The notes under the pieces: model-generated
Databases searched by the model: none
The model's input: the letters and a program-made list of their open reading frames with translations, nothing else
What the model was told of the DNA's origin: nothing
Assembly: GCA_964655375.1 (NCBI GenBank)
Contig: CAZZNB010000045.1
Span: 2,015-66,014, forward strand
Origin: an uncultured Candidatus Saccharibacteria bacterium
Lineage (GTDB): Bacteria > Patescibacteriota > Minisyncoccia > UBA6257 > HR35
Length of the DNA: 64,000 nt
Direction: 5' to 3'
Translations under genes and position numbers: made by a program
Shown: piece after piece, positions 1 through 64,000 of the stretch
Numbering within the stretch: the first letter of the stretch is position 1
How the letters are laid out: every line of letters starts with the position of its first letter

Positions 1-738
1 AGTAATTAATTTTGCTCTATTTTTTAATTTTTCAAAGTTAATATCTCCATAAATTTTCCCATTTTCATAAGAATAACCAAAATCAATTAAAATTGCATTC
101 TTTTTGCATTCATTAATTATATTTTTTTCTCCAACTCCACTTACAATAATATCTGCCATTTTAAAAAATTTCTCTTTATTTTTTGTATTTTTTCTTACTA
201 CAATTACTGCTGATTTTTGAGTGCAAAAATAATGAACCAAAGGTTTCCCTGTTAATTTTCCATATCCAACAACACAAACTAATTTATTTTCGAAACCTAG
301 CTTAAATTTATTTTTAATATAATCCACAACTTCAACTGCTGGAGGTCTTATTATCCAATTATCGGTATAAAATTTGCCTAAACTTCTGCTAGATAAGCAA
401 TCTACATCTTTTTCAGGAGGGATTGAATTTAAAAAATATTGTGTTTTAAATTTTTCTGGCAAAGGAAGTTGAATGATTGCTCCATTAACTAAATCTGATT
501 TTATTATTTGACTTATGTATTTTCTAAGTTTTTTCCTTGAAATATTTTCTTCTACCTTATAAATTCTAAATTCTACATTTAATTCTTTTGCAATTTTTTC
601 TTTTATTTTTAAAAAACTCTCTTTTTCTTTATCCTCTCCTATTAAAAAGGCTACTAATCTTAATCTATCAAAATTTTCTCTTTCTTTTTTTAATTCTTCA
701 ATTAATTCTTTTTGCACTTGTTTACCATCTAAAATCAT
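1..738 (-). CDS. folD: Bifunctional methylenetetrahydrofolate dehydrogenase/cyclohydrolase FolD, C-terminally truncated by the window edge
   Basis: Manual translation of the minus strand from ATG at 738 gives MILDGKQVQKELIEELKKERENFDRLRLVAFLIGEDKEKESF...AIIQLPLPEKF...PEKDVDC...VVGYGKLTGKPL...ADIIVSGVG...ILIDFGY. This matches FolD family motifs (QLPLP, PEKDVDG-like, GRSxIVGKP-like). There is no stop before position 1. The ORF is missing from the supplied track. It lies next to glyA in one-carbon metabolism. Confidence 0.8.
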   Translation of the reverse strand, partial: MILDGKQVQKELIEELKKERENFDRLRLVAFLIGEDKEKESFLKIKEKIAKELNVEFRIYKVEENISRKKLRKYISQIIKSDLVNGAIIQLPLPEKFKTQYFLNSIPPEKDVDCLSSRSLGKFYTDNWIIRPPAVEVVDYIKNKFKLGFENKLVCVVGYGKLTGKPLVHYFCTQKSAVIVVRKNTKNKEKFFKMADIIVSGVGEKNIINECKKNAILIDFGYSYENGKIYGDINFEKLKNRAKLIT

Positions 739-741
739 TTT

Positions 742-1956
742 TTAATAAGGCAAAGGAAAGTTTTTTAAAAATTCAATTACTTCTTTTTTGATCTTGCGAG
801 GGTTTTCTTTATCTATCAATAATCTTTTTATCCATAATGCTATTTTTATCATTTCTTTTTCTTTCATTCCTCTTGCAGTTATAGCTGGCGTTCCCAATCT
901 TAAACCTGTAGGATTAAATGGAGAAATATCTCCAGGTAAAGAATTTCTATTAGCAAGTATATTTGCTTTTTCCAAAATTTTTTCCGCTGTTTTCCCATCT
1001 AAATTTAATGATTTTAAATCTATCAACATTAAATGATTATCTGTACCACCAGTAAAAAGATTGAACCCTAATTTTATAAGAGTTTTTGCTAACATTTTAG
1101 AATTTTTTAATATTTGTTTTTGATATTTTTTAAAGTTAGGCCTTAAAGCTTCTTCTAGCATAACACCTATAGCTGCTGTTTGATTATTATGAGGTCCCCC
1201 TTGCAATCCTGGAAAAACAGATCTATTAATAATTTCTTCTAATTCTTTTCTCATAAATATTAAAGCTCCTCTTGGACCCTTGAGTGTTTTATGAGTTGTC
1301 ATTGTAACTACATCAGCATAAGGAAATGGGGATGGGTGTAATTTTGCTGCAACTAAGCCAGCAATATGAGCAATATCAGCCATATGATAAGCTCCTACCT
1401 CTTTTGCAATTTCATAAAATTTCTTAAAATCAATTTTACGAGGATAAGAAGTTAAACCAGAAACAATTAATTTAGGTTTAAATTTTTTGGCAATTTTATA
1501 AATTTCATCATAATTTAATAATCCTGTCTTTTTATCAACTTCGTATTGTTTTACCTTAAATAGCTTTCCACTATAGTTTACAAAATGCCCGTGAGTTAAA
1601 TGACCTCCGCTAGATAATTTAAGCCCCAATAGCTTTTCTCCTGGCCTTAAAAGAGCTAAATATACTGCTAAATTTGCTGGAGAACCAGAATAAGCTTGAA
1701 CATTTACAGACCATTTTTTAGGATTTAAATTAAATAACCTTAAGGCTAATTTTTGAACATAAGATTCTATTTTGTCATAAATTTCATTACCTGGGTAATA
1801 CCTTTTTTTAGGATAACCTTCTGAATATTTATTCACCAAAGGACTACCTAGGGCAAAAAGAATATCTTTAGAAACATAATTTTCTGAAGGAATTAAATTT
1901 ATAGTATTTTGCTGCCTCAAAATTTCATTTTTTATTAATGCTTTTATATAGCTCAT
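742..1956 (-). CDS. glyA: Serine hydroxymethyltransferase
   Basis: 404 aa with SHMT hallmarks: LIPSENYVS, the PLP-lysine region TTHKTLKGPRGALIF and a GLTSYPR-like segment. Full-length similarity to GlyA. Confidence 0.9.
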   Translation of the reverse strand: MSYIKALIKNEILRQQNTINLIPSENYVSKDILFALGSPLVNKYSEGYPKKRYYPGNEIYDKIESYVQKLALRLFNLNPKKWSVNVQAYSGSPANLAVYLALLRPGEKLLGLKLSSGGHLTHGHFVNYSGKLFKVKQYEVDKKTGLLNYDEIYKIAKKFKPKLIVSGLTSYPRKIDFKKFYEIAKEVGAYHMADIAHIAGLVAAKLHPSPFPYADVVTMTTHKTLKGPRGALIFMRKELEEIINRSVFPGLQGGPHNNQTAAIGVMLEEALRPNFKKYQKQILKNSKMLAKTLIKLGFNLFTGGTDNHLMLIDLKSLNLDGKTAEKILEKANILANRNSLPGDISPFNPTGLRLGTPAITARGMKEKEMIKIALWIKRLLIDKENPRKIKKEVIEFLKNFPLPY

Positions 1957-1976
1957 TTATCCACAGTTTATCCACT
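1957..1976 (+). promoter_or_regulatory. Two tandem consensus DnaA boxes (TTATCCACA gt TTATCCACT) immediately 5' of the glyA start
   Basis: Both 9-mers match the TTATCCACA consensus exactly and are read directly in the sequence. An AT-rich spacer follows up to the next gene. Confidence 0.5.
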
Positions 1977-2039
1977 ATTTCGATCTATGTATGTTATAAT
2001 TTGATTATATATCTTGATTTTCCAAAATTATAAACCAAA

Positions 2040-2504
2040 ATGATTTCGAAGCGTAGCTTAATTTTACTGCTTATAGGCTTAATAATATTCATTTTTACTG
2101 AGACAGCAATATCGCCAATAAAAGCTTCTATTGAGCCGCAGGTATTTTCAGAAGACCTGTTTTTAAGCCTAGAAAATAAATCTTATTTCAAAACATTGAA
2201 TTCAGGAATTAAGAAAAAGTATATCGTGGTAGTTACTGGTTATTCTTCAAGTTATGACGAAACAGATGACGATCCTTATATTACTGCTTCTGGAGAATTT
2301 GTAAAAGACGGGATTGTAGCATGTAATTTTTTGCCTATTGGGACACGTATAAAGATTCCTTCTTTGTTTGGAGATAGAATATTTGTGGTTAAAGACAGGA
2401 TGAATCCAAGATATTACTATAGAGTTGATATATGGTTTCCTTCAAAAGAGGCTGCTATAAATTTTGGAATTCATTATAATGTAGAAATTGAAATAATAAA
2501 TTAA
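2040..2504 (+). CDS. Secreted 3D-domain (RlpA/MltA-like) cell-wall-binding protein
   Basis: N-terminal signal/TM segment. The C-terminal YSSSYDETDDDPYITASGEFVKDGIVACNFLPIGTRIKIP...VKDRMNPRYYYRVDIWF resembles the three-Asp 3D domain. Confidence 0.5.
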   Translation: MISKRSLILLLIGLIIFIFTETAISPIKASIEPQVFSEDLFLSLENKSYFKTLNSGIKKKYIVVVTGYSSSYDETDDDPYITASGEFVKDGIVACNFLPIGTRIKIPSLFGDRIFVVKDRMNPRYYYRVDIWFPSKEAAINFGIHYNVEIEIIN

Positions 2505-4159
2505 GTTAAAGTGCCTGTAATTCTTTCTACTTCTTCAATAGTTGTCATCTTCTTTAAAGCTTTAATAAGTCCTGCTTGTTGCAAATTTATAAATCCATCT
2601 TTTACAGCTGCTTCTAAAATAATCTTTTCATTAACTTCTTCATAAATTAAATCTTGTAATCGTTGTGTTATTTTTAAAAGTTCAAATATTGCTACCCTTC
2701 CTTTGTATCCTGTATAAAAACATTTTTCGCACCCTTTTGATCTTACAAGTGTAATTTCTTCTAAGTTTAATTGATTCTTAACATTTTCTGGTATAGTATC
2801 CAAGTTTTTAATTATCAATTCTTTTAAATTATTATCTGGTATATATTCCTCTTTACAATATTGACATATCCTTCTTAAAAGCCTTTGGGCAATTATAAGC
2901 CTTAAAGATGGTGGTATTAATGTTTTATCTATACCTAAATCTATTAATCTAGGAATAGCTCCTAAAGAATCATTTGTATGTAACGTTGAGAGAACAAGAT
3001 GCCCTGTTAGTGAAGCGTGAATAGCTATTTCTGCTGTTTCTTTGTCTCTTATCTCTCCTACTAATATCACATCAGGATCTTGTCTTAATATTGATCTCAA
3101 TCCTGTAGCAAAAGTATAGTTTTCAGCTGGATTTACTTGAGTTTGGGTTATACCTTCTAATTTATATTCAATAGGATCTTCAATAGTTATTATTTTTATT
3201 TCAGGCCTTTTAATTTTATTTAAAATTGCATATAAAGTTGTTGTTTTTCCAGATCCAGTAGGTCCAGTATTTAATATCAAACCATTTGGTTGATGAATAT
3301 AGTGATTTATAATCTCTAAATCATATTCTTCTAATCCCAATTTTTCTAAAGGAATCATTATTTTTTCTACATCTAATATTCTCATAACAATAGTCTCATC
3401 ATATGAACTTGGAATTGTGCTTACTCTTATTTCTATATTTTTCTTACCAAAATTTATAGAAAATCTCCCATCTTGAGGTTTTTCTGTAATATTCAAAAAC
3501 AAACCTGCGAAAAGTTTAATTCTGTTTTTAAGTAAACTATAAATAGACTTACTGAAGTTAGCTGTTTCATATAAAATCCCATCTATTCTGAGCTTAACTA
3601 TAATATTTTTTTCTGTAGGTTCTAAATGAACATCTGAGGCCTCAAACTTTAAAGCACCAGCCATTATATAGTCTAAAATTTCTAAAGGATTTTCTTTTTC
3701 AAGCTCAATTAAATATTTTTTTAAATCTTCTTTAGTAGCAAGTTCGTTTATTATTTTGTTTAGTTTTTCTTCATCCAAAACTAAAATTTCTGTATATTTT
3801 ACTTTCCTTGGCTTAATAAATCTATACTCTTGCCAAGCTTTTTCTAAGCTGCTGTAGGAAACTACACCGATTTCTATCTCAAATCCTCTGCTTTTAAGGT
3901 TTTCTATGTATTCTTTAAATTCAGCTTTTAAAGGATTAAGTGCTCCAATAATTAATTTTTTGCCATATTTTTCTATACCTACGATTTTTAAATTTCTTGC
4001 AATTTCTTCAGGAATTATACTTAATGCTTCAGGATCTACTGGATGAAGTTTTAGGTTAAAATATTTTAATTGAAGCATGTCAGCCAATTTTTTAGCAAAA
4101 TCTTCTTCTTCTCTTTTTTTAGTTTTTTCTAACAGCTCTTCTATTTCTTTTTCGTTCAT
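2501..4159 (-). CDS. Type II secretion / type IV pilus assembly ATPase (GspE/PilB family)
   Basis: 552 aa with Walker A GPTGSGKTTT, the GspE signature (Asp/His boxes) and a C-terminal tetracysteine region. Confidence 0.85.
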   Translation of the reverse strand: MNEKEIEELLEKTKKREEEDFAKKLADMLQLKYFNLKLHPVDPEALSIIPEEIARNLKIVGIEKYGKKLIIGALNPLKAEFKEYIENLKSRGFEIEIGVVSYSSLEKAWQEYRFIKPRKVKYTEILVLDEEKLNKIINELATKEDLKKYLIELEKENPLEILDYIMAGALKFEASDVHLEPTEKNIIVKLRIDGILYETANFSKSIYSLLKNRIKLFAGLFLNITEKPQDGRFSINFGKKNIEIRVSTIPSSYDETIVMRILDVEKIMIPLEKLGLEEYDLEIINHYIHQPNGLILNTGPTGSGKTTTLYAILNKIKRPEIKIITIEDPIEYKLEGITQTQVNPAENYTFATGLRSILRQDPDVILVGEIRDKETAEIAIHASLTGHLVLSTLHTNDSLGAIPRLIDLGIDKTLIPPSLRLIIAQRLLRRICQYCKEEYIPDNNLKELIIKNLDTIPENVKNQLNLEEITLVRSKGCEKCFYTGYKGRVAIFELLKITQRLQDLIYEEVNEKIILEAAVKDGFINLQQAGLIKALKKMTTIEEVERITGTLT

Positions 4160-4179
4160 TAAAAATATTATAAAAAGAT

Positions 4180-6261
4180 ATGAAAAGAAAATATAAATTT
4201 GTGATATTTATTGAAATAATATTCGTAGCATTATTGGCTATTTTCTTTATAGGATTAGCCATAGTTTTTGTATTAATAAGTATTTATGTAAGTAATCTAC
4301 CTTCAATTGAAATATTAACAGAAACTATTAGAGGTGGAAGTACTCAAATTTATGATAGGGAAGGTAAGGTTTTGCTTTATGAAATAGGATTAAGACAATA
4401 TCCAATTAGCTATGAAGAGTTATCAAATAAAGTGGTTTATTCAACTTTAGCTGCTGAAGATGATTCATTTTTTGAACATAAGGGGGTTAGCATTAAAGGC
4501 ATAATAAGGTCAATAATATTAAATTTAAAAACTGGTAGTTTAACTTATGGAGGCTCTACCATTACACAGCAACTTGCAAGAAATTTATTTTTAACACAAG
4601 AAAAGTCTATTATTAGAAAGATAAAAGAGATATTATTAGCTTTGGAAATTGAAAGAAAGTTTACTAAAGAGCAAATTTTAACTATGTATTTAAACTCAAT
4701 TAATTATGGGGCAGGAAATATAGGAATAAAAGCTGCTGCAGATTTTTATTTTAATAAAAATCTAAAAGATATTTCTTGGTCTGAAGCTGCTATTTTAGCT
4801 GCTATTCCTAAATCTCCTAAATATTATTCTCCTATTTATGAAGAAAACTTACAAAGATTAAAAAAAAGAAGAGATTTTATATTAAGAAGATTATATGAAT
4901 TAGGTTGGATAAATTATAATGAATATTTAAATGCGATCAATGAACCAGTTAAAATAAGCCAGAAAAAATATTACAAAATTGCAGCACCACATTTTGTAAT
5001 AGAAGTTAAAAAAATATTAGAAAAAATGTTTCCTGATACTAATTTGGAATCTGCTGGTTTTAAAGTAATCACAACTTTAAACTATAAGTATCAAAAAATT
5101 GCAGAAGAGGTTGTAAAAGAAGGTGCTTTAAAAAACGAAAAGAATGCTGGAGCTAAAAATGCAAGTTTATTAATGATGGATGCTAAAACAGGAGAAATAT
5201 TAGCCATGGTAGGATCAAGAGATTTTTTTGATGAATCTATACAAGGACAAGTAAATATGACAATGGCTCCGAGACAACCTGGGTCAGCTTTTAAACCTAT
5301 ATCCTATGTTACTCTTTTCCAATTAGGTTATCCTATAGAAACAATAGTTTTTGATGTTCCTACAAATTTCGGAACAGAAAGAAATCCTTATACTCCCAAA
5401 AATTTTGATAATAAATTTAGAGGACCTGTTAATTTAAGAATTGCTTTAGCTCAGTCTATAAATATCCCTGCTGTTAAGGTATTTTATTTAGCAGGACCAG
5501 AAAGAGTGGTTGAAAATGCAAGAAAATTTGGCTTAACTACTATAAAAGACTATAAAAATTATGGGCTATCTTTAGGATTAGGAACAGCTGAAGTTAGAAT
5601 GATAGATTTATTAAAAGCATATTCTGTCTTTGCAAATGACGGAGAAATAGTTTCTCAAAGTCTAATATTAAAAATCTATAATTCAAAAGGAGAAATAATT
5701 TACGAATACAAACCAGAAAAAGAAAAGGTAATAGATTCTCAACCTGTAAGAATGGTTAATGATATATTAAAAGATTATGAAGCAAGACGCGGTTTATTTA
5801 TAAGAAGTTTACCTTTAACAAAAATAGATGACTATGAAATAGCAATTAAAACAGGAACTAGCCAATTTTACAGAGATGCTTGGACAATAGGATATACTCC
5901 TGAATTTATAGTAGGTGTTTGGGCTGGAAATACAGATGGCAAACCTGTTAAAGAAGGACTAAGTGTAGTAGCTACATTACCAATATGGCATAATTTTGTA
6001 TCAAAGATTATAAAAGACTTTCCAAAAACAAAATTTCCTCCTCCTTTACCAGTTAAAGTTAATAAAATATTGCTAAATGGCGAATGGATAAGTCCTTATG
6101 GGATTCACTCTGAATTATATTTCATAGATCGAAATAATCCTTTAGGTCCTATGCCAACAAATCCATACAATGATCCTCAATTTTACAATTGGGAAAATGG
6201 AGTTCAAAATTGGATTAATAGTTTAGGATTTCAATTTTATAATCTAAAAAATTTTTTTTAA
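4180..6261 (+). CDS. Class A penicillin-binding protein (bifunctional transglycosylase/transpeptidase, PBP1A-like)
   Basis: N-terminal TM segment. GT51 motifs EDDSFFEHKG and GGSTITQQLARN. Transpeptidase motifs SAFKP and KTGT. Confidence 0.9.
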   Translation: MKRKYKFVIFIEIIFVALLAIFFIGLAIVFVLISIYVSNLPSIEILTETIRGGSTQIYDREGKVLLYEIGLRQYPISYEELSNKVVYSTLAAEDDSFFEHKGVSIKGIIRSIILNLKTGSLTYGGSTITQQLARNLFLTQEKSIIRKIKEILLALEIERKFTKEQILTMYLNSINYGAGNIGIKAAADFYFNKNLKDISWSEAAILAAIPKSPKYYSPIYEENLQRLKKRRDFILRRLYELGWINYNEYLNAINEPVKISQKKYYKIAAPHFVIEVKKILEKMFPDTNLESAGFKVITTLNYKYQKIAEEVVKEGALKNEKNAGAKNASLLMMDAKTGEILAMVGSRDFFDESIQGQVNMTMAPRQPGSAFKPISYVTLFQLGYPIETIVFDVPTNFGTERNPYTPKNFDNKFRGPVNLRIALAQSINIPAVKVFYLAGPERVVENARKFGLTTIKDYKNYGLSLGLGTAEVRMIDLLKAYSVFANDGEIVSQSLILKIYNSKGEIIYEYKPEKEKVIDSQPVRMVNDILKDYEARRGLFIRSLPLTKIDDYEIAIKTGTSQFYRDAWTIGYTPEFIVGVWAGNTDGKPVKEGLSVVATLPIWHNFVSKIIKDFPKTKFPPPLPVKVNKILLNGEWISPYGIHSELYFIDRNNPLGPMPTNPYNDPQFYNWENGVQNWINSLGFQFYNLKNFF

Positions 6262-6439
6262 TTTCTAATTCTATTTCTTTTAATGCTTCGTAGTTAATCT
6301 CTTTTTTATTTGTTCTTAGATAAATTTTTTTATTTTTATTATCTATCTTAATCTCACCTTTTAGATCAGGGTAAATATTTTTTATTTTTGAAGCTAAATT
6401 TAAAAGTTTTGTTTTTTTTATATTTATTTTATCCATCAA
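6215..6439 (-). CDS. Hypothetical small protein downstream of dnaN
   Basis: 74-aa K/E-rich ORF in an operon-like position after dnaN. It overlaps the PBP 3' end. No recognizable motif. Confidence 0.3.
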   Translation of the reverse strand: MMDKINIKKTKLLNLASKIKNIYPDLKGEIKIDNKNKKIYLRTNKKEINYEALKEIELEIKKNFLDYKIEILNY

Positions 6440-7563
6440 ATAGGCATTAATATATAAATAAAATCTTCTTCTAATGGAGATTTTATTAATGTTGGTTTTA
6501 TTCCATAATCTGATGGTACATTAATTCCTATAAATATTTTTTCGCTATCTATATTTTTTATACCTTCTGTTAGAAAATCTATATTATAAGAAATTTCAAA
6601 TTCCTCTTCTTGATCTGTAGATTCTAAATTTATATTTACTTTATTTATATTTTCTCCTAATACTTCATTTCTAGTAATCAATTCCATAAATTCTTCCTTT
6701 GGATTAATCTTAACTTTTATTTCTTTTGATTGATCAACATAAACCTTATTTAATCGTAATGCCTTTAAAACTTCATCTCTATTTATATAAAATATTATGT
6801 TAAAATCTTGTGGAATTACTTGTTGATAGTCTGGGTAATCTACAGATAATGTTTTTGAAAGTAAAACTTGGTCTTCTAAATCAAAAGTGACCTGAGATGG
6901 TTCTATATAGATTTTTAATTTTAATGGTTTTTTCTTTATTTTTAGATATTCTGAAATTATTGTTTCAGGTATCAATAATTTTTCTTCTTTTTCTATATTT
7001 GTAATTATCAAATCTTTTTTAAATTTAATTTCAGAAAGTCTTATAGTATCTGTAGTTACTAGTCTTATCCAATTTTCTGTTATCCACATATAAACTCCTG
7101 CAAATTCAGGTTTTATTACTTCTGCTGTTTTTATATTTCCATAAATTTTTTCTAAATAATTTTCAAATAATTTGTTATCTATTTCTATATATTTTTCTTC
7201 TGAGTATTTTGGTATTAAAGGATAATCTTCTTCTGATATTCCTGGTAATGTAGAAAATGTTTTTTCTCCTCTTAAAATTAATGTATTTTCTTTATTTTCT
7301 ATATTAATTACGTCTTCATAAAAATTTTGTAAAACTTCATAAAATTGTTTAGCAGGTATCAAAAATTCTCCTTCTTCTTCAATTTTTGCTAATAAAGTAG
7401 CCTTATAAGAAATTTCTAAATCTGTAGAAAATATGGTTAATTTATCGTTTTTTGCTTCTATTTTAAAAAAATTTAGAATACTAAGATCAGTTTTTTTAGG
7501 ACAAATTCTATTAACAACTGTTATTTTATCTATTAGTGTATTTTTCAATATAGATATTTTCAT
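6436..7563 (-). CDS. dnaN: DNA polymerase III beta sliding clamp
   Basis: 375 aa, located immediately downstream of dnaA. The N-terminus MKISILKNTLIDKITVVNRI is typical of beta clamps. The three-domain length is correct. Confidence 0.8.
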   Translation of the reverse strand: MKISILKNTLIDKITVVNRICPKKTDLSILNFFKIEAKNDKLTIFSTDLEISYKATLLAKIEEEGEFLIPAKQFYEVLQNFYEDVINIENKENTLILRGEKTFSTLPGISEEDYPLIPKYSEEKYIEIDNKLFENYLEKIYGNIKTAEVIKPEFAGVYMWITENWIRLVTTDTIRLSEIKFKKDLIITNIEKEEKLLIPETIISEYLKIKKKPLKLKIYIEPSQVTFDLEDQVLLSKTLSVDYPDYQQVIPQDFNIIFYINRDEVLKALRLNKVYVDQSKEIKVKINPKEEFMELITRNEVLGENINKVNINLESTDQEEEFEISYNIDFLTEGIKNIDSEKIFIGINVPSDYGIKPTLIKSPLEEDFIYILMPI

Positions 7564-7584
7564 AATATATAAAAGTTGTTAATA

Positions 7585-7593
7585 AGTGGATAA
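7585..7593 (-). promoter_or_regulatory. Single consensus DnaA box (TTATCCACT on the minus strand) in the dnaA-dnaN spacer
   Basis: The plus strand reads agtggataa at 7585-7593, in a 95-bp AT-rich spacer. Confidence 0.45.
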
Positions 7594-7659
7594 GTATTAA
7601 TTTTGCTTAATTATATTTATTTTTAATTCGACCTTTATGTAAATTTTATGTTAATAATT

Positions 7660-9009
7660 TTAAGTATTTAAAATTTTATCCTTTAAAATTTCAATTTCTT
7701 GATAAAGCTCAAAATTTTGTTGAATTTCTTTTTCAATTTTCTCATATGAATAAAGTACTGTGGTATGATCTCTATTATTTAATAACTCCCCAATAGTATT
7801 ATAAGATAATTTACTAACTTCTCTCAAAAGATACATCAAAACTTGCCTTGGTTTTATAATTTCTTTTCTTCTTATCTTTTTTATTAAGTCTTCCTCTTTC
7901 AAATTATAAAATTCAGCTACAATTTTTATTATTTTTTTAGGAGAAACTTTTTTAAAGCTTTGTTTTAAGTAATCTTTTAATAAATTTTCAATTTTTTCTT
8001 TGTTCAAATTAGTTACATTTTTAACTCTAAATGCAACATAATTCAAAGCACCTTCTAATTCTCTTATATTTTTTGTTATTTTTTCTGCTATGATTTCTAA
8101 AGAAAAATCTGGCAAAAAATAGTTTTTTTCTTGATTTTTAAGCCTTAATATAGCTAATCTTGTTTCAAAATCTGGAGGTGTTATATCCACTACTAATCCA
8201 CCTTCAAACCTAGATTGTAATCTTTCTTCGATATCTGGTATCATTCTAGGTGCTCTATCAGAAGAGAAAACGATTTGTTTACTAGAATTATATAATTCAT
8301 TAAAAGTATGAAACAGCTCTTCTTGTGATTTATTTTTGCCAGAAAGAAAATGCACGTCATCTAAAATTAAGACATCTATTTCTCTAAATTTTTGCCTAAA
8401 TTCATCAATTGTTTGATTTTTTAAAGCATTAATAAGCTCATTTGTAAATTGCTCTGTAGTAGCATAGCGTACCTTTTTTGTATTATTATATTTTCTTAAA
8501 ATTTCATTTCCTATAGCTTGTAAAAGATGAGTTTTTCCTAATCCAACCCCTCCATAGATAAATAAAGGATTAAATTTAATTCCCAAATGAGACACAACGC
8601 CTTGTGCTGCTGCAAAAGCAAGCTCATTATTACTTCCTACAACAAAATTTTCAAATCGATATCTGGGATTAAGATTTGTTGAAGGATGTACTTCAAATAT
8701 TGTTATTTTTTGTTGAAAGGAATATTTAGAAATTCTTTTTGTACTTGTTTTTGTTTGAGTATTTAGAGTGTATTCAATGTTTTTAATTTCTTGTATAAAC
8801 TCCTTTGCTGTTTTAAGTAATATTACATGAAATTTTGATTCAAGCCAGTCTTTTACTAATTTGTTAGGGACTTCTATTTTTAAAATGCCGTTATAAATTT
8901 GTATAGGGATAACATTATTAAACCAAGTTTTCAATGTGGGCTTAGGTACTTTCTTTTCTAACTCTTCTAATATTTTTTGCCAAATTGTTTGTAAATCTTT
9001 ATTTTCCAT
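7660..9009 (-). CDS. dnaA: Chromosomal replication initiator DnaA
   Basis: 449 aa with NPRYRFENFVVGSNN, Walker A GGVGLGKTHLL and a C-terminal HTH domain. Divergent from rpmH. Confidence 0.95.
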   Translation of the reverse strand: MENKDLQTIWQKILEELEKKVPKPTLKTWFNNVIPIQIYNGILKIEVPNKLVKDWLESKFHVILLKTAKEFIQEIKNIEYTLNTQTKTSTKRISKYSFQQKITIFEVHPSTNLNPRYRFENFVVGSNNELAFAAAQGVVSHLGIKFNPLFIYGGVGLGKTHLLQAIGNEILRKYNNTKKVRYATTEQFTNELINALKNQTIDEFRQKFREIDVLILDDVHFLSGKNKSQEELFHTFNELYNSSKQIVFSSDRAPRMIPDIEERLQSRFEGGLVVDITPPDFETRLAILRLKNQEKNYFLPDFSLEIIAEKITKNIRELEGALNYVAFRVKNVTNLNKEKIENLLKDYLKQSFKKVSPKKIIKIVAEFYNLKEEDLIKKIRRKEIIKPRQVLMYLLREVSKLSYNTIGELLNNRDHTTVLYSYEKIEKEIQQNFELYQEIEILKDKILNT

Positions 9010-9049
9010 GGTTTAAATAATTATAATAAATATTATATAATTAAATAAA

Positions 9050-9169
9050 ATGGCAACAATAAGGAAGAAAAAAAGAAAAACAGGTTTTTTAGCGAGATCT
9101 AAATATAAAGGAGGCAAAAAAGTATTATTACGAAGGAGAAGAAAAGGCAGAAAAAGATTAACAAATTGA
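9050..9169 (+). CDS. rpmH: 50S ribosomal protein L34
   Basis: Manual translation gives MATIRKKKRKTGFLARSKYKGGKKVLLRRRRKGRKRLTN (39 aa), matching the L34 consensus. Missed by the ORF track because of its size. The stop overlaps the rnpA start. Confidence 0.85.
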   Translation: MATIRKKKRKTGFLARSKYKGGKKVLLRRRRKGRKRLTN

Positions 9170-9486
9170 TGCTTTCAAAGAAATATAGATTTAAAAATTT
9201 TGATTTTAAAAAATTTCAAAAATCAAATAAAATTTCAAACGAAGTGTTTACTTTGATGAAAATACAGCCAGAAAATAATATACCTAAATTTTCAATTATT
9301 GTAGATAAAAAAAATATAAAAAAAGCTACTAAAAGAAATAAAATAAAAAGGAAGATTTATGAAGCAATCAGATTGAATTTAGATAAAATCCCTTTAGGAT
9401 ATTATTTGATTAAAGTCAAGAAAGATATTTCAAATGAAGATTTCAAAAGTATAGAAGATAGATTAATAAAGTTATTTAGAAAATAA
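9166..9486 (+). CDS. rnpA: RNase P protein component
   Basis: 106-aa basic protein immediately after rpmH, the conserved rpmH-rnpA-yidC order. The KRNKIKRKIYEAIR segment is RnpA-like. The start codon may be TTG. Confidence 0.65.
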   Translation: MMLSKKYRFKNFDFKKFQKSNKISNEVFTLMKIQPENNIPKFSIIVDKKNIKKATKRNKIKRKIYEAIRLNLDKIPLGYYLIKVKKDISNEDFKSIEDRLIKLFRK

Positions 9487-9491
9487 AAAAA

Positions 9492-10133
9492 ATGTTTCAA
9501 ACAATTTTCGTGGAACCATTAACTAACATATTAAAGTTTTTAAGCTTATATTTGAATGATTTTGGTTTAGCTATTATAACATTTAGTTTGTTTTTAAAAA
9601 TTTTAACATCGCCTTTATCATTTTTACAATTTAGAGAAGAAATTAAGTTAAAAAAAATAAATGAAAAAATAAATAAATTGGCAAAAAAAGAAAAAGATAT
9701 TTTTAAAAAAGCAGAAATAATATCGAAAATCTATGAAGAAGAAAATTTTAATCCTTTTTATAATTTTCTAATTCAACTTTCCACCTTGCCTTTCTATTTA
9801 GCTGCCTTTTTTGTTATTCAAAATTTTTTAAAAAATTTAACAAATCCTTATTTTTTGAATTTAATAGATTTAACTAAACCTAATATATTTTTAGGAAGCT
9901 TAGTTATTTTTATTCAATTGATTTTTGTTTTTATTCAACCTAAAGAATATAGAAAGATGCTTTTGTTTATAACTGCGATTTTTTCTGGAATAATTTTTTT
10001 GTTTTCTTCAGGATTTTTGCTTTATATTTTCGGTATAATTGTTTTAGGTTTAATAGAAAGAAAATTATTTAATTGGTATTACATAAAGTCTGGCGTCATT
10101 TCTGTTGAAGAAAATAACTCCTATAGAGGTTAA
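9492..10133 (+). CDS. yidC: YidC/Oxa1-family membrane protein insertase (short form)
   Basis: 213 aa with five hydrophobic segments. Conserved position after rnpA. LFLKILTSPLS...EEIKLKKINEKI resembles the YidC core. Confidence 0.6.
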   Translation: MFQTIFVEPLTNILKFLSLYLNDFGLAIITFSLFLKILTSPLSFLQFREEIKLKKINEKINKLAKKEKDIFKKAEIISKIYEEENFNPFYNFLIQLSTLPFYLAAFFVIQNFLKNLTNPYFLNLIDLTKPNIFLGSLVIFIQLIFVFIQPKEYRKMLLFITAIFSGIIFLFSSGFLLYIFGIIVLGLIERKLFNWYYIKSGVISVEENNSYRG

Positions 10134-11162
10134 AACAGGATTTATAATATCAAAATCTCCATCTAAATCATAATAATCTAATTTTAATTTCTGAGGATCA
10201 AAAATAATTAGTTTATCTGAAAATGTTTTTTTGTAATAATACCATTCATCTATTTTAGAAAAATCTTGGTCTTTTGGTACTCCGCAAATTAAAAGTTCTT
10301 TAAATGTGCATTTTTCTTTTAAAGTACCGAAATTAAATTCAATAATTTTATTACCATTTTTATCGATAATAAAACTTTTCCAGCTATTTTCTACATAACT
10401 AACAAAAATTAAATTATTTTTATTAGTTAAAGCACTTAATAACATTTTGGGTTCTAAAATTTGGATTTTTTCTTTCATATTTTTTATTAAATACAAAGGT
10501 GAAGCTTGAGTTGTTTTAAGATTTTCATAAAAAATAAAATCATTAGACAAATAATCAAAATCAGGGTTGAAAATATAAATATCTACAATTTTTTTAGGTT
10601 TTTCAGAGTATTTAGCTAAATAATTACCATCTACTGAAGTTATAAATAAATAAAGTTCATCATTAACCCAAAATCCACTTTTTACATTTATCGGTAGTTT
10701 TATCAACTTATCTCTAATTGTATCAAGTAACCAAAAATTATCATCTTTAAATAAAACTAACAAATTACTTTTAGAAAAACTTAAATTCTTAATATTATCT
10801 CTTTTAAATATTTCTTTATAGGTTTTATCCTCTATATTATAAGTTTTTATAACTTTATTTTTTGGATCATAACCATAAATGTAAGGATAATCAATTTTAG
10901 GATAAAGAAGAATAGCGTCAATTAATAAAGATACTGATTTTAGATTAGCTTTTGAGGTAGTAGAAGTTTCCGGCATTTCATTTGTGTCCTTTGGTGGAAT
11001 TTCTTCAGCAAGAAATTCAATTGGTGAAGTAACCCTTTCTTCTCTTTTTAGTTCTTCTATTTTAGGTTTTTTGGGAAATAATTCTTTATATAATAAAATT
11101 CCAAACCCTACAAGAATAATTAAGCCTATAACCAAAAATAAAATTTTAAAAACCCTACTCAT
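10065..11162 (-). CDS. Membrane-anchored secreted protein, last gene of the T4SS-like operon (possible VirB8/TcpC-like)
   Basis: 365 aa with one N-terminal TM segment. 4-nt overlap with the upstream gene. Its 3' end converges on yidC. No motif recognized. Confidence 0.3.
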   Translation of the reverse strand: MSRVFKILFLVIGLIILVGFGILLYKELFPKKPKIEELKREERVTSPIEFLAEEIPPKDTNEMPETSTTSKANLKSVSLLIDAILLYPKIDYPYIYGYDPKNKVIKTYNIEDKTYKEIFKRDNIKNLSFSKSNLLVLFKDDNFWLLDTIRDKLIKLPINVKSGFWVNDELYLFITSVDGNYLAKYSEKPKKIVDIYIFNPDFDYLSNDFIFYENLKTTQASPLYLIKNMKEKIQILEPKMLLSALTNKNNLIFVSYVENSWKSFIIDKNGNKIIEFNFGTLKEKCTFKELLICGVPKDQDFSKIDEWYYYKKTFSDKLIIFDPQKLKLDYYDLDGDFDIINPVLTSIGVIFFNRNDARLYVIPIK

Positions 11163-11833
11163 TTTTTAAATCTCAAATAAATAATTATTCCAAAAATTAA
11201 TAAAATTACAAAAATTACTGCAGTGATTAATAAAATATGATAAAAAGTTTTTTCTGGAGCCATAGTAGTTGGTGTTATTGTCTCTAGTTCTTTAATTTCT
11301 TTTTGTGGTATTATTTTTTCTTCAAATTTTTTATAAGGAATAGAAATTTCTTTTTCAAAAACAGTTAAAGGATAATTGGGATTATTTGCTGAAGGGCAAT
11401 CAAATGGGCATAAAATTTCCTCTCCAGGATCACATATGTTATTTTCATTACACATATTAAACTCAGAAATATCTATTTCCCCTAAAACATTGTCATTTCT
11501 ATCTTTAAATATTAAATACTCGCTGTTAACTAAATATGGAATGTAAAGTTCATTTACTCCTATTTTCAAATCTATAGGAGAACTCCAGATATAGCCATTT
11601 CGATTAAAATACTCTATTTTAAAATTCCCTCCTATAGTCAAAACAGGAGAAACATCTATTAAATCTAAATTTAAGCTTTCTTTGTCATTTAATTTAACTG
11701 TTTTCCCATCAAAAATAACATTTAAATACAATACATCATAATATTCTTTACCTTCGGCATTTAAATAGCCACTTATCACTAAGATAAAAAGAAATATTAA
11801 AATTTTGAATTTTTTAACTGACCCCGCTTTCAT
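11159..11833 (-). CDS. Secreted Cys-rich protein with C-terminal membrane anchor (T4SS-like operon)
   Basis: Signal peptide, a CNENNICDPGEEILCPFDCP cysteine cluster, and a C-terminal TM segment followed by a RFKK tail. Confidence 0.3.
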   Translation of the reverse strand: MKAGSVKKFKILIFLFILVISGYLNAEGKEYYDVLYLNVIFDGKTVKLNDKESLNLDLIDVSPVLTIGGNFKIEYFNRNGYIWSSPIDLKIGVNELYIPYLVNSEYLIFKDRNDNVLGEIDISEFNMCNENNICDPGEEILCPFDCPSANNPNYPLTVFEKEISIPYKKFEEKIIPQKEIKELETITPTTMAPEKTFYHILLITAVIFVILLIFGIIIYLRFKK

Positions 11834-12836
11834 CCTTAATTGTTTTAATAATATTTGCTACAGCCGAATGTTGTCCTACTGGTACACCTGTTTTATAATA
11901 TAATAAAACAGAAATTAAATTATCCGAATACTGATAAAAGCCTGCTTTGTCTAATCTACGTTTATAGTTATGAAGTCTTTTAATTACTATTGCAGTAATT
12001 AAATATGGATTATCTAATTTACCTCCTACACCAATTTGTTTTGTATTAAAATCGTTAGGCGATAAGTTTATTTTGTTTTTAATTGAGTTAGGTAATTGAT
12101 TATAAACATTTTTAGCCTCTTTTACTAATTCTTGGTATGCAGCATATCTAGTAGTTGTATTAGGAGATCTTGTTCCAGTACCTGCTCTTCCCCATTCTAT
12201 CCCAAAAGCAGCAAATGAATATTCACCCCTCCCCCAATTTATAGGATTACACCTATGACCACCAGATTCGGTTATTAATAATGATTTAAGTAATATTTTT
12301 ATCTCTTTCTGGGATAAGCTAACCTCTGATTCAACAGCAGGAGGCTTAATTTTATACTGCGTTAAAGGAAATATAGAAACCCCAACTCCTGCATTTACTA
12401 GTTCATCAATTGCATCAAAAAACTCTTTACAACGAGCATAATTTGTAAAAGAATTTAAATTTAAATTCCTAGCCTGTCCTGTTTTTAATAAATTATTCAC
12501 AGCTTGAGTGCCTTCAATTATTATTTGTTGTACCTCTAATTCTATTATTTTATACATGATTAATCTTGCAGAAAAAATATAAGGATTGATCCAATAAAGA
12601 ATAACTCCAACAATAAAAATAATTGCAAGACCTATCATGGCATTTTTCATTCTATTTTTGCCTTGCATTTTTACATCAGGTATTGTAGATAAAAGATTTT
12701 CAAAAGCACCAAATAAAAATACAAAAAATGCAACTACTACGGCTAAAGCAACTAGCAGATTATAAATTCCTTGTAAACATGCTTGAATAGTAGAATCTGG
12801 ACCACAATATTGTATTATAAATTCAGTAATGTTCAT
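11814..12836 (-). CDS. Membrane-anchored putative cell-wall hydrolase (VirB1/PrgK-like) with pilin-like N-terminus
   Basis: Two N-terminal hydrophobic helices. A soluble domain with LLITESGGHRCNPINWGRGEYSFAAFGIEWG (an ES catalytic-like motif) suggests a lysozyme/transglycosylase-like fold. Confidence 0.35.
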   Translation of the reverse strand: MNITEFIIQYCGPDSTIQACLQGIYNLLVALAVVVAFFVFLFGAFENLLSTIPDVKMQGKNRMKNAMIGLAIIFIVGVILYWINPYIFSARLIMYKIIELEVQQIIIEGTQAVNNLLKTGQARNLNLNSFTNYARCKEFFDAIDELVNAGVGVSIFPLTQYKIKPPAVESEVSLSQKEIKILLKSLLITESGGHRCNPINWGRGEYSFAAFGIEWGRAGTGTRSPNTTTRYAAYQELVKEAKNVYNQLPNSIKNKINLSPNDFNTKQIGVGGKLDNPYLITAIVIKRLHNYKRRLDKAGFYQYSDNLISVLLYYKTGVPVGQHSAVANIIKTIKDESGVS

Positions 12837-13441
12837 TGCCGTTTAAAAATAATTCTATCTATAGCAAATTCATTTGAATCTAAATTATTCACATATAATA
12901 TAATCTCTGTTTCTTCATAGATATCAGAAGGATCGATCATAACACTAGAATATACTTTTTCACCAACTTTCCAGTTATAAGATAAATTATTAGAAGAAAA
13001 ATTAAATGTTAAAGGAAAAAGCAACTCCCCAGAATTATACTCTTTAAATGGTAAAATAATATTTAAGTCTTTTATATATCTAACAATACTTACAATTGGT
13101 TTAGGTTTCAAATTAAAACTAAAAGAATATTCTTTAAAGAAACTGTTATCATTTGGATAAACTTTGACTTTTCCTGAAAAATTTGGATTTTTAGGTGTAA
13201 AATATAATGTAGGTTTATAAGTTTTGAATTCCTCAAATGTATCTAAATAATTTATAGTCCATTCATAAATTAAATCTTCTAAATCATATTTTTTATTATT
13301 TGCATAGATATACCCCTCAATTCCAATGAAACAAATATCATTTCTTTTTTCAAAAGAAAAATAAGTATAATCTTTTTCTGCAATAACAAAATTAGAAAAT
13401 AAAATTAATGCCAAAATTATAATAAAAATTACCCTGCGCAT
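12833..13441 (-). CDS. Secreted hypothetical protein (T4SS-like operon)
   Basis: 202 aa with an N-terminal signal peptide. 4-nt overlaps with both neighbours. Confidence 0.3.
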   Translation of the reverse strand: MRRVIFIIILALILFSNFVIAEKDYTYFSFEKRNDICFIGIEGYIYANNKKYDLEDLIYEWTINYLDTFEEFKTYKPTLYFTPKNPNFSGKVKVYPNDNSFFKEYSFSFNLKPKPIVSIVRYIKDLNIILPFKEYNSGELLFPLTFNFSSNNLSYNWKVGEKVYSSVMIDPSDIYEETEIILYVNNLDSNEFAIDRIIFKRQ

Positions 13442-13458
13442 ATTAAAATTATAAAATA

Positions 13459-13965
13459 TTATTCTTCTTCTTTTTCTTCTTTCTCTCCTTTAATTCTTTT
13501 TTTAACTTGCATCAATCTTTTTATCCTCCATCTCGAAATTACCCTCCCTAAGGTTTTTGAAGGGAAAATGTCTGTTAATTGAGCTAATGGTACAAAAGTT
13601 ATTATTAATTCATAAAATACTATAATAATATATATTAAACCTTCTACCCTTCCTATAACATTATTTCTGATATAATGCCATATTAAATAGGTAAATATAA
13701 AGGCTCCAGGGATTTCGAAAATTAAAGAAATATAAGGAAGAATAAATAAAATTCCCGCTGTTCCAGTTGCAATTAAATCAAAAACTATCTCTAAAATATC
13801 CGCAATAATTAAAAAAAAGCCTGCGATCAACCACAAAAAATTTATACCTAAACTATCTTCTGCTTCCTCAAATTCTCCCCTTTCTCTTTTTTCTATCTCT
13901 TTTTTATATTCCTCCTCAATCCTTTTTTTAGTATATTCTAGTAGTTTTTCTGTTTTTATTTTCAT
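13459..13965 (-). CDS. Small 2-TM membrane protein with charged termini (T4SS-like operon)
   Basis: 168 aa. A central pair of hydrophobic helices is flanked by K/E-rich termini. Confidence 0.3.
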   Translation of the reverse strand: MKIKTEKLLEYTKKRIEEEYKKEIEKRERGEFEEAEDSLGINFLWLIAGFFLIIADILEIVFDLIATGTAGILFILPYISLIFEIPGAFIFTYLIWHYIRNNVIGRVEGLIYIIIVFYELIITFVPLAQLTDIFPSKTLGRVISRWRIKRLMQVKKRIKGEKEEKEEE

Positions 13966-15761
13966 TCTCTAATTTTAGATGCCTCTTTTATAGCAGATAA
14001 TTGTTCTAAGCTTGCCTTTATTATTTGGTCTTCAGCATAAGAAGCTAACACATATAATGGAATTCTTTTTAAACCTGCAATTAAAATTCCTCTTCCTCTT
14101 TCTGCTTGAACTAAAAACCTTTTTTCTCCTTCAGATAATGCAAAAACTTGTCCAACTAAATCTATTGTAGCAGGTGATTGTTTCATTAAAAATACTAATG
14201 CAGAGTTTGTAATAATAGGTTTTCCATAAGGTGAGTTCAAAAAATCTTCAGCATCTTGTGTAATTGTTGTAATACCTAAAAGATATTTTCTTCCTCTTTT
14301 AATTGCATTAAGCAAAAAATTAGCTCCAGACTCATTTTTCATTATCCACCAGGCTTCATCAATTATTACAATTCTCCTTTTTCTTATTCTCCTTACTTTA
14401 TTCATTAAATCATTTAAAACCATATACATTCCAATAGGTCTTAATTCCTCAACTAAATCTCTAAATCCAAAAACAACAATTCTTTTATTAACATCTACAT
14501 TTGTTGGTTGATTAATAAAGCCACTAAAATTACCTTGAGTGAATGGATATAATTTTTCAGCAATCTCTTTCCCTCCCTCAATACTTAACAATACTTTTTC
14601 AAAATCATTTAAAGTAGGGAAAATTTCTATTTTAGAAAAATCAGAACTTGGCAAAATATTAAAAGAAGCATAGGTTTGATGAATAGCTCTATCCACAATA
14701 GTAAGTTCTTCTGCATTAAATTTTTCTCCTATTATAACTTCTAATAACCCTATAATATCACTAACTTTTTCTTTATAAACGTCTTCAGGACTTTCTCCTT
14801 CTAAAACAGGCGGTAAATCAAAAGGATTTATGTGATATTCTGATCTTAAAGAAATAGGAATAAAAGAACCTCCATAAATTTCAGCTATAGATTGATATTC
14901 ATTTTCTGGGTCAAGAATAATAACATCTTGCCCTAACATTAAATTTCTCATAACTTCTATTTTTGTAGTATAGCTCTTCCCTGCTCCTGATCTTGCAATT
15001 ATAACCATATGAGCATTTTCAAAAGCAAATCTATCTAAAAGCACCAAGGAATTGTCTTGTAAATTAATTCCTATTAACACACCTTTATCCATAGAAAGCT
15101 CTGAAGAAATAAAAGGGAAAAAAGAACTTGCTGCAGAAGAATTCATAGAGTAATTTACGTTTAAATAATCTTTACAAAGAGGTAAATTAGATAAAAAAGC
15201 ATTTTCTTGCTCTAAAATTACTGGCTTAGCAATTATCAGGCTGCTTTCTAAAAGTTTTATAATCTTATGCTCTCTTACTAATAAATCATCTTTATTTTCT
15301 CCAAAAATGGTTAAATATAAACCGATATTTAAAATTTTTTCTGTTCCTTGAATAATTGCATTCTTCAATTCTTCTATATCTTTGTAAGCAGTTTCTAATC
15401 TTGGATCTCTTGGGAGGCCTTTTTCTTCAATCTCTCTTAACTGGCTTTCTATTCTTAAAGATTGTTTATTTAATTGTTTTAAAAACACTCCAGGATCTCT
15501 TGGTATAAAAAATATTGAAAGATTGAAAGGTTCAGGTAAAGATAAAATATTTTCTAACCAACCAGCAAATAAAAACCTTGGGTAAGTGATAACTATTATA
15601 TTTTTTCCATATATTTCTCCTATTTGAAAATCAGAAATATTAAAAATAGCAGCAGGAGGAGCAATGATGTTTTTTATTTGTTCAAATCCCTTCTTCTCCT
15701 CAATTACTGGTATTCCTATTTTACTGTTTTGTTTTTTTAAAAAAGGAAATTTTATTTTCAT
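13962..15761 (-). CDS. VirB4/TrbE/CagE-family T4SS ATPase, ATPase-domain portion
   Basis: 599 aa. Walker A IIARSGAGKSYTTK, Walker B RRIVIIDEAWWIM (the DEAW signature) and a C-terminal ITQ...GEKRFL...GRGILIAG region are typical of VirB4 C-terminal domains. Confidence 0.65.
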   Translation of the reverse strand: MKIKFPFLKKQNSKIGIPVIEEKKGFEQIKNIIAPPAAIFNISDFQIGEIYGKNIIVITYPRFLFAGWLENILSLPEPFNLSIFFIPRDPGVFLKQLNKQSLRIESQLREIEEKGLPRDPRLETAYKDIEELKNAIIQGTEKILNIGLYLTIFGENKDDLLVREHKIIKLLESSLIIAKPVILEQENAFLSNLPLCKDYLNVNYSMNSSAASSFFPFISSELSMDKGVLIGINLQDNSLVLLDRFAFENAHMVIIARSGAGKSYTTKIEVMRNLMLGQDVIILDPENEYQSIAEIYGGSFIPISLRSEYHINPFDLPPVLEGESPEDVYKEKVSDIIGLLEVIIGEKFNAEELTIVDRAIHQTYASFNILPSSDFSKIEIFPTLNDFEKVLLSIEGGKEIAEKLYPFTQGNFSGFINQPTNVDVNKRIVVFGFRDLVEELRPIGMYMVLNDLMNKVRRIRKRRIVIIDEAWWIMKNESGANFLLNAIKRGRKYLLGITTITQDAEDFLNSPYGKPIITNSALVFLMKQSPATIDLVGQVFALSEGEKRFLVQAERGRGILIAGLKRIPLYVLASYAEDQIIKASLEQLSAIKEASKIRE

Positions 15762-16387
15762 TCTTCAATTGCTTGCATTAATTCTTCAAATAATTTTATT
15801 GGTGCCATACCCCATCTAGGATTAGGATTATAAAGCTCATAAAAAAGCTGTATTAATTCTGGTGTTTTCAATCTTATTGGTTGCAGGCCTATAGCAGATA
15901 ATTTTTCTGTTATGTATATTACTCTTGTTTCTAATTGTTCTAATTGTTGATAAAATTCCTCCTCCTTTTTATATTCTTTTTTAAAAACCCCACCAACTTT
16001 AATTACCTCTGTTTCATAAGGAACAACAAAATAAAATAATTTTTTCATGATTCTATGGGTTTCTATATAATCTTGAATAAATTTTATATATTCTTCTAAC
16101 TGAATTTTAATTAATGGTTCTGTTTCTTGTTCTAATCTTTCTTTTAAATAATTTACATATCCTTCAATATAAGCTAATCTAGAGACTACAAAAATTTGAA
16201 CATTAAAATCTAATCCATCTAATAATTCTTTAAATAATCCTACAACAGCTTCTTTTTCTTGCTCAGAAAGCAAAGAAAAGTTAATTCCAGGAACAGCCAA
16301 AATTGCTCTTAATTCTCCATCTTCTGTTATAACCACATCATCTCTAATGTCTTTTATTTTTATTAAATGAGATGTACTTTTTACCAT
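15758..16387 (-). CDS. VirB4 N-terminal domain-like protein, apparently split from the downstream ATPase ORF
   Basis: 209 aa. LIKIKDIRDDVVITEDGELRAILAVPGINFSLLSEQEKEAV resembles the N-terminus of Gram-positive VirB4 homologues (TcpF/PrgJ type). It ends in an ATGA overlap with the ATPase ORF. Combined length of about 808 aa equals a full VirB4. Confidence 0.4.
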   Translation of the reverse strand: MVKSTSHLIKIKDIRDDVVITEDGELRAILAVPGINFSLLSEQEKEAVVGLFKELLDGLDFNVQIFVVSRLAYIEGYVNYLKERLEQETEPLIKIQLEEYIKFIQDYIETHRIMKKLFYFVVPYETEVIKVGGVFKKEYKKEEEFYQQLEQLETRVIYITEKLSAIGLQPIRLKTPELIQLFYELYNPNPRWGMAPIKLFEELMQAIEE

Positions 16388-16905
16388 CTTCTTTTAGGGA
16401 ATTTTGGTATCGGGAAATTAATATAAGGATCATATGGGTTATAACCATGTTTATGTGCAGAATTTATGTATTCAGAAAGAGGATTTTCAATGACTACTTC
16501 TTTTTCAGGTTTTTTGAGTTCTTCAATTCTTTCAATTTTCTTTTCAGGAATTTCTTCTTCTAATAATTCTACATATTTTTCAATTGTTGGCACATTTACA
16601 TACTTAGTTACAATTTTAACCTCTTCTCTCCAAATATACTTTTTTGAAGAAAACAATACTTTAACCAATTCTGGTAAATATAAGATTACTGATTTATTAT
16701 TAATTTTCCCCCAACCTATTAAAACTGCTAAGAGGAATGCTAAGATAGTTACTATTAAAGCGAATAAAGTAGGTAACAATTTAAAAGATCCATATGAAAT
16801 TAAAAAAGCAAAGAAAACTAAGAACAATTGAGCATAAGTGAAAGAAATAGTCCCAAGATATATTTTATCTTCTATGTTTATATACTGTGGTACGCTAAAT
16901 CTCAT
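16381..16905 (-). CDS. VirB3/PrgI-like 2-TM protein
   Basis: 174 aa with two adjacent hydrophobic helices. Located immediately upstream of the VirB4-like genes, the conserved VirB3-VirB4 order. Confidence 0.35.
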   Translation of the reverse strand: MRFSVPQYINIEDKIYLGTISFTYAQLFLVFFAFLISYGSFKLLPTLFALIVTILAFLLAVLIGWGKINNKSVILYLPELVKVLFSSKKYIWREEVKIVTKYVNVPTIEKYVELLEEEIPEKKIERIEELKKPEKEVVIENPLSEYINSAHKHGYNPYDPYINFPIPKFPKRRW

Positions 16906-16913
16906 TAAAATAA

Positions 16914-17573
16914 TTATAAATCAGAAAGGTCTATAACTCCTTCTTCTTTTTGTTTTTTCTCCTCCTGCTTTTTTATAATAACAATCCCAGGTTGTTTTTC
17001 TTCTTTAGGTTTCGGTGGTTGCCATGAAATAGTCTGATTTATATCTACTACTTTTTTAGGTATTTCCGTTTTAATAGGTTGAATGTCAGAAAGGTCTATT
17101 GCTGACTCCTTTTTTTCTTCTATTTTTCTAATCTCTTCTGATTTTGGAGGAATAACTTTTTGCAAATTCAATAATTTTGTAGGACTTGGTTTTTCTTTTA
17201 TTTTTTGTATTATATCAACTAATTCACTTGGTACTGATTTTATAACCTTTTCCTCTTTTTCTTCTCTTTTTTGAACTGTTTGCCAGACAGAATTAACTAA
17301 AGGGAAAAATTTATTTTTAATATGAAAAGCTAAACTACCTGCATCTTCATCATTTAATCCTAATCTTTGTTTTATTATTTCTTTTAAATCCATATTTTCA
17401 TCAATTAACTTAACTACTATATCTTGTAAAAGATATATAAATTCTATTTCTTTTTCCCCTTTCAGCTCAAATTTTTTTATGTACTCATCTAAAAATGAAT
17501 AAAAATCATCAGAATACAAAAATGATTGTACTTCTAATGGAGCAGAAGAATATGCGTCTAAAAAAGAAGCCAT
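16914..17573 (-). CDS. Acidic hypothetical protein (T4SS-like operon)
   Basis: 219 aa, E/K-rich, no TM segment. Confidence 0.3.
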   Translation of the reverse strand: MASFLDAYSSAPLEVQSFLYSDDFYSFLDEYIKKFELKGEKEIEFIYLLQDIVVKLIDENMDLKEIIKQRLGLNDEDAGSLAFHIKNKFFPLVNSVWQTVQKREEKEEKVIKSVPSELVDIIQKIKEKPSPTKLLNLQKVIPPKSEEIRKIEEKKESAIDLSDIQPIKTEIPKKVVDINQTISWQPPKPKEEKQPGIVIIKKQEEKKQKEEGVIDLSDL

Positions 17574-17587
17574 TATTTAATTATAAA

Positions 17588-20068
17588 CTAAGAAGAGGGA
17601 GGAGTGCCAGATTGAGGAGTTTGGGGTGGAGAAGTAGCCAATAAGTCTATCAATCTTCTTCCCCATTCCGCTTCTCTTCCTACAGGAGGTGGAGTCTTTA
17701 ATGCTCCACGGAGCTTAGTAAGAAGAATAATAATATTTGATTTTTGATCTTCATCGAGTGAAATTTGAGAAGGCGGTGTGATATGAGTAGGTATTCCTAA
17801 GTATTGCAAAAAATTATCAGGATCTTGTGCCCATTCTTGTAGCCTTCCTATATTATCTTTAATCGATTTTTTAATCTCATCTGGAGTTTTGCTCAAGATT
17901 CTAGCAATTTCTTGAATATTGTCTTGTATTGGATCTTGTGGATCTTCTAATACATAATCTCCGTAAGTGCCTATATATCCTTGAATATATACTAAATTTT
18001 CTTGAAGTATTTTTCGATTTTCTTCGCTAAGAGTAGGCTGTAATTGTTGGCCAATTCTTTGGTTTATAGCATTTATTAATTGGTCTGGGTTTTGTAATAA
18101 CTCTTCTTCTAATTTACCTTCTAAAAATTTTTCATGTAGAACCCCCTCGATAGTTTTTTCAAGATCGGGTCTATTTAATACCTGAGCTATATCTTTTGCT
18201 CCATCTTTTACTACTGCTCTATAAGCAAGTGTCCCTTGTATTGAGCCGAGATTAGCATTTATAAAATCTTGTTCGTCGTGATCACGTAACCATCTTATGT
18301 TTTCTGGAGTCCAGAAATTTCTTTTATTTGGTATATATGTATACATATTTCTAATTAAGAGGGGATGTTGTTCTTCATCAATACCAGCCCTACTTAATAC
18401 TCTGCTTAAATGAGATAAATTTGCTGATCGCCAATCCATCCTACTTGCTATTTGATTTAAAGCCCTTATCTTTTCTTCTTGATCTCCTGTTACTAATCTA
18501 GTTAAATTACAATCAAATGTTCTTCCACAAAGATTTTTTAATACACCTGTTTTAGCAGCTTTTTGTAAATCTAAATTACCAGCAATTTGAATAATTTCAT
18601 CTGCTCCTTTTTCTCTTTCAGCTAATTTAGCTAATTCTTTTTGTAATGGGGCTGGATATCTTTGAATTATTCTTGCAATTTCTTCAGGGCTTTTATCTTT
18701 AATCTGTTCCCAAATTGCTCTAGCTTGTTCTTCAGCTTCTTTTTTCTTTGGCTTTCTTAATTCTGATCCTAAACCCTGTACCTTTGTTCCTAAGTTTCTA
18801 ATTAAATTAAACCTAGACATAGCTAAATACCCCCCAAGTGTTTCTAGCCCTGCCCCCAATTTATCTAAAGCTGGTTTACCTGTAAATTCTTTTCCAGCCC
18901 ATAATAAAGCTCCACCTGCAAGTCCCCATAATCCTAAACCTAATCTATAAGAATATTCTGCTGCTCTACTACCTAATCTTAAAGCGGCAAATAAAACAAA
19001 TAAGAAATATATAGCTATAAAAGCAAATTTTATTATTACACCTAATAACATCGCTGTTTCTTGAGTTATATTTTGTAAAAGACCACTAGCCTTTTGTTGT
19101 TGTATAAATAAATTAGCTAAAGTCTGTTCATTAAACTTCTCCTGGTTTATAGCAATTAAAGAAACGCCTATAATTATTAATATAATCAAAATTAGAATAT
19201 TGAAATTCCAAGTAAGAAACATTTGCCACCATTGACCCCATCTATTTCTATACCAAGGGGTAGTATAAGCTACACAAGCTAACGGTAATATGCCTACTAA
19301 AAAAGAAATTATTAAAAATCTTCCTATAGATATTCCTGCAAATATCCACATGATTAAAGAATAGACAACATTTAATAAAATACCTAATAATTGTATTGCT
19401 ATAACTAAAGCCACCCGCATATTATGTATAGCTCCAGGGCTTGTTTCTCCGCTTGCTTCTGCTAATCCAGGTATTAAAGCTTCAAAATTAGTTACCATTG
19501 CTTTTGGTGGTACAAGAGATAAAGAGGCATAAATTAAATCTCCCAATCTACTTATATCTTTATTTTCAGGATCATATAAACCCGCTGATTGTAATATACC
19601 CCTTTGCAGATACCAAACTGCCATAAAAAGTTCTTTGGCCAATATAAATGTGAAATTAATTAAAAATGCTATAATTAAAATTCCAAAAAGCATTCTTTTA
19701 GCTTCATCTTCTCTATTTAATATCCACTCAAAACCAGCTATTAAAGCTAAAAATACTATAACTACATAAGATATATTTTTGAAAAATTCCCATAAAATAG
19801 AAGCAGCTCCGAATTGACCAAATGGATCTAATATTATGAAGAAGTTAATAATAATAGCAGCAAATTGAGATAATAGATTAAAAAGTAATGAAGTTGCAGA
19901 AAGAGCAACTCCTGCTAGAAACTTAACTAGTTCTAAAATCCAACCTACTAATCCTCCTGTTCTTCTCCATAATTCAACAACTCCTATCCCAAGAAGCCCT
20001 AAAACTCCGCCAATAGCTATAGCAGCTAATAAGGTTATGCCTCTATTTTTGAAATATCCTTTTCTCAT
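17588..20068 (-). CDS. VirB6/TrbL/TcpH-like polytopic membrane protein with long C-terminal extension
   Basis: 826 aa with more than 8 hydrophobic segments over the first 420 aa, followed by a ~400-aa soluble domain. Located upstream of the VirB3/VirB4-like genes. Confidence 0.45.
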   Translation of the reverse strand: MRKGYFKNRGITLLAAIAIGGVLGLLGIGVVELWRRTGGLVGWILELVKFLAGVALSATSLLFNLLSQFAAIIINFFIILDPFGQFGAASILWEFFKNISYVVIVFLALIAGFEWILNREDEAKRMLFGILIIAFLINFTFILAKELFMAVWYLQRGILQSAGLYDPENKDISRLGDLIYASLSLVPPKAMVTNFEALIPGLAEASGETSPGAIHNMRVALVIAIQLLGILLNVVYSLIMWIFAGISIGRFLIISFLVGILPLACVAYTTPWYRNRWGQWWQMFLTWNFNILILIILIIIGVSLIAINQEKFNEQTLANLFIQQQKASGLLQNITQETAMLLGVIIKFAFIAIYFLFVLFAALRLGSRAAEYSYRLGLGLWGLAGGALLWAGKEFTGKPALDKLGAGLETLGGYLAMSRFNLIRNLGTKVQGLGSELRKPKKKEAEEQARAIWEQIKDKSPEEIARIIQRYPAPLQKELAKLAEREKGADEIIQIAGNLDLQKAAKTGVLKNLCGRTFDCNLTRLVTGDQEEKIRALNQIASRMDWRSANLSHLSRVLSRAGIDEEQHPLLIRNMYTYIPNKRNFWTPENIRWLRDHDEQDFINANLGSIQGTLAYRAVVKDGAKDIAQVLNRPDLEKTIEGVLHEKFLEGKLEEELLQNPDQLINAINQRIGQQLQPTLSEENRKILQENLVYIQGYIGTYGDYVLEDPQDPIQDNIQEIARILSKTPDEIKKSIKDNIGRLQEWAQDPDNFLQYLGIPTHITPPSQISLDEDQKSNIIILLTKLRGALKTPPPVGREAEWGRRLIDLLATSPPQTPQSGTPPSS

Positions 20069-23000
20069 TTTATGTAAATCTTTTTTGGTTTGAATATATT
20101 GAATGCATTAAATATACTTGCAATTAAATTCTTTGTAATCTCAAATGTCCTTCTGATTAAACCAAACTTAGTTTCCTTTTGCATTTTATAGCTTTCTGAT
20201 TCAGGAAGAGAAGGAATAGGTTCTTGTGATTCAGATTTTAATTCTTCTTCAATAGATCTTAATAAATCATTGTAATTTTTGCATAACTCATAATTTTCAT
20301 TCATAATGTTGTTAATCTCTTCTGTATAATTTTCTAAATTATTCGCGATTTTATTAATTTCTTCTTCATCCAATTTAGATAAGTATTCATTCCATACTCT
20401 ATTTGTTTCTTCTTCTAAAAGCTTATTTAGTTCATTTAATTTATTTTTTAAGATAACTAATTCCTCTAATTCTGTTCCATGTTCCGTTATTAATTCTTTT
20501 ATTTTTATTAAAATATTTTTATATGAAGACGATAAATCTTTTAAATACTCTAAAGCCTCACCAAGTTTTAAAGCAATTGCCTTAGTTAGTTTCTTTGGTT
20601 CTGCAGAATATCGGAATTCAAACTCATACAGAGGAGTATTAGCTGGGGTAGTAACAGTTTTTGTGTATTGAATAGTATTGTTAGCATAAGCTTCTATTTT
20701 TTCAAAATAAGGAATTAAATAATCATCAATTTCTTTTTGAATTTGGTTCAATTGCGAAGGATCATAAGCGCCTGAAATTATATTATTGAGATGGGTATTA
20801 AGAGAATTTAAGAAATAACTTTGTTCAATTGTAGTTTGTGATGAACCATACAAAGAATAAAGAATAATTAAAAGATCATGGGCAATAAGATAGATAGAAG
20901 CATAACGGTTAGTAGAAGCTTTAATTTCATCTTTTCCATCTCCATGAATATCTACAGTGCTATCTTCATATCTTGAACTAATCCAATCATAAGTTAACTC
21001 AGAAAGCTTTAAATCAAATAAATAAGTTGGATAAAATTTTTTATAAAAACTTAATTTAACCTCTTCTTTTAAATTAGGATAAATTATAGGTTGTTTTCCT
21101 TTATAAGTACAAGAGCCTGCTATAATCTTATCTGAAAGATCCTCCCGTTGTGCTTCATCATAATAAAATATGTAATAAGAAGGAAAAGATAGACACTTAG
21201 AAGATTTTTTAATTAATTTTTCTACATCAGGATAATCACTGAAAAATGTCATTAATTTATTGTTATACCCTATATTATATAATTTTGACATTTCAAAATT
21301 AATTGATTTTATTTTGTCTTCAATTTTGCTCTCTACTTCCTGTATTTTTTGAGAAGTAGAAGCAATTTCAAGATTTAATTGTGTAATAGTAGCACTTTCT
21401 AAAAGCTGATTGATATTTCTTAGCTCCTCTAAAGTAGATGAAGGAAGAAAATTCTGAATTTGGATTAATCTTTCCGAGTTTTTATTAAACAAAAATTCTA
21501 TTTGTTCAAGTTGTATGAGTTTTTCTTCGGATAATTTTAAGTTTTGGTTTTCTAAATAACTATATAGCTCATCATTAAATGAAGTTGTAGTAGATAAATA
21601 ATTTTCTGTTTCATTTATGACCTTTGTTAGTTTATCTAGAATTTTGATTAATTTTTTGTAAGAAGCTTCAATTTCAGATTGAGCAATTTCTGCAGTTTTC
21701 GCTAATTGAGATTCCAAAGTATCCTTACAAGCTTGTTTTAGTCCAGGAGAATCTAAATATTCTGTTTTCGAACAAATCTTTTCTATTCTTTCTTGAGAGT
21801 AAGCATTTTTTATATCTGTTAGAATTTCGTTTTTAGTTTTTCTGCTTTCTAAACTTGCAAAGCCTTTATCTATTATTTTGAATAATTTAGTTGAAAGCCA
21901 AGATCTTATAAATGCAACTAAAACATTAGCTGCCCTTTCTTGAGATTTAAAGAACTCCAAAGGAGAAAGTAGGATTTGTTCTTTTAGTTTTTCAAAATCA
22001 GAAGGAGAAGAGAGTGTAGGACCAGGAATTAAACATCTTGGATCTTCACCAGATATATTTTTTTCTTGATCAATTCTTTGATTAACATCTTGTAATTTCT
22101 TATCTAGCTCTTGAACTTTTTCTGTATCACCTTCTTCCATAGCTTGTGCTATTTGTTTCATAACTTCCTCTCTTTCTACTTCGCTCCAACTCTTTAGACA
22201 CTCAGTTTTAGGTTTAAATGTAAGCCCTCCTTGTTGTTGGAATTGAATATCTAATTTCTCTTTCTCTTTTTCTAATTCAGCATTAATTTCTGCTAGATCT
22301 CGAGAGATTAAATAAGAGCAATTTTTAAGTTGAATTTCTGTATTTATTTTTTCAATATAAGGGAAAAGAATGCTGCTATAAGAAGAAAAATCTTGCGATG
22401 GGTAAAATTGAGCTAAAAGATTTTTAGGATTAATTAAATTAAAAATATTAGCTAAAGCATTTTGTGGTTTAGTTTCAATTTTCGCAATTAATTCTTTAGG
22501 TTTACTGTTAAAAGCAGACGAAGCACCTTCAAATCCACCCCAACTTTCTAAAGCTTCTTCATAAATAGGTTCTGTTATACCTAAATTTTTATAAACAAAA
22601 ATTTCCTCTTCTGGTTCGCATGGTCTTTTGCTTAATATATTTAATTCTTGTAATTTCATAAATGCATTAAAATACTTCATTAATTTACGAGCGTTTTCAG
22701 ACTGTGATGCTAAATCAAGCCCAGCTATAGTATTGTTTTTTAAAATACTGGCAAAACACCATCTTAGATCATCTGGAATACACGGCAAATCTTTATATTT
22801 ATTTAAAATTCTATTTAAACCCTTTTGTTGCGCCAAAAATAACCTAAAATTTCTATATAAATTGATGTCAGAAATGTAATTTTTTAAAATTTTGTTATAG
22901 ATAAAATCATTTATTTTACTAATTAACTTAAACTTGAAATATTCTAATGCATCTTTAATAGCGAGCTGAATAGAGGCTTTAATTGATGCAGCTAAATTTT

Positions 23001-23373
23001 TAGTAGTTTCTTTTAGGGAGTTTCTTATATCTATATTTACTTCACGTGCGCCTACTGGAACTTTACCTATTAAACCACTTATTACATCACCAATTATTCC
23101 TGTTAAAATCTCAGCCAAAAATCCTCTTAATAAACTTTCAAAAAAACCAGGAGGTTTAGGCTCCTTACCAGAAAAATATTCAAATTCACTTATATATTCA
23201 ACTGTATCAGTAGTATATTCTAATTCCTCTATTTTTATAGGATCAGGAATTTTGCATTGAAGATAATAAGAAGAAAAGTCTATTTCATTATAATCTTGAG
23301 AAAAAACAAAATTTAATGGGATATTTAATGTTAATATGCTTATTATGATTAAAAATACAATAATTTTTTTCAT
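20065..23373 (-). CDS. Giant secreted coiled-coil protein (surface or adhesin-like), first gene of the operon
   Basis: 1102 aa with an N-terminal signal peptide MKKIIVFLIIISILTLNIPLNFVFS. Extensive heptad-like E/K/L-rich stretches. No LPXTG motif. Confidence 0.4.
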   Translation of the reverse strand: MKKIIVFLIIISILTLNIPLNFVFSQDYNEIDFSSYYLQCKIPDPIKIEELEYTTDTVEYISEFEYFSGKEPKPPGFFESLLRGFLAEILTGIIGDVISGLIGKVPVGAREVNIDIRNSLKETTKNLAASIKASIQLAIKDALEYFKFKLISKINDFIYNKILKNYISDINLYRNFRLFLAQQKGLNRILNKYKDLPCIPDDLRWCFASILKNNTIAGLDLASQSENARKLMKYFNAFMKLQELNILSKRPCEPEEEIFVYKNLGITEPIYEEALESWGGFEGASSAFNSKPKELIAKIETKPQNALANIFNLINPKNLLAQFYPSQDFSSYSSILFPYIEKINTEIQLKNCSYLISRDLAEINAELEKEKEKLDIQFQQQGGLTFKPKTECLKSWSEVEREEVMKQIAQAMEEGDTEKVQELDKKLQDVNQRIDQEKNISGEDPRCLIPGPTLSSPSDFEKLKEQILLSPLEFFKSQERAANVLVAFIRSWLSTKLFKIIDKGFASLESRKTKNEILTDIKNAYSQERIEKICSKTEYLDSPGLKQACKDTLESQLAKTAEIAQSEIEASYKKLIKILDKLTKVINETENYLSTTTSFNDELYSYLENQNLKLSEEKLIQLEQIEFLFNKNSERLIQIQNFLPSSTLEELRNINQLLESATITQLNLEIASTSQKIQEVESKIEDKIKSINFEMSKLYNIGYNNKLMTFFSDYPDVEKLIKKSSKCLSFPSYYIFYYDEAQREDLSDKIIAGSCTYKGKQPIIYPNLKEEVKLSFYKKFYPTYLFDLKLSELTYDWISSRYEDSTVDIHGDGKDEIKASTNRYASIYLIAHDLLIILYSLYGSSQTTIEQSYFLNSLNTHLNNIISGAYDPSQLNQIQKEIDDYLIPYFEKIEAYANNTIQYTKTVTTPANTPLYEFEFRYSAEPKKLTKAIALKLGEALEYLKDLSSSYKNILIKIKELITEHGTELEELVILKNKLNELNKLLEEETNRVWNEYLSKLDEEEINKIANNLENYTEEINNIMNENYELCKNYNDLLRSIEEELKSESQEPIPSLPESESYKMQKETKFGLIRRTFEITKNLIASIFNAFNIFKPKKIYIK

Positions 23374-23376
23374 TTT

Positions 23377-24024
23377 TTATAATTTCTCAATAAGTTTTTC
23401 TTGTAAATCTATTAATTCATCTAAAATTACACTTAATATATAAGCATATTCAGGATCTTCTGTTAAAGCAATATTTTTTAAAGAATAACCAATTCCTGCA
23501 AGCAAGAGAGTTTGTGCTTTATGGAAATTGTAATAATCTTTTGGAACCTCTATTTTTGAAAAATCTTCGGTTATAGATAGAATAAGTTCCGCAGAATTAT
23601 TTAATGCATCTTTATTGTTGAAATCAATTTGGATAAATTTCATTTTATTTAAAACATTTTTTATTTCATTGGCGTAAATTTTATAATCTTTACTTTTATT
23701 TATTTTTATGTTTTTAATATATGTAGATGCAAATTCTAAAATTTCTGCTTCTATTTCTGTTTTTCTATTTGATAATTTTAAATTTTCTATCTTACTTATA
23801 AAATTTATTTCTTTATAAATTTTACTTTCAGGGGTTTTAATAAAGTTGATAATCTCCTTAAATTCAGGCGGAGCATCTTCTAAAATCTTTTCATATTTTT
23901 CTTTGCTTTCATTTTTTGACAAAGAGATATTTTTATTTAAATTTAAAAATCCTATTAAAGTTATCACAAGAAAAATAGTAATTGCCGATAAAATCGTTAA
24001 CAGCTTTTTGTTTATTTTTAACAT
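23377..24024 (-). CDS. N-terminally anchored hypothetical protein
   Basis: 215 aa with one TM segment near the N-terminus. Lies between tRNA-Thr and the 1102-aa gene. Confidence 0.3.
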   Translation of the reverse strand: MLKINKKLLTILSAITIFLVITLIGFLNLNKNISLSKNESKEKYEKILEDAPPEFKEIINFIKTPESKIYKEINFISKIENLKLSNRKTEIEAEILEFASTYIKNIKINKSKDYKIYANEIKNVLNKMKFIQIDFNNKDALNNSAELILSITEDFSKIEVPKDYYNFHKAQTLLLAGIGYSLKNIALTEDPEYAYILSVILDELIDLQEKLIEKL

Positions 24025-24029
24025 TTTTG

Positions 24030-24101
24030 AGCCAGCAGCGGGATTCGAACCCGCAACCTACTCCTTACGAAGGAGTCGCTCTACCATTGAGCTATGCTGG
24101 C
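24030..24101 (-). tRNA. tRNA-Thr (anticodon CGU)
   Basis: The reverse complement folds as a cloverleaf: acceptor GCCAGCA/TGCTGGC, anticodon stem ACTCC/GGAGT, loop TTCGTAA, T-arm GCGGG-TTCGAAT-CCCGC. Confidence 0.85.
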
Positions 24102-24126
24102 CTATTAAATAATTTTAAAATTAAAT

Positions 24127-24411
24127 TTAAAAATTTTCAGGCAAAATAATAACTTTTTCATCAGGCTCTACTAAGTTAAATTTCTCTTTCATTTCCTTTT
24201 TAAAATTTTCAGGATCTGATAAATATTTTAATTTTTCTTTTAATTCTCTGTTTTCCTTTTCAAGTTTTTCTATATAATTTTTATAAACTCGAAATTCTTC
24301 TTTTAAAGGTTTATTTTTGATTTTTTCTTTAACAATAAAATATCCTAAATAAAAAATAATAGTAATTTGTAAAAATATTAAAAAAATTATTAATTTATTA
24401 GACATTTTCAT
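24127..24411 (-). CDS. FtsB/DivIC-like septum formation initiator
   Basis: 94 aa with an N-terminal TM segment and a coiled coil. The C-terminal LSDPENFKKEMKEKFNLVEPDEKVIIL matches the FtsB signature. Confidence 0.55.
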   Translation of the reverse strand: MKMSNKLIIFLIFLQITIIFYLGYFIVKEKIKNKPLKEEFRVYKNYIEKLEKENRELKEKLKYLSDPENFKKEMKEKFNLVEPDEKVIILPENF

Positions 24412-24793
24412 ATTTTTTTATTTTAATTTTCTTTCCTATTTTTATAGTAATTAAACCATTTACATACTCATTTATTTTATGAAGATTAGTATAGTATAAA
24501 ATCAATTTCTCTAATTTTTTCTTTTTCGCTCTAGTATAATGAATTGAAGGATCAAAATCTAAATTTGATTTCAATGCTTTAACTTCATAAAAATAATATA
24601 CATTATCCTTTATAGCAATAATATCTATTTCCCCAAATCTTTTTAACCAATAATTTGTCTCTATTATTTTATAACCTTTTTTAATAAGAAATTTTTGAGC
24701 AATATTTTCTGCAACCTCTCCAATTTTTTTCATATTAATAAAAAAATCTTCTATAAAAAATCTCCCATAAGGGTATTGAATTTTCATATTCAT
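24398..24793 (-). CDS. YraN-family (UPF0102) endonuclease-like protein
   Basis: GEVAENIAQKFLIKKGYKIIETNYWLKRFGEIDIIAIKDNVYYFYEVKAL matches the YraN/UPF0102 core. The true start is probably the internal Met near 24733. Confidence 0.55.
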   Translation of the reverse strand: MNMKIQYPYGRFFIEDFFINMKKIGEVAENIAQKFLIKKGYKIIETNYWLKRFGEIDIIAIKDNVYYFYEVKALKSNLDFDPSIHYTRAKKKKLEKLILYYTNLHKINEYVNGLITIKIGKKIKIKKYENV

Positions 24794-25274
24794 CTAAAAA
24801 TTGAATTAAATAACTCCTAACTTCGTCGATGTTTAAATACATTTCTAGTGGAATAACAGGTCCTATTTTAAGAAATCCTTTAGGAACAAAATATATAAAG
24901 GCTCTGTCTCCTTCATGAAATATTTCAAAACCAACAATGTCATCCCAGCTGTAAAATTTATTATTTATATAAACTCCCTCTTCATTTAGTCTTATTCTTA
25001 ACTCTATAGGTTCATAAAAAATTGGATGGAAAAAGAAAAAAAGACCAATTAGAGATATTATTAGATAAAGAAAGTCTTTTGTAATAATAGCATAAATAAT
25101 TGACGCTCCTATGACTATACCCCAAAATAAATGCCAAAATAAATCTCCATAAGGATGTTCATAATGTGATAAAGTATTCCAAGAAAAATGAAACTTAGGG
25201 ACGTTTTTATTTTTAGCCATATTGATTTTAAAATTAAATCCTCGATTATAATTATAAAATAATGAGTTTTCCAT
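24735..25274 (-). CDS. Hypothetical membrane protein
   Basis: 179 aa with two central TM helices. No motif recognized. Confidence 0.3.
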   Translation of the reverse strand: MENSLFYNYNRGFNFKINMAKNKNVPKFHFSWNTLSHYEHPYGDLFWHLFWGIVIGASIIYAIITKDFLYLIISLIGLFFFFHPIFYEPIELRIRLNEEGVYINNKFYSWDDIVGFEIFHEGDRAFIYFVPKGFLKIGPVIPLEMYLNIDEVRSYLIQFLDEYENSIPLWEIFYRRFFY

Positions 25275-27679
25275 TTAAAAAAATAGAAAAAAAGTGGCAA
25301 AGAATTTGGGCAAAAAATAATTTTAAAATTTGGCACTCAAAAGATTTTAAGGGTAAAAAAATATATATTTTAGATATGTTCCCTTATCCTTCAGGCGAAG
25401 GCCTACACGTAGGCCATGTTTTAGGTTATACCGGAACAGATATTTTAAGTAGATATTATCGCATGAAAGGGTACAATGTTTTACACCCTATGGGATGGGA
25501 TGCTTTTGGTCTTCCTGCAGAAAACTATGCTATTAAAATGAAAAAAAATCCTATGACTTTCGTTCCTAAAAATATAAAAAGATATAAAAAACAAATGATT
25601 ATGTTAGGATTAAGCTATGATTGGCAAAGAGAAATAAATACAACCGATCCTGATTACTATAAATGGACTCAATGGATGTTTTTAAAAATGTATGAAAAGG
25701 GTTTAGTTTATGAAAAATCTGCTCCTATTAATTTTTGTCCTTCATGTAAAACAGGATTAGCTAATGAAGAAGTAATTCAAGGAAAATGTGAAAGATGTGG
25801 GAGTAAGACAGAAATAAAATATTTAAATCAATGGCACATTAAAATAACCGCTTATGCAGATAGATTATTAGAAGATTTAGAAGAATTAGATTGGCCAGAG
25901 AATGTTAAAGAAATGCAAAAAAATTGGATTGGGAAAAGCGAAGGTTATGAAGTAGATTTTAAAATTATAGATCAAGAATATAAGTTAACAATATTTACTA
26001 CAAGATTGGATACTATTTTCGGAGTTACCTTTTTAGTTCTTGCACCTGAGCATCCATTGTGCTTAAAGATTGCAAAAGAAGATTATTATTTCTCAGTAAA
26101 AGATTATATAGAAGAGGTTTTGAAGAAACCAGAAAGAGAAAGAAAAATGGAGGAAGAAATAACTGGTGTATTTACTGGTTCTTATGCGATCCATCCATTT
26201 ACAGGAGAGAAAATTCCTATATGGATTAGCGATTATGTTTTATATTCTTATGGAACAGGTGCAATAATGGGAGTTCCTGCGCATGATTCTAGAGATTATA
26301 AATTTGCAAAAAAATTCAATTTAAAAATTATCCCAGTAATACAACCAGATAAAAATAAAGAGCCAGATAATCTACCTTTTGAAGAATTCGGATATTTAAT
26401 CAATTCTTTTGACTATAATGGATTAGATTCTCAAAGCGCAATTTTAAAAATAGGCGAAGAATTAGAAAGAAAAAATATAGGCAAAAAAGCAGTTTATTAT
26501 AAATTAAGGGACTGGATATTTTCTAGACAAAGATATTGGGGAGAACCTATCCCTTTAATAAGATGTCCTAAGTGTGGGATTGTTCCCTTAAAAGAGAAAG
26601 ATTTACCATTAAAATTACCTAAAATTAAAAGTTATGAACCTACAGGTACAGGGGAGTCACCTCTGAAAAATATTCAAAAATGGGTTAAAACAAAATGCCC
26701 AAAATGTAATGGACCAGCAGAAAGAGAAACTCATACAATGCCACAGTGGGCTGGTTCTTGTTGGTATTATTTAAGATATATTGATCCTAAAAATAAAAAA
26801 GAATTCGCTGATTATAAAAAATTAAAATACTGGCTTCCTGTTGATATTTATGTTGGTGGAGTTGAGCATGCAGTTCTTCACTTGCTTTATGCTAGGTTTT
26901 GGCACAAGTTTTTATACGATTTAGGTTTAGTTCCTACAAAAGAACCATTCAAAAAATTAGTTAATCAAGGTTTAATTCTAGGGCCAGATCATGAAAAAAT
27001 GTCTAAATCTAGAGGTAATGTAATTGTGCCTGATGAGGTTGTCAAAAAATATGGAGCAGATACGTTAAGAATTTATGAAATGTTTATGGGGCCATTTGAA
27101 GAAGTAAAACCATGGGATACCCAAGGAATTATAGGTGTTCATAGATTTTTAAATAGAATTTGGGAATTATCTAAAAAAATAAAACGAAAAAAGATAAAAA
27201 AAGAAAAAGATAAAGAGATATTAAGGGAAATAAATAAATTAATTAAAAAAGTTAGCGAAGATATTGAAAATTTCAAATTTAACACTGCAGTAAGTGCAAT
27301 GATGGAATTTGTAAATTTTATTAGTAATAGAGAAATTTCAATAGAAACTTGGATGAAATTTATTAAATTACTATTTCCATTTGCTCCACATATTTCACAA
27401 GAAATATGGTCTTTATTTGGCAATAAAAAATTATTAGATTATGAAAAATGGCCAGAATATGATCAGAAATATATAGAAGAAAAAATAAGAAAAATAATTG
27501 TTCAAATAAATGGTAAAAAAAGAGATGAAATAGAAATAGAAGAAAGCCAAATTGATATCGAAAAATTAAAAGAAATAGTTTTAAATAGGCAAAGAATTAA
27601 AAAGTTTTTAGAAGATAAAAAAATTAGTAAGATAATTTTAGCTCAAAATAAAATTTTAAATATAGTAACAGAAAATTAA
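25262..27679 (+). CDS. leuS: Leucyl-tRNA synthetase
   Basis: 805 aa with the HIGH motif PYPSGEGLHVGH, KMSKSRGN, and an editing-domain insertion. LeuS-specific architecture. Confidence 0.9.
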   Translation: MSFPFKKIEKKWQRIWAKNNFKIWHSKDFKGKKIYILDMFPYPSGEGLHVGHVLGYTGTDILSRYYRMKGYNVLHPMGWDAFGLPAENYAIKMKKNPMTFVPKNIKRYKKQMIMLGLSYDWQREINTTDPDYYKWTQWMFLKMYEKGLVYEKSAPINFCPSCKTGLANEEVIQGKCERCGSKTEIKYLNQWHIKITAYADRLLEDLEELDWPENVKEMQKNWIGKSEGYEVDFKIIDQEYKLTIFTTRLDTIFGVTFLVLAPEHPLCLKIAKEDYYFSVKDYIEEVLKKPERERKMEEEITGVFTGSYAIHPFTGEKIPIWISDYVLYSYGTGAIMGVPAHDSRDYKFAKKFNLKIIPVIQPDKNKEPDNLPFEEFGYLINSFDYNGLDSQSAILKIGEELERKNIGKKAVYYKLRDWIFSRQRYWGEPIPLIRCPKCGIVPLKEKDLPLKLPKIKSYEPTGTGESPLKNIQKWVKTKCPKCNGPAERETHTMPQWAGSCWYYLRYIDPKNKKEFADYKKLKYWLPVDIYVGGVEHAVLHLLYARFWHKFLYDLGLVPTKEPFKKLVNQGLILGPDHEKMSKSRGNVIVPDEVVKKYGADTLRIYEMFMGPFEEVKPWDTQGIIGVHRFLNRIWELSKKIKRKKIKKEKDKEILREINKLIKKVSEDIENFKFNTAVSAMMEFVNFISNREISIETWMKFIKLLFPFAPHISQEIWSLFGNKKLLDYEKWPEYDQKYIEEKIRKIIVQINGKKRDEIEIEESQIDIEKLKEIVLNRQRIKKFLEDKKISKIILAQNKILNIVTEN

Positions 27680-28026
27680 AACCCTAAAGCACTTCCATAA
27701 CCTGTAATTGTTCCTATTGTAGGTATTGGTACTGGTGGAACTCCTGGCTTAACACAAACTCCACCAGGTACCCACCAACCCAACATTTTTGTTCCAGGCA
27801 CAGGTGGATAAATGAAGTTTAAATATCTATTACTTCCAATCGGAACAAAATAAGGTCCAGGTGGTATATTTACAAATCCTCCTAAAGGTGGTTGCACTTT
27901 AATCATAACTCCACCGTTTAGGCAAGGAAATGGAGAAAGATAAATTACTCTAGGTGTTCCAAATGGTAATCCTTGAGCAAAAGTTAAAATAGGTAAAAAT
28001 AAAAATATAGCTATTATTTTTTTCAT
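27676..28026 (-). CDS. Small secreted Pro/Gly-rich protein
   Basis: 116 aa with a signal peptide. PPxG-rich low-complexity body. No homology recognized. Confidence 0.35.
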   Translation of the reverse strand: MKKIIAIFLFLPILTFAQGLPFGTPRVIYLSPFPCLNGGVMIKVQPPLGGFVNIPPGPYFVPIGSNRYLNFIYPPVPGTKMLGWWVPGGVCVKPGVPPVPIPTIGTITGYGSALGF

Positions 28027-28030
28027 AATG

Positions 28031-28102
28031 TGCGGCTGGGAGGATTCGAACCTCCGACCTGGTGTTTATAAGACACCCGCTCTGCCACTGAGCTACAGCC
28101 GC
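28031..28102 (-). tRNA. tRNA-Ile with apparent anticodon UAU (decoding AUA)
   Basis: Cloverleaf: acceptor GCGGCTG/CAGCCGC, D-arm GCTC-AGTGGCA-GAGC, anticodon stem GGTGT/ACACC with loop CTTATAA, T-arm GGAGG-TTCGAAT-CCTCC. Confidence 0.7.
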
Positions 28103-28135
28103 ATTATATATAATTTTATTTTATTTAATGTAAAT

Positions 28136-28504
28136 TTATTCTAATTCAATTTTTCTAAAGCCCTCTCCTTTAATTTTAGGAATCCTTATCATTAAGATTC
28201 CATCTTTTAAAGATGCTTTTATATTATCTGTGTCAACATCTCTTGGTAAAATTATAGTTTTTGAAAATGGACCCCAATAACATTCCCGGTATAAATAATC
28301 AGTTATTTTTGGATTTTCTGGTGGTAATCTTTTGCCTCTTATTATTAACATATCACCATGGACTAATATTTCTATATCATTCATCGTAACTCCTGAAATA
28401 GGAGACACAATAACTAATTCTCCATTTTTTAAATAAACGTCTACAGCTAATTGTCCTTCTTCTTCCTCTAAATTAATTGGATGTGTATGTTCCCACTCTG
28501 CCAT
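28136..28504 (-). CDS. Hsp20/alpha-crystallin family small heat-shock protein
   Basis: 122 aa. The alpha-crystallin domain region ends with ASLKDGILMIRIPK, an IbpA-like AxxxxGVLxIxxPK motif. Confidence 0.7.
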   Translation of the reverse strand: MAEWEHTHPINLEEEEGQLAVDVYLKNGELVIVSPISGVTMNDIEILVHGDMLIIRGKRLPPENPKITDYLYRECYWGPFSKTIILPRDVDTDNIKASLKDGILMIRIPKIKGEGFRKIELE

Positions 28505-29204
28505 TTTTTATTTTTATTATTTTGAATTCTATTAATGTTACAAAATACACAGCCCATAAAATTGGGAAAATCAAAAGCTTAACATCTTCTCTAATTATAA
28601 AAATATTATACAAAAAATGCAAAAAACTTGCCATCAAAAAGCTATATATAAATGGTAAAACCCTTCTTGTTTTAAGACTAACTGCATAGCCAAATCCTAT
28701 AAGAACAGAAGCTAACATATGTAAGAAATTAGCTCCTAAAAATCTTAAAATTGATACAGCAATCGAGGCTAAAAATGGGTTTATATCTGGAGAAGGATTT
28801 ATTAAAATAGAACATATGTTTAAATATGTTTCAATAAAAGCAAATCCTAAAGCAGTAAATCCCATATATACCATTACATCAACAATTTCGTCAAAATATC
28901 TTGTAGGCAATATAAACAGAAATACTAAGATAAATTTGAAAAATTCTTCAATAAATGCTGATAAAAAATAATAAACATAGTTAAATTCATATCCTAATAA
29001 GGCATAAATTTTTGCTTGAGAAAAATAACTCAAAACTGCAGCAAAAACCCCTAAGATAATCGCAAATAAAAGCATATGCCTAGGTTCAGGATGGTCATCC
29101 TCTAAATAAATAAATTCCCACCAAACCCATATAGGAATTAAAGATGTTAGGAATATAAAAGTAAAATTTGGAAAGAAACAACTTGTTAAATTTGCTGTGG
29201 CCAC
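28473..29204 (-). CDS. PrsW-like intramembrane protease family protein
   Basis: 243 aa polytopic protein with an EEFFK (EExxK) motif and FxxxH motifs (HMLASVLIGFGY, FLHFLYN). Confidence 0.45.
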   Translation of the reverse strand: MATANLTSCFFPNFTFIFLTSLIPIWVWWEFIYLEDDHPEPRHMLLFAIILGVFAAVLSYFSQAKIYALLGYEFNYVYYFLSAFIEEFFKFILVFLFILPTRYFDEIVDVMVYMGFTALGFAFIETYLNICSILINPSPDINPFLASIAVSILRFLGANFLHMLASVLIGFGYAVSLKTRRVLPFIYSFLMASFLHFLYNIFIIREDVKLLIFPILWAVYFVTLIEFKIIKIKNGRVGTYTSN

Positions 29205-31279
29205 TTTTCTAATAACAATAAATTTTTATTCCCCATTAATGACCATAAATACTCAGTTATAAAAGGCATAAAAGGATGTAATAATTTAAGAGAATTCATA
29301 AGTACTATACGAAGAACCTCAGGATTATTTTTAGTATCTCCTTTACAAGTTTCAATATAAATATCACAAAATTGATTCCAGAAAAATTTATAAATTCTCT
29401 TAAGAGCGTTTGAAAATTGTAATTTTTCAATATTTTTGTTTACGTATTTAAGAGTAGAATTAAAAGCTCTTATAATTTTTCGATCTTCACTGCTAAAACC
29501 GTCTCTTTTTTTCATTTCAGGATATCTTATTAAATAAAATCTTGTTGCATTATAGATCTTATTTGCAAACTTCATACCATTTTCTACATTAACCTCATCA
29601 AATCTTAAATCTTGTAAATTTGTAGTTTGCCAAATTAAACCAAATCTTAAAGCATCTGCTCCATATTTCTCAATTAATTCTAAAGGATCTATACCTGTTC
29701 CTAAACTTTTTGACATCCTTTTACCTTCTTTGGTTAATACTGTAGGATGAATATAAACTAATTTAAAAGGTGTATTTTTCATAAAATATAAACCAGAAAA
29801 GATCATTCTTGTAATCCATAAATTTAAAATATCTCTTGCAGAAAATACAATATCCGCTGGATACCATTTTTTTTCTTTTTTTGTATATAAAATTGCAAAA
29901 GGCCATAAAGCTGATGAAAACCAAGTATCAAAAACTTCTTCGGTCCTATACCAATTAGATTTTTTACAAATCTCACATTTTTTATTAGGTTTTTTAGTGC
30001 TTACAACATAACTATCTTCACAATTTTTACAATACCAAACAGGTAAAACCTGCCCCCACCATATTTTTCTTGATATACACCAATCTTTTACATTTTTAAG
30101 CCAGTCAAAATAAACCTTCTTGAATTTATTAGGGAATATAAAGACCATTCTATTTTTAACAGCATTTTTAGCTAAGGAAGCTAAATAATCCATTTTTAAA
30201 AACCACTCTTTAGAAGGAATAACCTGCAATTCTGTTTGACATCTATAACAAATAGGTATATTATGTTTAATATTTTCCTCTTTCTCTAAAAGATTTTTAT
30301 CTTTTAAAATACTAACTATTTTTTCTCTTGCAGAAAGATAATCCATTCCTTCAAAACCTGGAACATTTACTATTTTTGCAGATTCATCTATAACCTTAAT
30401 CATTTCTAAATTATGTTTAATACCAATTTCATAATCTACAATACTATGAGCAGGAGTAATTTTTACTATACCGGTACCAAATTTAGGATCTACTCTGATA
30501 TCAGCAATTATTAATAGTTCTCTATTTACTATAGGTAAAATAGCCATTCTGCCAATATATTTAATGTATCTTTCATCATTTGGATTTACTGCTAAAGCAA
30601 CATCACCTAACATTGTTTCTGGTCGAGTTGTGGCTACTACTAAATATTCTTCCGAGTCTTTTAATGGATATTTAATATAATAAAGTTTGCCATCTCTTTC
30701 AATATATTCTATTTCTAAATCAGAAAGACTTGTTTTACAGCGAGGACAAAAATTAATTGCTCTATAATATCTATAAATTAATCCTTTTTTGTAATAATCT
30801 ATAAAAGCCTTTTCTACCCATTTTACATAATTTTTATCCAAAGTAAACCTAGTTCTAGACCAATCTGGTATTATTCCTAGTTTTTTAAATTGCTCTAAGA
30901 TGATTCCACCATATTTTTCTTTCCATTCCCATACTCTTTTAATAAATTTTTCTCTTCCTAAATCAAATCTAGTTAAACCTTCTTTTTTTAATTCCTTTTC
31001 TACAACATTTTGCGTAGCAATTCCAGCATGATCTAAACCTGGGATCCATATAATTCTGTAACCATTCATCTTTTTATATCTTATAAGAACATCAAGTAAA
31101 GTGTTTTGTAAAGAATGCCCCATATGAAGACTGCCGGTAATATTTGGCGGTGCCATCAATGCTATAAAATCTTTGCTTCCTTTTTGTTTTTCTATACGTA
31201 AATAAGGAAGCCACTTTTTATATATTTTTTCTTCAATTTCTTTAGGATCGTATTTTGATTGGATAGAAGGCGCTTTCAT
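29186..31279 (-). CDS. valS: Valyl-tRNA synthetase (short form lacking the C-terminal coiled coil)
   Basis: 697 aa. PPNITGSLHMGHSL (HIGH motif), GLDHAGIATQ (ValRS-specific) and KMSKSLGTG. Confidence 0.8.
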   Translation of the reverse strand: MKAPSIQSKYDPKEIEEKIYKKWLPYLRIEKQKGSKDFIALMAPPNITGSLHMGHSLQNTLLDVLIRYKKMNGYRIIWIPGLDHAGIATQNVVEKELKKEGLTRFDLGREKFIKRVWEWKEKYGGIILEQFKKLGIIPDWSRTRFTLDKNYVKWVEKAFIDYYKKGLIYRYYRAINFCPRCKTSLSDLEIEYIERDGKLYYIKYPLKDSEEYLVVATTRPETMLGDVALAVNPNDERYIKYIGRMAILPIVNRELLIIADIRVDPKFGTGIVKITPAHSIVDYEIGIKHNLEMIKVIDESAKIVNVPGFEGMDYLSAREKIVSILKDKNLLEKEENIKHNIPICYRCQTELQVIPSKEWFLKMDYLASLAKNAVKNRMVFIFPNKFKKVYFDWLKNVKDWCISRKIWWGQVLPVWYCKNCEDSYVVSTKKPNKKCEICKKSNWYRTEEVFDTWFSSALWPFAILYTKKEKKWYPADIVFSARDILNLWITRMIFSGLYFMKNTPFKLVYIHPTVLTKEGKRMSKSLGTGIDPLELIEKYGADALRFGLIWQTTNLQDLRFDEVNVENGMKFANKIYNATRFYLIRYPEMKKRDGFSSEDRKIIRAFNSTLKYVNKNIEKLQFSNALKRIYKFFWNQFCDIYIETCKGDTKNNPEVLRIVLMNSLKLLHPFMPFITEYLWSLMGNKNLLLLEKWPQQI

Positions 31280-31306
31280 ATTTTTTAATTATAGCAAAAA
31301 ATAAAT

Positions 31307-31378
31307 TGGGCGGGAGAGGGATCGAACCTCTGACCTTCTCGTTGTAAGCGAGACGCTCTACCACTGAGCTACCCGCCC
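31307..31378 (-). tRNA. tRNA-Val (anticodon UAC)
   Basis: Cloverleaf: acceptor GGGCGGG/CCCGCCC, anticodon stem TCTCG/CGAGA with loop CTTACAA, T-arm AGAGG-TTCGATC-CCTCT. Located directly upstream of valS. Confidence 0.85.
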
Positions 31379-32475
31379 ATAATTTCAGATAATATTCCTA
31401 TAACCCAACCATACACCAAAAGTATTAATAAAATTATAATTAAAAATTTAGGAATTTTGAAGTATATGTAATTTTTAAGCCTTAAATAGCATAAAAGGAG
31501 AACAAAAAGATTAAATCCTAAAAATACACTTCCTGTTAAGCTTACTAACTTCGCAATATTTTCCAATTTTAAGAAAGGAATAATAACTATTGTTAAACTT
31601 ATGATTAACCAAGATAAAATATTGTTGATATTGTAATCAAAAATTAAACCACGTTTTAAATAAAATGCTAAAGCTATAAATGTGGTTAATATATTTAAAA
31701 TAGCTAAAACGGAAACAGCTCTAACAATAAAATTATTAGCAGTTCCTTTTAAATTTTCTAAGGCCGTACTCGAAACATTCTTACCAAAGGTTCCATATAT
31801 AGATACAATGAATAATAAATATAACAATGTAACTAATAAAATTGCAACTACATTAATCCCTAACATTAATTTTTTATTTTTCCCTATGATGTCATAAACC
31901 ATTTGTAAAGAAGAATATCCTGTATACGCAAATATCAATACTCCATAACTTAGCCATGGATTTAAAAATTCTGTTTTAAAATTACCTGGATTGATTTGAG
32001 GCAAAAAATAAATACCTAAAATTAGAAAAAGCAAAATCATAAAAAATGCTAATATTCCCTCAATTTTAGAAAAAGGATTTACAGAAAGTAAAATTATAAT
32101 AATTACTAAAAATGCATAAAATAAGCTAATTAATAGCTCATTGTTAAAATGGAAAATTAAATTTGTAAATTTAGTTAAAGCCAAATAGTAACTTGAAAAA
32201 ACAAATAAAATTCCCAAAAAATCAATTAACCAAACTAAATTTTTCCAATTTTTTCCTAAAATTTTCTCACTAAGCCCTGGTAAATTATGTTTTTCTTCAA
32301 TTTGAAAAATTATTTCACTATAAGCTAAATGAACATAGAAAATTAAAAGAGGTACTATTAAAAACCAAATCCAAAAATAAACCCCAGATTGGGCTAAAGT
32401 ATAAGGTAAAATAAAAACTCCTAATCCAATAATTGTGCTTGTTATTAAAAAAACACTACTTAAAAATTTAATCAT
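31369..32475 (-). CDS. Polytopic permease (amino-acid transporter-like)
   Basis: 368 aa with about 11 TM helices. Weak resemblance to aromatic amino-acid permeases. Its 3' end overlaps tRNA-Val by about 10 nt. Confidence 0.35.
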   Translation of the reverse strand: MIKFLSSVFLITSTIIGLGVFILPYTLAQSGVYFWIWFLIVPLLIFYVHLAYSEIIFQIEEKHNLPGLSEKILGKNWKNLVWLIDFLGILFVFSSYYLALTKFTNLIFHFNNELLISLFYAFLVIIIILLSVNPFSKIEGILAFFMILLFLILGIYFLPQINPGNFKTEFLNPWLSYGVLIFAYTGYSSLQMVYDIIGKNKKLMLGINVVAILLVTLLYLLFIVSIYGTFGKNVSSTALENLKGTANNFIVRAVSVLAILNILTTFIALAFYLKRGLIFDYNINNILSWLIISLTIVIIPFLKLENIAKLVSLTGSVFLGFNLFVLLLCYLRLKNYIYFKIPKFLIIILLILLVYGWVIGILSEIMGG

Positions 32476-32887
32476 ATCTTCTAATTTTCTTTTCTAAAAA
32501 AGGTAATATAGATAAAATTAATATTACTAAAATGGTAGCAGCAAAAGCTTCTAAGTAAAATCCTTGGCCTACACTAGCACCAATAGCTGCAGTTACCCAT
32601 AAAGCTGCTGCTGTCGTAGCACCTACCACTTTTTCTTCATAATAAAAAATAATACCAGCTCCTAAAAACCCTATTCCTAAAACAATATTGGCTAAAATTC
32701 TTGCTGTTGAATCCATTGCAAATTTTGCAGCTATTAAAGAAAAAAGTGTTGCTCCTAATCCAACTAAAGCAAAAGTTCTTAACCCTGCTTGTTTTTTAAA
32801 AAAACTTCTTTCAACTCCTATTAAAGCGCCTAAAGTACCTCCTAAAAATAATTTATAAATTATTTCCAAATAATCCATTTTATTCAA
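32468..32887 (-). CDS. MgtC/SapB family membrane protein
   Basis: 139 aa. LGGTLGALIGVERSFFKKQAGLRTFALVGLGATLFS matches the MgtC core. Confidence 0.7.
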   Translation of the reverse strand: MNKMDYLEIIYKLFLGGTLGALIGVERSFFKKQAGLRTFALVGLGATLFSLIAAKFAMDSTARILANIVLGIGFLGAGIIFYYEEKVVGATTAAALWVTAAIGASVGQGFYLEAFAATILVILILSILPFLEKKIRRYD

Positions 32888-33413
32888 TAAATTTTAATAA
32901 TTTATCAATTAAAATTTTAGGATCTGATTCCCACACAATTTTATTATGCTCTTTACGTGCTTCTTCAATAATTTCTTTCATATATTTTTCTTCTCCTCCA
33001 GATTTGACTAAAATGCCCATAGGCTTTTTTTCTTCATAAGCAATTACAAACTCATTTAAGGTTCCTGTTCGACCACAAATAAAAATAACTGCATCTCCGG
33101 ATCTTACTAAAATTAAATTCCTTCCAGAATGTCCAAGACCTGTATAAAAAATAATATGATGATAATCAACAGGTAATTCATAAATTTTTATATGCTCCTC
33201 TTTGTTAATTGCAGGCGAAAAACCAATTACATAACCGTTATTTTCGTATGCGCCTTTAGCGGCCCAAAAAGGTGCGCCAGTAGTTGCTCCTGTTACAGTA
33301 ATTATGTTTCTTAAAGCTAATTCCTTTCCTATTTCATAAGCTAACTCATTAACATTAGAAGCACAAAAAGTTGTATCTGAAGCTCCTGAAATTGCAAATT
33401 TTATTTTTTGCAT
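32880..33413 (-). CDS. TIGR00725/LOG-like Rossmann-fold nucleotide-binding protein
   Basis: 177 aa with CGRTGTLNEF (the PGGxGTxxE motif). Confidence 0.6.
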   Translation of the reverse strand: MQKIKFAISGASDTTFCASNVNELAYEIGKELALRNIITVTGATTGAPFWAAKGAYENNGYVIGFSPAINKEEHIKIYELPVDYHHIIFYTGLGHSGRNLILVRSGDAVIFICGRTGTLNEFVIAYEEKKPMGILVKSGGEEKYMKEIIEEARKEHNKIVWESDPKILIDKLLKFIE

Positions 33414-33430
33414 TTTTTAATTTTTTATTA

Positions 33431-33616
33431 TTAATAATTTAAATAACTTTCAATTATATCTAAATCAACTTTCTTTAATTTCCTCTTTTTTCTTATTAAA
33501 TCCTTATGTTTTTTACTCAAAAAATGGTTAATTCCGCTAATTCTTCTTAAAATTTTTTTATTTTTTGTTATTTTAAATCTTTTTAAAACAGATTTTCTTA
33601 ATTTTCCTGGTGTCAT
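33431..33616 (-). CDS. rpmI: 50S ribosomal protein L35
   Basis: 61-aa basic protein. LKRFKITKNKKILRR...HFLSKK resembles L35. Lies immediately downstream of infC. Confidence 0.7.
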   Translation of the reverse strand: MTPGKLRKSVLKRFKITKNKKILRRISGINHFLSKKHKDLIRKKRKLKKVDLDIIESYLNY

Positions 33617-34089
33617 TTTTTAGAAATATTAACTAATAAATTATGTCCTTGCTTTTTAATCTCGCTCGTTAATTTAATAGGTGATTCTATCATTTCTAAA
33701 AATCTTTTAATTTTTTCTTCTGCTAAATCTATGTGAAGAAGTTGTCTTCCTTTTAAGATCATTCTAATTCTTACCTGGTGTCCTTCTTTTAAAAACTCAT
33801 CTATTTGTTTAGCTTTTCTTTTTAAATCACCCTCAGCTTCTTGAAAACTTATTCTAATTTCTTTTAGTGCTGCTCCTCCTTCTTTTTTTTGTTTTCTTTT
33901 TAATTGATAAAGATATTTTTGATAATTCCCTATCTTAACCACAGGTGGATCAGCTTTTTCTGAAATTAAAATTAAACCAGTATTGTTTTTTTCAGCAATT
34001 TCTATTGCCTCTTTTAAGGTTAAAATACCTATTTGTTTACCTTCTTCACTTATTAACCTAATTTTTTTATTGCTTTTTAATGAATTAAT
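33613..34089 (-). CDS. infC: Translation initiation factor IF-3 with non-AUG start
   Basis: The track ORF (33613-33942) matches the IF3 C-terminal domain. Manual in-frame extension upstream gives RINSLKSNKKIRLISEEGKQIGILTLKEAIEIAEKNNTGLILISEKADPPVVKIG, the IF3 N-terminal domain. No in-frame ATG lies between the upstream stops (34111-34116) and this region. The start is probably AUU at 34087-34089, or CUG at 34102-34104. Confidence 0.75.
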   Translation of the reverse strand: MNSLKSNKKIRLISEEGKQIGILTLKEAIEIAEKNNTGLILISEKADPPVVKIGNYQKYLYQLKRKQKKEGGAALKEIRISFQEAEGDLKRKAKQIDEFLKEGHQVRIRMILKGRQLLHIDLAEEKIKRFLEMIESPIKLTSEIKKQGHNLLVNISKK

Positions 34090-34130
34090 TCTTGGATCAA
34101 ACAGTTTTCTAAATTATCAACTAATGGCGA

Positions 34131-34607
34131 CTATAATAAATGATCAGCAATTTTACTTGCAGCATAAGCTTCAGGTTTAATTTTGACTTCAAATCCATAG
34201 CCTTTTACTAAATTAATAATTTCTTTAACAACACTTTTACTTTTCCCATTAGTACTTAAATCTAAATGTAATTCAAAATCGAATTCCAATTTTTCTTTAA
34301 TTAATTCTTCCAATATTTCTCTGCTGACTTCTAAACTTACATTTGCCTCTTCCCACAATCTTGTAAATAGATCTATTTTTTTATTAATACAAATTTTTTT
34401 CCAAAAATATCTAGCTCCATATCCAACTCTATGAACTACAATTACAGAAATAAATTCAATTCCATTTTCTTGAACTTCTGAATCTGTTCCTACTAAAATT
34501 CTATATCTGTATCTTTCATCAGCCAAAATAAAATCTTTGATTTCTTTAATTAATAAATCCTTCGTTAATTTTTTGCCATATGCAGTTTTAAAATCTTTTA
34601 ATGTCAT
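34131..34607 (-). CDS. Hypothetical protein
   Basis: 158 aa, no motif recognized. Confidence 0.3.
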   Translation of the reverse strand: MTLKDFKTAYGKKLTKDLLIKEIKDFILADERYRYRILVGTDSEVQENGIEFISVIVVHRVGYGARYFWKKICINKKIDLFTRLWEEANVSLEVSREILEELIKEKLEFDFELHLDLSTNGKSKSVVKEIINLVKGYGFEVKIKPEAYAASKIADHLL

Positions 34608-35574
34608 TATTTAATTTTAAAAAAAGTCCTTCATAAATTTCATAGAAAATAACTAATAAAGGCAAAACAGAAAAAATCCCCAAAATACCGCCAATTTTCC
34701 CACCAATTAATATACCTGCTAAGGTTACAAAGGGTTTTATTTTTAAAGCTGTTTTAGCCACTAATGGGACCAATAAATTGTTCTCTAATTGTTGAATCAA
34801 TACAAAACCTATTATAACAAATATTAATTTAGTAGGATCATGAGATAATGTTAAAATAATTGCAACCATTGCACCTAAGATAGGCCCTATAATTGGAATA
34901 ATTTCTGTAAAGCCTGCAATTAAACCCACAGTTCCAGCATAAGGAAGTTTAAGAAAGAACATTAGTAAAAATGAAGCTATGCCTACAGAGGCCATCAAAA
35001 ATAATTGACTAGCTAGCCATGCAGCCAGCCCCCTTTTTATTTTTTCGAAAAGAGACAAATATTTATTTGCTTCTTTACCAAAAAATCTTCCTAAGAATTC
35101 AGGCATTAAATTAATTTGAGTTGAGATATAAAAAGACATAACTAAAATTAGAATTAAATTAAACAATCCACCAATCATATTAAATAGGTATTTTGAAGTA
35201 TTTATAAAAAATTCACGAGCTGGTGTTTTTAAAAAATTAGTTAGATAATTAGAAACTCCTTTTAAACCTAAATTTTCTATATAATCTTGGATATTGGGTA
35301 AAATATTTTTAATTTCTAAAACAATCGCTGGAGCTAAAGCACGGAGAATTATAATAAAAAATAAAGTAAAAATTAAATAAATTAAAGCGACATTTAAATA
35401 AAATGGTATTTTAAATTTCAATTTAATATAAATAGCCCATTGTTGAACTGCTAGGCCCAAAAAAATAGAAATTAAAATCACAAAAATAACTTCTTTTAAA
35501 TACCAACATAAGACTGCTAAGATTGGGATACTCCAAAAAATCAACCCTTTTTTAAGCTCTTCTTTCAAAGCCAT
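34588..35574 (-). CDS. AI-2E family (UPF0118, PerM-like) transporter
   Basis: 328 aa polytopic protein. GLIAGFTEIIPIIGPILGAMVAIILTL matches the AI-2E signature. Confidence 0.65.
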   Translation of the reverse strand: MALKEELKKGLIFWSIPILAVLCWYLKEVIFVILISIFLGLAVQQWAIYIKLKFKIPFYLNVALIYLIFTLFFIIILRALAPAIVLEIKNILPNIQDYIENLGLKGVSNYLTNFLKTPAREFFINTSKYLFNMIGGLFNLILILVMSFYISTQINLMPEFLGRFFGKEANKYLSLFEKIKRGLAAWLASQLFLMASVGIASFLLMFFLKLPYAGTVGLIAGFTEIIPIIGPILGAMVAIILTLSHDPTKLIFVIIGFVLIQQLENNLLVPLVAKTALKIKPFVTLAGILIGGKIGGILGIFSVLPLLVIFYEIYEGLFLKLNNDIKRF

Positions 35575-35581
35575 TAACTAA

Positions 35582-36877
35582 TTATAAAAGTTTTTCAAAA
35601 ATTTTAGCTAATTTTATATCTTTATATTCCTCAGGAACTAATACTCCAAATTTTAAATTTTCATAAGTTATTAATTTATTTAATTCTTGTTTAAGGTCTT
35701 TTTCTTTTATACTTTTTATTTTCTGAATATAGTCATGAGGAGAGAAGAATTTGTTAAAAAGGAGATAGTCTATCCCATAAAAATAAGCTAAATTTAAAGA
35801 AGATTCAGCAGTAGAAAGAAGCGCACTTTCTAAAATTGCCTTTGATTTTTCTATTTCTTCATCTTTTAACTTTTCTTGCTTAATTTTTTGAAATTCCTCA
35901 AGAATTCTTTTTATAGTACTTTCAATTTTCTCTAAATTACATCCTGTCTGAATAAAGAAATAACCTCTATCTGTGTAAAAATCTGTATCTACTTTTATGT
36001 AATAAGTTATTCCAAGTTCTTCTCTTAAAATTCTAAAAATCCTAGAGCTTAATCCATAACCTAGTAAACTAGTCAAGACACCTAAAGCGAATCTTCGGTC
36101 TTTTAAATTTTTGAGTCCCTCGGTTTTGAATAAGAGCAAAATATGAGCTTGTTTTAAATCTTTTCTTGTGTAAATTTTTCCTTTTAATTTAGGAATTTTT
36201 TTCTTATCAAACAAAGCTTTTTGCGGCGCTTTGTATCGAGAGTAGTTTTCAAAAAATTTATCTAATATCTTTAAAATTTTATTTTTTTTAAAATTTCCAA
36301 CTAAAACTAAATAAGTATTGTTAGTAGTGTAATGTTTTTTGAAATAATCTAAAATATCACCTCTTTTAATAGAGCGTAAATTCTTAGATGTTCCTAAAAT
36401 TGACCAACCAGCAGGTTGATTTCCAAATGTTATTTTAAGTACATTATCAAAAATATAATAAGTTGGTGTGTCTATATGATAATTTATTTCTTCCAAAATT
36501 ACATTTCTTTCTTTTTCAATTTCTTCTTCAGGGAAAAGGGGATTACATAAAATATCTGAAATTAAGTATACAGCCCTTTCAAAATATTCAGGCAAGGTTT
36601 TTAGGTAATATCCAGTATATTCATAAGAAGTAAAAGCATTATAACTAGCGCCTATTTTGTCTAACTCTAATCCAAGCTCTTTATAAGAAGGGAAATTTTT
36701 TGTTCCTTTAAAAAATAAATGCTCAACAAAATGAGAAATTCCATTTAATTTTTTACTTTCGTAATCTGTTCCAGTTTTTACTAAAGCTAAAATAGAAGCA
36801 GTAATAAACTCTTCAGAAGGATATAATATAACTTTTAAATTGTTCTTTAACCTCAAAAAACTAGGCAATTTCCACAT
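35582..36877 (-). CDS. M16-family zinc peptidase (pitrilysin-like)
   Basis: 431 aa. NGISHFVEHLFFKGT contains the inverted zinc-binding HxxEH motif. Confidence 0.8.
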   Translation of the reverse strand: MWKLPSFLRLKNNLKVILYPSEEFITASILALVKTGTDYESKKLNGISHFVEHLFFKGTKNFPSYKELGLELDKIGASYNAFTSYEYTGYYLKTLPEYFERAVYLISDILCNPLFPEEEIEKERNVILEEINYHIDTPTYYIFDNVLKITFGNQPAGWSILGTSKNLRSIKRGDILDYFKKHYTTNNTYLVLVGNFKKNKILKILDKFFENYSRYKAPQKALFDKKKIPKLKGKIYTRKDLKQAHILLLFKTEGLKNLKDRRFALGVLTSLLGYGLSSRIFRILREELGITYYIKVDTDFYTDRGYFFIQTGCNLEKIESTIKRILEEFQKIKQEKLKDEEIEKSKAILESALLSTAESSLNLAYFYGIDYLLFNKFFSPHDYIQKIKSIKEKDLKQELNKLITYENLKFGVLVPEEYKDIKLAKIFEKLL

Positions 36878-37154
36878 TTTCTTTCTTTTTATTTGAAATG
36901 GAAATATGTCTTTTTTTGCCTTTGATTATTCCTTTTTTAATCAATAAATTCCAAACAGAATCAGAAATTTGTGCCCCATTTTTAATATAAAACTCAATAC
37001 CTTCTTTATCAAATTCGCCTATTTTTTTCCGAGGATCCCACCAGCCTAATTTTGCAATATATTTTCCTTGTAATTTAGATCTTTTTTCTTGTAAAACAAT
37101 TCTAAAAATTTTTTGATGTTTCTTGCCTATAGGCTGAAATCTGATGACTAACAT
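36861..37154 (-). CDS. rpsP: 30S ribosomal protein S16
   Basis: MLVIRFQPIGKKHQKIFRIVLQEKRSKLQGKYIAKLGWWDP...GAQISDSV matches S16. Confidence 0.75.
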   Translation of the reverse strand: MLVIRFQPIGKKHQKIFRIVLQEKRSKLQGKYIAKLGWWDPRKKIGEFDKEGIEFYIKNGAQISDSVWNLLIKKGIIKGKKRHISISNKKKENVEIA

Positions 37155-37158
37155 TTTT

Positions 37159-37521
37159 TTAAACGAATTCTATAATGCTTAATTCTGCATTATCCCCCTT
37201 TCTTTTAATAGGTAATTTAATAACTCTTGTATAACCACCATTTCTGTCTTTGTATCTTGGAGCTATTTCGTAAAATAATTTATAAGCAGATTTTTTAGGT
37301 AGTTTACTTAACAGCCTTCTCAAAGCTGATAAATTTTGTTTTTTAGCTGTAGTGATTAATTTTTCTATGATTCTTCTTAAGTATTTTGCTTTTTCTGTGG
37401 TTGTTTTAATATGTTCTTTTATTATCAAATTATGAGCTAAGCTTTTAAACAAAGCCTTTCTTTGGTCTTTTTTTCTATGAAATTTTTTAACTTTCACTAA
37501 ATGCCTCATGGATAACTTCAA
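37159..37521 (-). CDS. rplQ: 50S ribosomal protein L17
   Basis: MRHLVKVKK...NGGYTRVIKLPIKRKGDNAELSIIEFV matches L17. The start is probably the internal MRH at about 37509. Confidence 0.85.
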   Translation of the reverse strand: MKLSMRHLVKVKKFHRKKDQRKALFKSLAHNLIIKEHIKTTTEKAKYLRRIIEKLITTAKKQNLSALRRLLSKLPKKSAYKLFYEIAPRYKDRNGGYTRVIKLPIKRKGDNAELSIIEFV

Positions 37522-38185
37522 AATGCTTAATTAATATTTCAGTTGCCTCTTTTAATGCCTTTTCTGGCGTAATAGTCCCATCTGTTTCGATAGTAATTCT
37601 TAGTAAATTATAATCTGCTTTTTCTTTATAAACAACATTTTCAACTTCATAAGTAACATTAACTATAGGAGAAAATATCGCATCTATAACAATTGTTCCT
37701 GGTTCCACTCTGTCCTTTTCTCTTTCTTCAGCAGAAGAAAAGCCATACCCTCTTTCAACTGTAAGAGTCATTTTAACCTCTGTATCATTAGATGTTATTG
37801 TAGCAATTTTCAAATCAGGATTTACAATCTCTACACCCGCAGGACATTTTATATCTTTAGCAAAAATTATCCCTTCTCCTTTTTTGTATAGTTCTAATTC
37901 AATAGGCTCCTCTCCTTCATATTTAACCCTTACTTTTTTTAATGCTAACAAAATATCAATAACATCTTCTAAAACACCAGGTATTGTTGAAAATTCATGT
38001 AGAACATTTTCTATATGAACTAAAGTAATAGCAGAGCCTTTAATTGAAGAGAGTAAAACTCTTCTTAAAGCATTACCTATAGTAATCCCATAACCAGGAT
38101 ATAAAGGGGATATTTCAAAAGTAGCTTTATTTTTTTCTGAAAAGACAAGCTTGGGTTTTTCTGGTAAAACTAGTTCTCTTATCAT
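37487..38185 (-). CDS. rpoA: DNA-directed RNA polymerase alpha subunit, N-terminal domain only (no alpha-CTD)
   Basis: 232 aa. GYGITIGNALRRVLLSSIKGSAIT...HEFSTIPGVLEDVIDILLALKK matches the alpha-NTD. The ORF ends overlapping rplQ, leaving no room for the ~90-aa C-terminal domain. Confidence 0.8.
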   Translation of the reverse strand: MIRELVLPEKPKLVFSEKNKATFEISPLYPGYGITIGNALRRVLLSSIKGSAITLVHIENVLHEFSTIPGVLEDVIDILLALKKVRVKYEGEEPIELELYKKGEGIIFAKDIKCPAGVEIVNPDLKIATITSNDTEVKMTLTVERGYGFSSAEEREKDRVEPGTIVIDAIFSPIVNVTYEVENVVYKEKADYNLLRITIETDGTITPEKALKEATEILIKHFEVIHEAFSES

Positions 38186-38210
38186 AATATAATGAAAAAT
38201 TTTAATTCGA

Positions 38211-38828
38211 CTATTTAGAATAAAATTGAAGAGCTAATGGTACATTAAAAGGCAAACTTAATTCCTCAGGTTCTGGATATCTTAAGAATTCTCCTTTTAA
38301 AGTGTTTACATCGATTTTCAACCAAGGAGGTGGAGTATATATTTTTAATTTTTTTTGTAAATTTTTAAATGGCTCTTTATTTTTACTTTGTGGTCTTATT
38401 TCTATGATATCTCCTGGCTCTAAGAATATAAAAGAAGTTCTCGCCCTTTTACCATTTACTAAAAAATGCCCATGACTTACGAGTTGTTTTGCATGCAACT
38501 TAGAATCGGTATAACCCAATCTCCAGATGACGTTATCTAATTTACTTTCTAATAATTTAATTAAAGCAATAGGAGTAGACTCCTTCATCTCTTCTGCTTT
38601 TTCTACTAAATTTTTTAGCTGCTTTTCTTTTAATAAATAATAAAATCGCAACTTTTGTTTTTCAACTAAGCTTCTTCCATAATCAGATAAGACCCTAGGC
38701 TTTGCTCCGTGTACTCCTGGTCTTGTTCTTCTCCTTAAAAGAGCACATTTATTAGAAGCACACCTATTGTTCCACAATATCTTTTGGCCTAAGCTTCTAC
38801 AAATTTTACATTTTTTCTCTATAAGCAT
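38211..38828 (-). CDS. rpsD: 30S ribosomal protein S4
   Basis: 205 aa. N-terminal Cys cluster KCKICRSLG...CASNKC, an S4 domain, and alpha-operon context. Confidence 0.85.
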   Translation of the reverse strand: MLIEKKCKICRSLGQKILWNNRCASNKCALLRRRTRPGVHGAKPRVLSDYGRSLVEKQKLRFYYLLKEKQLKNLVEKAEEMKESTPIALIKLLESKLDNVIWRLGYTDSKLHAKQLVSHGHFLVNGKRARTSFIFLEPGDIIEIRPQSKNKEPFKNLQKKLKIYTPPPWLKIDVNTLKGEFLRYPEPEELSLPFNVPLALQFYSK

Positions 38829-39265
38829 TATACTCTTCTTGGTTTAGGAGGAGTAGGACCACCAAAAGGTATAGGAGTCCTATCCTCTATTTCTGTAATA
38901 TTTAAACCAGAATTAAATAAAGCTCTTAATGCAGACTCTCTGCCAGGACCTATTCCTTTCACTACTATTTTTATTTCATTTACATCAAAATTAGCTTTAA
39001 TTTTTTCTAATAAAACTTCAGCAGTTTTAGCTCCTGCATAAGGAGTAGCCTTTTTTGTGTTTTTAAAACCACAATTTCCAGCTGAAGTCCAACATAAAAC
39101 ATTGCCATTAGCATCAGTAAATGACATCAAAGTGTTATTAAAATGAGAATTAATATAAATAATGCCAATATCTACTCTTTTTTTCTTTTTACCCTTTTTT
39201 ATCTTAGTTGTTGTGGGCTTAACAATCTCCTCTCCTTGAATAATTTTTGTTCTTGTTCTACCCAT
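38828..39265 (-). CDS. rpsK: 30S ribosomal protein S11
   Basis: 145 aa with GIGPGRESALRAL and a C-terminal PIPFGGPTPPKPRRV. Confidence 0.85.
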   Translation of the reverse strand: MGRTRTKIIQGEEIVKPTTTKIKKGKKKKRVDIGIIYINSHFNNTLMSFTDANGNVLCWTSAGNCGFKNTKKATPYAGAKTAEVLLEKIKANFDVNEIKIVVKGIGPGRESALRALFNSGLNITEIEDRTPIPFGGPTPPKPRRV

Positions 39266-39267
39266 TT

Positions 39268-39651
39268 TTATTTCTTAGAAACTTTTCTTTTACCAGAACC
39301 GACTGTTTTTCTTGGCCCTTTTCTTGTTCTTGCATTTGTTCTGGTTCTTTGTCCCCAAACAGGCAATTTTCTTAAATGTCTTAATCCTCGATAACATTGA
39401 ATATCTATTAACCTTCTAATATTAGATTGAATCTCTCTTTTTAAATCACCTTCTATTTTTAAGTTTGCATCAATATATTTTTCAATTTTACCAATTTCTT
39501 CCATAGTCAATTCTTTTGTTTTTTTCATAGGATCAATGTTCAAAGCTTCACATATTTTCTTAGCCAAAGATCTTCCAATCCCATATATTTTAGGCAAAGC
39601 AAACAAAATTCTTTTTTCTTTAGGAATTTCTACTCCTGCGATTCTAACCAT
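39268..39651 (-). CDS. rpsM: 30S ribosomal protein S13
   Basis: [33 protein letters not shown] is a typical S13 N-terminus. Confidence 0.85.
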
Positions 39652-39653
39652 TT

Positions 39654-39767
39654 TTACCCTTGTCTCTGCTTATGTTTTGGATTTTCACAAATAACATAAA
39701 TTCGGCCATGTCTTCTTATAATTTTACACTTCTTACACCTTCTTTTAACTGATGCTTTTACTTTCAT
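39654..39767 (-). CDS. rpmJ: 50S ribosomal protein L36
   Basis: Manual translation gives [37 protein letters not shown] (37 aa), a near-consensus L36. Missed by the ORF track. Confidence 0.85.
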
Positions 39768-39770
39768 TTT

Positions 39771-39977
39771 TTATTTTCTTTTAATGATCCTACCTTTTGT
39801 TCTATCATAAGGAGAAAGTTCTACTATTACTTCATCACCTGGTACTACTTTTATATAATTGATCCTCATTTTCCCAGACAAATAAGCGAGAATTTCCTCT
39901 CCTGTTGTTAATTTTACTTTAAATGTTGTATCTGGTAAAGCTTCTATTACTACTCCTTCAACAATTTCTTTTTTCAT
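39771..39977 (-). CDS. infA: Translation initiation factor IF-1
   Basis: [68 protein letters not shown] matches the IF1 S1-fold. The track ORF is over-extended into tRNA-Pro. Confidence 0.85.
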
Positions 39978-39984
39978 GTTATTT

Positions 39985-40056
39985 TCGGGGTGGCCGGATT
40001 CGAACCGGCAATCTCGTGGTCCCAAACCACGCGCCTTAACCATTAGGCCACACCCC
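39985..40056 (-). tRNA. tRNA-Pro (anticodon UGG)
   Basis: Cloverleaf: acceptor GGGGTGT/CACCCCG, anticodon stem CGTGG/CCACG with loop TTTGGGA, T-arm GCCGG-TTCGAAT-CCGGC. Confidence 0.85.
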
Positions 40057-40068
40057 GTAATTTTAAAA

Positions 40069-40141
40069 TGGACCCAGAGGGACTCGAACCCTCGGCCTCC
40101 GCCATGCCATAGCGGCGCTCTACCAACTGAGCTATGGGCCC
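40069..40141 (-). tRNA. tRNA-Ala (anticodon GGC)
   Basis: Cloverleaf with the G3:U70 Ala identity pair (acceptor GGGCCCA/TGGGTCC), anticodon loop ATGGCAT, T-arm GAGGG-TTCGAGT-CCCTC. Confidence 0.8.
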
Positions 40142-40157
40142 TTTAATATTAATTTTA

Positions 40158-41612
40158 TCAATTTTCTTTTTCTTTTACAAATGGAAAGTAAATAACCTCT
40201 CTTAAGTATTTAGAATTAGTTAAAATTACTACTAGTCTATCTATTCCTATTCCTAATCCAGCTGTTGGGGGCATTCCATATTCTAAGGCTTCTATAAAGG
40301 TTTCATCATAAGGATGTGCTTCTTCATCACCTTTTTCTAAAGCCTTAGCCTGTTCTTCAAATCTTTGCTTTTGATCTATTGGATCATTTAATTCTGCAAA
40401 TGCATTGATAATTTCTAATCCTCCAATATATCCTTGAAAACGCAATGTTAATTCAGGGTTTTTAGGATTTAATTTAGCTAATGGTGAAATTTCTTTCGGA
40501 TGATCTATCAAAAACGTTGGTTGAATTAAATTTTTTCTGATTACTTTTTTAAAAATTTCATCGACAATTTTACCCTTGGTGATTATTTTGGGATTAAATT
40601 CTATTTGATTTTTTTCTGCAAATTTCAAAAAATCATCTAATGTATTTTTAAAATAGTCCAAACCTGTATATTTTTTAATTATTTCTACATACTTTATTCT
40701 TTTCCATTTCTTTCCGAAGTTAATTTTATTACCTTGGTATTCGACAAAATAACTTTCTTTCCCTGTGAATTTTTTATTAAATCTTTTGACTAATTCTTTT
40801 AACAAATTTTCTACAAATTTCATTAAATTATCACGATCACAATAAGCATAATATAATTCCATCATAGTAAATTCTGGATTATGCTCCCTGTCAATTCCTT
40901 CATTTCTGAAATTTTTCCCTATTTCAAAAATTTTTTCAAATCCTCCAACTATCATTTTTTTAAGATAAAGTTCAGGTGCTATTCTTAAATATAATGGTAA
41001 ATTTAAGGCTTCTAGATATGTTTTAAATGGTTTTGCTAAAGCTCCGCCATAATGCGTTTGTAAAATTGGTGTTTCTACTTCAATAAATCCTTTCTCCCAT
41101 AAAATTTCCCTTAATAGGCGTATGATATAAAATCTTTTATTAAAAACCTCTTTGTCTTCAGGGTAAAAAATTGTTCGTAAATAAGGATTTCTTGAAAGAA
41201 GCTCTTCATCACGAACTTTGTAATAATCTTTAGGAAAATTTTTTAGACATTTTGCTAATAAAACATATTTTTCTACTAATACACTTTTTTCTTTAGATTT
41301 AGGCAAAAAAACACTACCAAAAACTGAAATGAAGTCTCCCATTTTTAAAATTTCAGTTGACAAATCGAATTTTTTAGTTATATCTTTTCTAAAAATACAT
41401 TGAATCTTTCCTGATTCGTCTTTTAAATCAATAAAAATAATATTTCCATGATCTCTAATCGCCATAATTCTTCCTGCTATCCAAAAATATTTTTTATTTC
41501 TTAAAAATTTATTAAAATTCTGTATAACTTCATTTATAACATAATCCCTTTTGCTTTTTTCTGGATAAGGATCAATTTTTAATTTTTTAATTTTTTCTAA
41601 TTCGTCATGCAT
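40158..41612 (-). CDS. lysS: Lysyl-tRNA synthetase (class II)
   Basis: 484 aa with an N-terminal OB anticodon-binding domain and class II motifs FRNEGIDREHNPEFTMMELY and GGLEIINAFAELNDP...GLGIGIDRLVVIL. Confidence 0.85.
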   Translation of the reverse strand: MHDELEKIKKLKIDPYPEKSKRDYVINEVIQNFNKFLRNKKYFWIAGRIMAIRDHGNIIFIDLKDESGKIQCIFRKDITKKFDLSTEILKMGDFISVFGSVFLPKSKEKSVLVEKYVLLAKCLKNFPKDYYKVRDEELLSRNPYLRTIFYPEDKEVFNKRFYIIRLLREILWEKGFIEVETPILQTHYGGALAKPFKTYLEALNLPLYLRIAPELYLKKMIVGGFEKIFEIGKNFRNEGIDREHNPEFTMMELYYAYCDRDNLMKFVENLLKELVKRFNKKFTGKESYFVEYQGNKINFGKKWKRIKYVEIIKKYTGLDYFKNTLDDFLKFAEKNQIEFNPKIITKGKIVDEIFKKVIRKNLIQPTFLIDHPKEISPLAKLNPKNPELTLRFQGYIGGLEIINAFAELNDPIDQKQRFEEQAKALEKGDEEAHPYDETFIEALEYGMPPTAGLGIGIDRLVVILTNSKYLREVIYFPFVKEKEN

Positions 41613-41613
41613 T

Positions 41614-42852
41614 TTATTGGATTTGACGAGATTGTAAACCTTGTTCTAATTGAGCAGAAATTTGTTGATATACTGGTACAACTATTGATACTGCTATTAA
41701 CCCAACTATTATACCGACAAAAACTATTAGAAGAGGCTCTAATAATGTCATTAGGTTTTTTATAGAATATTTCACTTCGTCTTCATAATACCTTTCCATA
41801 ACTTCTAAAACTTTAGATAAATTTCCTGTTTCAGAGCCTATTATCATAACTCCGGAAAAAATAGGAGGAAAAATTCTTTCTTGAACAAGTACCTCTTCAA
41901 AATTAGCACCGCCTTGAATTTTTTGATGCATTCTTAAAGTAGCTTCTTTAAGTTCTGGATGGGATATGACTAAGCTTGTAAGGTACAAAGATTGCGAAAC
42001 AGTAATACCACTTTCTATTAAAGATCCAAATATAAAACAGAAAGATCTTAAATTCATATTCAAAATAAGTGTTTTTAAAATAGGTAATTTTAAAGCAATT
42101 AAAAGCAATACTTGCCGCCCCTTTCTTGTTATAAATAAGCTTATAAAAATAATAATTAATAAGCCCAAAATAATGAAAATTATTTTTATATGATTTCCTA
42201 TCCAAATACCTGTTGATAGTATAATTTGAGAGAAAGCAGGTAATTTTGTTCCCATTTGTTGTACTAATCCTGCAATTTTAGGCATAACAAAAGTAGTTAC
42301 TAAAATTATTACTCCAAATGCTGCAATAAGTATAATAGATGGATATAATAGTGAAGAAAGCAGTTCTGTTCTTACATTTTTTTCTTTCTCTAAATCCTCA
42401 ACCCAGTTATCAAAGGTTTTAGTTAAATTACCAGAAAGCTCCCCTATTTTAATAAGCTCTATTTCAACAGGAGTAAAACTTTCAGGAAAATATTGAAAGG
42501 TTAAATAAAAAGGATTCCCTTTTTGGAGGTTGTAAATTAGAAACAAAACGAAGTTTTTTAAATATCCATCTTTTAAATTTCTGACAAAAACCTTTAAACC
42601 TTCAATCAAACCAGCTCCAGATTTTAGAATTAAAGATATATTTCTAGCAAAAAATATTTTTTCTTTCAAAGAAAGTCTTCTAAATGGTCTTAAAATTTTA
42701 TCAAAAAAAGTTTCTGTTGAAATATAAATTTTAATAGGAGTTAAGCCTAAGCTCGATAAATAATCTACAATCTCTTGTTCAGATTCAGCTACTAATTTAC
42801 CTTTGTGGAATTTACCTAAATTATCTACTGCGAGAAATTTATAAAATTGCAT
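41614..42852 (-). CDS. Type II secretion / type IV pilus platform protein (GspF/PilC family)
   Basis: 412 aa with two T2SSF-like repeats and three TM segments. Located next to a GspE/PilB ATPase. Confidence 0.7.
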   Translation of the reverse strand: MQFYKFLAVDNLGKFHKGKLVAESEQEIVDYLSSLGLTPIKIYISTETFFDKILRPFRRLSLKEKIFFARNISLILKSGAGLIEGLKVFVRNLKDGYLKNFVLFLIYNLQKGNPFYLTFQYFPESFTPVEIELIKIGELSGNLTKTFDNWVEDLEKEKNVRTELLSSLLYPSIILIAAFGVIILVTTFVMPKIAGLVQQMGTKLPAFSQIILSTGIWIGNHIKIIFIILGLLIIIFISLFITRKGRQVLLLIALKLPILKTLILNMNLRSFCFIFGSLIESGITVSQSLYLTSLVISHPELKEATLRMHQKIQGGANFEEVLVQERIFPPIFSGVMIIGSETGNLSKVLEVMERYYEDEVKYSIKNLMTLLEPLLIVFVGIIVGLIAVSIVVPVYQQISAQLEQGLQSRQIQ

Positions 42853-42854
42853 TT

Positions 42855-44561
42855 TTACTCTCTAATTACTCTTAATACTTCTTCTAATGTTGTAATTCCT
42901 GCTATAACTTTCTCAAAGCCATCTTCAAACATTGTACGGAAACCTTTATTTCTTAATATCTCTTTGAATTCAATCAAATTAAATTCTTTTCTTGCTAAAT
43001 AATCTGCTACTTCGTCATCTACATAAAACATTTCGAAAATTCCAGTTCTTCCTTTATAACCAGAATATCCACAATATTCACAACCTTTTCCTTTGTAAAT
43101 ATATTTAGGAAATTCAAAATTTTTAAGTTCTTCTACTGACCACCCAGCTCTAATAAGTTGATCTTTCATCAATTCTTCTTGATAAGGCTTCACCTCTTCA
43201 GTAGTAACGCAATTTAAGCAAACTTTTCTAACTAATCTTTGAGCCATTACTAAAGTTAAAGTTGAAGCTACTAAATATTTAGGGATGCCTAAATCAATTA
43301 GTCTTGGTACAGCTGTAGGAGCATCATTTGTGTGAAGAGTAGAAAGTATAAGGTGGCCAGTAAGAGCTGCTTGAATAGCAATATCTGCAGTTTCAAAATC
43401 TCTAATTTCACCTACCATGATAATATTTGGATCTTGTCTTAAAAGACTTCTTAGTCCTGAAGCAAAAGTTAATTCTACTTTTGGGTTTACTTGAATTTGA
43501 TTAATTCTTTCTAATTCATATTCAATAGGATCCTCAATAGTGCAAATATTAACCTCAGGCCTGTTCAAAAGCTGTAAAATTGTATACAAAGTAGTAGTTT
43601 TACCAGAACCTGTAGGACCAGTAGAGAGTATCATTCCATAAGTTTTAGTAATAGCCAGCTCTAATAATTCTTGATTTTTCTCATTTAAACCTAATTCTGG
43701 TAAAGACGTAGGCCTAAATGTTGAAGCTAATAATCTTAAAACAGCTTTTTCTCCATACATTGTAGGAACTATAGAAACCCTTATATCAAATTCAAAATCA
43801 CCTAATTTTGTCTTAAATCTACCGTCTTGTGGCCTAAAATGCTCATCAATTTGAAGTTGAGATAGAATCTTAATTCTAGCTATTAAAGAAGGATGTAAAT
43901 TTTTTGGTAATTTCATTATTTCTCTTAATACTCCATCAATTCTAAATCTGACTAAGCTATAATCAGCAAAAATTTCTATGTGTATATCTGAAGCATTAAG
44001 TCCCATAGCATAGTTCAGTAAATTATCTACAATCCTTGTAGCAGATACTCTTTGTTCCTCTTCTGTTAAAAAAGCTCTTTCAAATTGAGACACTTCTTTA
44101 CTTAAAATTTCTTGGTACTTTTCTTTGTATAAAGCTTGATAGTTTATTAATGCTCTTTGGATTTCATCTTCTAAAGCTATCATAGGTTCAATTTTTTTAC
44201 CTGTAATATTACTTAAAAGATTTATAGTTTCAAAATCTCTTGGGTTAGCCATAGCTACTTGGAGAACATCCCCCTCAATATTTATAGGAACAACCTTTTT
44301 TTGGATAGCAATTTGCTCAGGAACTAATTTTAAAATACTTATCGGAATAACGATGCCTTTTAAATTAGCTCTTTTTATTCCTAAATATTCACTTAAAATA
44401 CTAGCAAAAAAATCTCTATCTAACCATCTTCGACTAAACATCAAATCTAAAGGATTAATATTTAATCTTTTTGATTCACTTTCTATTTCATCCCATGTAG
44501 CCCCATCTATAATATTGTTTTTTATAAGCAATTCTTTTAATTCTTCATTTGATATTATCAT
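42855..44561 (-). CDS. Type IV pilus assembly ATPase (PilB/GspE family), second paralogue
   Basis: 568 aa with an N-terminal T2SSE_N-like domain, Walker A GPTGSGKTTT and a C-terminal Cys cluster. Confidence 0.85.
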   Translation of the reverse strand: MIISNEELKELLIKNNIIDGATWDEIESESKRLNINPLDLMFSRRWLDRDFFASILSEYLGIKRANLKGIVIPISILKLVPEQIAIQKKVVPINIEGDVLQVAMANPRDFETINLLSNITGKKIEPMIALEDEIQRALINYQALYKEKYQEILSKEVSQFERAFLTEEEQRVSATRIVDNLLNYAMGLNASDIHIEIFADYSLVRFRIDGVLREIMKLPKNLHPSLIARIKILSQLQIDEHFRPQDGRFKTKLGDFEFDIRVSIVPTMYGEKAVLRLLASTFRPTSLPELGLNEKNQELLELAITKTYGMILSTGPTGSGKTTTLYTILQLLNRPEVNICTIEDPIEYELERINQIQVNPKVELTFASGLRSLLRQDPNIIMVGEIRDFETADIAIQAALTGHLILSTLHTNDAPTAVPRLIDLGIPKYLVASTLTLVMAQRLVRKVCLNCVTTEEVKPYQEELMKDQLIRAGWSVEELKNFEFPKYIYKGKGCEYCGYSGYKGRTGIFEMFYVDDEVADYLARKEFNLIEFKEILRNKGFRTMFEDGFEKVIAGITTLEEVLRVIRE

Positions 44562-45235
44562 GGCTTAAAAACTTCTAAAAAATATAATTTATTTTTCATC
44601 GTTATATTAATTATTATAAAAAATATGCATAAAAAAACCCAATAATTTTTTAAAGAAATTTTTTCTGAAGATATACTAAGTTTTGATATTATTCTGATCA
44701 AATGCCACAAAAAAATTACCAAAAATCCAGATATTAATAAAAAGAAATTTAATGGAAAATCTATAAGAGAAGTTAATATAGGTACCATATAATATTCTTC
44801 TTTATAAAATAATGTCTCTTTAAATAATTTGTTAATTGTATAAATTATTAAAAATATAAAAAAAGATCCTATAAGACGCCAAAGTAATTGTTTGTAAAAA
44901 TGATGATAAGAGTAAGATAAAAAATAGGCGAAAGGTTGATAAGGAGGAAGAAGATATTTAGAAATAGGATGAGTTGCCCAAATTAAATATTGAAGATAAT
45001 TGATATAAAAAATATAAGCTAAGGAAAATATTATAAAAAATGAAAAAATGAGAAACCAATATTTTTTTTCTTTATTTCTAAAAAATATTAAAATAATAGA
45101 TGATAAAAGACTAATTATATAGATAAAATTTAAAATTATGAAATTAAATAAATTTTGCATAAAAAATATTATAAACCAATCCTTTTCTCTAATTGAAATA
45201 ACAGTTGTAATTTTTATTTTTTTATTAATTATCAC
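44558..45235 (-). CDS. Polytopic membrane protein in the pilus cluster (possible prepilin peptidase-like, uncertain)
   Basis: 225 aa with about 6 TM helices. Position is suggestive, but A24 peptidase motifs were not recognized. Confidence 0.25.
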   Translation of the reverse strand: MIINKKIKITTVISIREKDWFIIFFMQNLFNFIILNFIYIISLLSSIILIFFRNKEKKYWFLIFSFFIIFSLAYIFYINYLQYLIWATHPISKYLLPPYQPFAYFLSYSYHHFYKQLLWRLIGSFFIFLIIYTINKLFKETLFYKEEYYMVPILTSLIDFPLNFFLLISGFLVIFLWHLIRIISKLSISSEKISLKNYWVFLCIFFIIINITMKNKLYFLEVFKP

Positions 45236-45632
45236 AGTTTTTTTTAGTAGATTTTTAGAATTCTCAGCAGACTATGCTAATGTTTCTAAAGATGTAATTT
45301 CAATTAAAAAAACTTTAGAATTAGCTAGAGAAAAGTCTTTGATAAAAGAAGAATATACTAGTTGGGGAGTTTATTTTGAAAATTCTTCTTCTGCTTATTA
45401 TCTTTTTGCTGGTCCATCTTTTGCTTCATCAGTAAAAGTTTTTGTTAATTATTTAAGTGAAAATAATAAGTTTTTAAATCCACCTCCAAATTCTCATTTA
45501 GAAATTATTTTTATGCCTTCTACTGGTTATGCTACTAATGCAACAATTACAATATCTTCTTTGAATGAAAAAATAAAAGGTGATATAATAATTAATTCAG
45601 TCGGCACAATTAATACAAATATTTACAAATGA
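45138..45632 (+). CDS. Type IV pilin / pseudopilin-like protein
   Basis: The class III signal peptide QSFSLIEITVVIFIFLLI has the prepilin cleavage/methylation motif with Glu at +5. Confidence 0.65.
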   Translation: MKLNKFCIKNIINQSFSLIEITVVIFIFLLIITVFFSRFLEFSADYANVSKDVISIKKTLELAREKSLIKEEYTSWGVYFENSSSAYYLFAGPSFASSVKVFVNYLSENNKFLNPPPNSHLEIIFMPSTGYATNATITISSLNEKIKGDIIINSVGTINTNIYK

Positions 45633-46270
45633 ATATAAATCAAATTTTGCCAGCGATACTTTTAATAATTCTTCTTTTAGGAGGCGGATATTTATTATTC
45701 CAAAAAACTCCTATTAAATACACAGCTAATGTATTCACTAATTTGAATCTAGAAAACTTAAAAGGTTTTAATCCACCATTAGGAAATCCTGATGCTCCAG
45801 TAAAAATAATAGAATTTTCTGATGCTCAATGTTTTTATTGTAAAAAATTTTACATGGAATCTTTTAAGAAAATCAAAGACGAATATATAGATAAAGGATT
45901 AGCTGTTTTTTATTATAGAGATTTTGCCTTTTTAGGGCCTGAATCAATTCAAGCAAGTTTAGCTTCAAAATGCGCCAGAGAACAAGAGAAATTTTGGGAA
46001 TATATAGATATACTTTTCGAAAATCAATCAGTAGGATTCAACAAAGAAAACTTAATAAAATTTGCAGAAAGACTTAATTTAGATAAAGAAAAATTTGAAA
46101 AATGTATAAATGAGGGTAAATATATGGATGAAATTCAAGAAGATATAAAAGCAGCTCAAACTTTAGGAGTTAGAGGAACGCCTTATTTTATAATTAATAA
46201 TGATATAGTTGAAGGAGCATATCCATACGAATATATAAAACAAATTATAGAAAAATATATAAAAAAATGA
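45629..46270 (+). CDS. DsbA-like thiol:disulfide oxidoreductase
   Basis: 213 aa with an N-terminal TM/signal segment and the active site CFYC in a thioredoxin-fold context. Confidence 0.7.
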   Translation: MNINQILPAILLIILLLGGGYLLFQKTPIKYTANVFTNLNLENLKGFNPPLGNPDAPVKIIEFSDAQCFYCKKFYMESFKKIKDEYIDKGLAVFYYRDFAFLGPESIQASLASKCAREQEKFWEYIDILFENQSVGFNKENLIKFAERLNLDKEKFEKCINEGKYMDEIQEDIKAAQTLGVRGTPYFIINNDIVEGAYPYEYIKQIIEKYIKK

Positions 46271-46500
46271 AAAAAATAATAATTTATACAACAAGCTGGT
46301 GTCCGTTTTGTGATGCTGCTAAAGAATATTTTAAAAATAAAGGAGTAGAATATGAAGAAAAAAATGTTGAAAATGATATCCAGGCAAGAGAAGAAATGAT
46401 AGAAAAATCTGGTCAATTAGGTGTCCCTGTTATAGATATAGGCGGAAAGATAATTGTAGGTTTTTCACCTGAAGAAATTGAAGAAGCTTTAAAAGAATAA
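46267..46500 (+). CDS. Glutaredoxin-like protein (NrdH/YruB family)
   Basis: 77 aa with YTTSWCPFCDAAKEYF (CPFC active site). Confidence 0.75.
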   Translation: MKKIIIYTTSWCPFCDAAKEYFKNKGVEYEEKNVENDIQAREEMIEKSGQLGVPVIDIGGKIIVGFSPEEIEEALKE

Positions 46501-46504
46501 TTTT

Positions 46505-46789
46505 TTATTCTTCTGGTTCAATTCCTAATTCTTTTTTTAATTCCAATTCTCTTTTTCTATCTTCTAATGCTCTTTTAATTTTTTCAAGTTCTATAACAGT
46601 TTCTAACAGCCTTTCTTTAAATTTAAGAGTTGCATAAGCTAAATCTACTGCTTCTTCAAAGAAAATACCAACAATATCTTTCTTCACATCTTCAGGGAAC
46701 TTATCAAAATTTTCAATTAAAAAATTTCTAACATCTTCTTCACTCCCTTCTGCTAAAATTTTGAAAAATTCTTCATATATATTTTCCAT
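46505..46789 (-). CDS. Hypothetical acidic protein
   Basis: 94 aa, E-rich, no motif. Confidence 0.3.
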   Translation of the reverse strand: MENIYEEFFKILAEGSEEDVRNFLIENFDKFPEDVKKDIVGIFFEEAVDLAYATLKFKERLLETVIELEKIKRALEDRKRELELKKELGIEPEE

Positions 46790-46823
46790 ATTTATTTTTT
46801 AGTAATTAATATTCATTTGATAT

Positions 46824-47891
46824 TTATTTTGAATCCGCCCATCCTGCAACCATATTAATTAAAGCATCCAAAACCCCACCAAATTTATTGCCAAATTTAT
46901 TGCCTAATTTATTTCTCATGCGTGATTTAAAGCCAGATTTTAATTCGTTTTTTCGCTCCTCTTCGAGTTGTTCCCAATTAGTAACCTTTTGTTCCTGTAA
47001 AAATTCACTCCATTCCTCTTCTAATTCCTCCGGAGAATAGAAAGCTTCTTTGAAGCTTAGGCCTTGTCCTAAAGGTTTAAATTCATCCCATAAAGCTTTA
47101 TTTAAAATATCTATTCCTCCATTTGTAGTATATATTACATTAGCTATCATCTCTCCGACCTCCTTCAAATTATCATAGATTGTATTTAAATGTGTTTGTA
47201 CCTCTGTTATTTTATTTAATTCATCTACTCGCTTTTGGCTATATGTTCCTCCTTGCAAGAAATCCCAAATTTTTTGTAAAATATTTAATCTCCTTTTAAC
47301 AAGATTTGTAATCTCATCTTCTTTTACTTCTCCTTTTGCTATCCTTTCATATAGCCGACCTAACTCTGGTTCACTTATTCCATACCTTCTGCAAGCTTCT
47401 TTAAGTTGTTCATCAATATTTGAAAGTTGCCTTTCTGCTTCCTTTATTTGCTGAATTTTTTCCGCTAAACTGTCAAACCTATCTTTCCCTACAATATATA
47501 ACCTAGATAAATAAACTTCTAACAATTTCTTTGTATTTTCAATACCTAAAGTCCCAACCAATTTTTTAAACTTATTAGAACTTCCTACAATTATTTTTAT
47601 AGTTTCTGGAGTTAATAGACTTAATACTTCTTGAGACTTATCTATTGCTTCTTTAAGTAGTATTCTATAATTATTTAATTCTTCAAGTTCGTTTTCGCTA
47701 AAAGCTTCTCTTTTTAATAATTTTTCTATTAACTTTTGTTTATTATCTTTTTCTAAGGCTAAATTTAAAAGCTCCGAAAGTTTTGGATCTTTTAAAATCT
47801 CTGCTAAAGAAGGAGGAACAGCTTCAGGGCTTTGTTCATATTCTCCCCCCTTTTTTTGTTCTTGCGCCCTTCGAAATCTTTCTACTACCAT
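46824..47891 (-). CDS. Hypothetical coiled-coil protein
   Basis: 355 aa, no motif recognized. ATG at 47891 with no SD (host-like). Confidence 0.3.
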   Translation of the reverse strand: MVVERFRRAQEQKKGGEYEQSPEAVPPSLAEILKDPKLSELLNLALEKDNKQKLIEKLLKREAFSENELEELNNYRILLKEAIDKSQEVLSLLTPETIKIIVGSSNKFKKLVGTLGIENTKKLLEVYLSRLYIVGKDRFDSLAEKIQQIKEAERQLSNIDEQLKEACRRYGISEPELGRLYERIAKGEVKEDEITNLVKRRLNILQKIWDFLQGGTYSQKRVDELNKITEVQTHLNTIYDNLKEVGEMIANVIYTTNGGIDILNKALWDEFKPLGQGLSFKEAFYSPEELEEEWSEFLQEQKVTNWEQLEEERKNELKSGFKSRMRNKLGNKFGNKFGGVLDALINMVAGWADSK

Positions 47892-47945
47892 TAATTTAAT
47901 TTTAAGCTATATTTATTTCGATAGTCAAGTTTATAATTAATATTA

Positions 47946-48410
47946 ATGAAAAATAGAGTATTTCTTCAAAATCCGGGAATTTATTATCATTATCAAATAT
48001 TAGAAAGCTTTGAAGCTGGAATAGAGCTAAAAGGCTTTGAAGTCAAAGCCTTAAGAGAAGGGAAAGGAAGCTTAAAAGGAAGCTATGTTACTATAAAAGA
48101 TAATGAAGCTTATTTAGTAAATTTTAATATCCCTCCATACCAACCTAAAAATACACCAAAAGATTATGATGAAAATAGACCAAGAAAACTTTTATTAAAG
48201 AGAAAAGAAATAAATTATTTGATAGGAAAATTAAAAGAAAAGGGGTTAACATTAGTGCCAATCAAGGTTTATTCTAAAGGAAATCTTATTAAAATAGAAA
48301 TAGCTTTAGCAAAAGGTCTTAAAAAATATGAAAAAAGAGAAAAAATAAAAGAAAAAGAATTTAGAAGAGTAAAAGAAAGAGCAGAGAAAATAAAATATAG
48401 GGCTGGATAA
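47946..48410 (+). CDS. smpB: SsrA-binding protein SmpB
   Basis: 154 aa. GIELKGFEVKALREGKGSLKGSYV...RPRKLLLKRKEINYLIGK...GLTLVPIKVY...IEIALAKGLKKYEKRE matches the SmpB consensus. Confidence 0.9.
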   Translation: MKNRVFLQNPGIYYHYQILESFEAGIELKGFEVKALREGKGSLKGSYVTIKDNEAYLVNFNIPPYQPKNTPKDYDENRPRKLLLKRKEINYLIGKLKEKGLTLVPIKVYSKGNLIKIEIALAKGLKKYEKREKIKEKEFRRVKERAEKIKYRAG

Positions 48411-48442
48411 AAACCAGCCCCTTAATCCTAATAGTATATACT

Positions 48443-49351
48443 CTATAATTCTTTTAATCTAGATAAAATATGTTCTAATATTTCTTCGTGGGGCCCTGGT
48501 AAACTTATTCTAAACGGAGCTCCGCTTTTTAGTTCAAACATTTTCACTAAGTTAATTTCTTTTAATTTCGTTCCTATAATCGTAATTTCCTCATTGTTAT
48601 TTCCATATTTTTGTATGATTATCATGTCAAATCTTTTATATCCTAACATAAATAATCTTGTTATATCCACTTTTTTCTTTGGATCTAATTTTATATAACC
48701 AATTTTATATTTACCCCCAGCTATTAATTCTATATTTTCTGAAGCTTCTATTGTATTTCTTTCTATTTCTTCATATAATTTACCGTATTCCTCTAATAAC
48801 CTTCTCTCTTCACTATTATCTTCACTTTTATAACTTTTAACAAGATATCTAACTATTGTTCTCATTATGTTTTCTTTTAACCTTTCATCTTCACTTAAGA
48901 TTCCATATTTTAATGATCTATTTAAGAAAATAGATAAATCTGTTTCTTTATATTCTGTAGGTCTATCCGCAGCATTCGCTGCAGCGACCCACTCTTCTCT
49001 TACTATAAACCCATTATCTTTCATCAATTGGGGGCAGCTTGGGCTATCCCCAACTATAACTTTTTCTTCTCCTAGCCATTCTTGTAGATATATATATCCC
49101 TCATGATGGTCTATCCACAATCTTATTTTATCTTTATATCTTTCAATAAATTCTCTCGTCATATCTGGATTCCTATTATTTACTGCTATGTCGACAACAA
49201 AAATTTCCTCTATATTTGCAGGAATATTTATTTTATCTAACAAGAATGGCTGTGTAAAGATTATATTTCTTTCAGATATACCGAAGTTTATTGAAATTAT
49301 CGTTGCAGATATTACACCATCAATATCACCATGAGAAACCACAAACTTCAT
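48443..49351 (-). CDS. DHH-family phosphoesterase (NrnA-like), island gene
   Basis: DHH motif I VVSHGDIDG and motif III WIDHHEG. The true start is ATG at 49351, preceded by GGAGGTG 6 nt upstream. The track start at 49360 lies inside the SD. Confidence 0.7.
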   Translation of the reverse strand: MKFVVSHGDIDGVISATIISINFGISERNIIFTQPFLLDKINIPANIEEIFVVDIAVNNRNPDMTREFIERYKDKIRLWIDHHEGYIYLQEWLGEEKVIVGDSPSCPQLMKDNGFIVREEWVAAANAADRPTEYKETDLSIFLNRSLKYGILSEDERLKENIMRTIVRYLVKSYKSEDNSEERRLLEEYGKLYEEIERNTIEASENIELIAGGKYKIGYIKLDPKKKVDITRLFMLGYKRFDMIIIQKYGNNNEEITIIGTKLKEINLVKMFELKSGAPFRISLPGPHEEILEHILSRLKEL

Positions 49352-49479
49352 AAGTTTCACCTCCTTTTAGATTACTAATAAAATTTTAACATATTTTTAA
49401 AAACAAAATATTTTCAAAATTGTGTCAAATAAAAATGGCTGGGCAATTACCCCAGATTACCCAGCCAGAATTTACATTT

Positions 49480-50382
49480 TTATACTTTTTTATAGGTTTC
49501 TTTTATCTTAATAACCCTCTCTGTCTTAATTACTTCGAAAACTATATAGTATCTTTTTAATCTCTCTTCGTATCCTACATAATTTATTGATACTAAATTT
49601 TCGTTATATAAATTAGGTTCAATCTTCACCAAAAAATCTATAATTTCAGAATAATTTCTGAAACTAAAGTTATTTAGATTTCGCGAATATTCATATTTTG
49701 TACTACCTAACAAAACTCCTTTTAATCTTACTTTCCCTGTTTTTTTATACTCTACCAATCTTTCTAATGTTTGCTTGATATGAAATTCTACTCTAGCTTT
49801 AACTAACCTAGACTTCCCTATGATTTCATAAACTTTTCTGTTTTCATCTACAAAATATATTGCTTTATATTTACCTCTATTTGCAATTAATAAACAGGGA
49901 ATTTCACTATTTATTGAACTTATTTGAGATCTTGGGGGGAAGCTTAATATATGACTTACTAATTTTTGCTGATTCTCGTTCATCATTCTTATTTCCTCAT
50001 TCAACCTCTCAATGTTTATTTGCAATCTAATTTTTTCTTCGCTTAAAGATCTTATATTTTCTTCTAGGGATTTAACTTCCAAATCTCTACTTATAATATA
50101 TTGTTCAATTAAATATTCATCTTCGAATTCGTCCTTTATTCTAGCTACTGCTTCATTTATTATTTTTGCTAATTCTTCAGCAACTCTTTTATCTTCTGCT
50201 TTTACTATGTCAGGATGAATTACTGCTAATAAATAAGCTCTATGTAAATCTACAAGTCTCTTTAATAAGGCTTTATTTCTCTTCAATATTCCTATAAAGC
50301 TGGGGGTAAAGCCTAATATCTCATACGGGTTTTTACCACTTAATTTCTTTACTGTTTCAACAAGAACTATCTCCTTTTTCAT
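49480..50382 (-). CDS. J-domain (DnaJ-like) protein with coiled coil and unknown C-terminal domain, island gene
   Basis: J-domain NPYEILGF...LLKRLVDLHRAYLLAVIHPDIV with the HPD tripeptide. Start ATG at 50382 with GGAGGTG 6 nt upstream. Confidence 0.65.
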   Translation of the reverse strand: MKKEIVLVETVKKLSGKNPYEILGFTPSFIGILKRNKALLKRLVDLHRAYLLAVIHPDIVKAEDKRVAEELAKIINEAVARIKDEFEDEYLIEQYIISRDLEVKSLEENIRSLSEEKIRLQINIERLNEEIRMMNENQQKLVSHILSFPPRSQISSINSEIPCLLIANRGKYKAIYFVDENRKVYEIIGKSRLVKARVEFHIKQTLERLVEYKKTGKVRLKGVLLGSTKYEYSRNLNNFSFRNYSEIIDFLVKIEPNLYNENLVSINYVGYEERLKRYYIVFEVIKTERVIKIKETYKKV

Positions 50383-50494
50383 TTTAGTCACCTCCAAATT
50401 TTATTTTACAAATTTTTTAAAAAAAAATTAAAGCCCTAGCAAGGCTAGGGCCTATGTTTTTGTAGTTGATTTTCTTTTCATATATTTTCTATAC

Positions 50495-50971
50495 TTAACC
50501 TATTTGCTCTTCATAATCTAACCACATAAAAAATTCTTCTATATTAGCAAAATTTATTTCGAGATATCTTATAAATTTTAATATCTGTCTTTCGCTATCA
50601 AATCTATTAGTAATTATATAGTCTATTAATTTATAGAAGTTATATAAATCTCTATCGCATACATCCAGTATTCTTCTTACCGTATAAATTTGGCATTTTA
50701 AATATTCTGCTGCCTCTAGTATGCTATCTATTTCTTCGAAGGTATAACCATATTTTAATCTCCACTGAATTATCCAATAAATTGGTTTATTATAACGTTC
50801 CATCATATAAAGAACAGATTCCACATCTTCTCTTTTGAATTTACACTCTACCATTCTATCTATCATCCTTTTTGTAATTCTTAAATATGTACCATACCTC
50901 TGATTATATTCTTCTATTAACTTTTGATACCACTCTCTTCGTACCAGTGCTCTGCCTTTTTCTTCCCCCAC
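50495..50971 (-). CDS. Hypothetical protein, island gene (GTG start)
   Basis: 158 aa. GTG at 50971 is preceded by GGAGGTG at 7 nt. Followed by a hairpin terminator. Confidence 0.45.
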   Translation of the reverse strand: MGEEKGRALVRREWYQKLIEEYNQRYGTYLRITKRMIDRMVECKFKREDVESVLYMMERYNKPIYWIIQWRLKYGYTFEEIDSILEAAEYLKCQIYTVRRILDVCDRDLYNFYKLIDYIITNRFDSERQILKFIRYLEINFANIEEFFMWLDYEEQIG

Positions 50972-51059
50972 CTTTAGTCACCTCCTACTTAAATTTTAAA
51001 AATTTTTTAAAAAAAATTAAAGGCCGACAGAATCGGCCCTTTTCTTAAGAAAGATAAAT

Positions 51060-51467
51060 TTATAATCTCGATAAAATAAATCTTAAGAGTGCGTAAGAAT
51101 CTCTCATATAATTTACTATTCTTTTTAACTTTTCCCTTTCTTCTTGATTTAATATTTTCTTTTCAGATAATTTTTTATATTCGTCAGAATAAAGAGAATG
51201 TTCTAATAAAAATTTAATTCTTTGCCATATTATCTTTTTTTCGCTATATTTGTTTAACTTCCACTTTTCTAAAATACCACTTATTTTTAATTCGAACATA
51301 ACATTATCATATTTATCATACATCAATTCTATATTTATCTTTTCTTTACTTCTTAATTGCTCAAATTCAAACTTAATATCTTCTATTATATCTTTAATCA
51401 ATTTTTTTAGTCTTTCATTTATTTCACTTTCAATTTCTAACAACCTTTCTGTTTGTTCCAATATCAT
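51060..51467 (-). CDS. Hypothetical coiled-coil protein, island gene
   Basis: The real start is ATG at 51467 (MILEQTERLL), with GGAGGTG 6 nt upstream. The track ORF is over-extended. Followed by a terminator. Confidence 0.45.
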   Translation of the reverse strand: MILEQTERLLEIESEINERLKKLIKDIIEDIKFEFEQLRSKEKINIELMYDKYDNVMFELKISGILEKWKLNKYSEKKIIWQRIKFLLEHSLYSDEYKKLSEKKILNQEEREKLKRIVNYMRDSYALLRFILSRL

Positions 51468-51556
51468 TGTCTTCACCTCCTTATTTGTGCTAATTATATT
51501 ATAAAAGCATAAAAGCCAGGGCAAAAACCCTGGCCTTTTTTATTTTTTAGATATTC

Positions 51557-52177
51557 TCATAGCCTTTCCAGGTTCCCATCACTATATAATAATATTCCAT
51601 CATTTAAATAATATTTAGGCCCCCCATTTTTATTTGTACCCACTACTATATACACCTTAGAATTCTTCTCTAGACCATTAACTAACAATATACCTAAGGA
51701 TTTATACAACAAATCTTCAGGATTTTCAGGCTTTTTATCTTTAAATTCTATTAATGTATTCCATGCTAACTTAAATATATCTACCTGAGGTTCGTATAAA
51801 CAAAATAATATTTCTTTAGAAATATTTCTTGACTTAGCTGTGTATACTAATTCTACAATCTTTATCATCCATGCTAAAGTAACCTCTTTTAGCTTTTCTT
51901 TATATTTTTCTATTTCGCTTATAGATACTCTAATTTTCTCCGGTAATCCCGGAGGAAATATAAATACTATTTGATATCCTAATTCATGTACTCTATTGGG
52001 AGGCAATATGTTTCCTTGCTCATCGCAAGGCACCACCTCCCAATTATTAGGACCAATTATATATATTACCTTATCAAATATGATCTTCTTTCGTTCTTCT
52101 TTAGCAGGCTCCTCTGTTGGAGCCTGTTCTTCTGTTAATTTTTTGTATTCTCTAAAGAGATCCTCTAGTTGTTCCAT
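51557..52177 (-). CDS. Hypothetical protein, island gene
   Basis: The real start is ATG at 52177 (MEQLEDL), with GGAGGTG 7 nt upstream. 206 aa. Followed by a terminator. Confidence 0.45.
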   Translation of the reverse strand: MEQLEDLFREYKKLTEEQAPTEEPAKEERKKIIFDKVIYIIGPNNWEVVPCDEQGNILPPNRVHELGYQIVFIFPPGLPEKIRVSISEIEKYKEKLKEVTLAWMIKIVELVYTAKSRNISKEILFCLYEPQVDIFKLAWNTLIEFKDKKPENPEDLLYKSLGILLVNGLEKNSKVYIVVGTNKNGGPKYYLNDGILLYSDGNLERL

Positions 52178-52460
52178 AAAAACCACCTCCATCTAATTTT
52201 AGACTGCCAATTAAATTATAAAATAAGTTTATTTTGTCAAATAAAAATCTAATTCGCCCAAAATTTAAAATATAATCAAACATACTTTTTGTCAATTTAT
52301 ATAGCATTTGATTTTTATTTAAAAAATATTATTTAATACCTAAATAATTAAAATCTTTCTAATAAAATTGTTAATTCCTACCCCAATTATTTCTAGTAAA
52401 ACAAAAAGTACTGATTTAACTATTTAATTATTTATGTATCTTGGCTGATTTAATGTAGTA

Positions 52461-52488
52461 TTGACTTTTAAAAATTATTTAATATAAT
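52461..52488 (+). promoter_or_regulatory. Consensus sigma70-type promoter P1 (TTGACT-16-TATAAT)
   Basis: -35 at 52461-52466, -10 at 52483-52488, then SD GGAGGTG at 52495-52501 and ATG at 52509. Confidence 0.55.
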
Positions 52489-52508
52489 TAACTTGGAGGT
52501 GGTCTAAA

Positions 52509-52751
52509 ATGAGAAGAAGAATGATAGATACTATTATATTAACTATAATAACAATATCACCAATAGTAGTTATACTTATAATCACAAAAACAGATCCATT
52601 TTTGGAATATATAGCAAAAGTAAACCCAGAAATTTGGATGAATATAATGGCACCTATAGGAATATTGTTTGGTATGATACTTACTTTTGCATATATCACC
52701 TTATTGTTAATATATTCTGAGTATAGGCATAGAAATACGAATAGAAGATAG
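52509..52751 (+). CDS. Small 2-TM membrane protein, island gene
   Basis: 80 aa. Has its own promoter, a perfect SD and a terminator (hairpin gcccgcgataaaagcgggc at 52813-52831 plus a T-run). Confidence 0.5.
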   Translation: MRRRMIDTIILTIITISPIVVILIITKTDPFLEYIAKVNPEIWMNIMAPIGILFGMILTFAYITLLLIYSEYRHRNTNRR

Positions 52752-52812
52752 AAATCAATAAGACAAAATGAGAAATAAGCGGAATATATAAAAATTTTTA
52801 GAAAAAACATTA

Positions 52813-52850
52813 GCCCGCGATAAAAGCGGGCAATATTTTTTTATATTTTT
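52813..52850 (+). terminator. Rho-independent terminator
   Basis: GC hairpin gcccgcg-ataaaa-gcgggc followed by a T-rich tail. Confidence 0.6.
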
Positions 52851-52995
52851 TAATTTAAATTAATAAAAGAAATAAATATCTTTTCCAAACAAGCCAATCT
52901 TATTTACCGCATTCAATATTCCTATATTTTGATGATGAAAATGTTTATAGAATAGACTAAAAATAGCTAAAAGCTCTTTAATATTTTTTACCCTA

Positions 52996-53024
52996 TTGAC
53001 TTTTTTCAAAAAAATTATTATACT
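52996..53024 (+). promoter_or_regulatory. Consensus sigma70-type promoter P2 (TTGACT-17-TATACT)
   Basis: -35 at 52996-53001, -10 at 53019-53024, SD GGAGGTG at 53032-53038. Confidence 0.5.
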
Positions 53025-53044
53025 AATAACTGGAGGTGACTACA

Positions 53045-53305
53045 ATGAAAAAACACAAGATAATGTTAAATATAGCAATTAGTATAATAATGTTAAATAT
53101 ATTTCTGTTGGTATATGATACTTTCGTAAATACTAACTTTCTTCAATATATATACTATAAAGAAAATACATTAATACACACAAATATAGAAAGAACCTTG
53201 AAAATAATAAGTATACTGATGATAATAAATAGCCTTGGACTGTTTTTAATAATTTATATTCACATACGAGATAGAATAATAAAAATCATTAATAAAATCT
53301 TTTAA
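53045..53305 (+). CDS. Small 2-TM membrane protein, island gene
   Basis: ATG at 53045 (MKKHKIML), 6 nt after GGAGGTG. 86 aa. Followed by a hairpin terminator (ccccgcag...ctgcgggg, 53327-53355). Confidence 0.5.
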   Translation: MKKHKIMLNIAISIIMLNIFLLVYDTFVNTNFLQYIYYKENTLIHTNIERTLKIISILMIINSLGLFLIIYIHIRDRIIKIINKIF

Positions 53306-53432
53306 AAAATAAAACCAATACTAAAAGCCCCGCAGAAAATAAATAACTGCGGGGCAAAATTTTATTACAAAAATAGTATAATTGAAACAAAATATAGTCA
53401 AAAATATACGAAAAATATATATTTTTTACATC

Positions 53433-53460
53433 TTGACAAATAAAAATAAGTGATTATAAT
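53433..53460 (+). promoter_or_regulatory. Perfect consensus promoter P3 (TTGACA-16-TATAAT) driving the GC-rich cassette
   Basis: -35 at 53433-53438, -10 at 53455-53460. Confidence 0.55.
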
Positions 53461-53575
53461 TATTATTGGATACACTTAAAGTAGTATAAGACGTAAACTC
53501 CCCCGGGAGGGGGTTACAGGGAGCTGAGGGACTCCCTGTAGCTCGCCCGGGGAATAGAAAAGGAGGTGAAAGAAG

Positions 53576-53959
53576 ATGGATGAGCTGAAATTGAAACCTC
53601 ACAAACAACCCCAACCTCAACAACAACAGGAAGAGCAACAACCCCAACCTCAACCCCAACCCCCTACCAAGAAGGTCATTTTGCTTTTTGGTAGGGGGAC
53701 CGTCCAGTACGATCAGAGTAAGTACACTTTGATCGTACTGACGGGGATCCAACCCCACCCCCTGCACCAACCGGAGGAGTGGCTTGAGTTTGTCAAGTCG
53801 ATCCTCCGGGCCTTCTCCATCGCGAGGGTGGAAGAAGTGGTTATCGCGGTGGAGAGGGCACAGGTCCCCACGTTGATCTCTCTCACGCGGAACAATAAAA
53901 AGTTCCGCGTGGCACCCGCCGTCGTTAAGGACGGAAAGGTGTTCTACCCCGTAGTTTAA
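53576..53959 (+). CDS. GC-rich hypothetical protein with PQ-repeat N-terminus
   Basis: 127 aa: MDELKLKPHKQPQPQQQQEEQQPQPQPQPPTKK.... Perfect SD aaaGGAGGTGaaagaagATG. Codon usage is completely unlike the rest of the window. Confidence 0.45.
   Translation: MDELKLKPHKQPQPQQQQEEQQPQPQPQPPTKKVILLFGRGTVQYDQSKYTLIVLTGIQPHPLHQPEEWLEFVKSILRAFSIARVEEVVIAVERAQVPTLISLTRNNKKFRVAPAVVKDGKVFYPVV
53705..53740 (+). repeat. 11-bp perfect inverted repeat (cagtacgatca ... tgatcgtactg) with 14-bp spacer inside the GC-rich ORF
   Basis: Read directly. It is the reason both strands encode YDQS.YTLIVL. Confidence 0.6.
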
Positions 53960-54086
53960 GTCCTAACTTCCCAACCCTAACCACCCCACACCGCCCCCCG
54001 GCCCGACCCTCAGGGTTTCCCGTACAGGGGGGCTATTTAATTTTATGGAGAAATTTTTAATAGAAAAATTAAAAATTTTTAAGGAC

Positions 54087-54114
54087 TTGACAAATTAAAA
54101 TAATTTGTTATAAA
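54087..54114 (+). promoter_or_regulatory. Consensus promoter P4 (TTGACA-16-TATAAA)
   Basis: -35 at 54087-54092, -10 at 54109-54114, SD GGAGGTG at 54134-54140. Confidence 0.5.
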
Positions 54115-54146
54115 AATTATTAGCAAACTTGAAGGAGGTGCCTGAA

Positions 54147-54383
54147 ATGGAAAAATGTTTGGTCAAGAGAGAAAGAAAGAAGAAAAATAATAGAAGAGAA
54201 ATAAGAATTTTTTGTAGAAATTGTGAGGTAGAAATTTTTAGATACATAAAATATAAAGATACAGCAATTTACGATATAGAAGATTTGAGAATAGTAGGTG
54301 TTGATTTAGAAGAAGATAAAAAAATTTTAGAAATAGAATGTTGGAAATGTAAAAAAATATATAAAATTCAAGTAGAACCATAA
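54147..54383 (+). CDS. Small zinc-ribbon protein (CxxC...CxxC), island gene
   Basis: ATG at 54147 (MEKCLVKRERKKK...), 6 nt after the SD. Cys pairs CRNCEVE and CWKCKK. Followed by the terminator acgcaccc-tttt-gggtgcgt at 54413-54447. Confidence 0.5.
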   Translation: MEKCLVKRERKKKNNRREIRIFCRNCEVEIFRYIKYKDTAIYDIEDLRIVGVDLEEDKKILEIECWKCKKIYKIQVEP

Positions 54384-54412
54384 TAAATAAAATTTTTTCA
54401 AAAATAAACACA

Positions 54413-54447
54413 CACGCACCCTTTTGGGTGCGTTATTCATTTTTTGA
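54413..54447 (+). terminator. Rho-independent terminator
   Basis: Hairpin cacgcaccc/gggtgcgtg followed by tattcattttttg. Confidence 0.6.
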
Positions 54448-54850
54448 AATACATTGTCTAGTCTTATGACATATAAAAATAATAATTATTATATTTATTT
54501 TTAGACAAGGAAAAATAGCTTAAATACTAAATTGTTTTACAAAATTTAAAATTTTTGCGAAAATCTGTTTAGCTAAATTTTACCTATAGAAAACTATATC
54601 TCTCTTTGAAAAACTTAGAGCTTTAGAATTGATAAATCTTATAGATTAATTTTTAAATAATAAATAAGAAAAATTTTTAATTATTCATAGATATTATGAT
54701 TGTACATATAAAAAGATTCGTTTATTAATTTAAAAGATACTATGAAAATTAAGAAATAAATTTCTTCCTAATTAATACAAATTTTGAAATTTTAATTGCC
54801 TTAAAAATAATTACATTTAATAAAAAACTCAAATATTTTAATTTGATTTT

Positions 54851-54872
54851 CTATATTTCTATAGAAATATAG
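54851..54872. repeat. 22-bp perfect palindrome ctatatttctatagaaatatag in a 750-bp gene-free AT-rich stretch
   Basis: The sequence equals its own reverse complement. A related motif, cctatagaaaactatatc, lies at about 54578. Confidence 0.6.
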
Positions 54873-55148
54873 AAATTGATATTTTTAAATTTTTTACAAA
54901 TGAAGATGCTTTATCTATTTGGAGCTTTTATTTCAATAGATTAAAAAATGTAAATTAAAAAACTACCGTTGTTTATGCGTATATCTGTTGATTATTTTGA
55001 TTAAAATAAAAGTCTTTTTTATTTGCTTTTTAAAACCTTTAGAATACTTTATAAAATTATCGAAGGAATATTTATTTTTAAGAAAATTTGAAATTATTTT
55101 TTATCATTTAAAATTTAATCAGAAAGCTAAAAGGAGGTGAAAAAGTTG

Positions 55149-55478
55149 ATGGAGGTGATGAACGAGCTATTATTAGAAGAAATTAAATTAATGTATAAAA
55201 ATTCTAAAGATGCATTAATAAAGCTTCATGATTTATTATGTAATGTTCGTTTAAGAGTTAAAGAAGTTGAGTTAAATGTAAGATTTTATGAAGAAAAGAA
55301 AACTTTTGTTATTATGCCAAAATTATCAAGCTTTGAAGAAAAAATTGATTATTTAATTAAAAACTATAATAAGCTATTTAGTAATGAAAATTTAGAAAAA
55401 GAAGATTTGGAATTTTACTTAGAATTATTAAATGAAGTTATAGAAACTTTAGAAAGGACCATAAAAAAACTCAGCTAA
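55149..55478 (+). CDS. Hypothetical coiled-coil protein, island gene
   Basis: ATG at 55149, 9 nt after GGAGGTG (55133-55139). 109 aa. Followed by the hairpin terminator cggagctgg-tatcat-ccagctccg at 55488-55511. Confidence 0.45.
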   Translation: MEVMNELLLEEIKLMYKNSKDALIKLHDLLCNVRLRVKEVELNVRFYEEKKTFVIMPKLSSFEEKIDYLIKNYNKLFSNENLEKEDLEFYLELLNEVIETLERTIKKLS

Positions 55479-55678
55479 AAAGTAAATCGGAGCTGGTATC
55501 ATCCAGCTCCGTTAATTATTTTCTAATTGTAAGATAGAGGAAAGAAAAAGAGAAGAAGAAAGAATAAAAGAAGAACTTTCATTATGGTATGATTATTAAA
55601 ATTTAGATTAAAGATAGAATAAGGGGAGGCATTTAACCTCCCCTATTATAATTTATCGCTTAATTTTCCGATATGATG

Positions 55679-55825
55679 TTACGGAGGAATATCTGGTCTA
55701 ATTGTATGCGTTCTCTGTACCGGGCAAACTCTTCTAGGGTCCCACTCAGGATGTTTATCAGGATCTATTTTGGGTGTTGGCTTAGGCTTTACTGGTGTTT
55801 TCGGCCTTGTCTTTTCTCTTTGCAT
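55679..55825 (-). CDS. Small Lys/Pro-rich basic protein (48 aa), absent from the ORF track
   Basis: Manual translation gives MQREKTRPKTPVKPKPTPKIDPDKHPEWDPRRVCPVQRTHTIRPDIPP. ATG at 55825 overlaps the TGA of the upstream gene (tgATG). GGAGGTG lies 7 nt upstream. Followed by a terminator at 55621-55645. The plus-strand ORF 55673-55888 in the track is probably its antisense artefact. Confidence 0.45.
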   Translation of the reverse strand: MQREKTRPKTPVKPKPTPKIDPDKHPEWDPRRVCPVQRTHTIRPDIPP

Positions 55826-56214
55826 CACACTTCACCTCCTCCTTCAAAGAGTCTTTTGAGCCTTTTCATCTCATTTTCCTCAGTATAATTCTTATCTTTT
55901 ATAGTTAATACTTTTTTAGCTTCAAAAATCAACTCTGCTCCTACCATATTTCTATTAATATCTACATCTTCAAAGCTTGAAACTGTTAATATTGCTAACA
56001 ATAATTCTTCTCTAATCGCAATTGTTACCATTTCTTTATCTAAGGAGAAAATATTTTCTTTTTCAGAAATATTAGGTATTTCTTTTAATATTTCTTCTAT
56101 AAGCTCATACCCTTCCTCTTTCTCTATAAGTCCGTTTTGTATAGCCAACAATATTCTTGTCCATAAATATCTTACAGATGCAAAGCTAAGACTAAGCTTA
56201 ACATTTTCAAACAT
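55825..56214 (-). CDS. Hypothetical protein, island operon gene 2
   Basis: ATG at 56214 (MFENVKLS), preceded by GGGAGGTG at 6 nt. The track start at 56223 is a GTG inside the SD. Confidence 0.45.
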   Translation of the reverse strand: MFENVKLSLSFASVRYLWTRILLAIQNGLIEKEEGYELIEEILKEIPNISEKENIFSLDKEMVTIAIREELLLAILTVSSFEDVDINRNMVGAELIFEAKKVLTIKDKNYTEENEMKRLKRLFEGGGEV

Positions 56215-57070
56215 CACCCTCACCTCCCTTAAGGGTTTCCATTTTTTCTATAAAGTTCATTATATGATGTTTTGGCATTGGATTTATATTTCCATTCAGT
56301 AATACTGGAATTTCTAATCCTCCTAGCCTTTCTACTACACTTTCTCCTAATGGCAATCTATTGCATTGATTTAAATCGATTAAAACTTTTTCTCCTGTTT
56401 TTATTCCATAATCATATAACAAAAATCTTCTCCACCAAGCTATAAATATTTTCATTTCATCAGATAGTTTTGAAGGAGTATAATTTACATGTGGTTTATA
56501 TAAACCTTGATTTCTATGATATTCTTCTATTGACTTGATTAAAGATCGAGCAAATTCTATGCTTGGTTTTTCTACTATATAAGGATAGCCAATAACATCT
56601 ATTAATTCTCTGCCATATCTATAACTTAAAGTTAATAAATTTATAAATTCCTCTGCGACAGGTCTTAACAAGATATCTGCTAATGGCTTTTGTAAATAAT
56701 ATAAATCTTTAATATCATTGAAATATTCAACTATTTCTTTTATACCCCAATATCCTTTTCTTAATATATCTACAAATTCTACTTCTTTTATTTTAAAATT
56801 TGGCTGAATATAACTTTTAATCCAAAAATGAGTACTTTCTGTATCTCTATTCCTATAAAGAGAAGCTATTATTACTCTCTCATATCTTGAATTTCCTAAT
56901 ACATATATGTTTTCATAGAAATTATATATTTCAGGCACTTCCTCTATTTTTTTACCAAATTCTGTTATATACTTTCCATAATTTTCATAATATAGAGATA
57001 GACTATAGTACAATCTTTGCTCTTCAGCTATACTCAACTTATCACAGAAATGAAATAACATAATTTTCAC
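56207..57070 (-). CDS. Hypothetical protein, island operon gene 1
   Basis: 287 aa. ATG at 57070 with GGAGGTG 7 nt upstream (cataattttcacctcc on the plus strand). Confidence 0.45.
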   Translation of the reverse strand: MKIMLFHFCDKLSIAEEQRLYYSLSLYYENYGKYITEFGKKIEEVPEIYNFYENIYVLGNSRYERVIIASLYRNRDTESTHFWIKSYIQPNFKIKEVEFVDILRKGYWGIKEIVEYFNDIKDLYYLQKPLADILLRPVAEEFINLLTLSYRYGRELIDVIGYPYIVEKPSIEFARSLIKSIEEYHRNQGLYKPHVNYTPSKLSDEMKIFIAWWRRFLLYDYGIKTGEKVLIDLNQCNRLPLGESVVERLGGLEIPVLLNGNINPMPKHHIMNFIEKMETLKGGEGDV

Positions 57071-57150
57071 CTCCTTGAAGGTTTCTATTTATATTATAAT
57101 ATAAAGATCAGATTGTGAATTAATTTATTAAGAATTTTTAAATTATAGCA

Positions 57151-57178
57151 TTGACTTAAAATGTATACATTTTATAAT
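57151..57178 (+). promoter_or_regulatory. Consensus promoter (TTGACT-16-TATAAT) about 300 nt upstream of the next gene
   Basis: -35 at 57151-57156, -10 at 57173-57178. No SD-led ORF lies immediately downstream. Confidence 0.4.
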
Positions 57179-57483
57179 AAAAATACCGAACGCCTTGCAG
57201 AGAGATAAATATTGAAAACTACACTAAGTAGTACAAATGCCAGAACAATATATTAAAAAATATACATTATTTTTATAGTGGCTATAAGAACAACCAAATA
57301 GATCTAAGAAAATATACCTATTAAAGACCTAGATATAGACAAGAAGGATTTGGTAATAAAAATAATTTCTTATGCTTTATATGGAAAATAGCATATAATT
57401 TCAAAATCGGAATAAGATAACTTAATACTTCTGTACTTTTTATAGGCTCCATTTTTTATAATAATTTTAAATATAATTTAAAT

Positions 57484-58524
57484 ATGGAAGGATTATATCC
57501 CTCCCCTTTTCCAGAACAACAACCAGAATTGCCGAAAACTAATAGTGGGTATTATGAAACTATTGAAAGATATTTAAAAGGGGTGCTTAATAAATTAAAA
57601 AGCGAATCTTCAGGGCATAGAGGCAAATTTCTTTTGATTATGGGTGAAATTAAACCTTCAAGTGCTATTGATATTGAGATAAAAACTCAAGATGATTTCG
57701 AAAAATATATTGGTGCTTTTTCAAAAGCAGAAGAAGGTTCAGGTTTAGAAAAATATTTAGAATCTCTAAGAAGAGAATGGAGCCAACAAACATTATATGC
57801 TCAAAAACGATATAAACACACTCAAAGAACAATAGAATCTCACTTTTTAGGACAAATTAAAGGAAAATCAGTTGAAAAAATTATCGCTAACTCTTTAATT
57901 AGTCTTAACCCTAAACTTCAAAATATAAAATTTATCGGAGTTCCATTAATAGACGATTTAATAGGCGCTGGAGATATTTATATGACTATTCAATTAGAAA
58001 ATGAATTAATTATTTTTGCTATAGATATAACTTCTTCTATAGAAAAAAGTAGTGTCTTATATAAATTATCTAAAGAAATGGGGAATTATCCTTTCTCTTT
58101 ATCTTCTATCAAAAATAATTTAAATATATACAGAATAGAATTAGCATTAAATGACAAAGAAATTCAATTAAATTTAGATGAAATTAAAGAAATAGTAACC
58201 AGGGGAACAAAATTATTGCAAGAAGAATTAAGAAAATATAACATCAGTCCTGAGGGTATAATACAAAATATTCAAAGATATGAAAATGATCCTAGATTCA
58301 GTCAAGAAATAGACTTAGAAACATTTATTAACTTCTTTGTTGAAAATACAATACTTCGAAATTATAAAGATTTCTTGACAGGTTTATATTGCCTTTATTC
58401 AATAAAATTTATATTAGATTATTCATTTAGAAAATTATCTAAAGATGATAAAGAAATAATAAAAAAATGTTCAGAAGTTATTGAGGAACAATTATCTTTG
58501 CCTCAAAGTTCTACCTTTCATTAG
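57484..58524 (+). CDS. Hypothetical protein
   Basis: 346 aa, no SD (host-like), no motif recognized. Confidence 0.35.
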   Translation: MEGLYPSPFPEQQPELPKTNSGYYETIERYLKGVLNKLKSESSGHRGKFLLIMGEIKPSSAIDIEIKTQDDFEKYIGAFSKAEEGSGLEKYLESLRREWSQQTLYAQKRYKHTQRTIESHFLGQIKGKSVEKIIANSLISLNPKLQNIKFIGVPLIDDLIGAGDIYMTIQLENELIIFAIDITSSIEKSSVLYKLSKEMGNYPFSLSSIKNNLNIYRIELALNDKEIQLNLDEIKEIVTRGTKLLQEELRKYNISPEGIIQNIQRYENDPRFSQEIDLETFINFFVENTILRNYKDFLTGLYCLYSIKFILDYSFRKLSKDDKEIIKKCSEVIEEQLSLPQSSTFH

Positions 58525-58533
58525 TTTTTTAAT

Positions 58534-58562
58534 TTGCAGTTAGTGATTATTTTTAATATAAT
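58534..58562 (+). promoter_or_regulatory. tmRNA promoter (TTGCAG-17-TATAAT)
   Basis: The -10 ends 11 nt before the inferred tmRNA 5' end. Confidence 0.5.
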
Positions 58563-58573
58563 TTTATTTAGAA

Positions 58574-58920
58574 GGGGGTGATAAATGGAATTCGAGGAGG
58601 AAAAAAGGTAAAAGGGGCTGGTGGCTTAGCCCGCCTTAAGGGCTAAAAATAAATGCCAACCAATCCTTTGCCTATGCTTTAAGCTAAGCATAGGGCTTTA
58701 CAGGAATTCAGTGCTAGGCTGGTCCTGTAGGGTGACGGAATCCTAGCTAGAAGTTAAAAGGTTAGAGAGGAGCCTTTTAACTTCGAAATTAAATATTCCT
58801 CTCAGGCCTTAGTCGTTTTGCCGGTTTTTGAGACTAAGGTTCAAATTTAAAAACCGGCTATACCAGTAGAACCTTTTACCTTTTTTTCTTCGACAGGGGT
58901 TCGATTCCCCTCACCTCCAC
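58574..58920 (+). ncRNA. ssrA: tmRNA (SsrA)
   Basis: The 5' end GGGGGUGAUAAAUGGAAUUCGAGGAGG parallels E. coli GGGGCUGAUUCUGGAUUCGACGGG. The 3' end GGGGUUCGAUUCCCCUCACCUCCAC is a tRNA-like T-arm plus acceptor that pairs with the 5' GGGGGUG. The internal reading frame GCC AAC CAA UCC UUU GCC UAU GCU UUA AGC UAA gives a tentative tag ANQSFAYALS. Confidence 0.75.
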
Positions 58921-59014
58921 AATTATTGATTTAAAATCTTAAAAATAAAACTTAAAAATAAAAGACATTAACTTATTTAAGATATTTTGAGATAAATGAG
59001 AAAATTATTTAATT

Positions 59015-60012
59015 TTATAATACTTGTTTTTTAATTTCATTAAATATTTGTTGGGCAATTTTATGATTCTGTTTTAAAAATTCTCTAGCTGATTGGAAAC
59101 TGTTACCTAATTTTAATTCATTAAAAAATAGAGAAGTTCCAGTTTTTTTAATAATCCCGTATTTTTCACCTAAGTTTAATAAATCAGCTTCATAAGATAT
59201 TCCTTCACCATAATATATTTCAAATTCGGCTGTTTTAAATGGAGGGGCAACTTTATTTTTAACAACTCTGGCTTTTACTTTCGTTCCTATAATTTCTTCG
59301 CCTCTTTTAATTTGGCCAACCTTTTTAAGTTCAATTCTTACAGAAGCATAAAATTTTAAAGCCTTTCCTCCTGGAGTGGTTTCTTGAGCACCTACCATTG
59401 CTCCGATTTGAGCTCTAGTTTGATTTAAGAAGATTAAAATTGTTTTAGTTTTAGAAATTAAAGCTGTTAGTTTTCTTAAAGCTTGTGAAAGTAACCTTGC
59501 TTGCAAACCTATAAAATGGTCTCCAATTTCTCCCTCTAATTCTGCCCTTGGCGCTAAAGCAGCAACGGAGTCAACAACAATAACATCAAAAATACCGGAT
59601 TTTACTAATCTCTCTACTAAATTTAAAGCGTCTTCTCCTGAATCCGGTTGAGAAATAATTATTTTTTTAATATCTACACCTATTTTTTTAGCATATTCTG
59701 GATCTAAGGCGTGCTCTACATCAATAAACGCTACATTCCCGCCCTTTTTTTGAGCTTCAGCTATAGTTTCTAGGGCCACTGTTGTTTTACCAGAAGCTTC
59801 TGGTCCAAATATTTCTATGATTCTCCCTCTTGGAAGCCCGCCTACTCCTAAAGCTAAATCTAATGAAGGAGAGCCAGTTGAAATAACTTCAACATCTACT
59901 TTTGGCATTTCTTCTAGTCTCATAACAGCACCTTCGCCAAATTCTTTTTGTAATTCTTTTATTAAACTATCTAAGTCTTCTTTAATTTCTTCTTTTTGTT
60001 TCTTTTTGGTCA
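59015..60012 (-). CDS. recA: Recombinase RecA
   Basis: Walker A GPEASGKTT with full-length RecA similarity (ALDPEYAKKIGVD, FINQ...). The likely start is the internal Met (MTKKKQKEE, 60012) rather than the track start at 60049. Confidence 0.95.
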
Positions 60013-60134
60013 TTAATTTAATTATATTACCCTTTTTGCTTAATAACAATACTATTAATTTTCGTAATTTATCATTAAAAATTTATTATAATATAAAAAA
60101 TTTTTGAATAAAATAGAATAAAATAAATAAAATA

Positions 60135-60659
60135 ATGGAATTAATTAGAGGTTTTTATGAGACAGAGCGAAACTACAATTTACTGATTGATGATTTAGAT
60201 AAATTAATAGAAGACGAGTTGGGAATTGAAACAAAAGTTTTTAATTTAGAAAGAAAAATAGAAAAATTGTCTCAGATTTATGACTTTTTGAGAAGAGAAT
60301 CCGCGAATAAGCTAAAAGATAGTTTTTTATCCGGATTAGTAGATGAAGAGTTTAGAATTAAACCAGATATTTATAGCTCAATTTATGATGAGAGAATATT
60401 AACTTCAGATTCAGAAAAAATTTCGAAGATTGAACAAGAAATAAATGAATATCTAAGTAAATTAGATGAGGATAAAAAATTAAAAAAACAAGTGGGGAAA
60501 TTAAAATCAGCAATTTCTGAGCTTACAAAAGCTCTTTTTTGTGATAAATTATTCGGAGAAAGATTTATAGTAGTAAGAACAAGTTTATATGACAACTATA
60601 TTAACGGTATTGATGAAGTATTTTTAGAGAAAAAACTAAGATCCCTTTTGTCGCTATAG
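60135..60659 (+). CDS. Hypothetical coiled-coil protein
   Basis: 174 aa, no motif. Confidence 0.3.
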   Translation: MELIRGFYETERNYNLLIDDLDKLIEDELGIETKVFNLERKIEKLSQIYDFLRRESANKLKDSFLSGLVDEEFRIKPDIYSSIYDERILTSDSEKISKIEQEINEYLSKLDEDKKLKKQVGKLKSAISELTKALFCDKLFGERFIVVRTSLYDNYINGIDEVFLEKKLRSLLSL

Positions 60660-61260
60660 ATATATCTAATTATGAAAAACTAAAAGAAAAATCTTTTGAT
60701 GTAAGAAAAATAAAAAAAAACAAGGAGTGTTATGGGGTAAAATTTTGGGAGGCAGTTATTTAAAATACGGTTGCCATTTAACAGAAAATAATAAAATAGA
60801 AATAAATGGATTGGTTCAAGTACCGACATTGAGCATTTCCTTAAATTTTGTTGATATTCTAAAAATTATTAAGGCATATCTTGAAAATAATGAAAATGAG
60901 ATAAAAAGAATAGGCAAGGAAATACTGATGCGAGTTTTAGAGTTTTTTTGAAAAAGAGTTCTTTGAGTTTAATGAGCAAAAAGAAATTGTTAATATAAGT
61001 CAATCAGCTATAAATAACTTTTTGAAATATTTCGAACTTTGGATTGTTGAAAAAGATCATATTAATACGTTAAGACAATTTAAAAAAACTCTTACAAATA
61101 TGACGATTGAAGACTTTTTACAATTAGACACAAAAATTTTGTCATTATTTGAACTTACACAATTATATTACGGACTAAAGGCAAACCAAGAAATTAGTAG
61201 ATTTAGATTGGAGCGATTAAAAATAATATATTTAATTTTAAAAGATATAGTTGACTCTCT

Positions 61261-61668
61261 TTAAAAAGGAATCTCCCAAATATCAGAAGGGGGCTCTTCA
61301 AACTCCTTTAATTCCTCAGGAACTTCCTCTATCATCTCTCCTGGTTTAGGACCAAATCGAATTGTTTCTGCGATTATTTCTGTTTGTGATCTTTTTGTAC
61401 CATCAGGCGCTAACCATGTTCTATAATGCAGTCTACCTTCTACAAAAACTAACCTCCCTTTATTTAAATAATCTCTACATAATTCAGCTAATCTTCCCCA
61501 GGCAATAATTCTATGATACTCTGTTTCGGTTTTTTGTTGTCCTGTTCTATCTTTGTAATTTCTGTTTGTAGCTATATTTATTACAGCGATAGGGGTACCA
61601 GAAGGAAGAATTTTAAAATCTACATCCTGGACTAATCTTCCTATTAAAAAAACCTTATTTAAATTCAT
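61261..61668 (-). CDS. ssb: Single-stranded DNA-binding protein
   Basis: N-terminal OB fold NKVFLIGRLVQDVDF...TEYHRIIAWGRLAE and an acidic C-terminal tail ending DIWEIPF. Confidence 0.85.
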   Translation of the reverse strand: MNLNKVFLIGRLVQDVDFKILPSGTPIAVINIATNRNYKDRTGQQKTETEYHRIIAWGRLAELCRDYLNKGRLVFVEGRLHYRTWLAPDGTKRSQTEIIAETIRFGPKPGEMIEEVPEELKEFEEPPSDIWEIPF

Positions 61669-61988
61669 ATTTGTGATACTTGCTCTACTCTCTCTTTATT
61701 ATTTAAAACTTTCCTTTTAACTATTAAGTATCTTAAAACATTTTTAAAGAATTTTAATTCTTCGTTAATTTTAACAGGTGTTTCTTTTTCACCATTAAAT
61801 AAAACATAACCAAAATATCCCATAATCTCTTTTTGAATAGGGTAGGCCATCCTTTTCTTTTTTAATCCACTTTCATAAAAAACACTCCCTTTATATTTTT
61901 GTATTAAATCGATTATTTTCTTCAATTCCTCTTCTGGGTTCGCGTCTATTTTTATCCAAAAAGCTAATTCATAAAAAGGCCCAGTCAT
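61665..61988 (-). CDS. rpsF: 30S ribosomal protein S6
   Basis: 107 aa. YELAFWIKID...KRMAYPIQKEIMGYF matches S6. Classic rpsF-ssb adjacency. Confidence 0.7.
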   Translation of the reverse strand: MTGPFYELAFWIKIDANPEEELKKIIDLIQKYKGSVFYESGLKKKRMAYPIQKEIMGYFGYVLFNGEKETPVKINEELKFFKNVLRYLIVKRKVLNNKERVEQVSQI

Positions 61989-62045
61989 TTTGTTAAGATT
62001 TATTCTAAATTAGATATGTTTGTTTATTATTTTAAATGAAATTTA

Positions 62046-62167
62046 AAGTCCCTTGCAGCACCTACTCTCGCGCCCGAAGGCACTACCATCGGCACTGGGC
62101 CGTTTCACCTGCCTGTTCGGAATGGGAAGGGGTGGTTCCAACCCAGTTATACAGCCACAAGGGACTT
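62046..62167 (-). rRNA. rrf: 5S ribosomal RNA
   Basis: The reverse complement contains CCCAUUCCGAACAGGCAGGUGAAAC, CCAGUGCCGAUGGUAGUG and GCGAGAGUAGG, with terminal helix cccuug/caaggg. Confidence 0.85.
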
Positions 62168-62180
62168 AATAATTATAACA

Positions 62181-62609
62181 TTAAAACAGTTTTTTTACAA
62201 ATAAGATGCTTTTGACTAATTTATCAGCAATTTTGTTTTCTTCTCGAGGAATGATTTTAATCTCTAAATGTGGAAAATCTATTTTTAAATTCCAAAATCT
62301 TATAAATAATTTTTGTAAATTTTCTTCTTTGATTTTGTATTTTCCTAAAAGTTGATTACCAACAAGCTCGCTATCTAAATGCAAAATAACTTTTATATCT
62401 TTTAATTTTTTCTTGCCAAATATTTCCTTTAATTTTTTAAGAGCATAAATAACTGCTAAATATTCAGCTTCATTATTCGTTGCCATGCCAATTTTTGCTT
62501 TGTAATGATTTCTTCTATCTCCAAAATCTATAACAACCCCAATTGCTGCTTCTCCAGGATTATTTAGCGCTCCTCCATCTGTCCAAATTTTTACTTCTTT
62601 CATAATCAA
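62181..62609 (-). CDS. rnhA: Ribonuclease HI
   Basis: 142 aa with the DEDD catalytic residues in context (TDGGALNNPG, NNEAEY, DSELV, NKIADKL). Confidence 0.75.
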   Translation of the reverse strand: MIMKEVKIWTDGGALNNPGEAAIGVVIDFGDRRNHYKAKIGMATNNEAEYLAVIYALKKLKEIFGKKKLKDIKVILHLDSELVGNQLLGKYKIKEENLQKLFIRFWNLKIDFPHLEIKIIPREENKIADKLVKSILFVKKLF

Positions 62610-62749
62610 AATTATATTAAACTTTTATCTAAACGAACTGGATGTTTTAAAAGAATTATTTATTAAATTAAAAAATCAAAGCATCAAGAAAATTTCCTAA
62701 GTAATGTAAGACACAATAATAAAAATTTCTTAAATTTTCTTAAATTAAA

Positions 62750-62803
62750 AAACCCGGAGCGGGTGATTTAGGGCGAGGGGGTCTGAGGGTCATCCCGCTC
62801 CGG
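62750..62803 (-). terminator. Probable rho-independent terminator downstream of nth (long GC stem cccggagcggg/cccgctccggg followed by U-run on the minus strand)
   Basis: 11-bp GC stem with a 31-nt loop. aaaaaa on the plus strand corresponds to UUUUUU after the stem in the minus-strand transcript. Confidence 0.45.
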
Positions 62804-62861
62804 GTTAGAGTGTTAGAGTAAGGAGGGGTTGTCTAGTTTTCTATTATTTATTATACCATTA

Positions 62862-63557
62862 TTATTTCTTTTTGGTAATAAACTTTCTTAAAGGGCAATT
62901 TTTATGTTTACATCTTGCAGAGCAATATTTTCTTCCATAATCTATCAATTTATAGGGCAAATCTCCCCATCTTTTATGTGGCACTATTTCCATTAAATCC
63001 TTTTCTATTTTATCAGGATTTGAATTTTTAGTTAAACCAAATAATCTACTCAGTCTTCTAACATGTGTATCAACAGCAATTCCCTCAGCCTTTTTAAATG
63101 CATTCCATAATATTATATTTGCAGTTTTTCTACCAACACCAGGCAATTTAAGTAATTCTTCCATTGTATCCGGTAAATTTCCATTATATTTTTCTTTTAT
63201 AATCTTTGCTGCTGTAATAATATATTTAGCTTTTTGTTTATATAATCCTAATTTGCTTATATCTTTTGCAAATTCTTTAATATCTGCATTAGCATAATCA
63301 TCTAGAGTTCTGTATTTTTTAAATAAATTTTCTGTAACTTTATTTACAACATCGTCTCTATTTCTAGCAGAAAGAACTACAGCAACATATAATTCCCAAG
63401 GATTAGAAAAATTTAATGCAATTTTAGCTTCAGGTATTAATTTATCAAGTTCAGCGATAATTTTTAATGCTTTTTCTTTTAATTTTTTTATATTTCTTTT
63501 TTCAGTTTTCTTTTTTGATTTTCTAACACTTTTTTTTGGCATTATACTTTTTTCCAA
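62862..63557 (-). CDS. nth: Endonuclease III (HhH-GPD DNA glycosylase with 4Fe-4S cluster)
   Basis: LPGVGRKTANIILW (HhH-GPD motif), catalytic Lys/Asp region DTHVRRL, and C-terminal CSARCKHKNCPLRKF (Cx6Cx2Cx5C). Confidence 0.85.
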   Translation of the reverse strand: MEKSIMPKKSVRKSKKKTEKRNIKKLKEKALKIIAELDKLIPEAKIALNFSNPWELYVAVVLSARNRDDVVNKVTENLFKKYRTLDDYANADIKEFAKDISKLGLYKQKAKYIITAAKIIKEKYNGNLPDTMEELLKLPGVGRKTANIILWNAFKKAEGIAVDTHVRRLSRLFGLTKNSNPDKIEKDLMEIVPHKRWGDLPYKLIDYGRKYCSARCKHKNCPLRKFITKKK

Positions 63558-64000
63558 TTAGTTCTTACTCCATATACTCCATCTTTATATTTTACAATTT
63601 CATAATCTTCAAATAAAATTGGTTCAACTAAATATAGACACAAAAATACTTTGAAAAACAATTCTCTTATTTCAGTTTCTGCAGAAGGGTCAGTTCTCAT
63701 CTCTATGACGTGTCTCCATGCTCTAATATTTGCTGTTACAACTATCGGCGCCTCTGTTTCATTAGTAAATATCGCTCTTGCTGTTTGATTAATTTTCTTT
63801 CTTAATTCTGTTTTTATATGATCATCATCTTTTGTAGCTTTTAATATTTCTAATTCCTCTTTTTCTTGTTTTTCTTTCAAAATTTTGTATATTTCTTCAT
63901 ATTCTTTTTTAATTCTGTCTATTCTTTCTTCAAAAAGTTGATGTAATTTTTCATCATTTTGAAACTCTTTTCTTTCTACAAATCTAATAACTTCATTAGA
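63542..64000 (-). CDS. Hypothetical protein running past the window end (weak ThyX-like C-terminal similarity)
   Basis: The ORF continues without a stop to position 64000 (manual extension gives SNEVIRFVERKEFQNDEKLHQLFEERIDRIKKEYEEIYKI before the track start). RAWRHVIEMRTDPSAETEIRELF is reminiscent of the ThyX RHR...AQxEIR region. Confidence 0.3.
   Translation of the reverse strand, partial: SNEVIRFVERKEFQNDEKLHQLFEERIDRIKKEYEEIYKILKEKQEKEELEILKATKDDDHIKTELRKKINQTARAIFTNETEAPIVVTANIRAWRHVIEMRTDPSAETEIRELFFKVFLCLYLVEPILFEDYEIVKYKDGVYGVRTNWKKV

Follow-up and report, generated by a model that had tools for sequence, protein, structure and literature searches.

The locus described here consists of twelve co-directional, ATG-started ORFs (G1–G12) on the minus strand, running from position 24024 down to 10065 (~14 kb) within the 64-kb stretch of DNA that was analysed (the window; Table 1). 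The genes are tightly packed: five junctions overlap by 4 nt (G2/G3, G6/G7, G7/G8, G9/G10 and G11/G12), G5/G6 and G10/G11 overlap by 7 and 20 nt, and the remaining junctions are gaps of 3–17 nt, in agreement with an earlier reading of the sequence alone (the sequence-only reading) as an operon with frequent 4-nt overlaps. On one side, a co-oriented tRNA-Thr(CGT) gene lies 4 nt upstream of the G1 start. On the other, yidC is convergent with G12, with an overlap of 69 nt. ARAGORN, Rfam and Pfam place the block where it had been reported, between tRNA-Thr and the yidC 3′ end. Five of the twelve genes have an assigned role in a type IV secretion system (T4SS); seven others encode envelope proteins or proteins with no assigned role. 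The G+C content across the block is ~23–34%, without a step, an independent assembly (ENA ERZ27289263) also contains the region from the virB4 3′ end to dnaN, and a shorter Logan contig (SRR7539629) spans G10 to dnaN, which rules out an assembly join.

Table 1. Features of the T4SS locus and its flanks (positions in the window).
Feature	Position	Strand	Length (aa)	Description	Basis
tRNA-Thr(CGT)	24029..24101 (Rfam: 24030-24101)	-		tRNA gene	ARAGORN, Rfam
G1	23377..24024	-	215	N-terminal TM anchor, lineage-specific	hydropathy
G2	20065..23373	-	1102	signal-peptide-like N-terminus, predicted secreted/surface protein	hydropathy
G3	17588..20068	-	826	polytopic, 'extended VirB6'-like architecture	hydropathy, family profiles
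G4	16914..17573	-	219	soluble, Lys/Glu-rich tail, between VirB6-like and PrgI-like genes	hydropathy
G5	16381..16905	-	174	2-TM PrgI/VirB3-like, directly upstream of split VirB4	Pfam, hhalign
G6	15758..16387	-	209	TrsD-like, VirB4 N-terminal domain equivalent	NCBIfam, synteny
G7	13962..15761	-	599	VirB4 ATPase body	NCBIfam, Pfam, PDB matches
G8	13459..13965	-	168	3-4 TM membrane protein	hydropathy
G9	12833..13441	-	202	signal peptide or anchor	hydropathy
G10	11814..12836	-	340	pilin-like hairpin and all-alpha C-domain, candidate wall hydrolase (VirB1 analogue)	
G11	11159..11833	-	224	signal peptide, four Cys, C-terminal TM anchor	hydropathy, composition
G12	10065..11162	-	365	TM-anchored beta-propeller (modelled)	AF2 model, Foldseek
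Downstream flank, conserved	6436..10133	mixed		yidC, rnpA, dnaA, dnaN	Pfam
yidC	9492-10133	+			Pfam
rnpA	9166-9486	+			Pfam
dnaA	7660-9009	-			Pfam
dnaN	6436-7563	-			Pfam

A split VirB4 and its membrane partners

G7 carries the Walker A motif GAGKSYTTK and the Walker B motif IIDEAWW, and its assignment to the VirB4 family is confirmed by matches to the NCBIfam model conju_CD1110 (340 bits against a cutoff of 325, E 2.8e-101), Pfam P-loop_TraG (85 bits) and the VirB4 C-domain structure 4AG5 (E 2e-30). It aligns with residues 225-778 of pCF10 PrgJ at 25% identity over 567 residues (E 2e-37). Among 2912 homologues, the best 120 are almost all ~600 aa long and patescibacterial where named. The closest VirB4s, all patescibacterial, share 57-97% identity, while Firmicutes and Actinobacteria plasmid VirB4s are only 28-34% identical. 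Weak matches to DUF87/HerA (Pfam E 5e-10; PDB 4D2I E 1e-3) could instead suggest a HerA/FtsK-type DNA pump among unrelated membrane neighbours, with no T4SS at all. This reading fails and has next to no probability, as the VirB4-specific models score far higher and the PrgI-like, TrsD-like, VirB6-like and T4SS_pilin neighbours stand in canonical order.

Sequence comparison indicates that VirB4 is split here into a TrsD-like protein (G6) and the ATPase (G7). G6 contains LIKIKDIRDDVVITEDGELRAILAVPGINF, which had been noticed as the beginning of a VirB4 N-domain-like ORF; NCBIfam profiles confirm this, with matches to positions 102-278 of VirB4_plasma (E 1.6e-10) and to the TrsD/TraD family (E 5e-6). 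A G6 orthologue precedes virB4 in 76 of 81 loci, and the split form is kept in those of the closest VirB4s that measure 594-621 aa. At locus L077, the G6 equivalent and VirB4 form one fused 785-aa ORF, and the orthologue at L081 bears the TraC-like domain PF26593.

Directly upstream, G5 matches Pfam PrgI below the cutoff (20.5 bits, E 7e-4). Its orthologues match this family in 24 of 28 cases (best E 6e-12) and TcpE in six, and hhalign aligns the N-terminal motif of G5 with that of pCF10 PrgI (E 0.0014), so that a VirB3/PrgI-like protein, as previously proposed, is upheld at family level. G3 has ~7-8 TM helices in residues 1-370, followed by a hydrophilic C-terminal region of ~450 aa (hydropathy). 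The polytopic nature that had been read from its sequence thus stands, and there are hints that it may be an extended VirB6-like protein: four of the 25 family members match Pfam TrbL/VirB6 (best E 5.7e-5), one matches TrbL_4, and the best PDB match of the family profile is TrwI, the VirB6 of R388 (E 0.015). G3 has no match to pCF10 PrgH. G3, G5 and the split VirB4 together provide a membrane translocon set.

A pilin-like module and the envelope proteins

In G10, a VirB2-like pilin module is joined to an extracytoplasmic domain, a probable wall hydrolase. Residues ~15-90 form a helical hairpin matching T4SS_pilin (PF18895), and residues ~130-340 an all-alpha domain of a rare kind in which E190-S191-G192-G193 is invariant. 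As the loop between the two helices is positively charged, the predicted place of the C-terminal domain is outside the membrane. This domain has only three cluster relatives among 1.84 billion sequences; it is possibly lysozyme-like and a candidate wall hydrolase and VirB1 analogue. In common with VirB1/PrgK/TraG-type hydrolases, G10 is membrane-anchored and its gene lies just downstream of virB4; same-position orthologues carry a 3D (MltA-like) domain. The membrane anchor and ESGG domain described from the sequence are retained; no PrgK homologue is detectable in the locus by comparison with pCF10. G10 differs from these hydrolases in having no SLT, CHAP or LytM sequence signal and in its anchor, which is a pilin-like hairpin where theirs is one TM helix. 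The pilin-like module is also found in paralogues away from T4SS loci, so its role may be general membrane anchoring and not pilin polymerisation.

Five further proteins (G1, G2, G9, G11 and G12) are predicted to be exported or membrane-anchored, G8 to be a membrane protein and G4 to be soluble. G2 is a large protein, secreted or at the surface, that evolves fast, sharing 52% identity with its orthologue at L001 where the VirB4s of the same pair share 93%. It has no relatives in Pfam, NCBIfam, PHROG or the PDB. It had earlier been described as a signal-peptide coiled-coil protein reminiscent of PrgA; its N-terminus is signal-peptide-like, and comparison with pCF10 PrgA gives no real similarity. 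In an AF2 model built from 24 sequences (mean pLDDT 85.4, ~28 strands), residues 74-365 of G12 fold into a seven-bladed beta-propeller behind an N-terminal TM helix and a disordered linker (33-71), and for this model Foldseek retrieves generic propellers (Cdc20/Cdh1, TolB, BamB, Drp35; E ~1e-7). The model thus identifies it as a membrane-anchored beta-propeller, and the NTF2/VirB8 fold that had been considered for this protein is rejected. G12 is conserved in 12 loci, with a 100% identical copy in public assemblies.

G1 has no significant family match in profile searches and has orthologues (28-61% identity) solely in six closely related genomes (seven locus matches, L081 and L006 being one contig). 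G11, for which a family search gave no match, is found in five related genomes (six locus matches, with the same duplication). G4 has no TM segments (hydropathy) and no match in family and PDB searches, and is conserved in 13 related loci. G8 is poorly conserved, with tblastn matches in only three loci and a 168-aa ORF at its position in L081. G9 has ten orthologues, and its family profile matches neither PDB entries nor pCF10 PrgL.

Conserved synteny and chromosomal fixation

As had been reported, no VirD4 coupling protein, relaxase or integrase is encoded by the twelve genes (Pfam/NCBIfam profiles), nor by 37 further ORFs scanned in the window, 11 of which have no Pfam match at all. In most Patescibacteria, VirD4-like genes lie far from virB4 (PMC12102498), and a coupling protein (T4CP) may sit elsewhere in the genome.

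The start of the operon 4 nt past the 3′ end of a tRNA gene, a classic target of integrative and conjugative elements (ICEs), and a VirB4 family named after ICE and plasmid ATPases could point to a decaying or domesticated ICE, inserted at that end of tRNA-Thr and by now devoid of integrase, relaxase and coupling protein. Comparison with relatives speaks strongly against this. The order leuS-YraN-DivIC-tRNA-Thr-[12 genes]-yidC-rnpA-dnaA-dnaN is complete in L004, L005 and L006/L081, L001 is syntenic up to where its contig stops within G10, and the tRNA, the twelve genes and both flanks stay together in relatives whose VirB4 is as little as 75% identical. The tRNA-Thr gene directly precedes the G1 orthologue in six relatives (L001, L003, L004, L005, L006 and L008). 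Further, of the 44 loci with 9 kb or more of downstream sequence, 42 have dnaA on the same strand as virB4 and 1.2-9.7 kb downstream of it, a linkage that spans many candidate phyla. The window contains no second copy of the tRNA-Thr 3′ end, no att repeat and no long direct repeats, and the absence of a G+C step likewise argues against insertion. Compared with L001, all ten comparable ORFs are intact at a near-saturated dS (~0.84-1.6). Judged by these comparisons, the tRNA-Thr gene is conserved ancestral backbone rather than an att or integration site. The ICE-remnant reading fails on present evidence and is very improbable, in support of the proposal that this is a chromosomally fixed T4SS-like apparatus and not an intact ICE.

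A T4SS probably for host-cell interaction

We consider the locus to be a chromosomal 'Patescibacteria-clade' T4SS, carried by a Paceibacteria-type (Parcubacteria) genome of low G+C, inherited vertically, derived from monoderm MPF-FATA conjugation systems minus their DNA-processing half, and serving host-cell interaction rather than conjugation (probability roughly 0.8). Such systems have been described before in the ultrasmall Patescibacteria, so that this locus is nothing unusual in its lineage. Quinonero-Coronel et al. 2025 (PMC12102498) reported the Patescibacteria clade with its TrsD, PrgI, VirB6 and PF18895 pilins, its lack of relaxases and its proximity to dnaA, and a 2025 FEMS review covers patescibacterial T4SSs (PMC12857230). 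In S. epibionticum, the T4SS (SEML1_0006-0019) and pilins are essential for epibiotic growth, and neither a coupling protein nor a relaxase is recognizable (Wang et al. 2023, PMC10633639), although essentiality data come from Saccharimonadia only, a class other than Paceibacteria. The locus shares with these systems a VirB4 with patescibacterial nearest relatives and a TrsD-like ORF immediately upstream, the PrgI/VirB3-like, VirB6-like and pilin-like modules, a candidate wall hydrolase downstream of virB4, the lack of relaxase and coupling protein, and a chromosomal site adjoining dnaA, dnaN, rnpA and yidC, in agreement with the sequence-only reading as a T4SS-like apparatus of CPR bacteria. 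It differs in its lineage-specific extras (the 1102-aa secreted protein, the anchored beta-propeller, G1, G4, G8, G9 and G11), and in lacking the Saccharimonadia array of short stand-alone pilins, its sole pilin-like module being the N-terminus of G10. What we add here is that this module mostly forms the N-terminus of much larger proteins in these lineages, wall hydrolases included.

The kinship with MPF-FATA systems (pCF10 prg/pcf, pIP501 tra, pGO1 trs, CTn2) is visible in the CD1110-family VirB4, the PrgI-family protein upstream, the separate TrsD-type ORF, as in the pGO1 subclass, and the monoderm architecture lacking VirB7, VirB9 and VirB10. In contrast to those systems, the locus is chromosome-fixed rather than mobile, has no VirD4/PcfC, relaxase, oriT-processing genes or integrase, and has no PrgH, PrgK, PrgL or PrgA homologues detectable by comparison with pCF10, while it contains a VirB2-like module that is absent from Gram-positive systems.

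The same machine might act as a ComB/Ced-like importer, taking up host DNA or RNA as a nucleotide source for a cell unable to make nucleotides, an idea raised in PMC11665869. Like H. pylori ComB and the archaeal Ced systems, it is T4SS-derived and chromosomal, with no relaxase or classical coupling protein, and G7 partially matches the archaeal DNA-import ATPases CedB (E 1.4e-15) and CedD. Host-RNA feeding and VirB4 monophyly have also been reported (bioRxiv 10.64898/2026.06.21.733656). These ATPase matches, however, are generic VirB4-family similarity far under the cutoff (57 vs 700 bits), none of the components specific to CedA or ComB was found, and profile searches detect no nuclease or nucleic-acid-binding domain in the twelve proteins. 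We regard uptake as a tentative, minority possibility.

We give about the same, rather low, weight to an effector translocator into a host bacterium or archaeon, with the fast-evolving G2 as tip, adhesin or substrate, as speculated in PMC10633639 and PMC11665869. G2, G3, G1, G8 and G9 evolve ~5-10x faster than VirB4 (dN 0.26-0.52 vs 0.05 against L001), the pattern expected of host-facing parts, but equally expected of any surface protein. T4CP-less effector systems are known, e.g. Ptl and Brucella VirB (cited in PMC12102498); these are diderm systems with a Sec and periplasmic step, and neither a candidate effector nor a secretion signal was identified here.

Under the preferred reading as a Patescibacteria-clade T4SS for host-cell interaction, a VirB4 hexamer would dock on G5 and G3 at the membrane, where its ATP use would extract pilin-like modules from the membrane to assemble a short wall-spanning pilus or conduit, while the C-terminal domain of G10 would locally open the peptidoglycan. 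The exported proteins would make up what the machine has at the surface for contact with the host; tubular structures seen at the parasite-host interface are maybe T4SS pili (bioRxiv 10.64898/2026.06.21.733656). The system is probably used for epibiotic host-cell interaction, which would involve contact and macromolecule exchange, rather than for conjugation.

Gene order and chromosomal setting

Twelve ORFs (G1–G12), each beginning with ATG, fill the minus strand between 24024 and 10065. Neighboring ORFs overlap by 4 nt at five of the eleven junctions (G2/G3, G6/G7, G7/G8, G9/G10, and G11/G12) and by 7 and 20 nt at two others, with spacers of 3–17 nt at the rest; G1–G12 form a translationally coupled operon. 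The sequence-only reading had described co-directional genes with frequent 4-nt overlaps, lying between a tRNA-Thr gene and the 3′ end of yidC, and both boundaries were located. Upstream, Pfam identifies DivIC, YraN, a DUF5673-like gene, and leuS. Downstream, it identifies yidC, rnpA, dnaA, and dnaN, with yidC convergent with G12 and the two 3′ ends overlapping by 69 nt (10065–10133). The orthologous G12/yidC pair in a related locus (L081) overlaps as well, by 36 nt.

G+C content is approximately 23–34% all through, without a step at the block. An independent ENA assembly again contains the sequence between the 3′ end of virB4 and dnaN, and a shorter Logan contig that between G10 and dnaN; the block is therefore not an assembly join, an artifact that would have overturned the earlier reading. 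A scan of 9000–25600 for promoters and terminators returned counts at chance level (110 against 98 expected, and 5 against 5.4 expected, respectively), so that no statement on transcription units is possible. Ten operon proteins scanned against PHROGs gave no match, and thus no phage link.

The operon is a chromosomal fixture. On a contig of 634 kb from a hot-spring member of the Parcubacteria, whose VirB4 is 75% identical, leuS, the DUF gene, YraN, DivIC, the 12 genes, yidC, rnpA, rpmH, dnaA, and dnaN follow each other in the same order as in the window. When all 12 proteins were compared with 81 loci by tblastn, the closest relatives proved fully collinear, and each of the six relatives checked for it has a tRNA-Thr(CGT) gene immediately ahead of its G1 orthologue. 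Of the related loci, 44 extend far enough to judge the position of dnaA; in 42 of them it lies 1.2–9.7 kb (median 5.2 kb) downstream of virB4 on the same strand, and in the window, 4.95 kb separate the virB4 stop from the dnaA start. No coupling protein (VirD4/TcpA), relaxase (MOB), or recombinase/integrase was found among the 12 genes and 37 further ORFs that were scanned across the 64 kb of the window; most of these 37 are housekeeping and type IV pilus genes (11 have no Pfam match). Nor does the 3′ end of the tRNA gene recur in the window, which is also free of long direct repeats. An integrative conjugative element (ICE) was considered and rejected, as there is no integrase, there are no att repeats, and the locus and its tRNA gene are syntenic in all close relatives examined, none of which offered an empty site at the tRNA-Thr flank. 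The earlier view of a fixed apparatus lacking VirD4, relaxase, and integrase, and not an intact ICE, is thereby borne out. The absence of a relaxase and the chromosomal position near dnaA are both as in type IV secretion systems (T4SSs) of the Patescibacteria clade.

GC skew over 1–64000 tracks the coding strand without a switch at dnaA/rnpA, and oriC is not locatable from it; the published gene-dosage idea is therefore neither backed nor countered here. Transcription of the operon runs towards the dnaA region.

Other features of the window are collected in the table. As PilB-type ATPases and PilC are encoded in the same window as the operon, the organism has type IV pili as well as a T4SS, as reported for other Patescibacteria. 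A short island has a G+C content far above the 27% of the genome (0.383 in the bin 53001–54000), suggestive of a small insertion of foreign DNA. Its single ORF encodes 127 aa, rich in Pro/Gln at the N-terminus. A GGAGG site and a hairpin-like, G+C-rich stretch precede this ORF, a C-rich tract follows it, and Rfam gave no match for the island.

Features of the window outside G1–G12
Feature	Position	Strand	Remark
Type IV pilus genes	2501-4159, 41614-42852, 42855-44561	-	two PilB-type T2SSE ATPases and PilC (T2SSF)
tRNA-Thr(CGT) gene	24029-24101	-	same strand as operon, 4 nt upstream of G1
ORFs without Pfam match	46824-52192		several; could be pilins
SmpB gene	47946-48410	+	
G+C-rich island	53490-54030		~550 bp
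Island ORF	53576-53959	+	
tmRNA gene	58574-58922	+	
5S rRNA gene	62050-62162	-	
tRNA-Ile(TAT), Val, Pro, and Ala genes	scattered	-	

The ATPase and its putative membrane partners

The motor of the system is encoded by two adjacent genes. G7 (599 aa) matches the NCBIfam model for VirB4-like conjugal transfer ATPases of the CD1110 family (conju_CD1110) with 340 bits (E 2.8e-101), against a curated cutoff of 325 bits, and Pfam P-loop_TraG with 85 bits. It also matches the solved VirB4 C-domain (PDB 4AG5) with an E-value of 2e-30. G7 carries the Walker A and Walker B motifs required of a VirB4-family ATPase; the sequences quoted in the sequence-only reading for these motifs (GAGKSYTTK and IIDEAWW) and for the N-terminus of the neighboring ORF (LIKIKDIRDD...) were all found in the translated ORFs. 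Judged by these similarities, G7 is a VirB4, the ATPase expected of a T4SS. Its best 120 matches are 57–98% identical; most are unnamed metagenome proteins, and all those with an organism name come from Patescibacteria/Parcubacteria.

Residues 225–778 of PrgJ from pCF10 align with G7 at 25% identity, so that G7 lacks approximately the first 225 residues. The preceding ORF, G6 (209 aa), which overlaps G7 by 4 nt, matches positions 102–278 of the full-length VirB4 model VirB4_plasma (E 1.6e-10) and the TrsD/TraD family (E 5e-6), in keeping with both its earlier description as VirB4 N-domain-like and the TrsD-like ORF of Patescibacteria-clade T4SSs. The residues missing from G7 are thus supplied by G6. 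BLASTP of G6 against PrgJ found nothing, and the N-domain kinship is therefore visible with profiles only. The TrsD–VirB4 pair is present in 76 of the 81 loci (tblastn). In one of them, from Candidatus Harrisonbacteria (L077:9332-11686, JACOXP010000003.1), the TrsD-like ORF and VirB4 form one 785-aa ORF, the two being separate in the 75 others; we regard this fusion as direct support for TrsD being a detached VirB4 N-domain.

Directly upstream of this pair lies G5, a protein with two transmembrane (TM) helices. By itself it reaches only 20.5 bits with Pfam PrgI, which is below the cutoff, while 24 of its 28 orthologues match PrgI (best E 6e-12) and 6 match TcpE; a 2-TM PrgI/VirB3-like protein near virB4 is therefore present, as had been proposed. 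G3 (826 aa) is polytopic, hydropathy giving approximately 7–8 TM helices ahead of some 450 hydrophilic residues, a layout corresponding to the 'extended VirB6' architecture (PMC12857230). Pfam TrbL/VirB6 is matched by just 4 of 25 G3 relatives (E 5.7e-5), and the top PDB match of the G3 family profile is TrwI, the VirB6 of R388 (E 0.015). These matches suggest a weak but consistent homology of G3 to VirB6.

A pilin-like module in G10 and the exported proteins

Residues 15–83 of G10 match PF18895 (T4SS_pilin) with 33 bits against a cutoff of 26.6. The system thereby has the VirB2-like pilin signature (PF18895 or PF04956), with the module sitting in a 340-aa protein, not in a short pilin. Among G10 homologues the N-terminal hairpin is 66–78% identical, with the invariant pattern GK..M..A..GL..IF..G..L.WINP.IF, and the C-termini differ. 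Within T4SS operons, all proteins at the G10 position retain the PF18895 module, and two of them (in the related loci L008 and L009) carry a 3D (MltA-like) wall-lytic domain.

The C-domain of G10 itself is very rare: an exhaustive HMMER search found three cluster relatives among 1.84 billion representatives, a fourth match being rejected as a spurious TPR-repeat match. A medium-confidence model (pLDDT 63) gives it an all-alpha fold, an invariant Glu-Ser-Gly-Gly stands at a helix end, and the positively charged loop between the hairpin helices predicts that it lies outside the membrane. A lysozyme fold found no support from Pfam or from Foldseek against the PDB (nothing significant), and a lysozyme-like reading of this domain is for that reason only plausible.

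Longer proteins with this module are common. Near virB4 in 80 related loci (L001–L080) we counted 64 module-carrying ORFs, of which 49 have lengths of 250 aa or more, up to approximately 1100 aa in some; ten sampled ones had no recognizable C-terminal family. The long ones look like 'extended pilins', and we came across no description of this fusion pattern in PMC12102498. The same hairpin is also fused to domains of the VanY, M15, and C39 types elsewhere in related genomes, outside T4SS loci, for which reason the hairpin may be a general anchor. Two loci (L084:7001-7873 and L085:7001-7969) have the hairpin fused to VanY or Peptidase_C39_2, in a conserved non-T4SS setting with a class II aminoacyl-tRNA synthetase gene on one side and dtd on the other; given this different context, the VanY and C39 fusions were rejected as positional orthologues of G10.

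The length of most module-carrying ORFs, the exchange of wall-lytic domains between lineages (3D or ESGG), and the VanY/M15/C39 fusions have led us to a further reading, to which we give little credence: in this lineage, the VirB2-like module would serve as a conserved carrier at the N-terminus that passes large extracytoplasmic domains on to the T4SS, and not as a simple pilus subunit. Should such modules form polymers or dock onto VirB4/VirB6, the result would be a stalk or pilus decorated with enzymes. Its enzymes could then cut the wall of the symbiont or that of the host, as an 'armed pilus' to breach a neighboring cell.

For G12 (365 aa), a confident AlphaFold model (AF2, pLDDT 85) shows a seven-bladed beta-propeller joined to a TM helix by a disordered linker. 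The NTF2 fold proposed earlier, and with it a VirB8/NTF2-like identity, is rejected, as the model is all-beta and not alpha+beta. Hydropathy points to export or anchoring for G1, G2, G9, and G11, marks G8 as a small membrane protein, and shows G4 to be soluble; profile, PHROGs, and PDB searches recognized no family for any of these six. PDB searches with the G2 sequence and with the G9, G4, and G5 family profiles likewise gave nothing meaningful. The 1102-aa G2 had been likened to PrgA-type surface proteins, a comparison we abandon: BLASTP against pCF10 PrgA gave low-complexity matches only (best E 0.013), PDB and Pfam searches gave none, and no sequence or domain similarity to PrgA/Sea1 emerged.

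Compared with the closest genome (L001), all ten comparable ORFs (G1–G10) are intact despite a dS near saturation (0.84–1.6), as suits a chromosomal fixture. Such dS values make dN/dS ratios unreliable, and the rate comparison accordingly uses only dN contrasts and ORF integrity. dN is 0.05 for G6 and G7, 0.26–0.33 for G1, G8, and G9, and 0.41–0.52 for G2 and G3; exported and membrane parts thus evolve up to 10 times faster than the motor.

Relation to known systems and possible function

Patescibacterial VirB4s form a monophyletic clade nested in MPF-FATA; TrsD is their commonest partner, besides PrgI/VirB3, VirB6, and PF18895 pilins, VirB1 homologues accompany virB4 mainly in Paceibacteria, relaxases are absent, and the system lies close to dnaA, dnaN, rnpA, and rpmH (PMC12102498; for function and context see PMC10633639 and PMC12857230). 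On gene content and homology, we file the operon as a member of this Patescibacteria-clade T4SS, an already described system and not a new kind. It is related to Gram-positive conjugation machinery, of which the best plasmid VirB4s are only 28–34% identical to G7. It differs from conjugative MPF-FATA T4SSs, which are defined by a coupling protein (T4CP) and a relaxase; neither was found among the operon or other scanned ORFs of the window. Comparison of the G3, G10, and G9 family profiles with pCF10 by hhalign gave no relationship to PrgH (E 0.063), PrgK (E 0.18), or PrgL (E 0.23). Lacking T4CP, relaxase, integrase, att sites, and PrgH/PrgK/PrgL homologues, the operon does not qualify as a conjugation system or an ICE.

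The overall picture drawn by the sequence-only reading, T4SS-like, chromosomally fixed, and not an ICE, is supported, with corrections for G12 and G2. 

In T4SSs, VirB4 powers pilin extraction and channel assembly, VirB3 anchors VirB4 at the membrane, VirB6 is the membrane channel, and VirB1 opens the wall. From this established biology we infer that G5 and G3 would be the docking site of the G6/G7 ATPase, which would drive the building of a wall-spanning conduit or short pilus, that G10 would open the peptidoglycan, and that the outer part facing the host would consist of G1, G2, G9, G11, and G12. What was observed is the set of components with their predicted topology, a locus devoid of DNA-processing genes, and its fixed position. 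The absent coupling protein fits a surface structure as main output or coupling-protein-independent transport. For direction and cargo, the candidates are protein export or nucleic-acid import. The role of the system has been called 'completely unknown' (PMC11665869); it is essential in S. epibionticum (PMC10633639), and a preprint describes possible T4SS pili at the parasite–host interface (bioRxiv 10.64898/2026.06.21.733656).

Near-universal, and indispensable to epibiotic growth in the single species tested, the patescibacterial T4SS is among the most interesting unexplained machines of CPR bacteria, and the window provides one clean and complete example from Paceibacteria, assembled independently and with all its parts listed. 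Our sole additions are the pilin-module fusion pattern, which here joins a VirB2-like module and a candidate VirB1-like function in a single polypeptide whose catalytic domain is swapped between lineages, the membrane-anchored beta-propeller as a conserved operon member, and the difference in evolutionary rate that separates surface parts from the motor. Together, these points narrow down the proteins to test for host contact and wall breaching.

Follow-up and report, generated by a model that had tools for sequence, protein, structure and literature searches.

Gene content of the smpB–ssrA interval

The window, a 64-kb stretch of DNA representing about 10% of the genome, contains a 9-kb array of 13 genes (A–M) between smpB and its partner, the tmRNA gene ssrA. 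smpB (47946–48410, plus strand; Pfam SmpB) is a host gene of leaderless type, with TATAAT 8 nt before ATG and no Shine-Dalgarno (SD) sequence. A bidirectional terminator hairpin common to smpB and gene A, located by terminator scan at 48399–48421, forms the left insertion border. On the right, ssrA (58574–58922, plus strand) is complete (Rfam RF00023, 119.5 bits, model positions 1–374).

Genes A–E lie on the minus strand. Gene A (48443–49351; SD 49358–49364) encodes a divergent DHH-family phosphoesterase of 302 aa. Protein A itself has no Pfam match, and the family assignment made in the first-pass annotation is supported through its homologues: among 80 found, 20 of 28 match PF01368 (DHH), and the motifs D9, D11, D54, D81-H82-H83 and D129 are fully or almost fully conserved, which places A in this family. 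Gene B (49480–50382, 300 aa; SD 50389–50395; terminator 49436–49467) encodes a protein whose helical N-terminus carries a J-domain-like NPYEILG...HPD; a coiled coil and a C-terminal alpha/beta domain are also present (model pLDDT 57). Its homologues form only five clusters, all of this clade, with invariant NPYEILG and HPD motifs. The earlier J-domain label goes back to these motifs, but B has no Pfam DnaJ match and hhalign against the DnaJ J-domain gives a probability of 1.9%, leaving the label unproven. Gene C (50495–50971, 158 aa, GTG start; SD 50979–50985; terminator 50431–50453) has no assigned function and carries a weak hint of an excisionase-type HTH (NCBIfam TIGR01764, E = 0.025, below cutoff). 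The 53 nt upstream of C match those of gene B at 85% identity. Genes D (51060–51467, 135 aa; SD 51474–51480; terminator 51019–51041) and E (51557–52177, 206 aa; SD 52184–52190; terminator 51511–51538) likewise have no assigned function. Orthologues were found for D, and those of E carry AGGAGGGATG in place of the SD used here.

Genes F–J lie on the plus strand. The product of gene F (52509–52751, 80 aa; promoter TTGACT-16-TATAAT at 52461–52488; SD 52495–52501; terminator 52813–52831) has two hydrophobic segments and a basic tail, and that of gene G (53045–53305, 86 aa; promoter 52996–53024; SD 53032–53038) has two hydrophobic segments. The gene H cassette (53433–54034) consists of a perfect TTGACA-16-TATAAT promoter (53433–53460), a leader, an SD (53562–53568), the coding sequence (53576–53959) and a terminator (54014–54034). 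The PQ-rich product of 127 aa is encoded at 53% GC (GC3 0.66, codon z = -16), and its homologues are confined to islands of this clade. The 5' leader, GC-rich and about 100 nt long, includes a conserved stem-loop of 21 pairs, 8 of which show compensatory changes, and the 3' UTR is C-rich. Gene I (54147–54383, 78 aa; SD 54134–54140; terminator 54414–54433) encodes a CxxC...CxxC zinc-ribbon-like protein with weak matches to Pfam Zn-ribbon families (E = 0.003–0.005). A non-coding AT-rich stretch of 750 nt follows (54384–55130, about 21% GC), which contains no ORF, matches no Rfam family at gathering score and is 93% identical in strain L003. Gene J (55149–55478, 109 aa; SD 55133–55139; terminator 55488–55511) has no assigned function; its orthologues are 57–62% identical.

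The minus-strand operon M-L-K (55679–57061; terminator 55622–55644) comprises the overlapping genes M (56207–57061, 284 aa; SD 57068–57074), L (55825–56214, 129 aa) and K (55679–55825, 48 aa), which are translationally coupled. The SDs of L (56221–56227) and K (55833–55839) lie within the GGE-coding tails of M and L, respectively. Protein M yields a confident structure model, for which neither a known fold nor a structural neighbour was found. Beyond the operon, a strong orphan promoter (TTGACT-16-TATAAT, 57151–57178, plus strand) has no SD or ORF behind it. At this position a sister species has a promoter, an SD, a 64-aa CxxC gene and a terminator; the orphan promoter is probably an emptied cassette. 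Gene N (57484–58524, plus strand, 346 aa, no assigned function) lies within the smpB–ssrA insertion yet has host-type signals (TATAAT-N6-ATG, no SD); its orthologues are 47–56% identical. The gene coordinates and corrected start codons of the first-pass annotation proved correct, as did its description of smpB and N as SD-less.

Expression signals of island and host genes

GGAGGTG occurs 20 times in the window, compared with 1.22 ± 1.06 times in shuffled sequences (maximum 4), and 15 of these copies fall within 49358–57074 (binomial P = 8e-10). Thirteen of the 15 lie 5–9 nt 5' of the ATG or GTG start of a real ORF, i.e., genes A–M; the other two are inside gene E (52034–52040) and at codons 2–4 of J (55151–55157). 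None of the five copies elsewhere in the window is an SD; one forms the 3' acceptor end of tmRNA (58912–58918). The extended consensus of the island SDs is AAGGAGGTGA. For island genes, the duplex of SD and anti-SD has a predicted energy of -15 to -18 kcal/mol, assuming the canonical 16S tail. For 61 host genes the mean predicted energy is -2.2 kcal/mol, equal to a random background of -2.5 (again with the canonical tail, the host 16S gene being outside the window). SDs are thus present in 13/13 island genes versus 0/61 host genes (Fisher P = 1e-14), confirming the original observation that every island gene, and no host gene, is SD-led. Low SD use was also seen in 80/80 Paceibacteria smpB loci examined.

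Transcription signals differ in parallel. A -10 box ending 6–8 nt before ATG was found for 13 host genes and for no island gene, and many host genes look leaderless. Island genes come with -35/-10 promoters and intrinsic terminators of their own: the island has 24 terminators versus 4.2 expected, whereas host DNA shows no excess (5 versus 6.6 expected). In the sister species, the corresponding numbers are 28 versus 4.6 expected for the island and 1 versus 3.5 for the flank. The island comprises 11 transcription units of one design, in which a sigma-70-type -35/-10 promoter, a short leader, an SD and an intrinsic terminator serve one ORF, or three in the case of M-L-K. Host genes have none of these cassette signals, being apparently leaderless (-10 box 6–8 nt 5' of ATG) or SD-less within operons. 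GC content and codon use of the island are host-like; gene H is the only exception.

Insertion, conservation and phage-like relatives

In relatives with 64–83% identical SmpB, ssrA directly follows smpB, and an empty site with tmRNA 25–75 nt after smpB was found in L011, L015, L018 and L037. Because relatives carry ssrA directly after smpB, the interval represents a 10-kb insertion, as had been proposed. The same island, at the same site and with the same gene order and SDs, is present in at least five sister lineages whose RecA is 94% identical (genomes L090/L104, L105, L107, L096, L109 and L003), and L010 has a gene A homologue after smpB. The island was never seen at another site in the genomes examined. 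Between lineages, RecA and SmpB are 93–94% identical versus 47–83% for island proteins, a divergence similar to that of the fast-evolving flanking genes Up355 and N (46–56%). By these comparisons, the island is old and lineage-specific.

The core genes A–E and K–M are conserved rather than patchy. In strain L003, which has a 98% identical backbone, the coding sequences of H and I are exactly replaced and B, C and F are lost. At H, the coding sequence alone is exchanged between conserved flanks; the replacement at I is another CxxC protein of 83 aa. SD-led cassettes also occur at other loci in sisters: in L107 a peptide together with a radical-SAM-like gene, in L105 a lipoprotein gene.

The M-L-K trio was also found in two phage-like contigs and in another CPR chromosome. 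The homologues in phage-like contigs were detected by phmmer (M, E = 1e-17 to 6e-22; L, 2e-7; K, 3e-9), and these contigs have PHROG matches to tail fibre, endolysin and exonuclease, bearing out the suspected link to phage-like DNA. In these other contexts duplex energies are -10 to -18 kcal/mol for the SD-led module versus -6.4 or weaker for all other genes. Genes neighbouring M-L-K in the two phage-like contigs, such as exonucleases, are also SD-led, and structural genes are SD-less. Only 3 of the 13 island genes have homologues in phage-like contexts, and searches of IMG/VR with M, N, the A family and two homologues of M gave no match.

These results do not support the earlier view of the SDs as a relic of recent import from an SD-using donor: at least five sister lineages preserve synteny and SDs, only H departs from host-like GC and codon use, divergence resembles that of the flanks, and the phage-like contigs confine the SD to the M-L-K module with SD-less structural genes. 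Integration of the ssrA hot-spot type, also suggested, is not borne out either, as the island lies 5' of an intact ssrA and no direct repeats were found at its borders.

Origin and function of the island

We favour, with moderate confidence, the interpretation that the interval is an old accessory island in which moron-like cassettes from a phage/mobile pool form a fixed array, with an SD that is selected and intrinsic to the modules. The host, a tiny bacterium, belongs to a clade of hot-spring Paceibacteria (CPR/Patescibacteria), and the cassettes would have been drawn from a CPR phage/mobile gene pool whose modules carry their own SD. A phage origin is indicated for M-L-K, where transfer may have gone in either direction, and for the island as a whole we infer it. 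The SD may pair with the 16S rRNA 3' tail for recruitment of the 30S subunit, giving island mRNAs an initiation route separate from that of core genes, which is leaderless or A-rich. Selection would keep the SD, which would then not be a fading relic. It would function on host ribosomes, and the island genes may be expressed at high or conditional levels. The DHH phosphoesterase, the small zinc-ribbon proteins and the holin-like 2-TM proteins point most likely to phage-derived accessory functions, in nucleic-acid handling or host/phage interaction.

An ordinary vertically inherited locus, whose SDs, strong promoters and terminators mark the clade's highly expressed single-gene units with no mobile history, is unlikely. 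Host-like GC and codon use and flank-like divergence are equally compatible with such a purely vertical, highly expressed locus, and the sharing of site, gene order and signals by at least five lineages, the lack of mobility genes and border repeats and the presence of gene A homologues across CPR in ordinary chromosomal contexts (without an SD in L093) agree with it. The next relatives, however, lack the island at the same site. Of the pattern named in the first-pass annotation as a sign of vertical inheritance, the shared genes, locus and signals are seen in orthologous genomes, but outgroups do not have the island. No SD precedes the classical high-expression genes of the window (rpsM, rpsK, rpsD, infA, recA, ssb and rpsF), M-L-K occurs with its SD in phage-like contigs, coding sequences turn over among strains, including a gene of 53% GC, and island proteins evolve far faster than RecA and SmpB. 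Quite improbable, too, is a defence/anti-defence or host-interaction island with swappable cassettes as (counter-)immunity factors and a DHH enzyme degrading a nucleotide signal. Rapid protein divergence beside conserved housekeeping genes, non-homologous cassette replacement between strains, many small proteins without assigned function, the DHH phosphoesterase and the kinship of M-L-K with phage-like DNA are in its favour, but PADLOC, Pfam, NCBIfam and PHROG gave no match for any protein, M has no structural neighbour and the core is not patchy. It also concerns function only and leaves the SD contrast unexplained; the earlier proposal of a defence, anti-defence or satellite role is unsupported, with evidence neither way (PADLOC found nothing).

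The probability is very low that the island is a still-active integrated element (cryptic prophage, satellite or integrative plasmid) targeting the smpB–ssrA spacer. Insertion relative to outgroups next to ssrA, the module shared with phage-like contigs, the 750-nt AT-rich stretch as a possible replication origin and the excisionase-type hint in C would fit, but searches of the island proteins recognised no integrase, recombinase, replication, packaging or structural phage genes, in agreement with the first-pass annotation as to integrase and structural genes, and the borders show no att repeats. The position 5' of an intact ssrA, the flank-like divergence and the single site of occurrence also argue against it. 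Least probable is that host ribosomes do not read GGAGGTG, the anti-SD being lost or the motif having another reader, e.g., as a protein operator, an sRNA target or a signal for ribosomes of another cell receiving the DNA or RNA. The anti-SD is lost in one distant Patescibacteria MAG (L087), a candidate C-rich RNA of the core genome has a ACCCCUCCUUAC stretch complementary to the motif, and the window contains pilus and secretion genes. Yet the fixed 5–9 nt distance between motif and start is an SD signature, kept even inside the operon at the M/L and L/K junctions with no promoter nearby, and the motif exactly complements the canonical 16S tail and is conserved in four independent genomic contexts.

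The favoured accessory island resembles several known systems in part. Phage morons (Hendrix and co-workers) are prophage insertions of one gene each, which brings its own promoter and terminator. Island genes are likewise autonomous promoter-ORF-terminator units that vary between close strains, some with phage-context relatives, but the island has no prophage backbone, its contiguous array is stable over species-level divergence, and the distinguishing mark of its units is the translation signal. Classical ssrA islands arise by integrase-mediated insertion in the ssrA 3' end. Here, too, accessory DNA that is absent from relatives adjoins ssrA, but it sits after smpB, on the 5' side of a complete ssrA, with neither an integrase nor a duplicated ssrA 3' segment. 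GeneMarkS-2 group C, reportedly defined by Lomsadze and colleagues in 2018, is said to comprise genomes with leaderless transcription, and the host -10 box 6–8 nt before the start codon is of this kind. Genomes of this type are generally described as using SDs at operon genes after the first, whereas internal host genes here are SD-less and SDs are confined to accessory cassettes.

In Bacteroidia, translation is SD-independent and the anti-SD is retained but sequestered, with rpsU being SD-led (Jha et al. 2021, PMC7797042; McNutt et al. 2023, PMC9976891). As there, the present lineage is SD-less at large and a few genes have an extended, conserved SD; the extended SD is conserved and would therefore be functional, so that the anti-SD would be kept for a special class of mRNAs. 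The SD-led class here differs in being a 13–18 gene accessory island plus phage-shared modules rather than a ribosomal-protein gene, and the host is a CPR bacterium with apparently leaderless mRNAs. In Bacteroidia, sequestration of the anti-SD involves bS21, bS18 and bS6; the present sequence contains neither 16S nor rpsU. Phage-encoded ribosomal protein bS21 (Chen et al. 2022, PMC9723584) offers a similar idea, that phages manipulate mRNA selection by ribosomes in SD-poor hosts; no bS21 gene was seen here, and a link to the island would be purely hypothetical. The same SD signal travelling with related genes in virus-like DNA suggests a separate route to the ribosome for accessory genes.

The Shine-Dalgarno motif and associated signals of the smpB-ssrA island

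The 64-kb window holds 20 copies of the heptamer GGAGGTG, compared with 1.22 expected from shuffled sequences (maximum 4), and 15 of the 20 lie within 49358-57074 (binomial P = 8e-10). Thirteen of the 15 are located 5-9 nt 5' of the start codon (ATG or GTG) of an ORF; the other two are within gene E and at codons 2-4 of gene J. None of the five copies beyond the interval precedes a start, and one of them is the 3' end of tmRNA. The 13 genes led by a Shine-Dalgarno (SD) sequence that the first-pass annotation had listed between smpB and ssrA (genes A-M) were all recovered as the same set, confirming the observation. The corrected starts proposed for them are right, because the starts of the longest ORFs fall inside the motif, which calls for caution in automated gene calling.

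The extended SD consensus of the island units is AAGGAGGTGA, the exact complement of the canonical 16S rRNA tail (core CCUCC), which is assumed here and is not the host's own; the 3' tail expected under the SD model is CACCUCCUU(U). With the canonical tail assumed, the predicted SD:anti-SD duplexes of island genes are -15 to -18 kcal/mol, whereas the 61 other genes of the window have a mean of -2.2 kcal/mol, compared with -2.5 kcal/mol at random positions. A strong SD precedes 13/13 island genes and 0/61 other genes (Fisher P = 1e-14) in this window, which covers about a tenth of the genome. At 77 C, a duplex of 10-11 nt is predicted to keep about -6.4 kcal/mol and the 5-nt core -2.6 kcal/mol, which fits the extended form of the SD. 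In our reading of record names such as GBSCSSed77C, the contigs with an identical SmpB come from hot-spring metagenomes.

The SD keeps a fixed spacing of 5-9 nt to the start codon, in line with the 5-10 nt or so typical of SDs, and does so at starts internal to operons too. The SDs of L and K are themselves part of coding sequence, at the tail of M (…KGGEGDV) and of L (…FEGGGEV), respectively, indicating that the motif is tied to start codons and not to promoters. A role as a promoter element is ruled out, as internal operon starts are also preceded by the motif. The motif is kept across orthologues in 5-6 lineages, with variable adjoining leaders, and across M homologues of 28-36% identity.

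Island and host differ in three expression signals, namely SD, promoter and terminator. Consensus scans revealed full -35/-10 promoters at several units (e.g., TTGACA-16-TATAAT at H and TTGACT-16-TATAAT at F), with the -10 box 15-44 nt from the start and never at 4-12 nt. A GC-rich hairpin with a T-run follows nearly every island gene, and a consensus scan found 24 terminator-like sites compared with 4.2 expected. Units A, B, C, D and E are on the minus strand and units F, G, H, I and J on the plus strand, followed by the overlapping operon M-L-K on the minus strand. Between M and ssrA, gene N (57484-58524) has leaderless signals of the host type.

Several non-coding features accompany these units, and none of the known RNA families is present in the island at gathering score. 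A near-perfect TTGACT-16-TATAAT promoter at 57151-57178 (plus strand) has no SD or ORF downstream; at the equivalent position of the sister species stands a complete cassette, whose gene encodes a 64-aa CxxC protein, and the promoter either belongs to a cassette that was emptied or drives a non-coding transcript. A non-coding stretch of 750 nt inside the island (54384-55130, about 21% GC) is 93% conserved in L003, a strain with a variant island, holds short inverted repeats (e.g., 54831-54892) and matches no Rfam family; an origin-like or regulatory role is possible. The leader of H (53462-53561, plus strand) contains a conserved 5'-UTR stem-loop of about 52 nt that ends 10 nt before the SD, and 8 of its 21 predicted pairs have compensatory changes among six sequences. 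This stem-loop is retained in L003 although the CDS downstream is an unrelated replacement. In the sister locus L098, the 3' UTR of an H-like gene bears three CCCACCTCC repeats, which are anti-SD mimics.

Host signals and the age of the insertion

At the species level, the nearest genomes belong to the Paceibacteria/Minisyncoccia of the Patescibacteria (CPR), and their SmpB proteins are 64-86% identical. In the window, a TATAAT-like box ends 6-8 nt before the ATG in 13 host genes, compared with about one gene per distance elsewhere, and this narrow peak is a signature of leaderless mRNAs. Operon-internal host genes have A-rich upstream regions without SDs. Strong SDs are rare across all 80 Paceibacteria smpB neighbourhoods examined (0-25% of genes by a lenient criterion), and apparent SD-led host genes in the nearest outgroups proved to be artefacts of internal ATGs or tRNA overlaps. 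Intrinsic terminators are not enriched in host DNA (5 compared with 6.6 expected in 28000-47900). The host region also encodes a tRNA-Ile with anticodon TAT (28030-28102, minus strand), which is present in the loci L013 and L018 too. In bacteria, AUA is normally read via a modified CAT anticodon, and TAT is unusual.

There is no SSU rRNA gene within the window or in the loci of close relatives, and a pattern search of all loci found one only in a distant Patescibacteria MAG (L087:15613-16366, minus strand; CAZMCG010000014.1). Its 16S rRNA 3' end is ...GUGAAUCAAUUAUACU, in which CACCUCC is replaced by CAAUUAU, indicating loss of the anti-SD in that CPR lineage, and 0/13 genes of the locus have an SD. 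The gene rpsU is absent from the window and from the relatives' sequences examined.

In the related loci L011 (SmpB 83% identical), L015 (80%), L018 and L037, tmRNA begins 25-75 nt past smpB, so that the window has 10.1 kb of inserted DNA from the smpB stop (48410) to ssrA (58574). An empty smpB-ssrA site in related genomes, which the first-pass annotation had proposed to look for, thus exists in these four loci. The insertion is old: the same site, genes and gene order are found in the sister lineages L090/L104, L105, L107, L096/L098 and L109, while the locus L010 has an A homologue after smpB and L003 has the variant island. In the sister lineages, AAGGAGGTGA or AAGGAGGG(A) precedes every island gene at the same spacing (18 genes in L090), and flanking host genes and the N orthologue are without SDs. 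The L090 island has 28 terminators compared with 4.6 expected, and its flank 1 compared with 3.5.

Between lineages, RecA and SmpB are 93-94% identical, island proteins 47-83%, and N and Up355, a fast-evolving gene flanking the island, 46-56%. The divergence of N and Up355, which is like that of island proteins, shows that the whole locus evolves fast; a paralogous relation between these two genes was tested and rejected. The middle of the island is variable, and the locus L091 has a duplication. L003, with a backbone 98% identical, is without B, C and F. Its H CDS is swapped exactly, from just past the SD to the stop codon, for a 132-aa gene, for which homology with H was rejected (BLASTP E = 3.4), and a different CxxC protein stands in place of I; leaders and 3' regions are conserved. 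The 53-nt upstream regions of B and C are 85% identical. From these sequence comparisons, we infer that conserved regulatory flanks may be recombination sites for CDS exchange.

Island genes have a GC content of 0.20-0.31, compared with 0.27 +/- 0.04 for the host, and GC3 is only slightly higher. Gene H deviates (GC 0.53, GC3 0.66, codon-usage z = -16), as does K in part (0.44). The idea of an element atypical in composition and codon use therefore holds for H and partly for K, the rest being host-like, and a recent foreign import of the whole island is contradicted by this composition: H alone is a recent import.

Island proteins and the M-L-K module in other contexts

Searches of Pfam, PHROGs, NCBIfam and PADLOC yielded nothing significant for any island protein; the best PADLOC match, DrmC for protein L (E = 0.005, 14.5 bits), is not significant. 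Protein A has 80 homologues; those from hot-spring relatives are 71-77% identical, and those from CPR at large 27-41%. Residues D9, D11, D54, D81-H82-H83 and D129 are invariant or nearly so among 28 homologues, and 20/28 aligned members match PF01368 (DHH; best E = 5e-8), A itself being below threshold. These motifs and matches identify A as a divergent DHH phosphoesterase, in agreement with the DHH label it had been given at first sight. PDB sequence searches with A, B and N found no match, and the A-family profile gave only a weak match to a DHH-type PAP phosphatase (E = 0.004). One A homologue (L093) is in an ordinary chromosomal context without an SD, and another (L095) adjoins terminase and ParB-methylase genes. 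At L095:8700-11500, beside this 38% identical DHH homologue, three genes share an upstream repeat AAARTCGGAGYCGCGGCCTTAGCYAAWAAGGAG that ends in an SD.

Protein B is confined to the clade of island carriers, with NPYEILG and HPD invariant. Helices flank HPD in an AlphaFold model with a pLDDT of 57, too low to support a fold search. Pfam DnaJ is not matched, and hhalign against the J-domain of E. coli DnaJ gave a probability of 1.9%. Homologues of H are restricted to islands of the same clade. In IMG/VR, no relatives turned up in scans with M, the proteins P0102 and P0103, N or the A family.

Ten representative families of 28-62% identity, nine of them at 28-37%, came out of an exhaustive HMMER search with M. 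In two phage-like contigs, L100 (34 kb, WPAA01086796.1) and L101 (30 kb, SRR16588181_17805), the M homologue ends a co-directional array with PHROG tail fibre and endolysin matches and follows a gene with a PHROG match of exonuclease type (Cas4-like family phrog_1706 in L100, exonuclease family phrog_284 in L101). L-like and K-like genes come next (phmmer E = 2e-7 and 3e-9), the latter retaining PEWDPRRxCPxQR. With the canonical tail, the block of 4-5 genes around M-L-K in these contigs has duplexes of -10 to -18 kcal/mol, whereas 12-17 other genes have -6.4 kcal/mol or weaker. In L102, a CPR chromosome of 29% GC, an M-L pair is inserted with topA on one side and a T2SS ATPase gene on the other, some 6 kb away from dnaN and dnaA, and only this pair is SD-led (-12.3 kcal/mol each; 18 neighbours -5.7 or weaker). 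The M-family loci L099 and L110 show the same module-only pattern. The SD therefore travels with the module, in at least four independent SD-less contexts. Phage kinship is seen for M, L and K, 3 of the 13 genes.

At 55825-55839, the stop of L overlaps the start of K (TGATG) right after GGAGGTGA. The L-like ORF of L099 reads across a conserved EGG(D/E)E junction and on into a basic tail, in which PQPEWFKK has a faint likeness to the start of the PEWDPRR motif of K; in the tail of L100 a K-like motif is not clear. Comparison of these tails suggests that L and K may be separate or fused depending on the lineage.

Two cassettes of similar style are located outside the island. At L107:375-1860 (minus strand), a TTGACT-17-TATAAT promoter and a leader hairpin precede an SD-led pair encoding a 60-aa peptide with a Cys-rich C-terminus and, after a hairpin, a 367-aa protein that looks radical-SAM/SPASM-like (CxxxCxxC), such that the cassette would resemble a RiPP cluster; the adjoining NUDIX gene is leaderless. 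At L105:1-330 (minus strand), several kb beyond recA, a lipoprotein-like gene (MLKFSLRFLLLLSILAIVGCGGGG...) that is SD-led, has a TATAAT box and is preceded by a hairpin forms a further accessory cassette of the island style.

Origin and possible use of the SD signal

We conclude that the island is a fixed, fast-evolving array of moron-like cassettes, probably from a CPR phage or mobile gene pool. The extended SD, full promoter and terminator would belong to the cassette in that pool and be kept by selection. Phage morons and ssrA-linked islands are architectural parallels of the smpB-ssrA island. Like the island units, as judged by consensus scans, a phage moron is a single ORF with its own promoter and terminator; unlike them, it sits in a prophage genome, whereas the island is flanked by smpB and ssrA and has no phage backbone.

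A purely vertical, highly expressed host locus would suit the host-like composition and the shared gene order of the sister lineages; set against the empty sites and the SD-led modules in other contexts, it is rather unlikely. A still-active integrated element is very unlikely. The placement next to tmRNA would recall it, but the island lies 5' of ssrA, not at its 3' end, and positions 1-374 of the tmRNA model match once, with no duplicate; att-type direct repeats at the borders, another feature that the first-pass annotation had proposed to look for, are absent. Its remark that no integrase, recombinase or structural phage gene is visible agrees with the database searches (Pfam, PHROGs, NCBIfam, PADLOC), and PHROG and Pfam revealed no capsid, terminase, portal, tail, hijacking gene or integrase, as would mark a prophage or satellite. 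A defence or anti-defence island, which is a reading of function only, is unlikely; the unannotated cargo would leave room for it, and no known anti-phage defence system was matched by island proteins in PADLOC. That the motif is not read by host ribosomes is the least probable alternative, indeed highly improbable: anti-SD loss in the distant L087 lineage would allow for it, and in the island lineages the motif and its spacing are kept.

With a moron-like cassette array as the preferred reading, the SD would pair with the 16S tail for initiation of the 30S type, while core mRNAs would start leaderless or without an SD. The benefit might be a very high level of expression, precedence over host mRNAs of the kind that early phage genes have, or conditional translation. 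A more far-reaching model, which we regard as possible but improbable, has two initiation channels, one leaderless or SD-independent for the core and one SD-dependent and almost confined to accessory, phage-derived cassettes, with an anti-SD that is switchable for the class and flanks that double as recombination sites. The anti-SD would then serve as a 'private line' for mobile genes, including early phage modules, the island, and the RiPP-like and lipoprotein cassettes; in addition, recombination for CDS swaps would take place in the conserved leaders with their SDs and in the terminators. The SD class might be switched by ribosome heterogeneity (e.g., bS21-type occlusion) or by a core-encoded, C-rich small RNA.

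A candidate for the latter, with its own TATAAT box, is located at 62750-62836 (minus strand) between endonuclease-III-like and RNase H genes, and also at L104:2485-2590, L107:4124-4240 and L098 (about 10270-10366). Its 5' stretch ACAACCCCUCCUUACUCU is single-stranded and mimics the anti-SD (ACCCCUCCUUAC being the anti-SD-like 5' stretch), followed by a 12-bp closing stem, a variable, C-rich and G-poor loop, and a U-tail. The 18-nt stretch is identical in the four loci, which represent three lineages, and there is no Rfam match. Its predicted pairing with the translation-start regions of island genes has a mean energy of -14.1 kcal/mol, compared with -5.2 kcal/mol for host genes. This RNA could be a class-wide repressor of SD-led genes.

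The nearest parallel to the SD pattern of the island is the SD-less translation of Bacteroidia with a retained anti-SD. In these bacteria, genes lack SDs and the anti-SD persists in a sequestered state, occluded by bS21, bS18 and bS6; the one gene with an extended SD is rpsU, and bS21-less ribosomes make use of it (PMC7797042, PMC9976891). No account of an accessory gene class set apart by its SD in a bacterium that is SD-less or leaderless came up in the literature searched, a negative of little weight.

The present reading would yield a set of about 20 conserved protein families of unassigned function with strong expression signals in uncultured symbionts; these signals suggest that the families are probably highly expressed, and one of them has a confidently modelled, putatively novel fold. 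The SD would be a simple marker by which to find accessory genes of CPR, in whose genomes islands escape composition-based detection, the GC content here being host-like. If the present reading is true, gene class (core versus accessory or phage-derived) would be readable from the initiation signal across a whole clade, and SD:anti-SD pairing can persist in an SD-less lineage mainly as a channel for mobile genes. The system would offer a natural setting in which to study the reasons for retention or loss of the anti-SD in SD-less lineages.

Follow-up and report, generated by a model that had tools for sequence, protein, structure and literature searches.

The locus considered here lies in a 64-kb stretch of DNA (hereafter the window, analysed over its full 64,000 nucleotides) from a MAG of the Minisyncoccia/Paceibacteria (CPR) with a GC content of 27%. 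The window carries smpB (47946–48410, plus strand; recognized by a Pfam SmpB match on the called gene) and the tmRNA gene ssrA (58574–58922, plus strand; Rfam RF00023, 119.5 bits), and these form the left and right borders of an ORFan block of about 10.1 kb (48411–58573). In the nearest other species, six in number (L022, L024, L026, L029, L048 and L087), smpB is followed directly by the tmRNA gene, with a gap of 30–100 nt, and no block proteins were found in them. L004, L008, L017 and L020 carry the block in syntenic form, and L021 carries part of it; the synteny of the block is stable across a clade of about 95% RecA identity. To judge from these comparisons, 48411–58573 is a lineage-specific insertion between smpB and ssrA. 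The proteins of the block diverge far more rapidly than SmpB or RecA do, being 49–75% identical where SmpB and RecA are 94–96% identical (94% for SmpB of the window and of L004). Fourteen ORFs of the block were searched against Pfam, and ten of these also against PHROGs, PADLOC and NCBIfam, with no significant match; by this measure the genes are unrelated to known families.

Within the block, minus-strand genes lie on either side of an array of small plus-strand genes. To the left are four single-gene units (48399–51538; 305, 305, 158 and 154 aa), each with a GC hairpin and T-run (48399–48421, 49436–49467, 50431–50453 and 51019–51041 in a hairpin scan), and orf211 (51557–52192), terminated by the hairpin 51511–51538. 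The original prediction that each of these genes ends in a GC hairpin was thereby confirmed. Two intergenic modules on the same strand (50383–50435 and 50973–51025; repeat family D3), each comprising a terminator tail, an A/T tract and an SD, are paralogous as proposed, with 85% identity over 53 nt. To the right of the array, a three-gene minus-strand unit (55622–57070; 287, 132 and 49 aa) ends at the hairpin 55622–55644.

The array itself consists, as predicted, of five plus-strand ORFs of 80, 86, 127, 78 and 109 aa, all five preceded by the SD GGAGGTG 6–9 nt upstream of the start codon, and the four near-consensus sigma70 promoters that had been claimed are found where they were placed (10–12 of 12 matches). 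Cassette 1 (52461–52841) has the promoter TTGACT-16-TATAAT (52461–52488; 11/12), an SD at 52495–52501, a hydrophobic 80-aa ORF1 (52509–52751; 52–60% identical to its orthologue in relatives) and a terminator hairpin at 52813–52831 with a T-run. Cassette 2 (52996–53365) has TTGACT-17-TATACT (52996–53024; 10/12), an SD at 53032–53038 and a hydrophobic 86-aa ORF2 (53045–53305; orthologue about 48% identical). Cassette 3 (53433–54045), described below, begins with TTGACA-16-TATAAT (53433–53460), the sole 12/12 match in the window. Cassette 4 (54087–54445) has TTGACA-16-TATAAA (54087–54114; 11/12), 76% identical to the cassette-3 promoter over 62 nt (family D2), then an SD at 54134–54140, a 78-aa ORF4 with a CxxC...CxxC zinc ribbon (54147–54383) and a terminator at 54414–54433 with a T-run. 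Cassette 5 (55061–55520) has a conserved upstream region in which only a weak candidate promoter, TTGAAA/TAAAAT near 55088, could be read from the sequence; it continues with an SD at 55133–55139, a helical ORF5 of about 109 aa (55146 or 55149 to 55478; orthologue about 60% identical) and a terminator at 55488–55511, again with a T-run. Every cassette has its own GC-hairpin terminator, as claimed, and four of these (at 52813, 53993, 54414 and 55488, the second composite) were picked up by the hairpin scan. The scanner did not list the hairpin of cassette 2, at 53328–53354, because of its 11-nt loop (on an 8-bp stem) and weak T tract.

Scoring of promoters and terminators bears out the claim that this arrangement differs from the rest of the window. 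Loose promoter matches (at least 9/12) are not enriched (73 found, 71 ± 8 expected), and sites with at least 11/12 number six in the 64 kb (4.7 ± 1.9 expected). Three of those six are promoters of the array, each with an SD and a start codon downstream. Terminator-like sites between 46 and 58 kb number 23 (4.2 ± 2.2 expected), and all ten terminator hairpin loci that satisfy a strict definition in the 64-kb window fall within 48399–55644. The predicted punctuation is conserved in L004, which has 11 terminators (2.2 ± 1.3 expected) and 29 promoter-like sites (12.3 ± 3.8 expected). No terminator excess was found in L024, whose genome lacks the block. Within the 64 kb, then, only the block has its genes punctuated singly or in very short units with consensus sigma70-type promoters, perfect SDs and intrinsic GC-hairpin terminators; these genes have the look of autonomous promoter-SD-ORF-terminator modules.

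When presence and absence of cassettes were compared, as had been suggested, relatives were found to differ by swaps, gains and losses. In all relatives examined, the ORF2 orthologue precedes ORF1, the reverse of their order in the window. Two additional cassettes found in relatives, one for a Zn-ribbon protein and one for an ncRNA, are absent from the window; in several of them, a conserved GC-rich ncRNA cassette, with CCUCC in a hairpin loop, stands next to cassette 3. Conversely, a spacer of about 600 nt between cassettes 4 and 5 (54446–55060; 11–24% GC, no ORF) occurs in this genome only: the gap in relatives is about 140 nt, and the spacer resembles no relative locus examined. Between related genomes, then, cassettes have changed their order and have come and gone.

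Cassette 3 is the most unusual part of the block, and its peculiarity was overlooked in the original prediction. Its ORF3 (53576–53959, plus strand; 127 aa, GC3 0.66), with the SD (53562–53568) 7 nt upstream of the ATG, has 16 homologues. Differences by codon position are 0.28/0.15/0.43, every indel keeps the frame and the substitutions are conservative, a pattern that marks ORF3 as a real protein-coding gene. In its product, a P/Q-rich tail would precede a small, Rossmann-like alpha/beta domain, modelled confidently by AF2 (core pLDDT >90). What sets the gene apart is composition. Cassette 3 is a GC island of 618 nt, and its predicted transcript (53469–54045, plus strand; 577 nt, 54% GC) is the largest such island in the window. 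In every relative the transcript is likewise a sharply bounded island of 52–59% GC, its edges coinciding with promoter and terminator, and the flanking promoter region (53384–53468), with its conserved A/T-rich upstream DNA, is nearly invariant in 13 relatives. GC3 of ORF3 in relatives is 0.53–0.69, as against 0.14–0.23 in neighbouring genes. L019 has a distant homologue whose GC3 of 0.36 is close to ordinary, which indicates that the structure is not intrinsic to the protein family.

The transcript is also strongly folded. Dinucleotide shuffles put its MFE of −241.7 kcal/mol at z = −8.0, and the CDS alone has z = −9.1 against synonymous-codon shuffles; in all 12 homologues that value lies between −4.1 and −11.1, whereas eight neighbouring genes gave −1.8 to +1.2. 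Over the whole transcript, 93.7% of cells in the alignment are paired, and 36 pairs show double changes (22.4 ± 2.4 in shuffles, 9–14 in slid controls). Several covarying hairpins lie inside the CDS, and many helices there are lineage-specific rather than universally conserved. From transcription start to terminator, the transcript is under selection for secondary structure, kept GC-rich and folded well beyond the needs of protein or codons: a protein gene written in a style normally reserved for structural RNAs. The transcript begins with a leader that forms a 5' hairpin (53501–53552, plus strand) with a 7-bp outer stem, a GGAG-containing bulge, a 12-bp inner stem and a loop holding an invariant GGGA. 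Here 96.8% of cells are paired, 10 of 19 pairs show compensatory changes and 55 cells carry double changes (20.5 ± 2.9 when shuffled, at most 16 when slid). The bases of bulge and loop do not vary, although the stem covaries freely, and the G-U pairs place the structure on the sense strand.

The 3'UTR (53960–54045, plus strand) comprises a C-rich, G-poor tract (53960–53992) and the composite terminator, in which 53993–53999 pairs with 54027–54033 and a T-run extends to 54045. Relatives have one to three CCTCC (anti-SD) motifs in their 3'UTRs. The enrichment is modest (21 observed, 13.6 expected) in sequences that are related and not independent. RNAalifold pairs the SD with CACCTCC of the 3'UTR in most of 13 sequences, with 10–13 standard pairs at each of 7 positions, and the predicted probability that the SD is unpaired, from 37 to 70 C, is 0.00–0.06 in relatives and 0.22–0.32 in the window. 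In most relatives the duplex of SD and 3'UTR outdoes its shuffled controls; in the window copy, its energy is no better than theirs. The anti-SD idea is thus weakest in the window copy, which has only CTTCC and CCACCCC in place of CCTCC, and whose SD is partly paired.

Taken together, these observations are best accounted for, we believe with somewhat more confidence than doubt, by an island of autonomous cassettes, one of which makes a thermostable, translationally gated mRNA for a small alpha/beta protein. Each cassette would be transcribed on its own, as a monocistronic unit, so that a module could be moved or lost with no polar effect. Made from the region's strongest promoter, the ORF3 transcript would be a long-lived mRNA whose translation is gated in cis: its SD would be closed by pairing with C-rich sequence, the CCUCC repeats of the 3'UTR in relatives and weaker partners in the window copy. 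The leader hairpin, with its freely varying stem and its invariant bulge and loop bases, may be where a protein or some other factor binds, perhaps the ORF3 protein itself.

The original prediction had seen in the array the marks of phage morons or of defence loci. That description stands insofar as the genes are modular, lineage-specific, shuffled and fast-evolving; it is only partly supported, since no homology to phage, defence or integrase genes was found. If the block were a prophage remnant or a defence or anti-defence island, with the cassettes as strict morons expressed independently of the mobile element, one could understand why promoter and terminator are provided gene by gene, why cassettes come and go and change order, why the proteins are fast-evolving ORFans and why DNA absent from sister species sits at smpB/ssrA, a classical hotspot for islands. 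We consider this improbable. Besides the blank database searches described above, neither the block DNA (48400–56000) nor the ORF3 protein matched the INPHARED phage collection, the ORF3 family found no match in IMG/VR, and domain searches of the block ORFs found no integrase, capsid or terminase. The block resembles morons of lambdoid prophages in its single small ORFs framed by a strong promoter and an intrinsic terminator, variable between relatives; unlike them, it has no recognizable phage around it, has the composition of its host (27% GC, ORF3 excepted) and is stably inherited in the clade. As extra DNA at the tmRNA locus it resembles ssrA/smpB genomic islands, but its place is after smpB, on the 5' side of ssrA instead of at the 3' end of that gene, and a reading of both junctions showed no direct repeat that looks like an att site. 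Another alternative concerns cassette 3 only: recent foreign DNA from a GC-rich donor, or GC-biased gene conversion, would produce a sharply atypical composition with no function at the RNA level, and the chimeric L014 assembly, which apparently joins co-existing strain variants, could be cited in its favour. This we disfavour strongly. The island is kept in every relative, even where protein identity falls to about 36% (L020); its borders are those of promoter and terminator, and the flanking promoter is AT-rich and invariant; and donor composition can explain neither the excess of folding over same-codon shuffles nor the compensatory changes with their G-U pairs. No more credible is the idea of a spurious 127-aa ORF in an island that is really a large non-coding RNA. 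Long ORFs do arise by chance in GC-rich sequence (an antisense ORF of 114 aa is present too), and ncRNAs are the usual meaning of GC islands in AT-rich genomes (the GC-IGR approach of PMC6429828), but the coding pattern, the well-placed perfect SD and the confident fold of ORF3 speak against it, as does the L019 homologue, which aligns at the protein level despite its ordinary composition.

A coding transcript might still have a second function: it could scaffold an RNP with its own product, soak up an RNA-binding factor as a sponge or decoy, or act as a regulatory RNA. Its GC content falls within the range of the genome's structural RNAs (44–66% for tmRNA, 5S and tRNAs), its fold statistics are like theirs, with the large deviations from synonymous shuffles, invariant unpaired bases sit beside covarying stems, and the adjoining ncRNA cassette of several relatives displays CCUCC in its loop. 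This possibility merits some weight but seems unlikely: the transcript matches no Rfam family, no other target or partner presents itself, a covariance model of the leader finds one copy per genome fragment, and the many helices that differ between lineages are more readily explained by a general requirement for stability than by one particular tertiary fold. A different objection concerns the gate. C-rich, G-poor, unstructured tracts are the established signature of rut sites, and those of ORF3 (one in the 3'UTR, one near the 5' end of the CDS where P and Q are encoded) are nearly free of G and predicted to be unstructured. Rather than partners of the SD, they could be sites where Rho terminates transcription when translation is uncoupled from it, which would also cover the window copy with its missing CCTCC. 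This is a doubtful alternative, as an intrinsic terminator already follows the 3'UTR, and the P/Q tract is also accounted for by the protein sequence.

A gated ORF3 mRNA would have precedents in the icaR mRNA of Staphylococcus aureus, with its 5'UTR-3'UTR pairing (PMC3868564), and in the hbs mRNA of Bacillus subtilis, a very stable monocistronic mRNA with a 5'/3'-UTR interaction that encodes a small abundant protein (PMC5737220). Like these, ORF3 has a predicted monocistronic mRNA, a structured leader, a strong SD and, in the 3'UTR, a C-rich motif whose complementarity to the SD is predicted to close the ribosome binding site. Unlike them, it is recoded for structure and GC content throughout its CDS as well, and its putative anti-SD is repeated in relatives and degenerate in the window. 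The mRNAs of hok-type type I toxins are long-lived and inactive through fold-back inhibition by 5'-3' pairing. The ORF3 mRNA is similarly compact, highly folded and presumably stable, its 3' end predicted to lock the translation start; however, its product is predicted to be a soluble 127-aa alpha/beta protein rather than a small hydrophobic toxin, and no antisense RNA gene is evident. Earlier screens for ncRNAs as GC islands were made in AT-rich hyperthermophiles. Cassette 3 stands out in the window as tRNAs, 5S rRNA and tmRNA do, yet it is a coding gene and not an intergenic ncRNA of the kind that such islands mark (PMC6429828).

The host, a tiny bacterium, is itself probably a thermophile from hot springs. 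In a genome of 27% GC, its tRNAs reach 58–66% GC and its 5S rRNA 60%, from which thermophily may be inferred, and the names of several related MAGs (KatS3mg094/096 and Bacterium HR35) presumably derive from hot-spring or geothermal projects.

All five small plus-strand genes of the array (ORF1 to ORF5, of 80, 86, 127, 78, and 109 codons, within about 52461-55520) were found where the original prediction placed them, along with four strong promoter matches and the GGAGGTG Shine-Dalgarno (SD) sequences. The fifth gene has only a weak promoter candidate. Hairpins likewise lie at the positions predicted for terminators, although the loop of the one after ORF2 (53328-53354) is 11 nt long and its T-run is poor. 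Two intergenic regions described as paralogous modules are indeed 85% identical across 53 nt. Loose promoter matches occur in the window at chance level (73 versus 71 ± 8 expected). Sites matching at least 11 of 12 positions number only six in 64 kb, and three of these belong to cassettes 1, 3, and 4, each with GGAGG and then a start codon downstream. Terminators were defined strictly, by a perfect stem of at least 6 bp containing at least 5 G-C pairs and followed by a T tail, and when the entire window was scored in this way, all ten loci fell between 48399 and 55644. Because three of the six top promoter matches and all strict terminators are found there, the punctuation of this region is unlike that of the remaining 56 kb; the array is real and non-random. 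Cassettes 3 and 4 have promoters that are themselves paralogous (76% across 62 nt).

The array is part of a block of ORFan genes (48411-58573) that separates smpB (47946-48410) from the tmRNA gene, ssrA (58574-58922). SmpB was used as a query to collect the same locus from other species. In six of them (L022, L026, L024, L029, L048, and L087, with SmpB 83-64% identical), the tmRNA gene starts 30-100 nt past smpB and none of the block proteins is encoded nearby. In one of the six, L024, terminators are not in excess (2 versus 4.1 expected). The block is present, its order unchanged, in metagenome contigs L004, L008, L017, and L020, and in L021 the first block gene adjoins smpB. Since the two genes are neighbours in these six species and 10.1 kb apart in the window, the block is a lineage-specific insertion at the smpB-ssrA junction, although, strictly, it may instead have been lost in several sister lineages.

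Block proteins diverge much faster than SmpB or RecA: where these two are 94-96% identical between genomes, the proteins of the block are 49-75% identical. Individual cassettes vary in presence among collinear relatives: L004 has one additional zinc-ribbon cassette and several relatives have an additional noncoding RNA (ncRNA) cassette, both missing from the window. A homologue of ORF2 lies upstream of ORF1 in all relatives examined, an order reversed in the window, and an AT-rich spacer of about 600 nt is unique to the window. The organization by which morons are recognized, a single ORF with its own predicted promoter and rho-independent terminator, was found here and is kept in L004.

The arrangement had been likened to phage morons and to defence loci. 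Its modular, independently punctuated, and shuffled character is supported, but the labels "phage moron" and "defence locus" are not. Pfam gave nothing significant for the 14 block ORFs scanned, and no phage-type domain was seen in block ORFs. For the 10 of these ORFs that were also scanned against PHROGs, PADLOC, and NCBIfam, there was no significant match, the sole PADLOC matches being below threshold and both to the zinc-ribbon protein ORF4 (E = 5e-4 and 2e-3; 16-18 bits). Among 50,697 phage records there was no match to the block DNA (48400-56000) or to the ORF3 protein, whose family has no relative in IMG/VR. Word-index protein searches with ORF4 and ORF5 returned near-identical sequences only. 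Like phage morons, the cassettes are independent promoter-ORF-terminator units, present or absent among collinear relatives; morons, however, by definition lie inside a phage or prophage between conserved phage genes, and no recognizable phage surrounds the block. Like genomic islands at the ssrA locus, the block, which lies 5' of ssrA, is DNA missing at the same place in related genomes. It differs from integrase-mediated islands in that no integrase domain was detected in its ORFs, no flanking direct repeat was visible when the two junctions were read by eye, and its composition is not atypical (25-29% GC, as in the rest of the window, with the exception of the ORF3 unit). We consider it improbable that the block came from a phage or a defence locus. 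By eye, a 305-aa protein (48443-49360, minus strand) has DHH-phosphoesterase-like motifs (HGDIDG ... DHH) and a second 305-aa protein (49480-50397, minus strand) has an N-terminal J-domain-like motif, KNPYEILG; Pfam at E ≤ 0.1 detected neither.

The exceptional ORF3 unit (cassette 3, 53433-54045) coincides with by far the largest GC island of the window, 618 nt at 51% GC, the others being tRNAs, the tmRNA gene, and 5S. The island is kept in every relative, at 52-59% GC amid 27-30% GC, and its borders follow the transcription unit, starting a few bases past a near-invariant perfect promoter and ending at the terminator. GC at third codon positions (GC3) is 0.53-0.69 in ORF3 and 0.14-0.23 in neighbouring genes. 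Plain horizontal transfer or gene conversion, considered as the sole cause of the island, was rejected as extremely improbable. The Rfam release-15 library includes OLE, ROOL, GOLLD, HEARO, group I and II introns, and riboswitches. At the gathering score over the whole window it gave nothing for the island, and at E up to 10 it gave no meaningful match within 52300-55700. GC islands have been used to discover ncRNAs (PMC6429828), and the ORF3 unit is an island of that kind, matching no Rfam family.

It is nonetheless a gene. The notion that ORF3 is spurious was rejected and retains next to no probability: 16 homologues align with in-frame indels only, differences per codon position are 0.28, 0.15, and 0.43, the AlphaFold model has a beta-beta-alpha-beta-alpha-beta-beta-beta core with pLDDT above 90, and a distant homologue of ordinary composition is found in a genome of 33% GC. 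The contigs come from ENA ERZ27289263, ERZ27249349, and ERZ27246785 and from JGI 3300034696, 3300045867, 3300045874, 3300053640, and 3300058672. Several of them are short, and in L014 variants are chained together, most likely as a chimera. An ORF3 profile gave only four matches in 1.8 billion representative proteins, so the family is very narrow; a profile search of the genome contigs of GTDB species representatives gave no relative. A second GC-rich patch, a 49-aa ORF (55679-55828, minus strand), was rejected as a case like ORF3: with a GC3 of 0.32 and no excess structure (z = +1.0), its GC is explained by amino-acid composition. This Lys/Pro-rich protein is the best conserved of the block (79-84% identity).

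The ORF3 transcript (53469-54045) is predicted to fold far more stably than dinucleotide shuffles (z = -8.0, in standard deviations). The coding sequence alone (53576-53959) is 4.1-11.1 standard deviations more stable than shuffles preserving protein and codon set in 12 of 12 homologues; relative to synonymous shuffles, the window copy gave z = -9.1 and eight neighbouring genes gave -1.8 to +1.2. RNAalifold predicted 108 pairs on a 13-sequence alignment of the transcript, with 93.7% of cells paired versus 42-56% when partners were slid. Compensatory double changes occur at 36 pairs, versus 22.4 ± 2.4 after shuffling and 9-14 after sliding. Relatedness among the homologues means that shuffled controls overstate independence; the slid controls, which are safer, also favour structure. 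Many of the helices are lineage-specific. The ORF3 promoter and about 60 nt upstream of it (53384-53468) are nearly invariant in 13 loci, and among these genomes the ORF3 coding sequence differs at about 40% of nucleotides. A weaker structural effect was seen in orf211 (211 aa, 51557-52192, minus strand), which lies beside the divergent promoter region: z = -3.3 versus synonymous shuffles, with a 10-bp GC hairpin (52103-52128) within its 5' part.

The clearest structured element of the ORF3 transcript is a leader hairpin (53501-53552), whose inner stem has three or four wholly different sequences with pairing kept throughout (96.8% of cells paired; 55 cells with double changes versus 20.5 ± 2.9). 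Neither the bulge (GGAG) nor the loop (GGGA) varies. Because of its G-U pairs, the structure is assigned to the sense strand, in RNA; no antisense promoter or terminator unit that might produce a cis-antisense RNA was seen at ORF3. The idea that the hairpin is a repeated regulatory element was rejected: covariance model R1 found one copy per genome fragment, its other matches being to the SD flank only, and the hairpin is therefore a gene-specific leader. The most distant ORF3 homologue (L019:6001-6369; 28% identity, GC3 0.36) lies in a different gene context. It has no leader hairpin, and a long C/A-rich, G-poor 3' tract precedes its terminator.

The 3'UTR of ORF3 is C-rich and nearly G-free. 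In relatives it contains CCTCC one to three times, usually within (C)ACCTCC, which is complementary to the SD. In the RNAalifold prediction the SD pairs with the 3'UTR sequence CACCTCC, 10-13 of the 13 sequences being standard-paired at each of seven positions, and the duplex beats shuffles in most relatives. The window 3'UTR has no CCTCC, and its duplex is ordinary (-9.3 versus -9.9 ± 1.7 kcal/mol in shuffles). In an SD-sequestering RNA thermometer, the SD would be paired in the cold and freed at the temperature of growth. Relatives are predicted to keep 94-100% of the SD paired at temperatures as high as 70°C, its unpaired probability rising only from 0.00-0.03 at 37°C to 0.02-0.14 at 80°C; the SD of the window copy is predicted to be 22-32% unpaired at 37-70°C, rising from 0.22 at 37°C to 0.45 at 80°C. 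As far as the predicted folds can tell, the pairing has degenerated in the window copy.

The anti-SD motif recurs in the ncRNA cassette of relatives (L004:5452-5760; also in L002, L003/L007, L006, L008, L010, L011/L012, and L013), which lies directly upstream of the ORF3 unit. The cassette consists of a consensus promoter, a terminator of its own, and a GC-rich ncRNA of roughly 190 nt. In this ncRNA a 10-bp stem closes a multi-branched core, and CCUCC lies within a hairpin loop, AGCCUCCA. The ncRNA had no Rfam match, and at 85-98% identity between genomes whose ORF3 proteins are about 50-60% identical, it varies too little for covariation analysis.

The window, a bacterial chromosome fragment of 27.4% GC, also carries recA, an isolated 5S rRNA gene, and five tRNA genes. 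Its sequence is present as well within a 66.7-kb ENA metagenome contig, and its relatives bear the labels Minisyncoccia, Candidatus Paceibacter, or Patescibacteria. The stable RNAs are much above the genome in GC (tRNAs 58-66%, 5S rRNA 60%), and several related MAGs have record titles (KatS3mg094/096, Bacterium HR35) that we take to be names of hot-spring or geothermal projects; from these two observations we infer a thermophilic host. The CPR/Minisyncoccia are uncultivated and, to our knowledge, their gene regulation is essentially unknown.

That the cassettes have this anatomy, that the block was inserted and its cassettes shuffled, that ORF3 is coding, and that its whole transcript is selected for RNA structure and GC content may be regarded as shown, with high probability. 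What is said of transcription, stability, and translation is prediction throughout. Every cassette would be an insulated transcription unit, and the modules would therefore be portable and could be rearranged without polar effects. The ORF3 mRNA, made from what is predicted to be the strongest promoter of the region, would be folded and persistent at a high temperature at which the host's other mRNAs (roughly 17-30% GC) would be scarcely folded. Its ribosome binding site would be gated by pairing in cis to C-rich sequence and open during transcription, or perhaps after 3' trimming or the action of a helicase. The leader hairpin, with conserved unpaired bases and a free stem, may be recognized by a factor, which could be the ORF3 protein. 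Stability and gating together form a tentative mechanism, drawn from modelled folds and given somewhat less than even odds. Such gating would be similar to that of mRNAs whose 5'UTR and 3'UTR pair, icaR (PMC3868564) and hbs (PMC5737220), and of hok-type mRNAs. In the icaR type the pairing represses translation, triggers decay by RNase III, or both; in ORF3 the pairing is a thermodynamic prediction. The ORF3 unit goes further than the UTR-pairing mRNAs, in that its entire coding sequence is recoded for structure.

There are other readings of the ORF3 messenger. The C-rich tracts might be Rho-utilisation sites rather than partners of the SD, which is rather unlikely; slightly less remote is the idea that the transcript is a dual-function RNA, active both as message and otherwise. 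It is similarly doubtful, but conceivable, that the unit represents an undescribed class of structural-RNA-like messenger in thermophilic CPR bacteria, whose fold is itself functional. Such a messenger might be stored or long-lived, locked until freed by a signal, or might form an RNP with its own product. The features behind this reading are a length of about 580 nt, a GC3 of 0.53-0.69 where the genome has 27% GC, covarying helices through UTRs and coding sequence, and 5'-to-3' closure; in relatives, moreover, the unit adjoins the conserved GC-rich ncRNA with its anti-SD hairpin loop. Type I toxin mRNAs of the hok kind have a small hydrophobic toxin ORF, whereas ORF3 encodes a 127-aa soluble alpha/beta protein.

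The sigma70-type promoters of the block, which are near consensus, and its intrinsic terminators form a clean set that could anchor models of transcript boundaries in this phylum. As a datable insertion between smpB and ssrA, with single-gene modules shuffled between strains, it may also show how reduced genomes acquire new genes. ORF3 is a natural case of a gene that is translated and in which selection for RNA structure prevails at synonymous sites (z = -4 to -11 versus synonymous shuffles, 12 of 12 homologues). If the fold controls the lifetime or translation of the mRNA at high temperature, this would be among the strongest known bacterial cases of structural selection on a whole mRNA, and screens for ncRNAs based on GC islands in AT-rich thermophiles could then pick up structured coding RNAs.

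Some smaller features of these loci deserve mention. In one all-GC contig (L014:1-1585, JGI 3300058672), three or four different versions of the ORF3 transcript are joined head to tail and the AT-rich promoters are missing; most likely, strain variants present side by side, or reads derived from transcripts, were assembled into a chimera. Many other contigs holding the ORF3 unit are merely 0.6-1.6 kb, which suggests that assemblies break at the GC/AT boundary. The spacer unique to the window (54446-55060, between cassettes 4 and 5) is 11-24% GC, corresponds to about 140 nt in relatives, and has a 44-nt inverted repeat around 54840-54883; it resembles no fetched locus and contains neither an ORF nor, by tblastx, the remnant of one. 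At 28030-28102 is the gene for a tRNA-Ile whose anticodon is UAU, and the 5S rRNA gene is at 62050-62162, with no match to 23S rRNA in the window, including the 1.8 kb from the 5S gene to its end. Finally, in species without the block it is the stretch from the tmRNA gene to recA that varies: in L024 (10831-16574) it encodes two very large surface-type proteins (660 and 1254 aa), and in L029 the gap is similar in size. L017 has a patatin-like gene (5813-6610) at this position, and in the window recA comes directly after the tmRNA gene.
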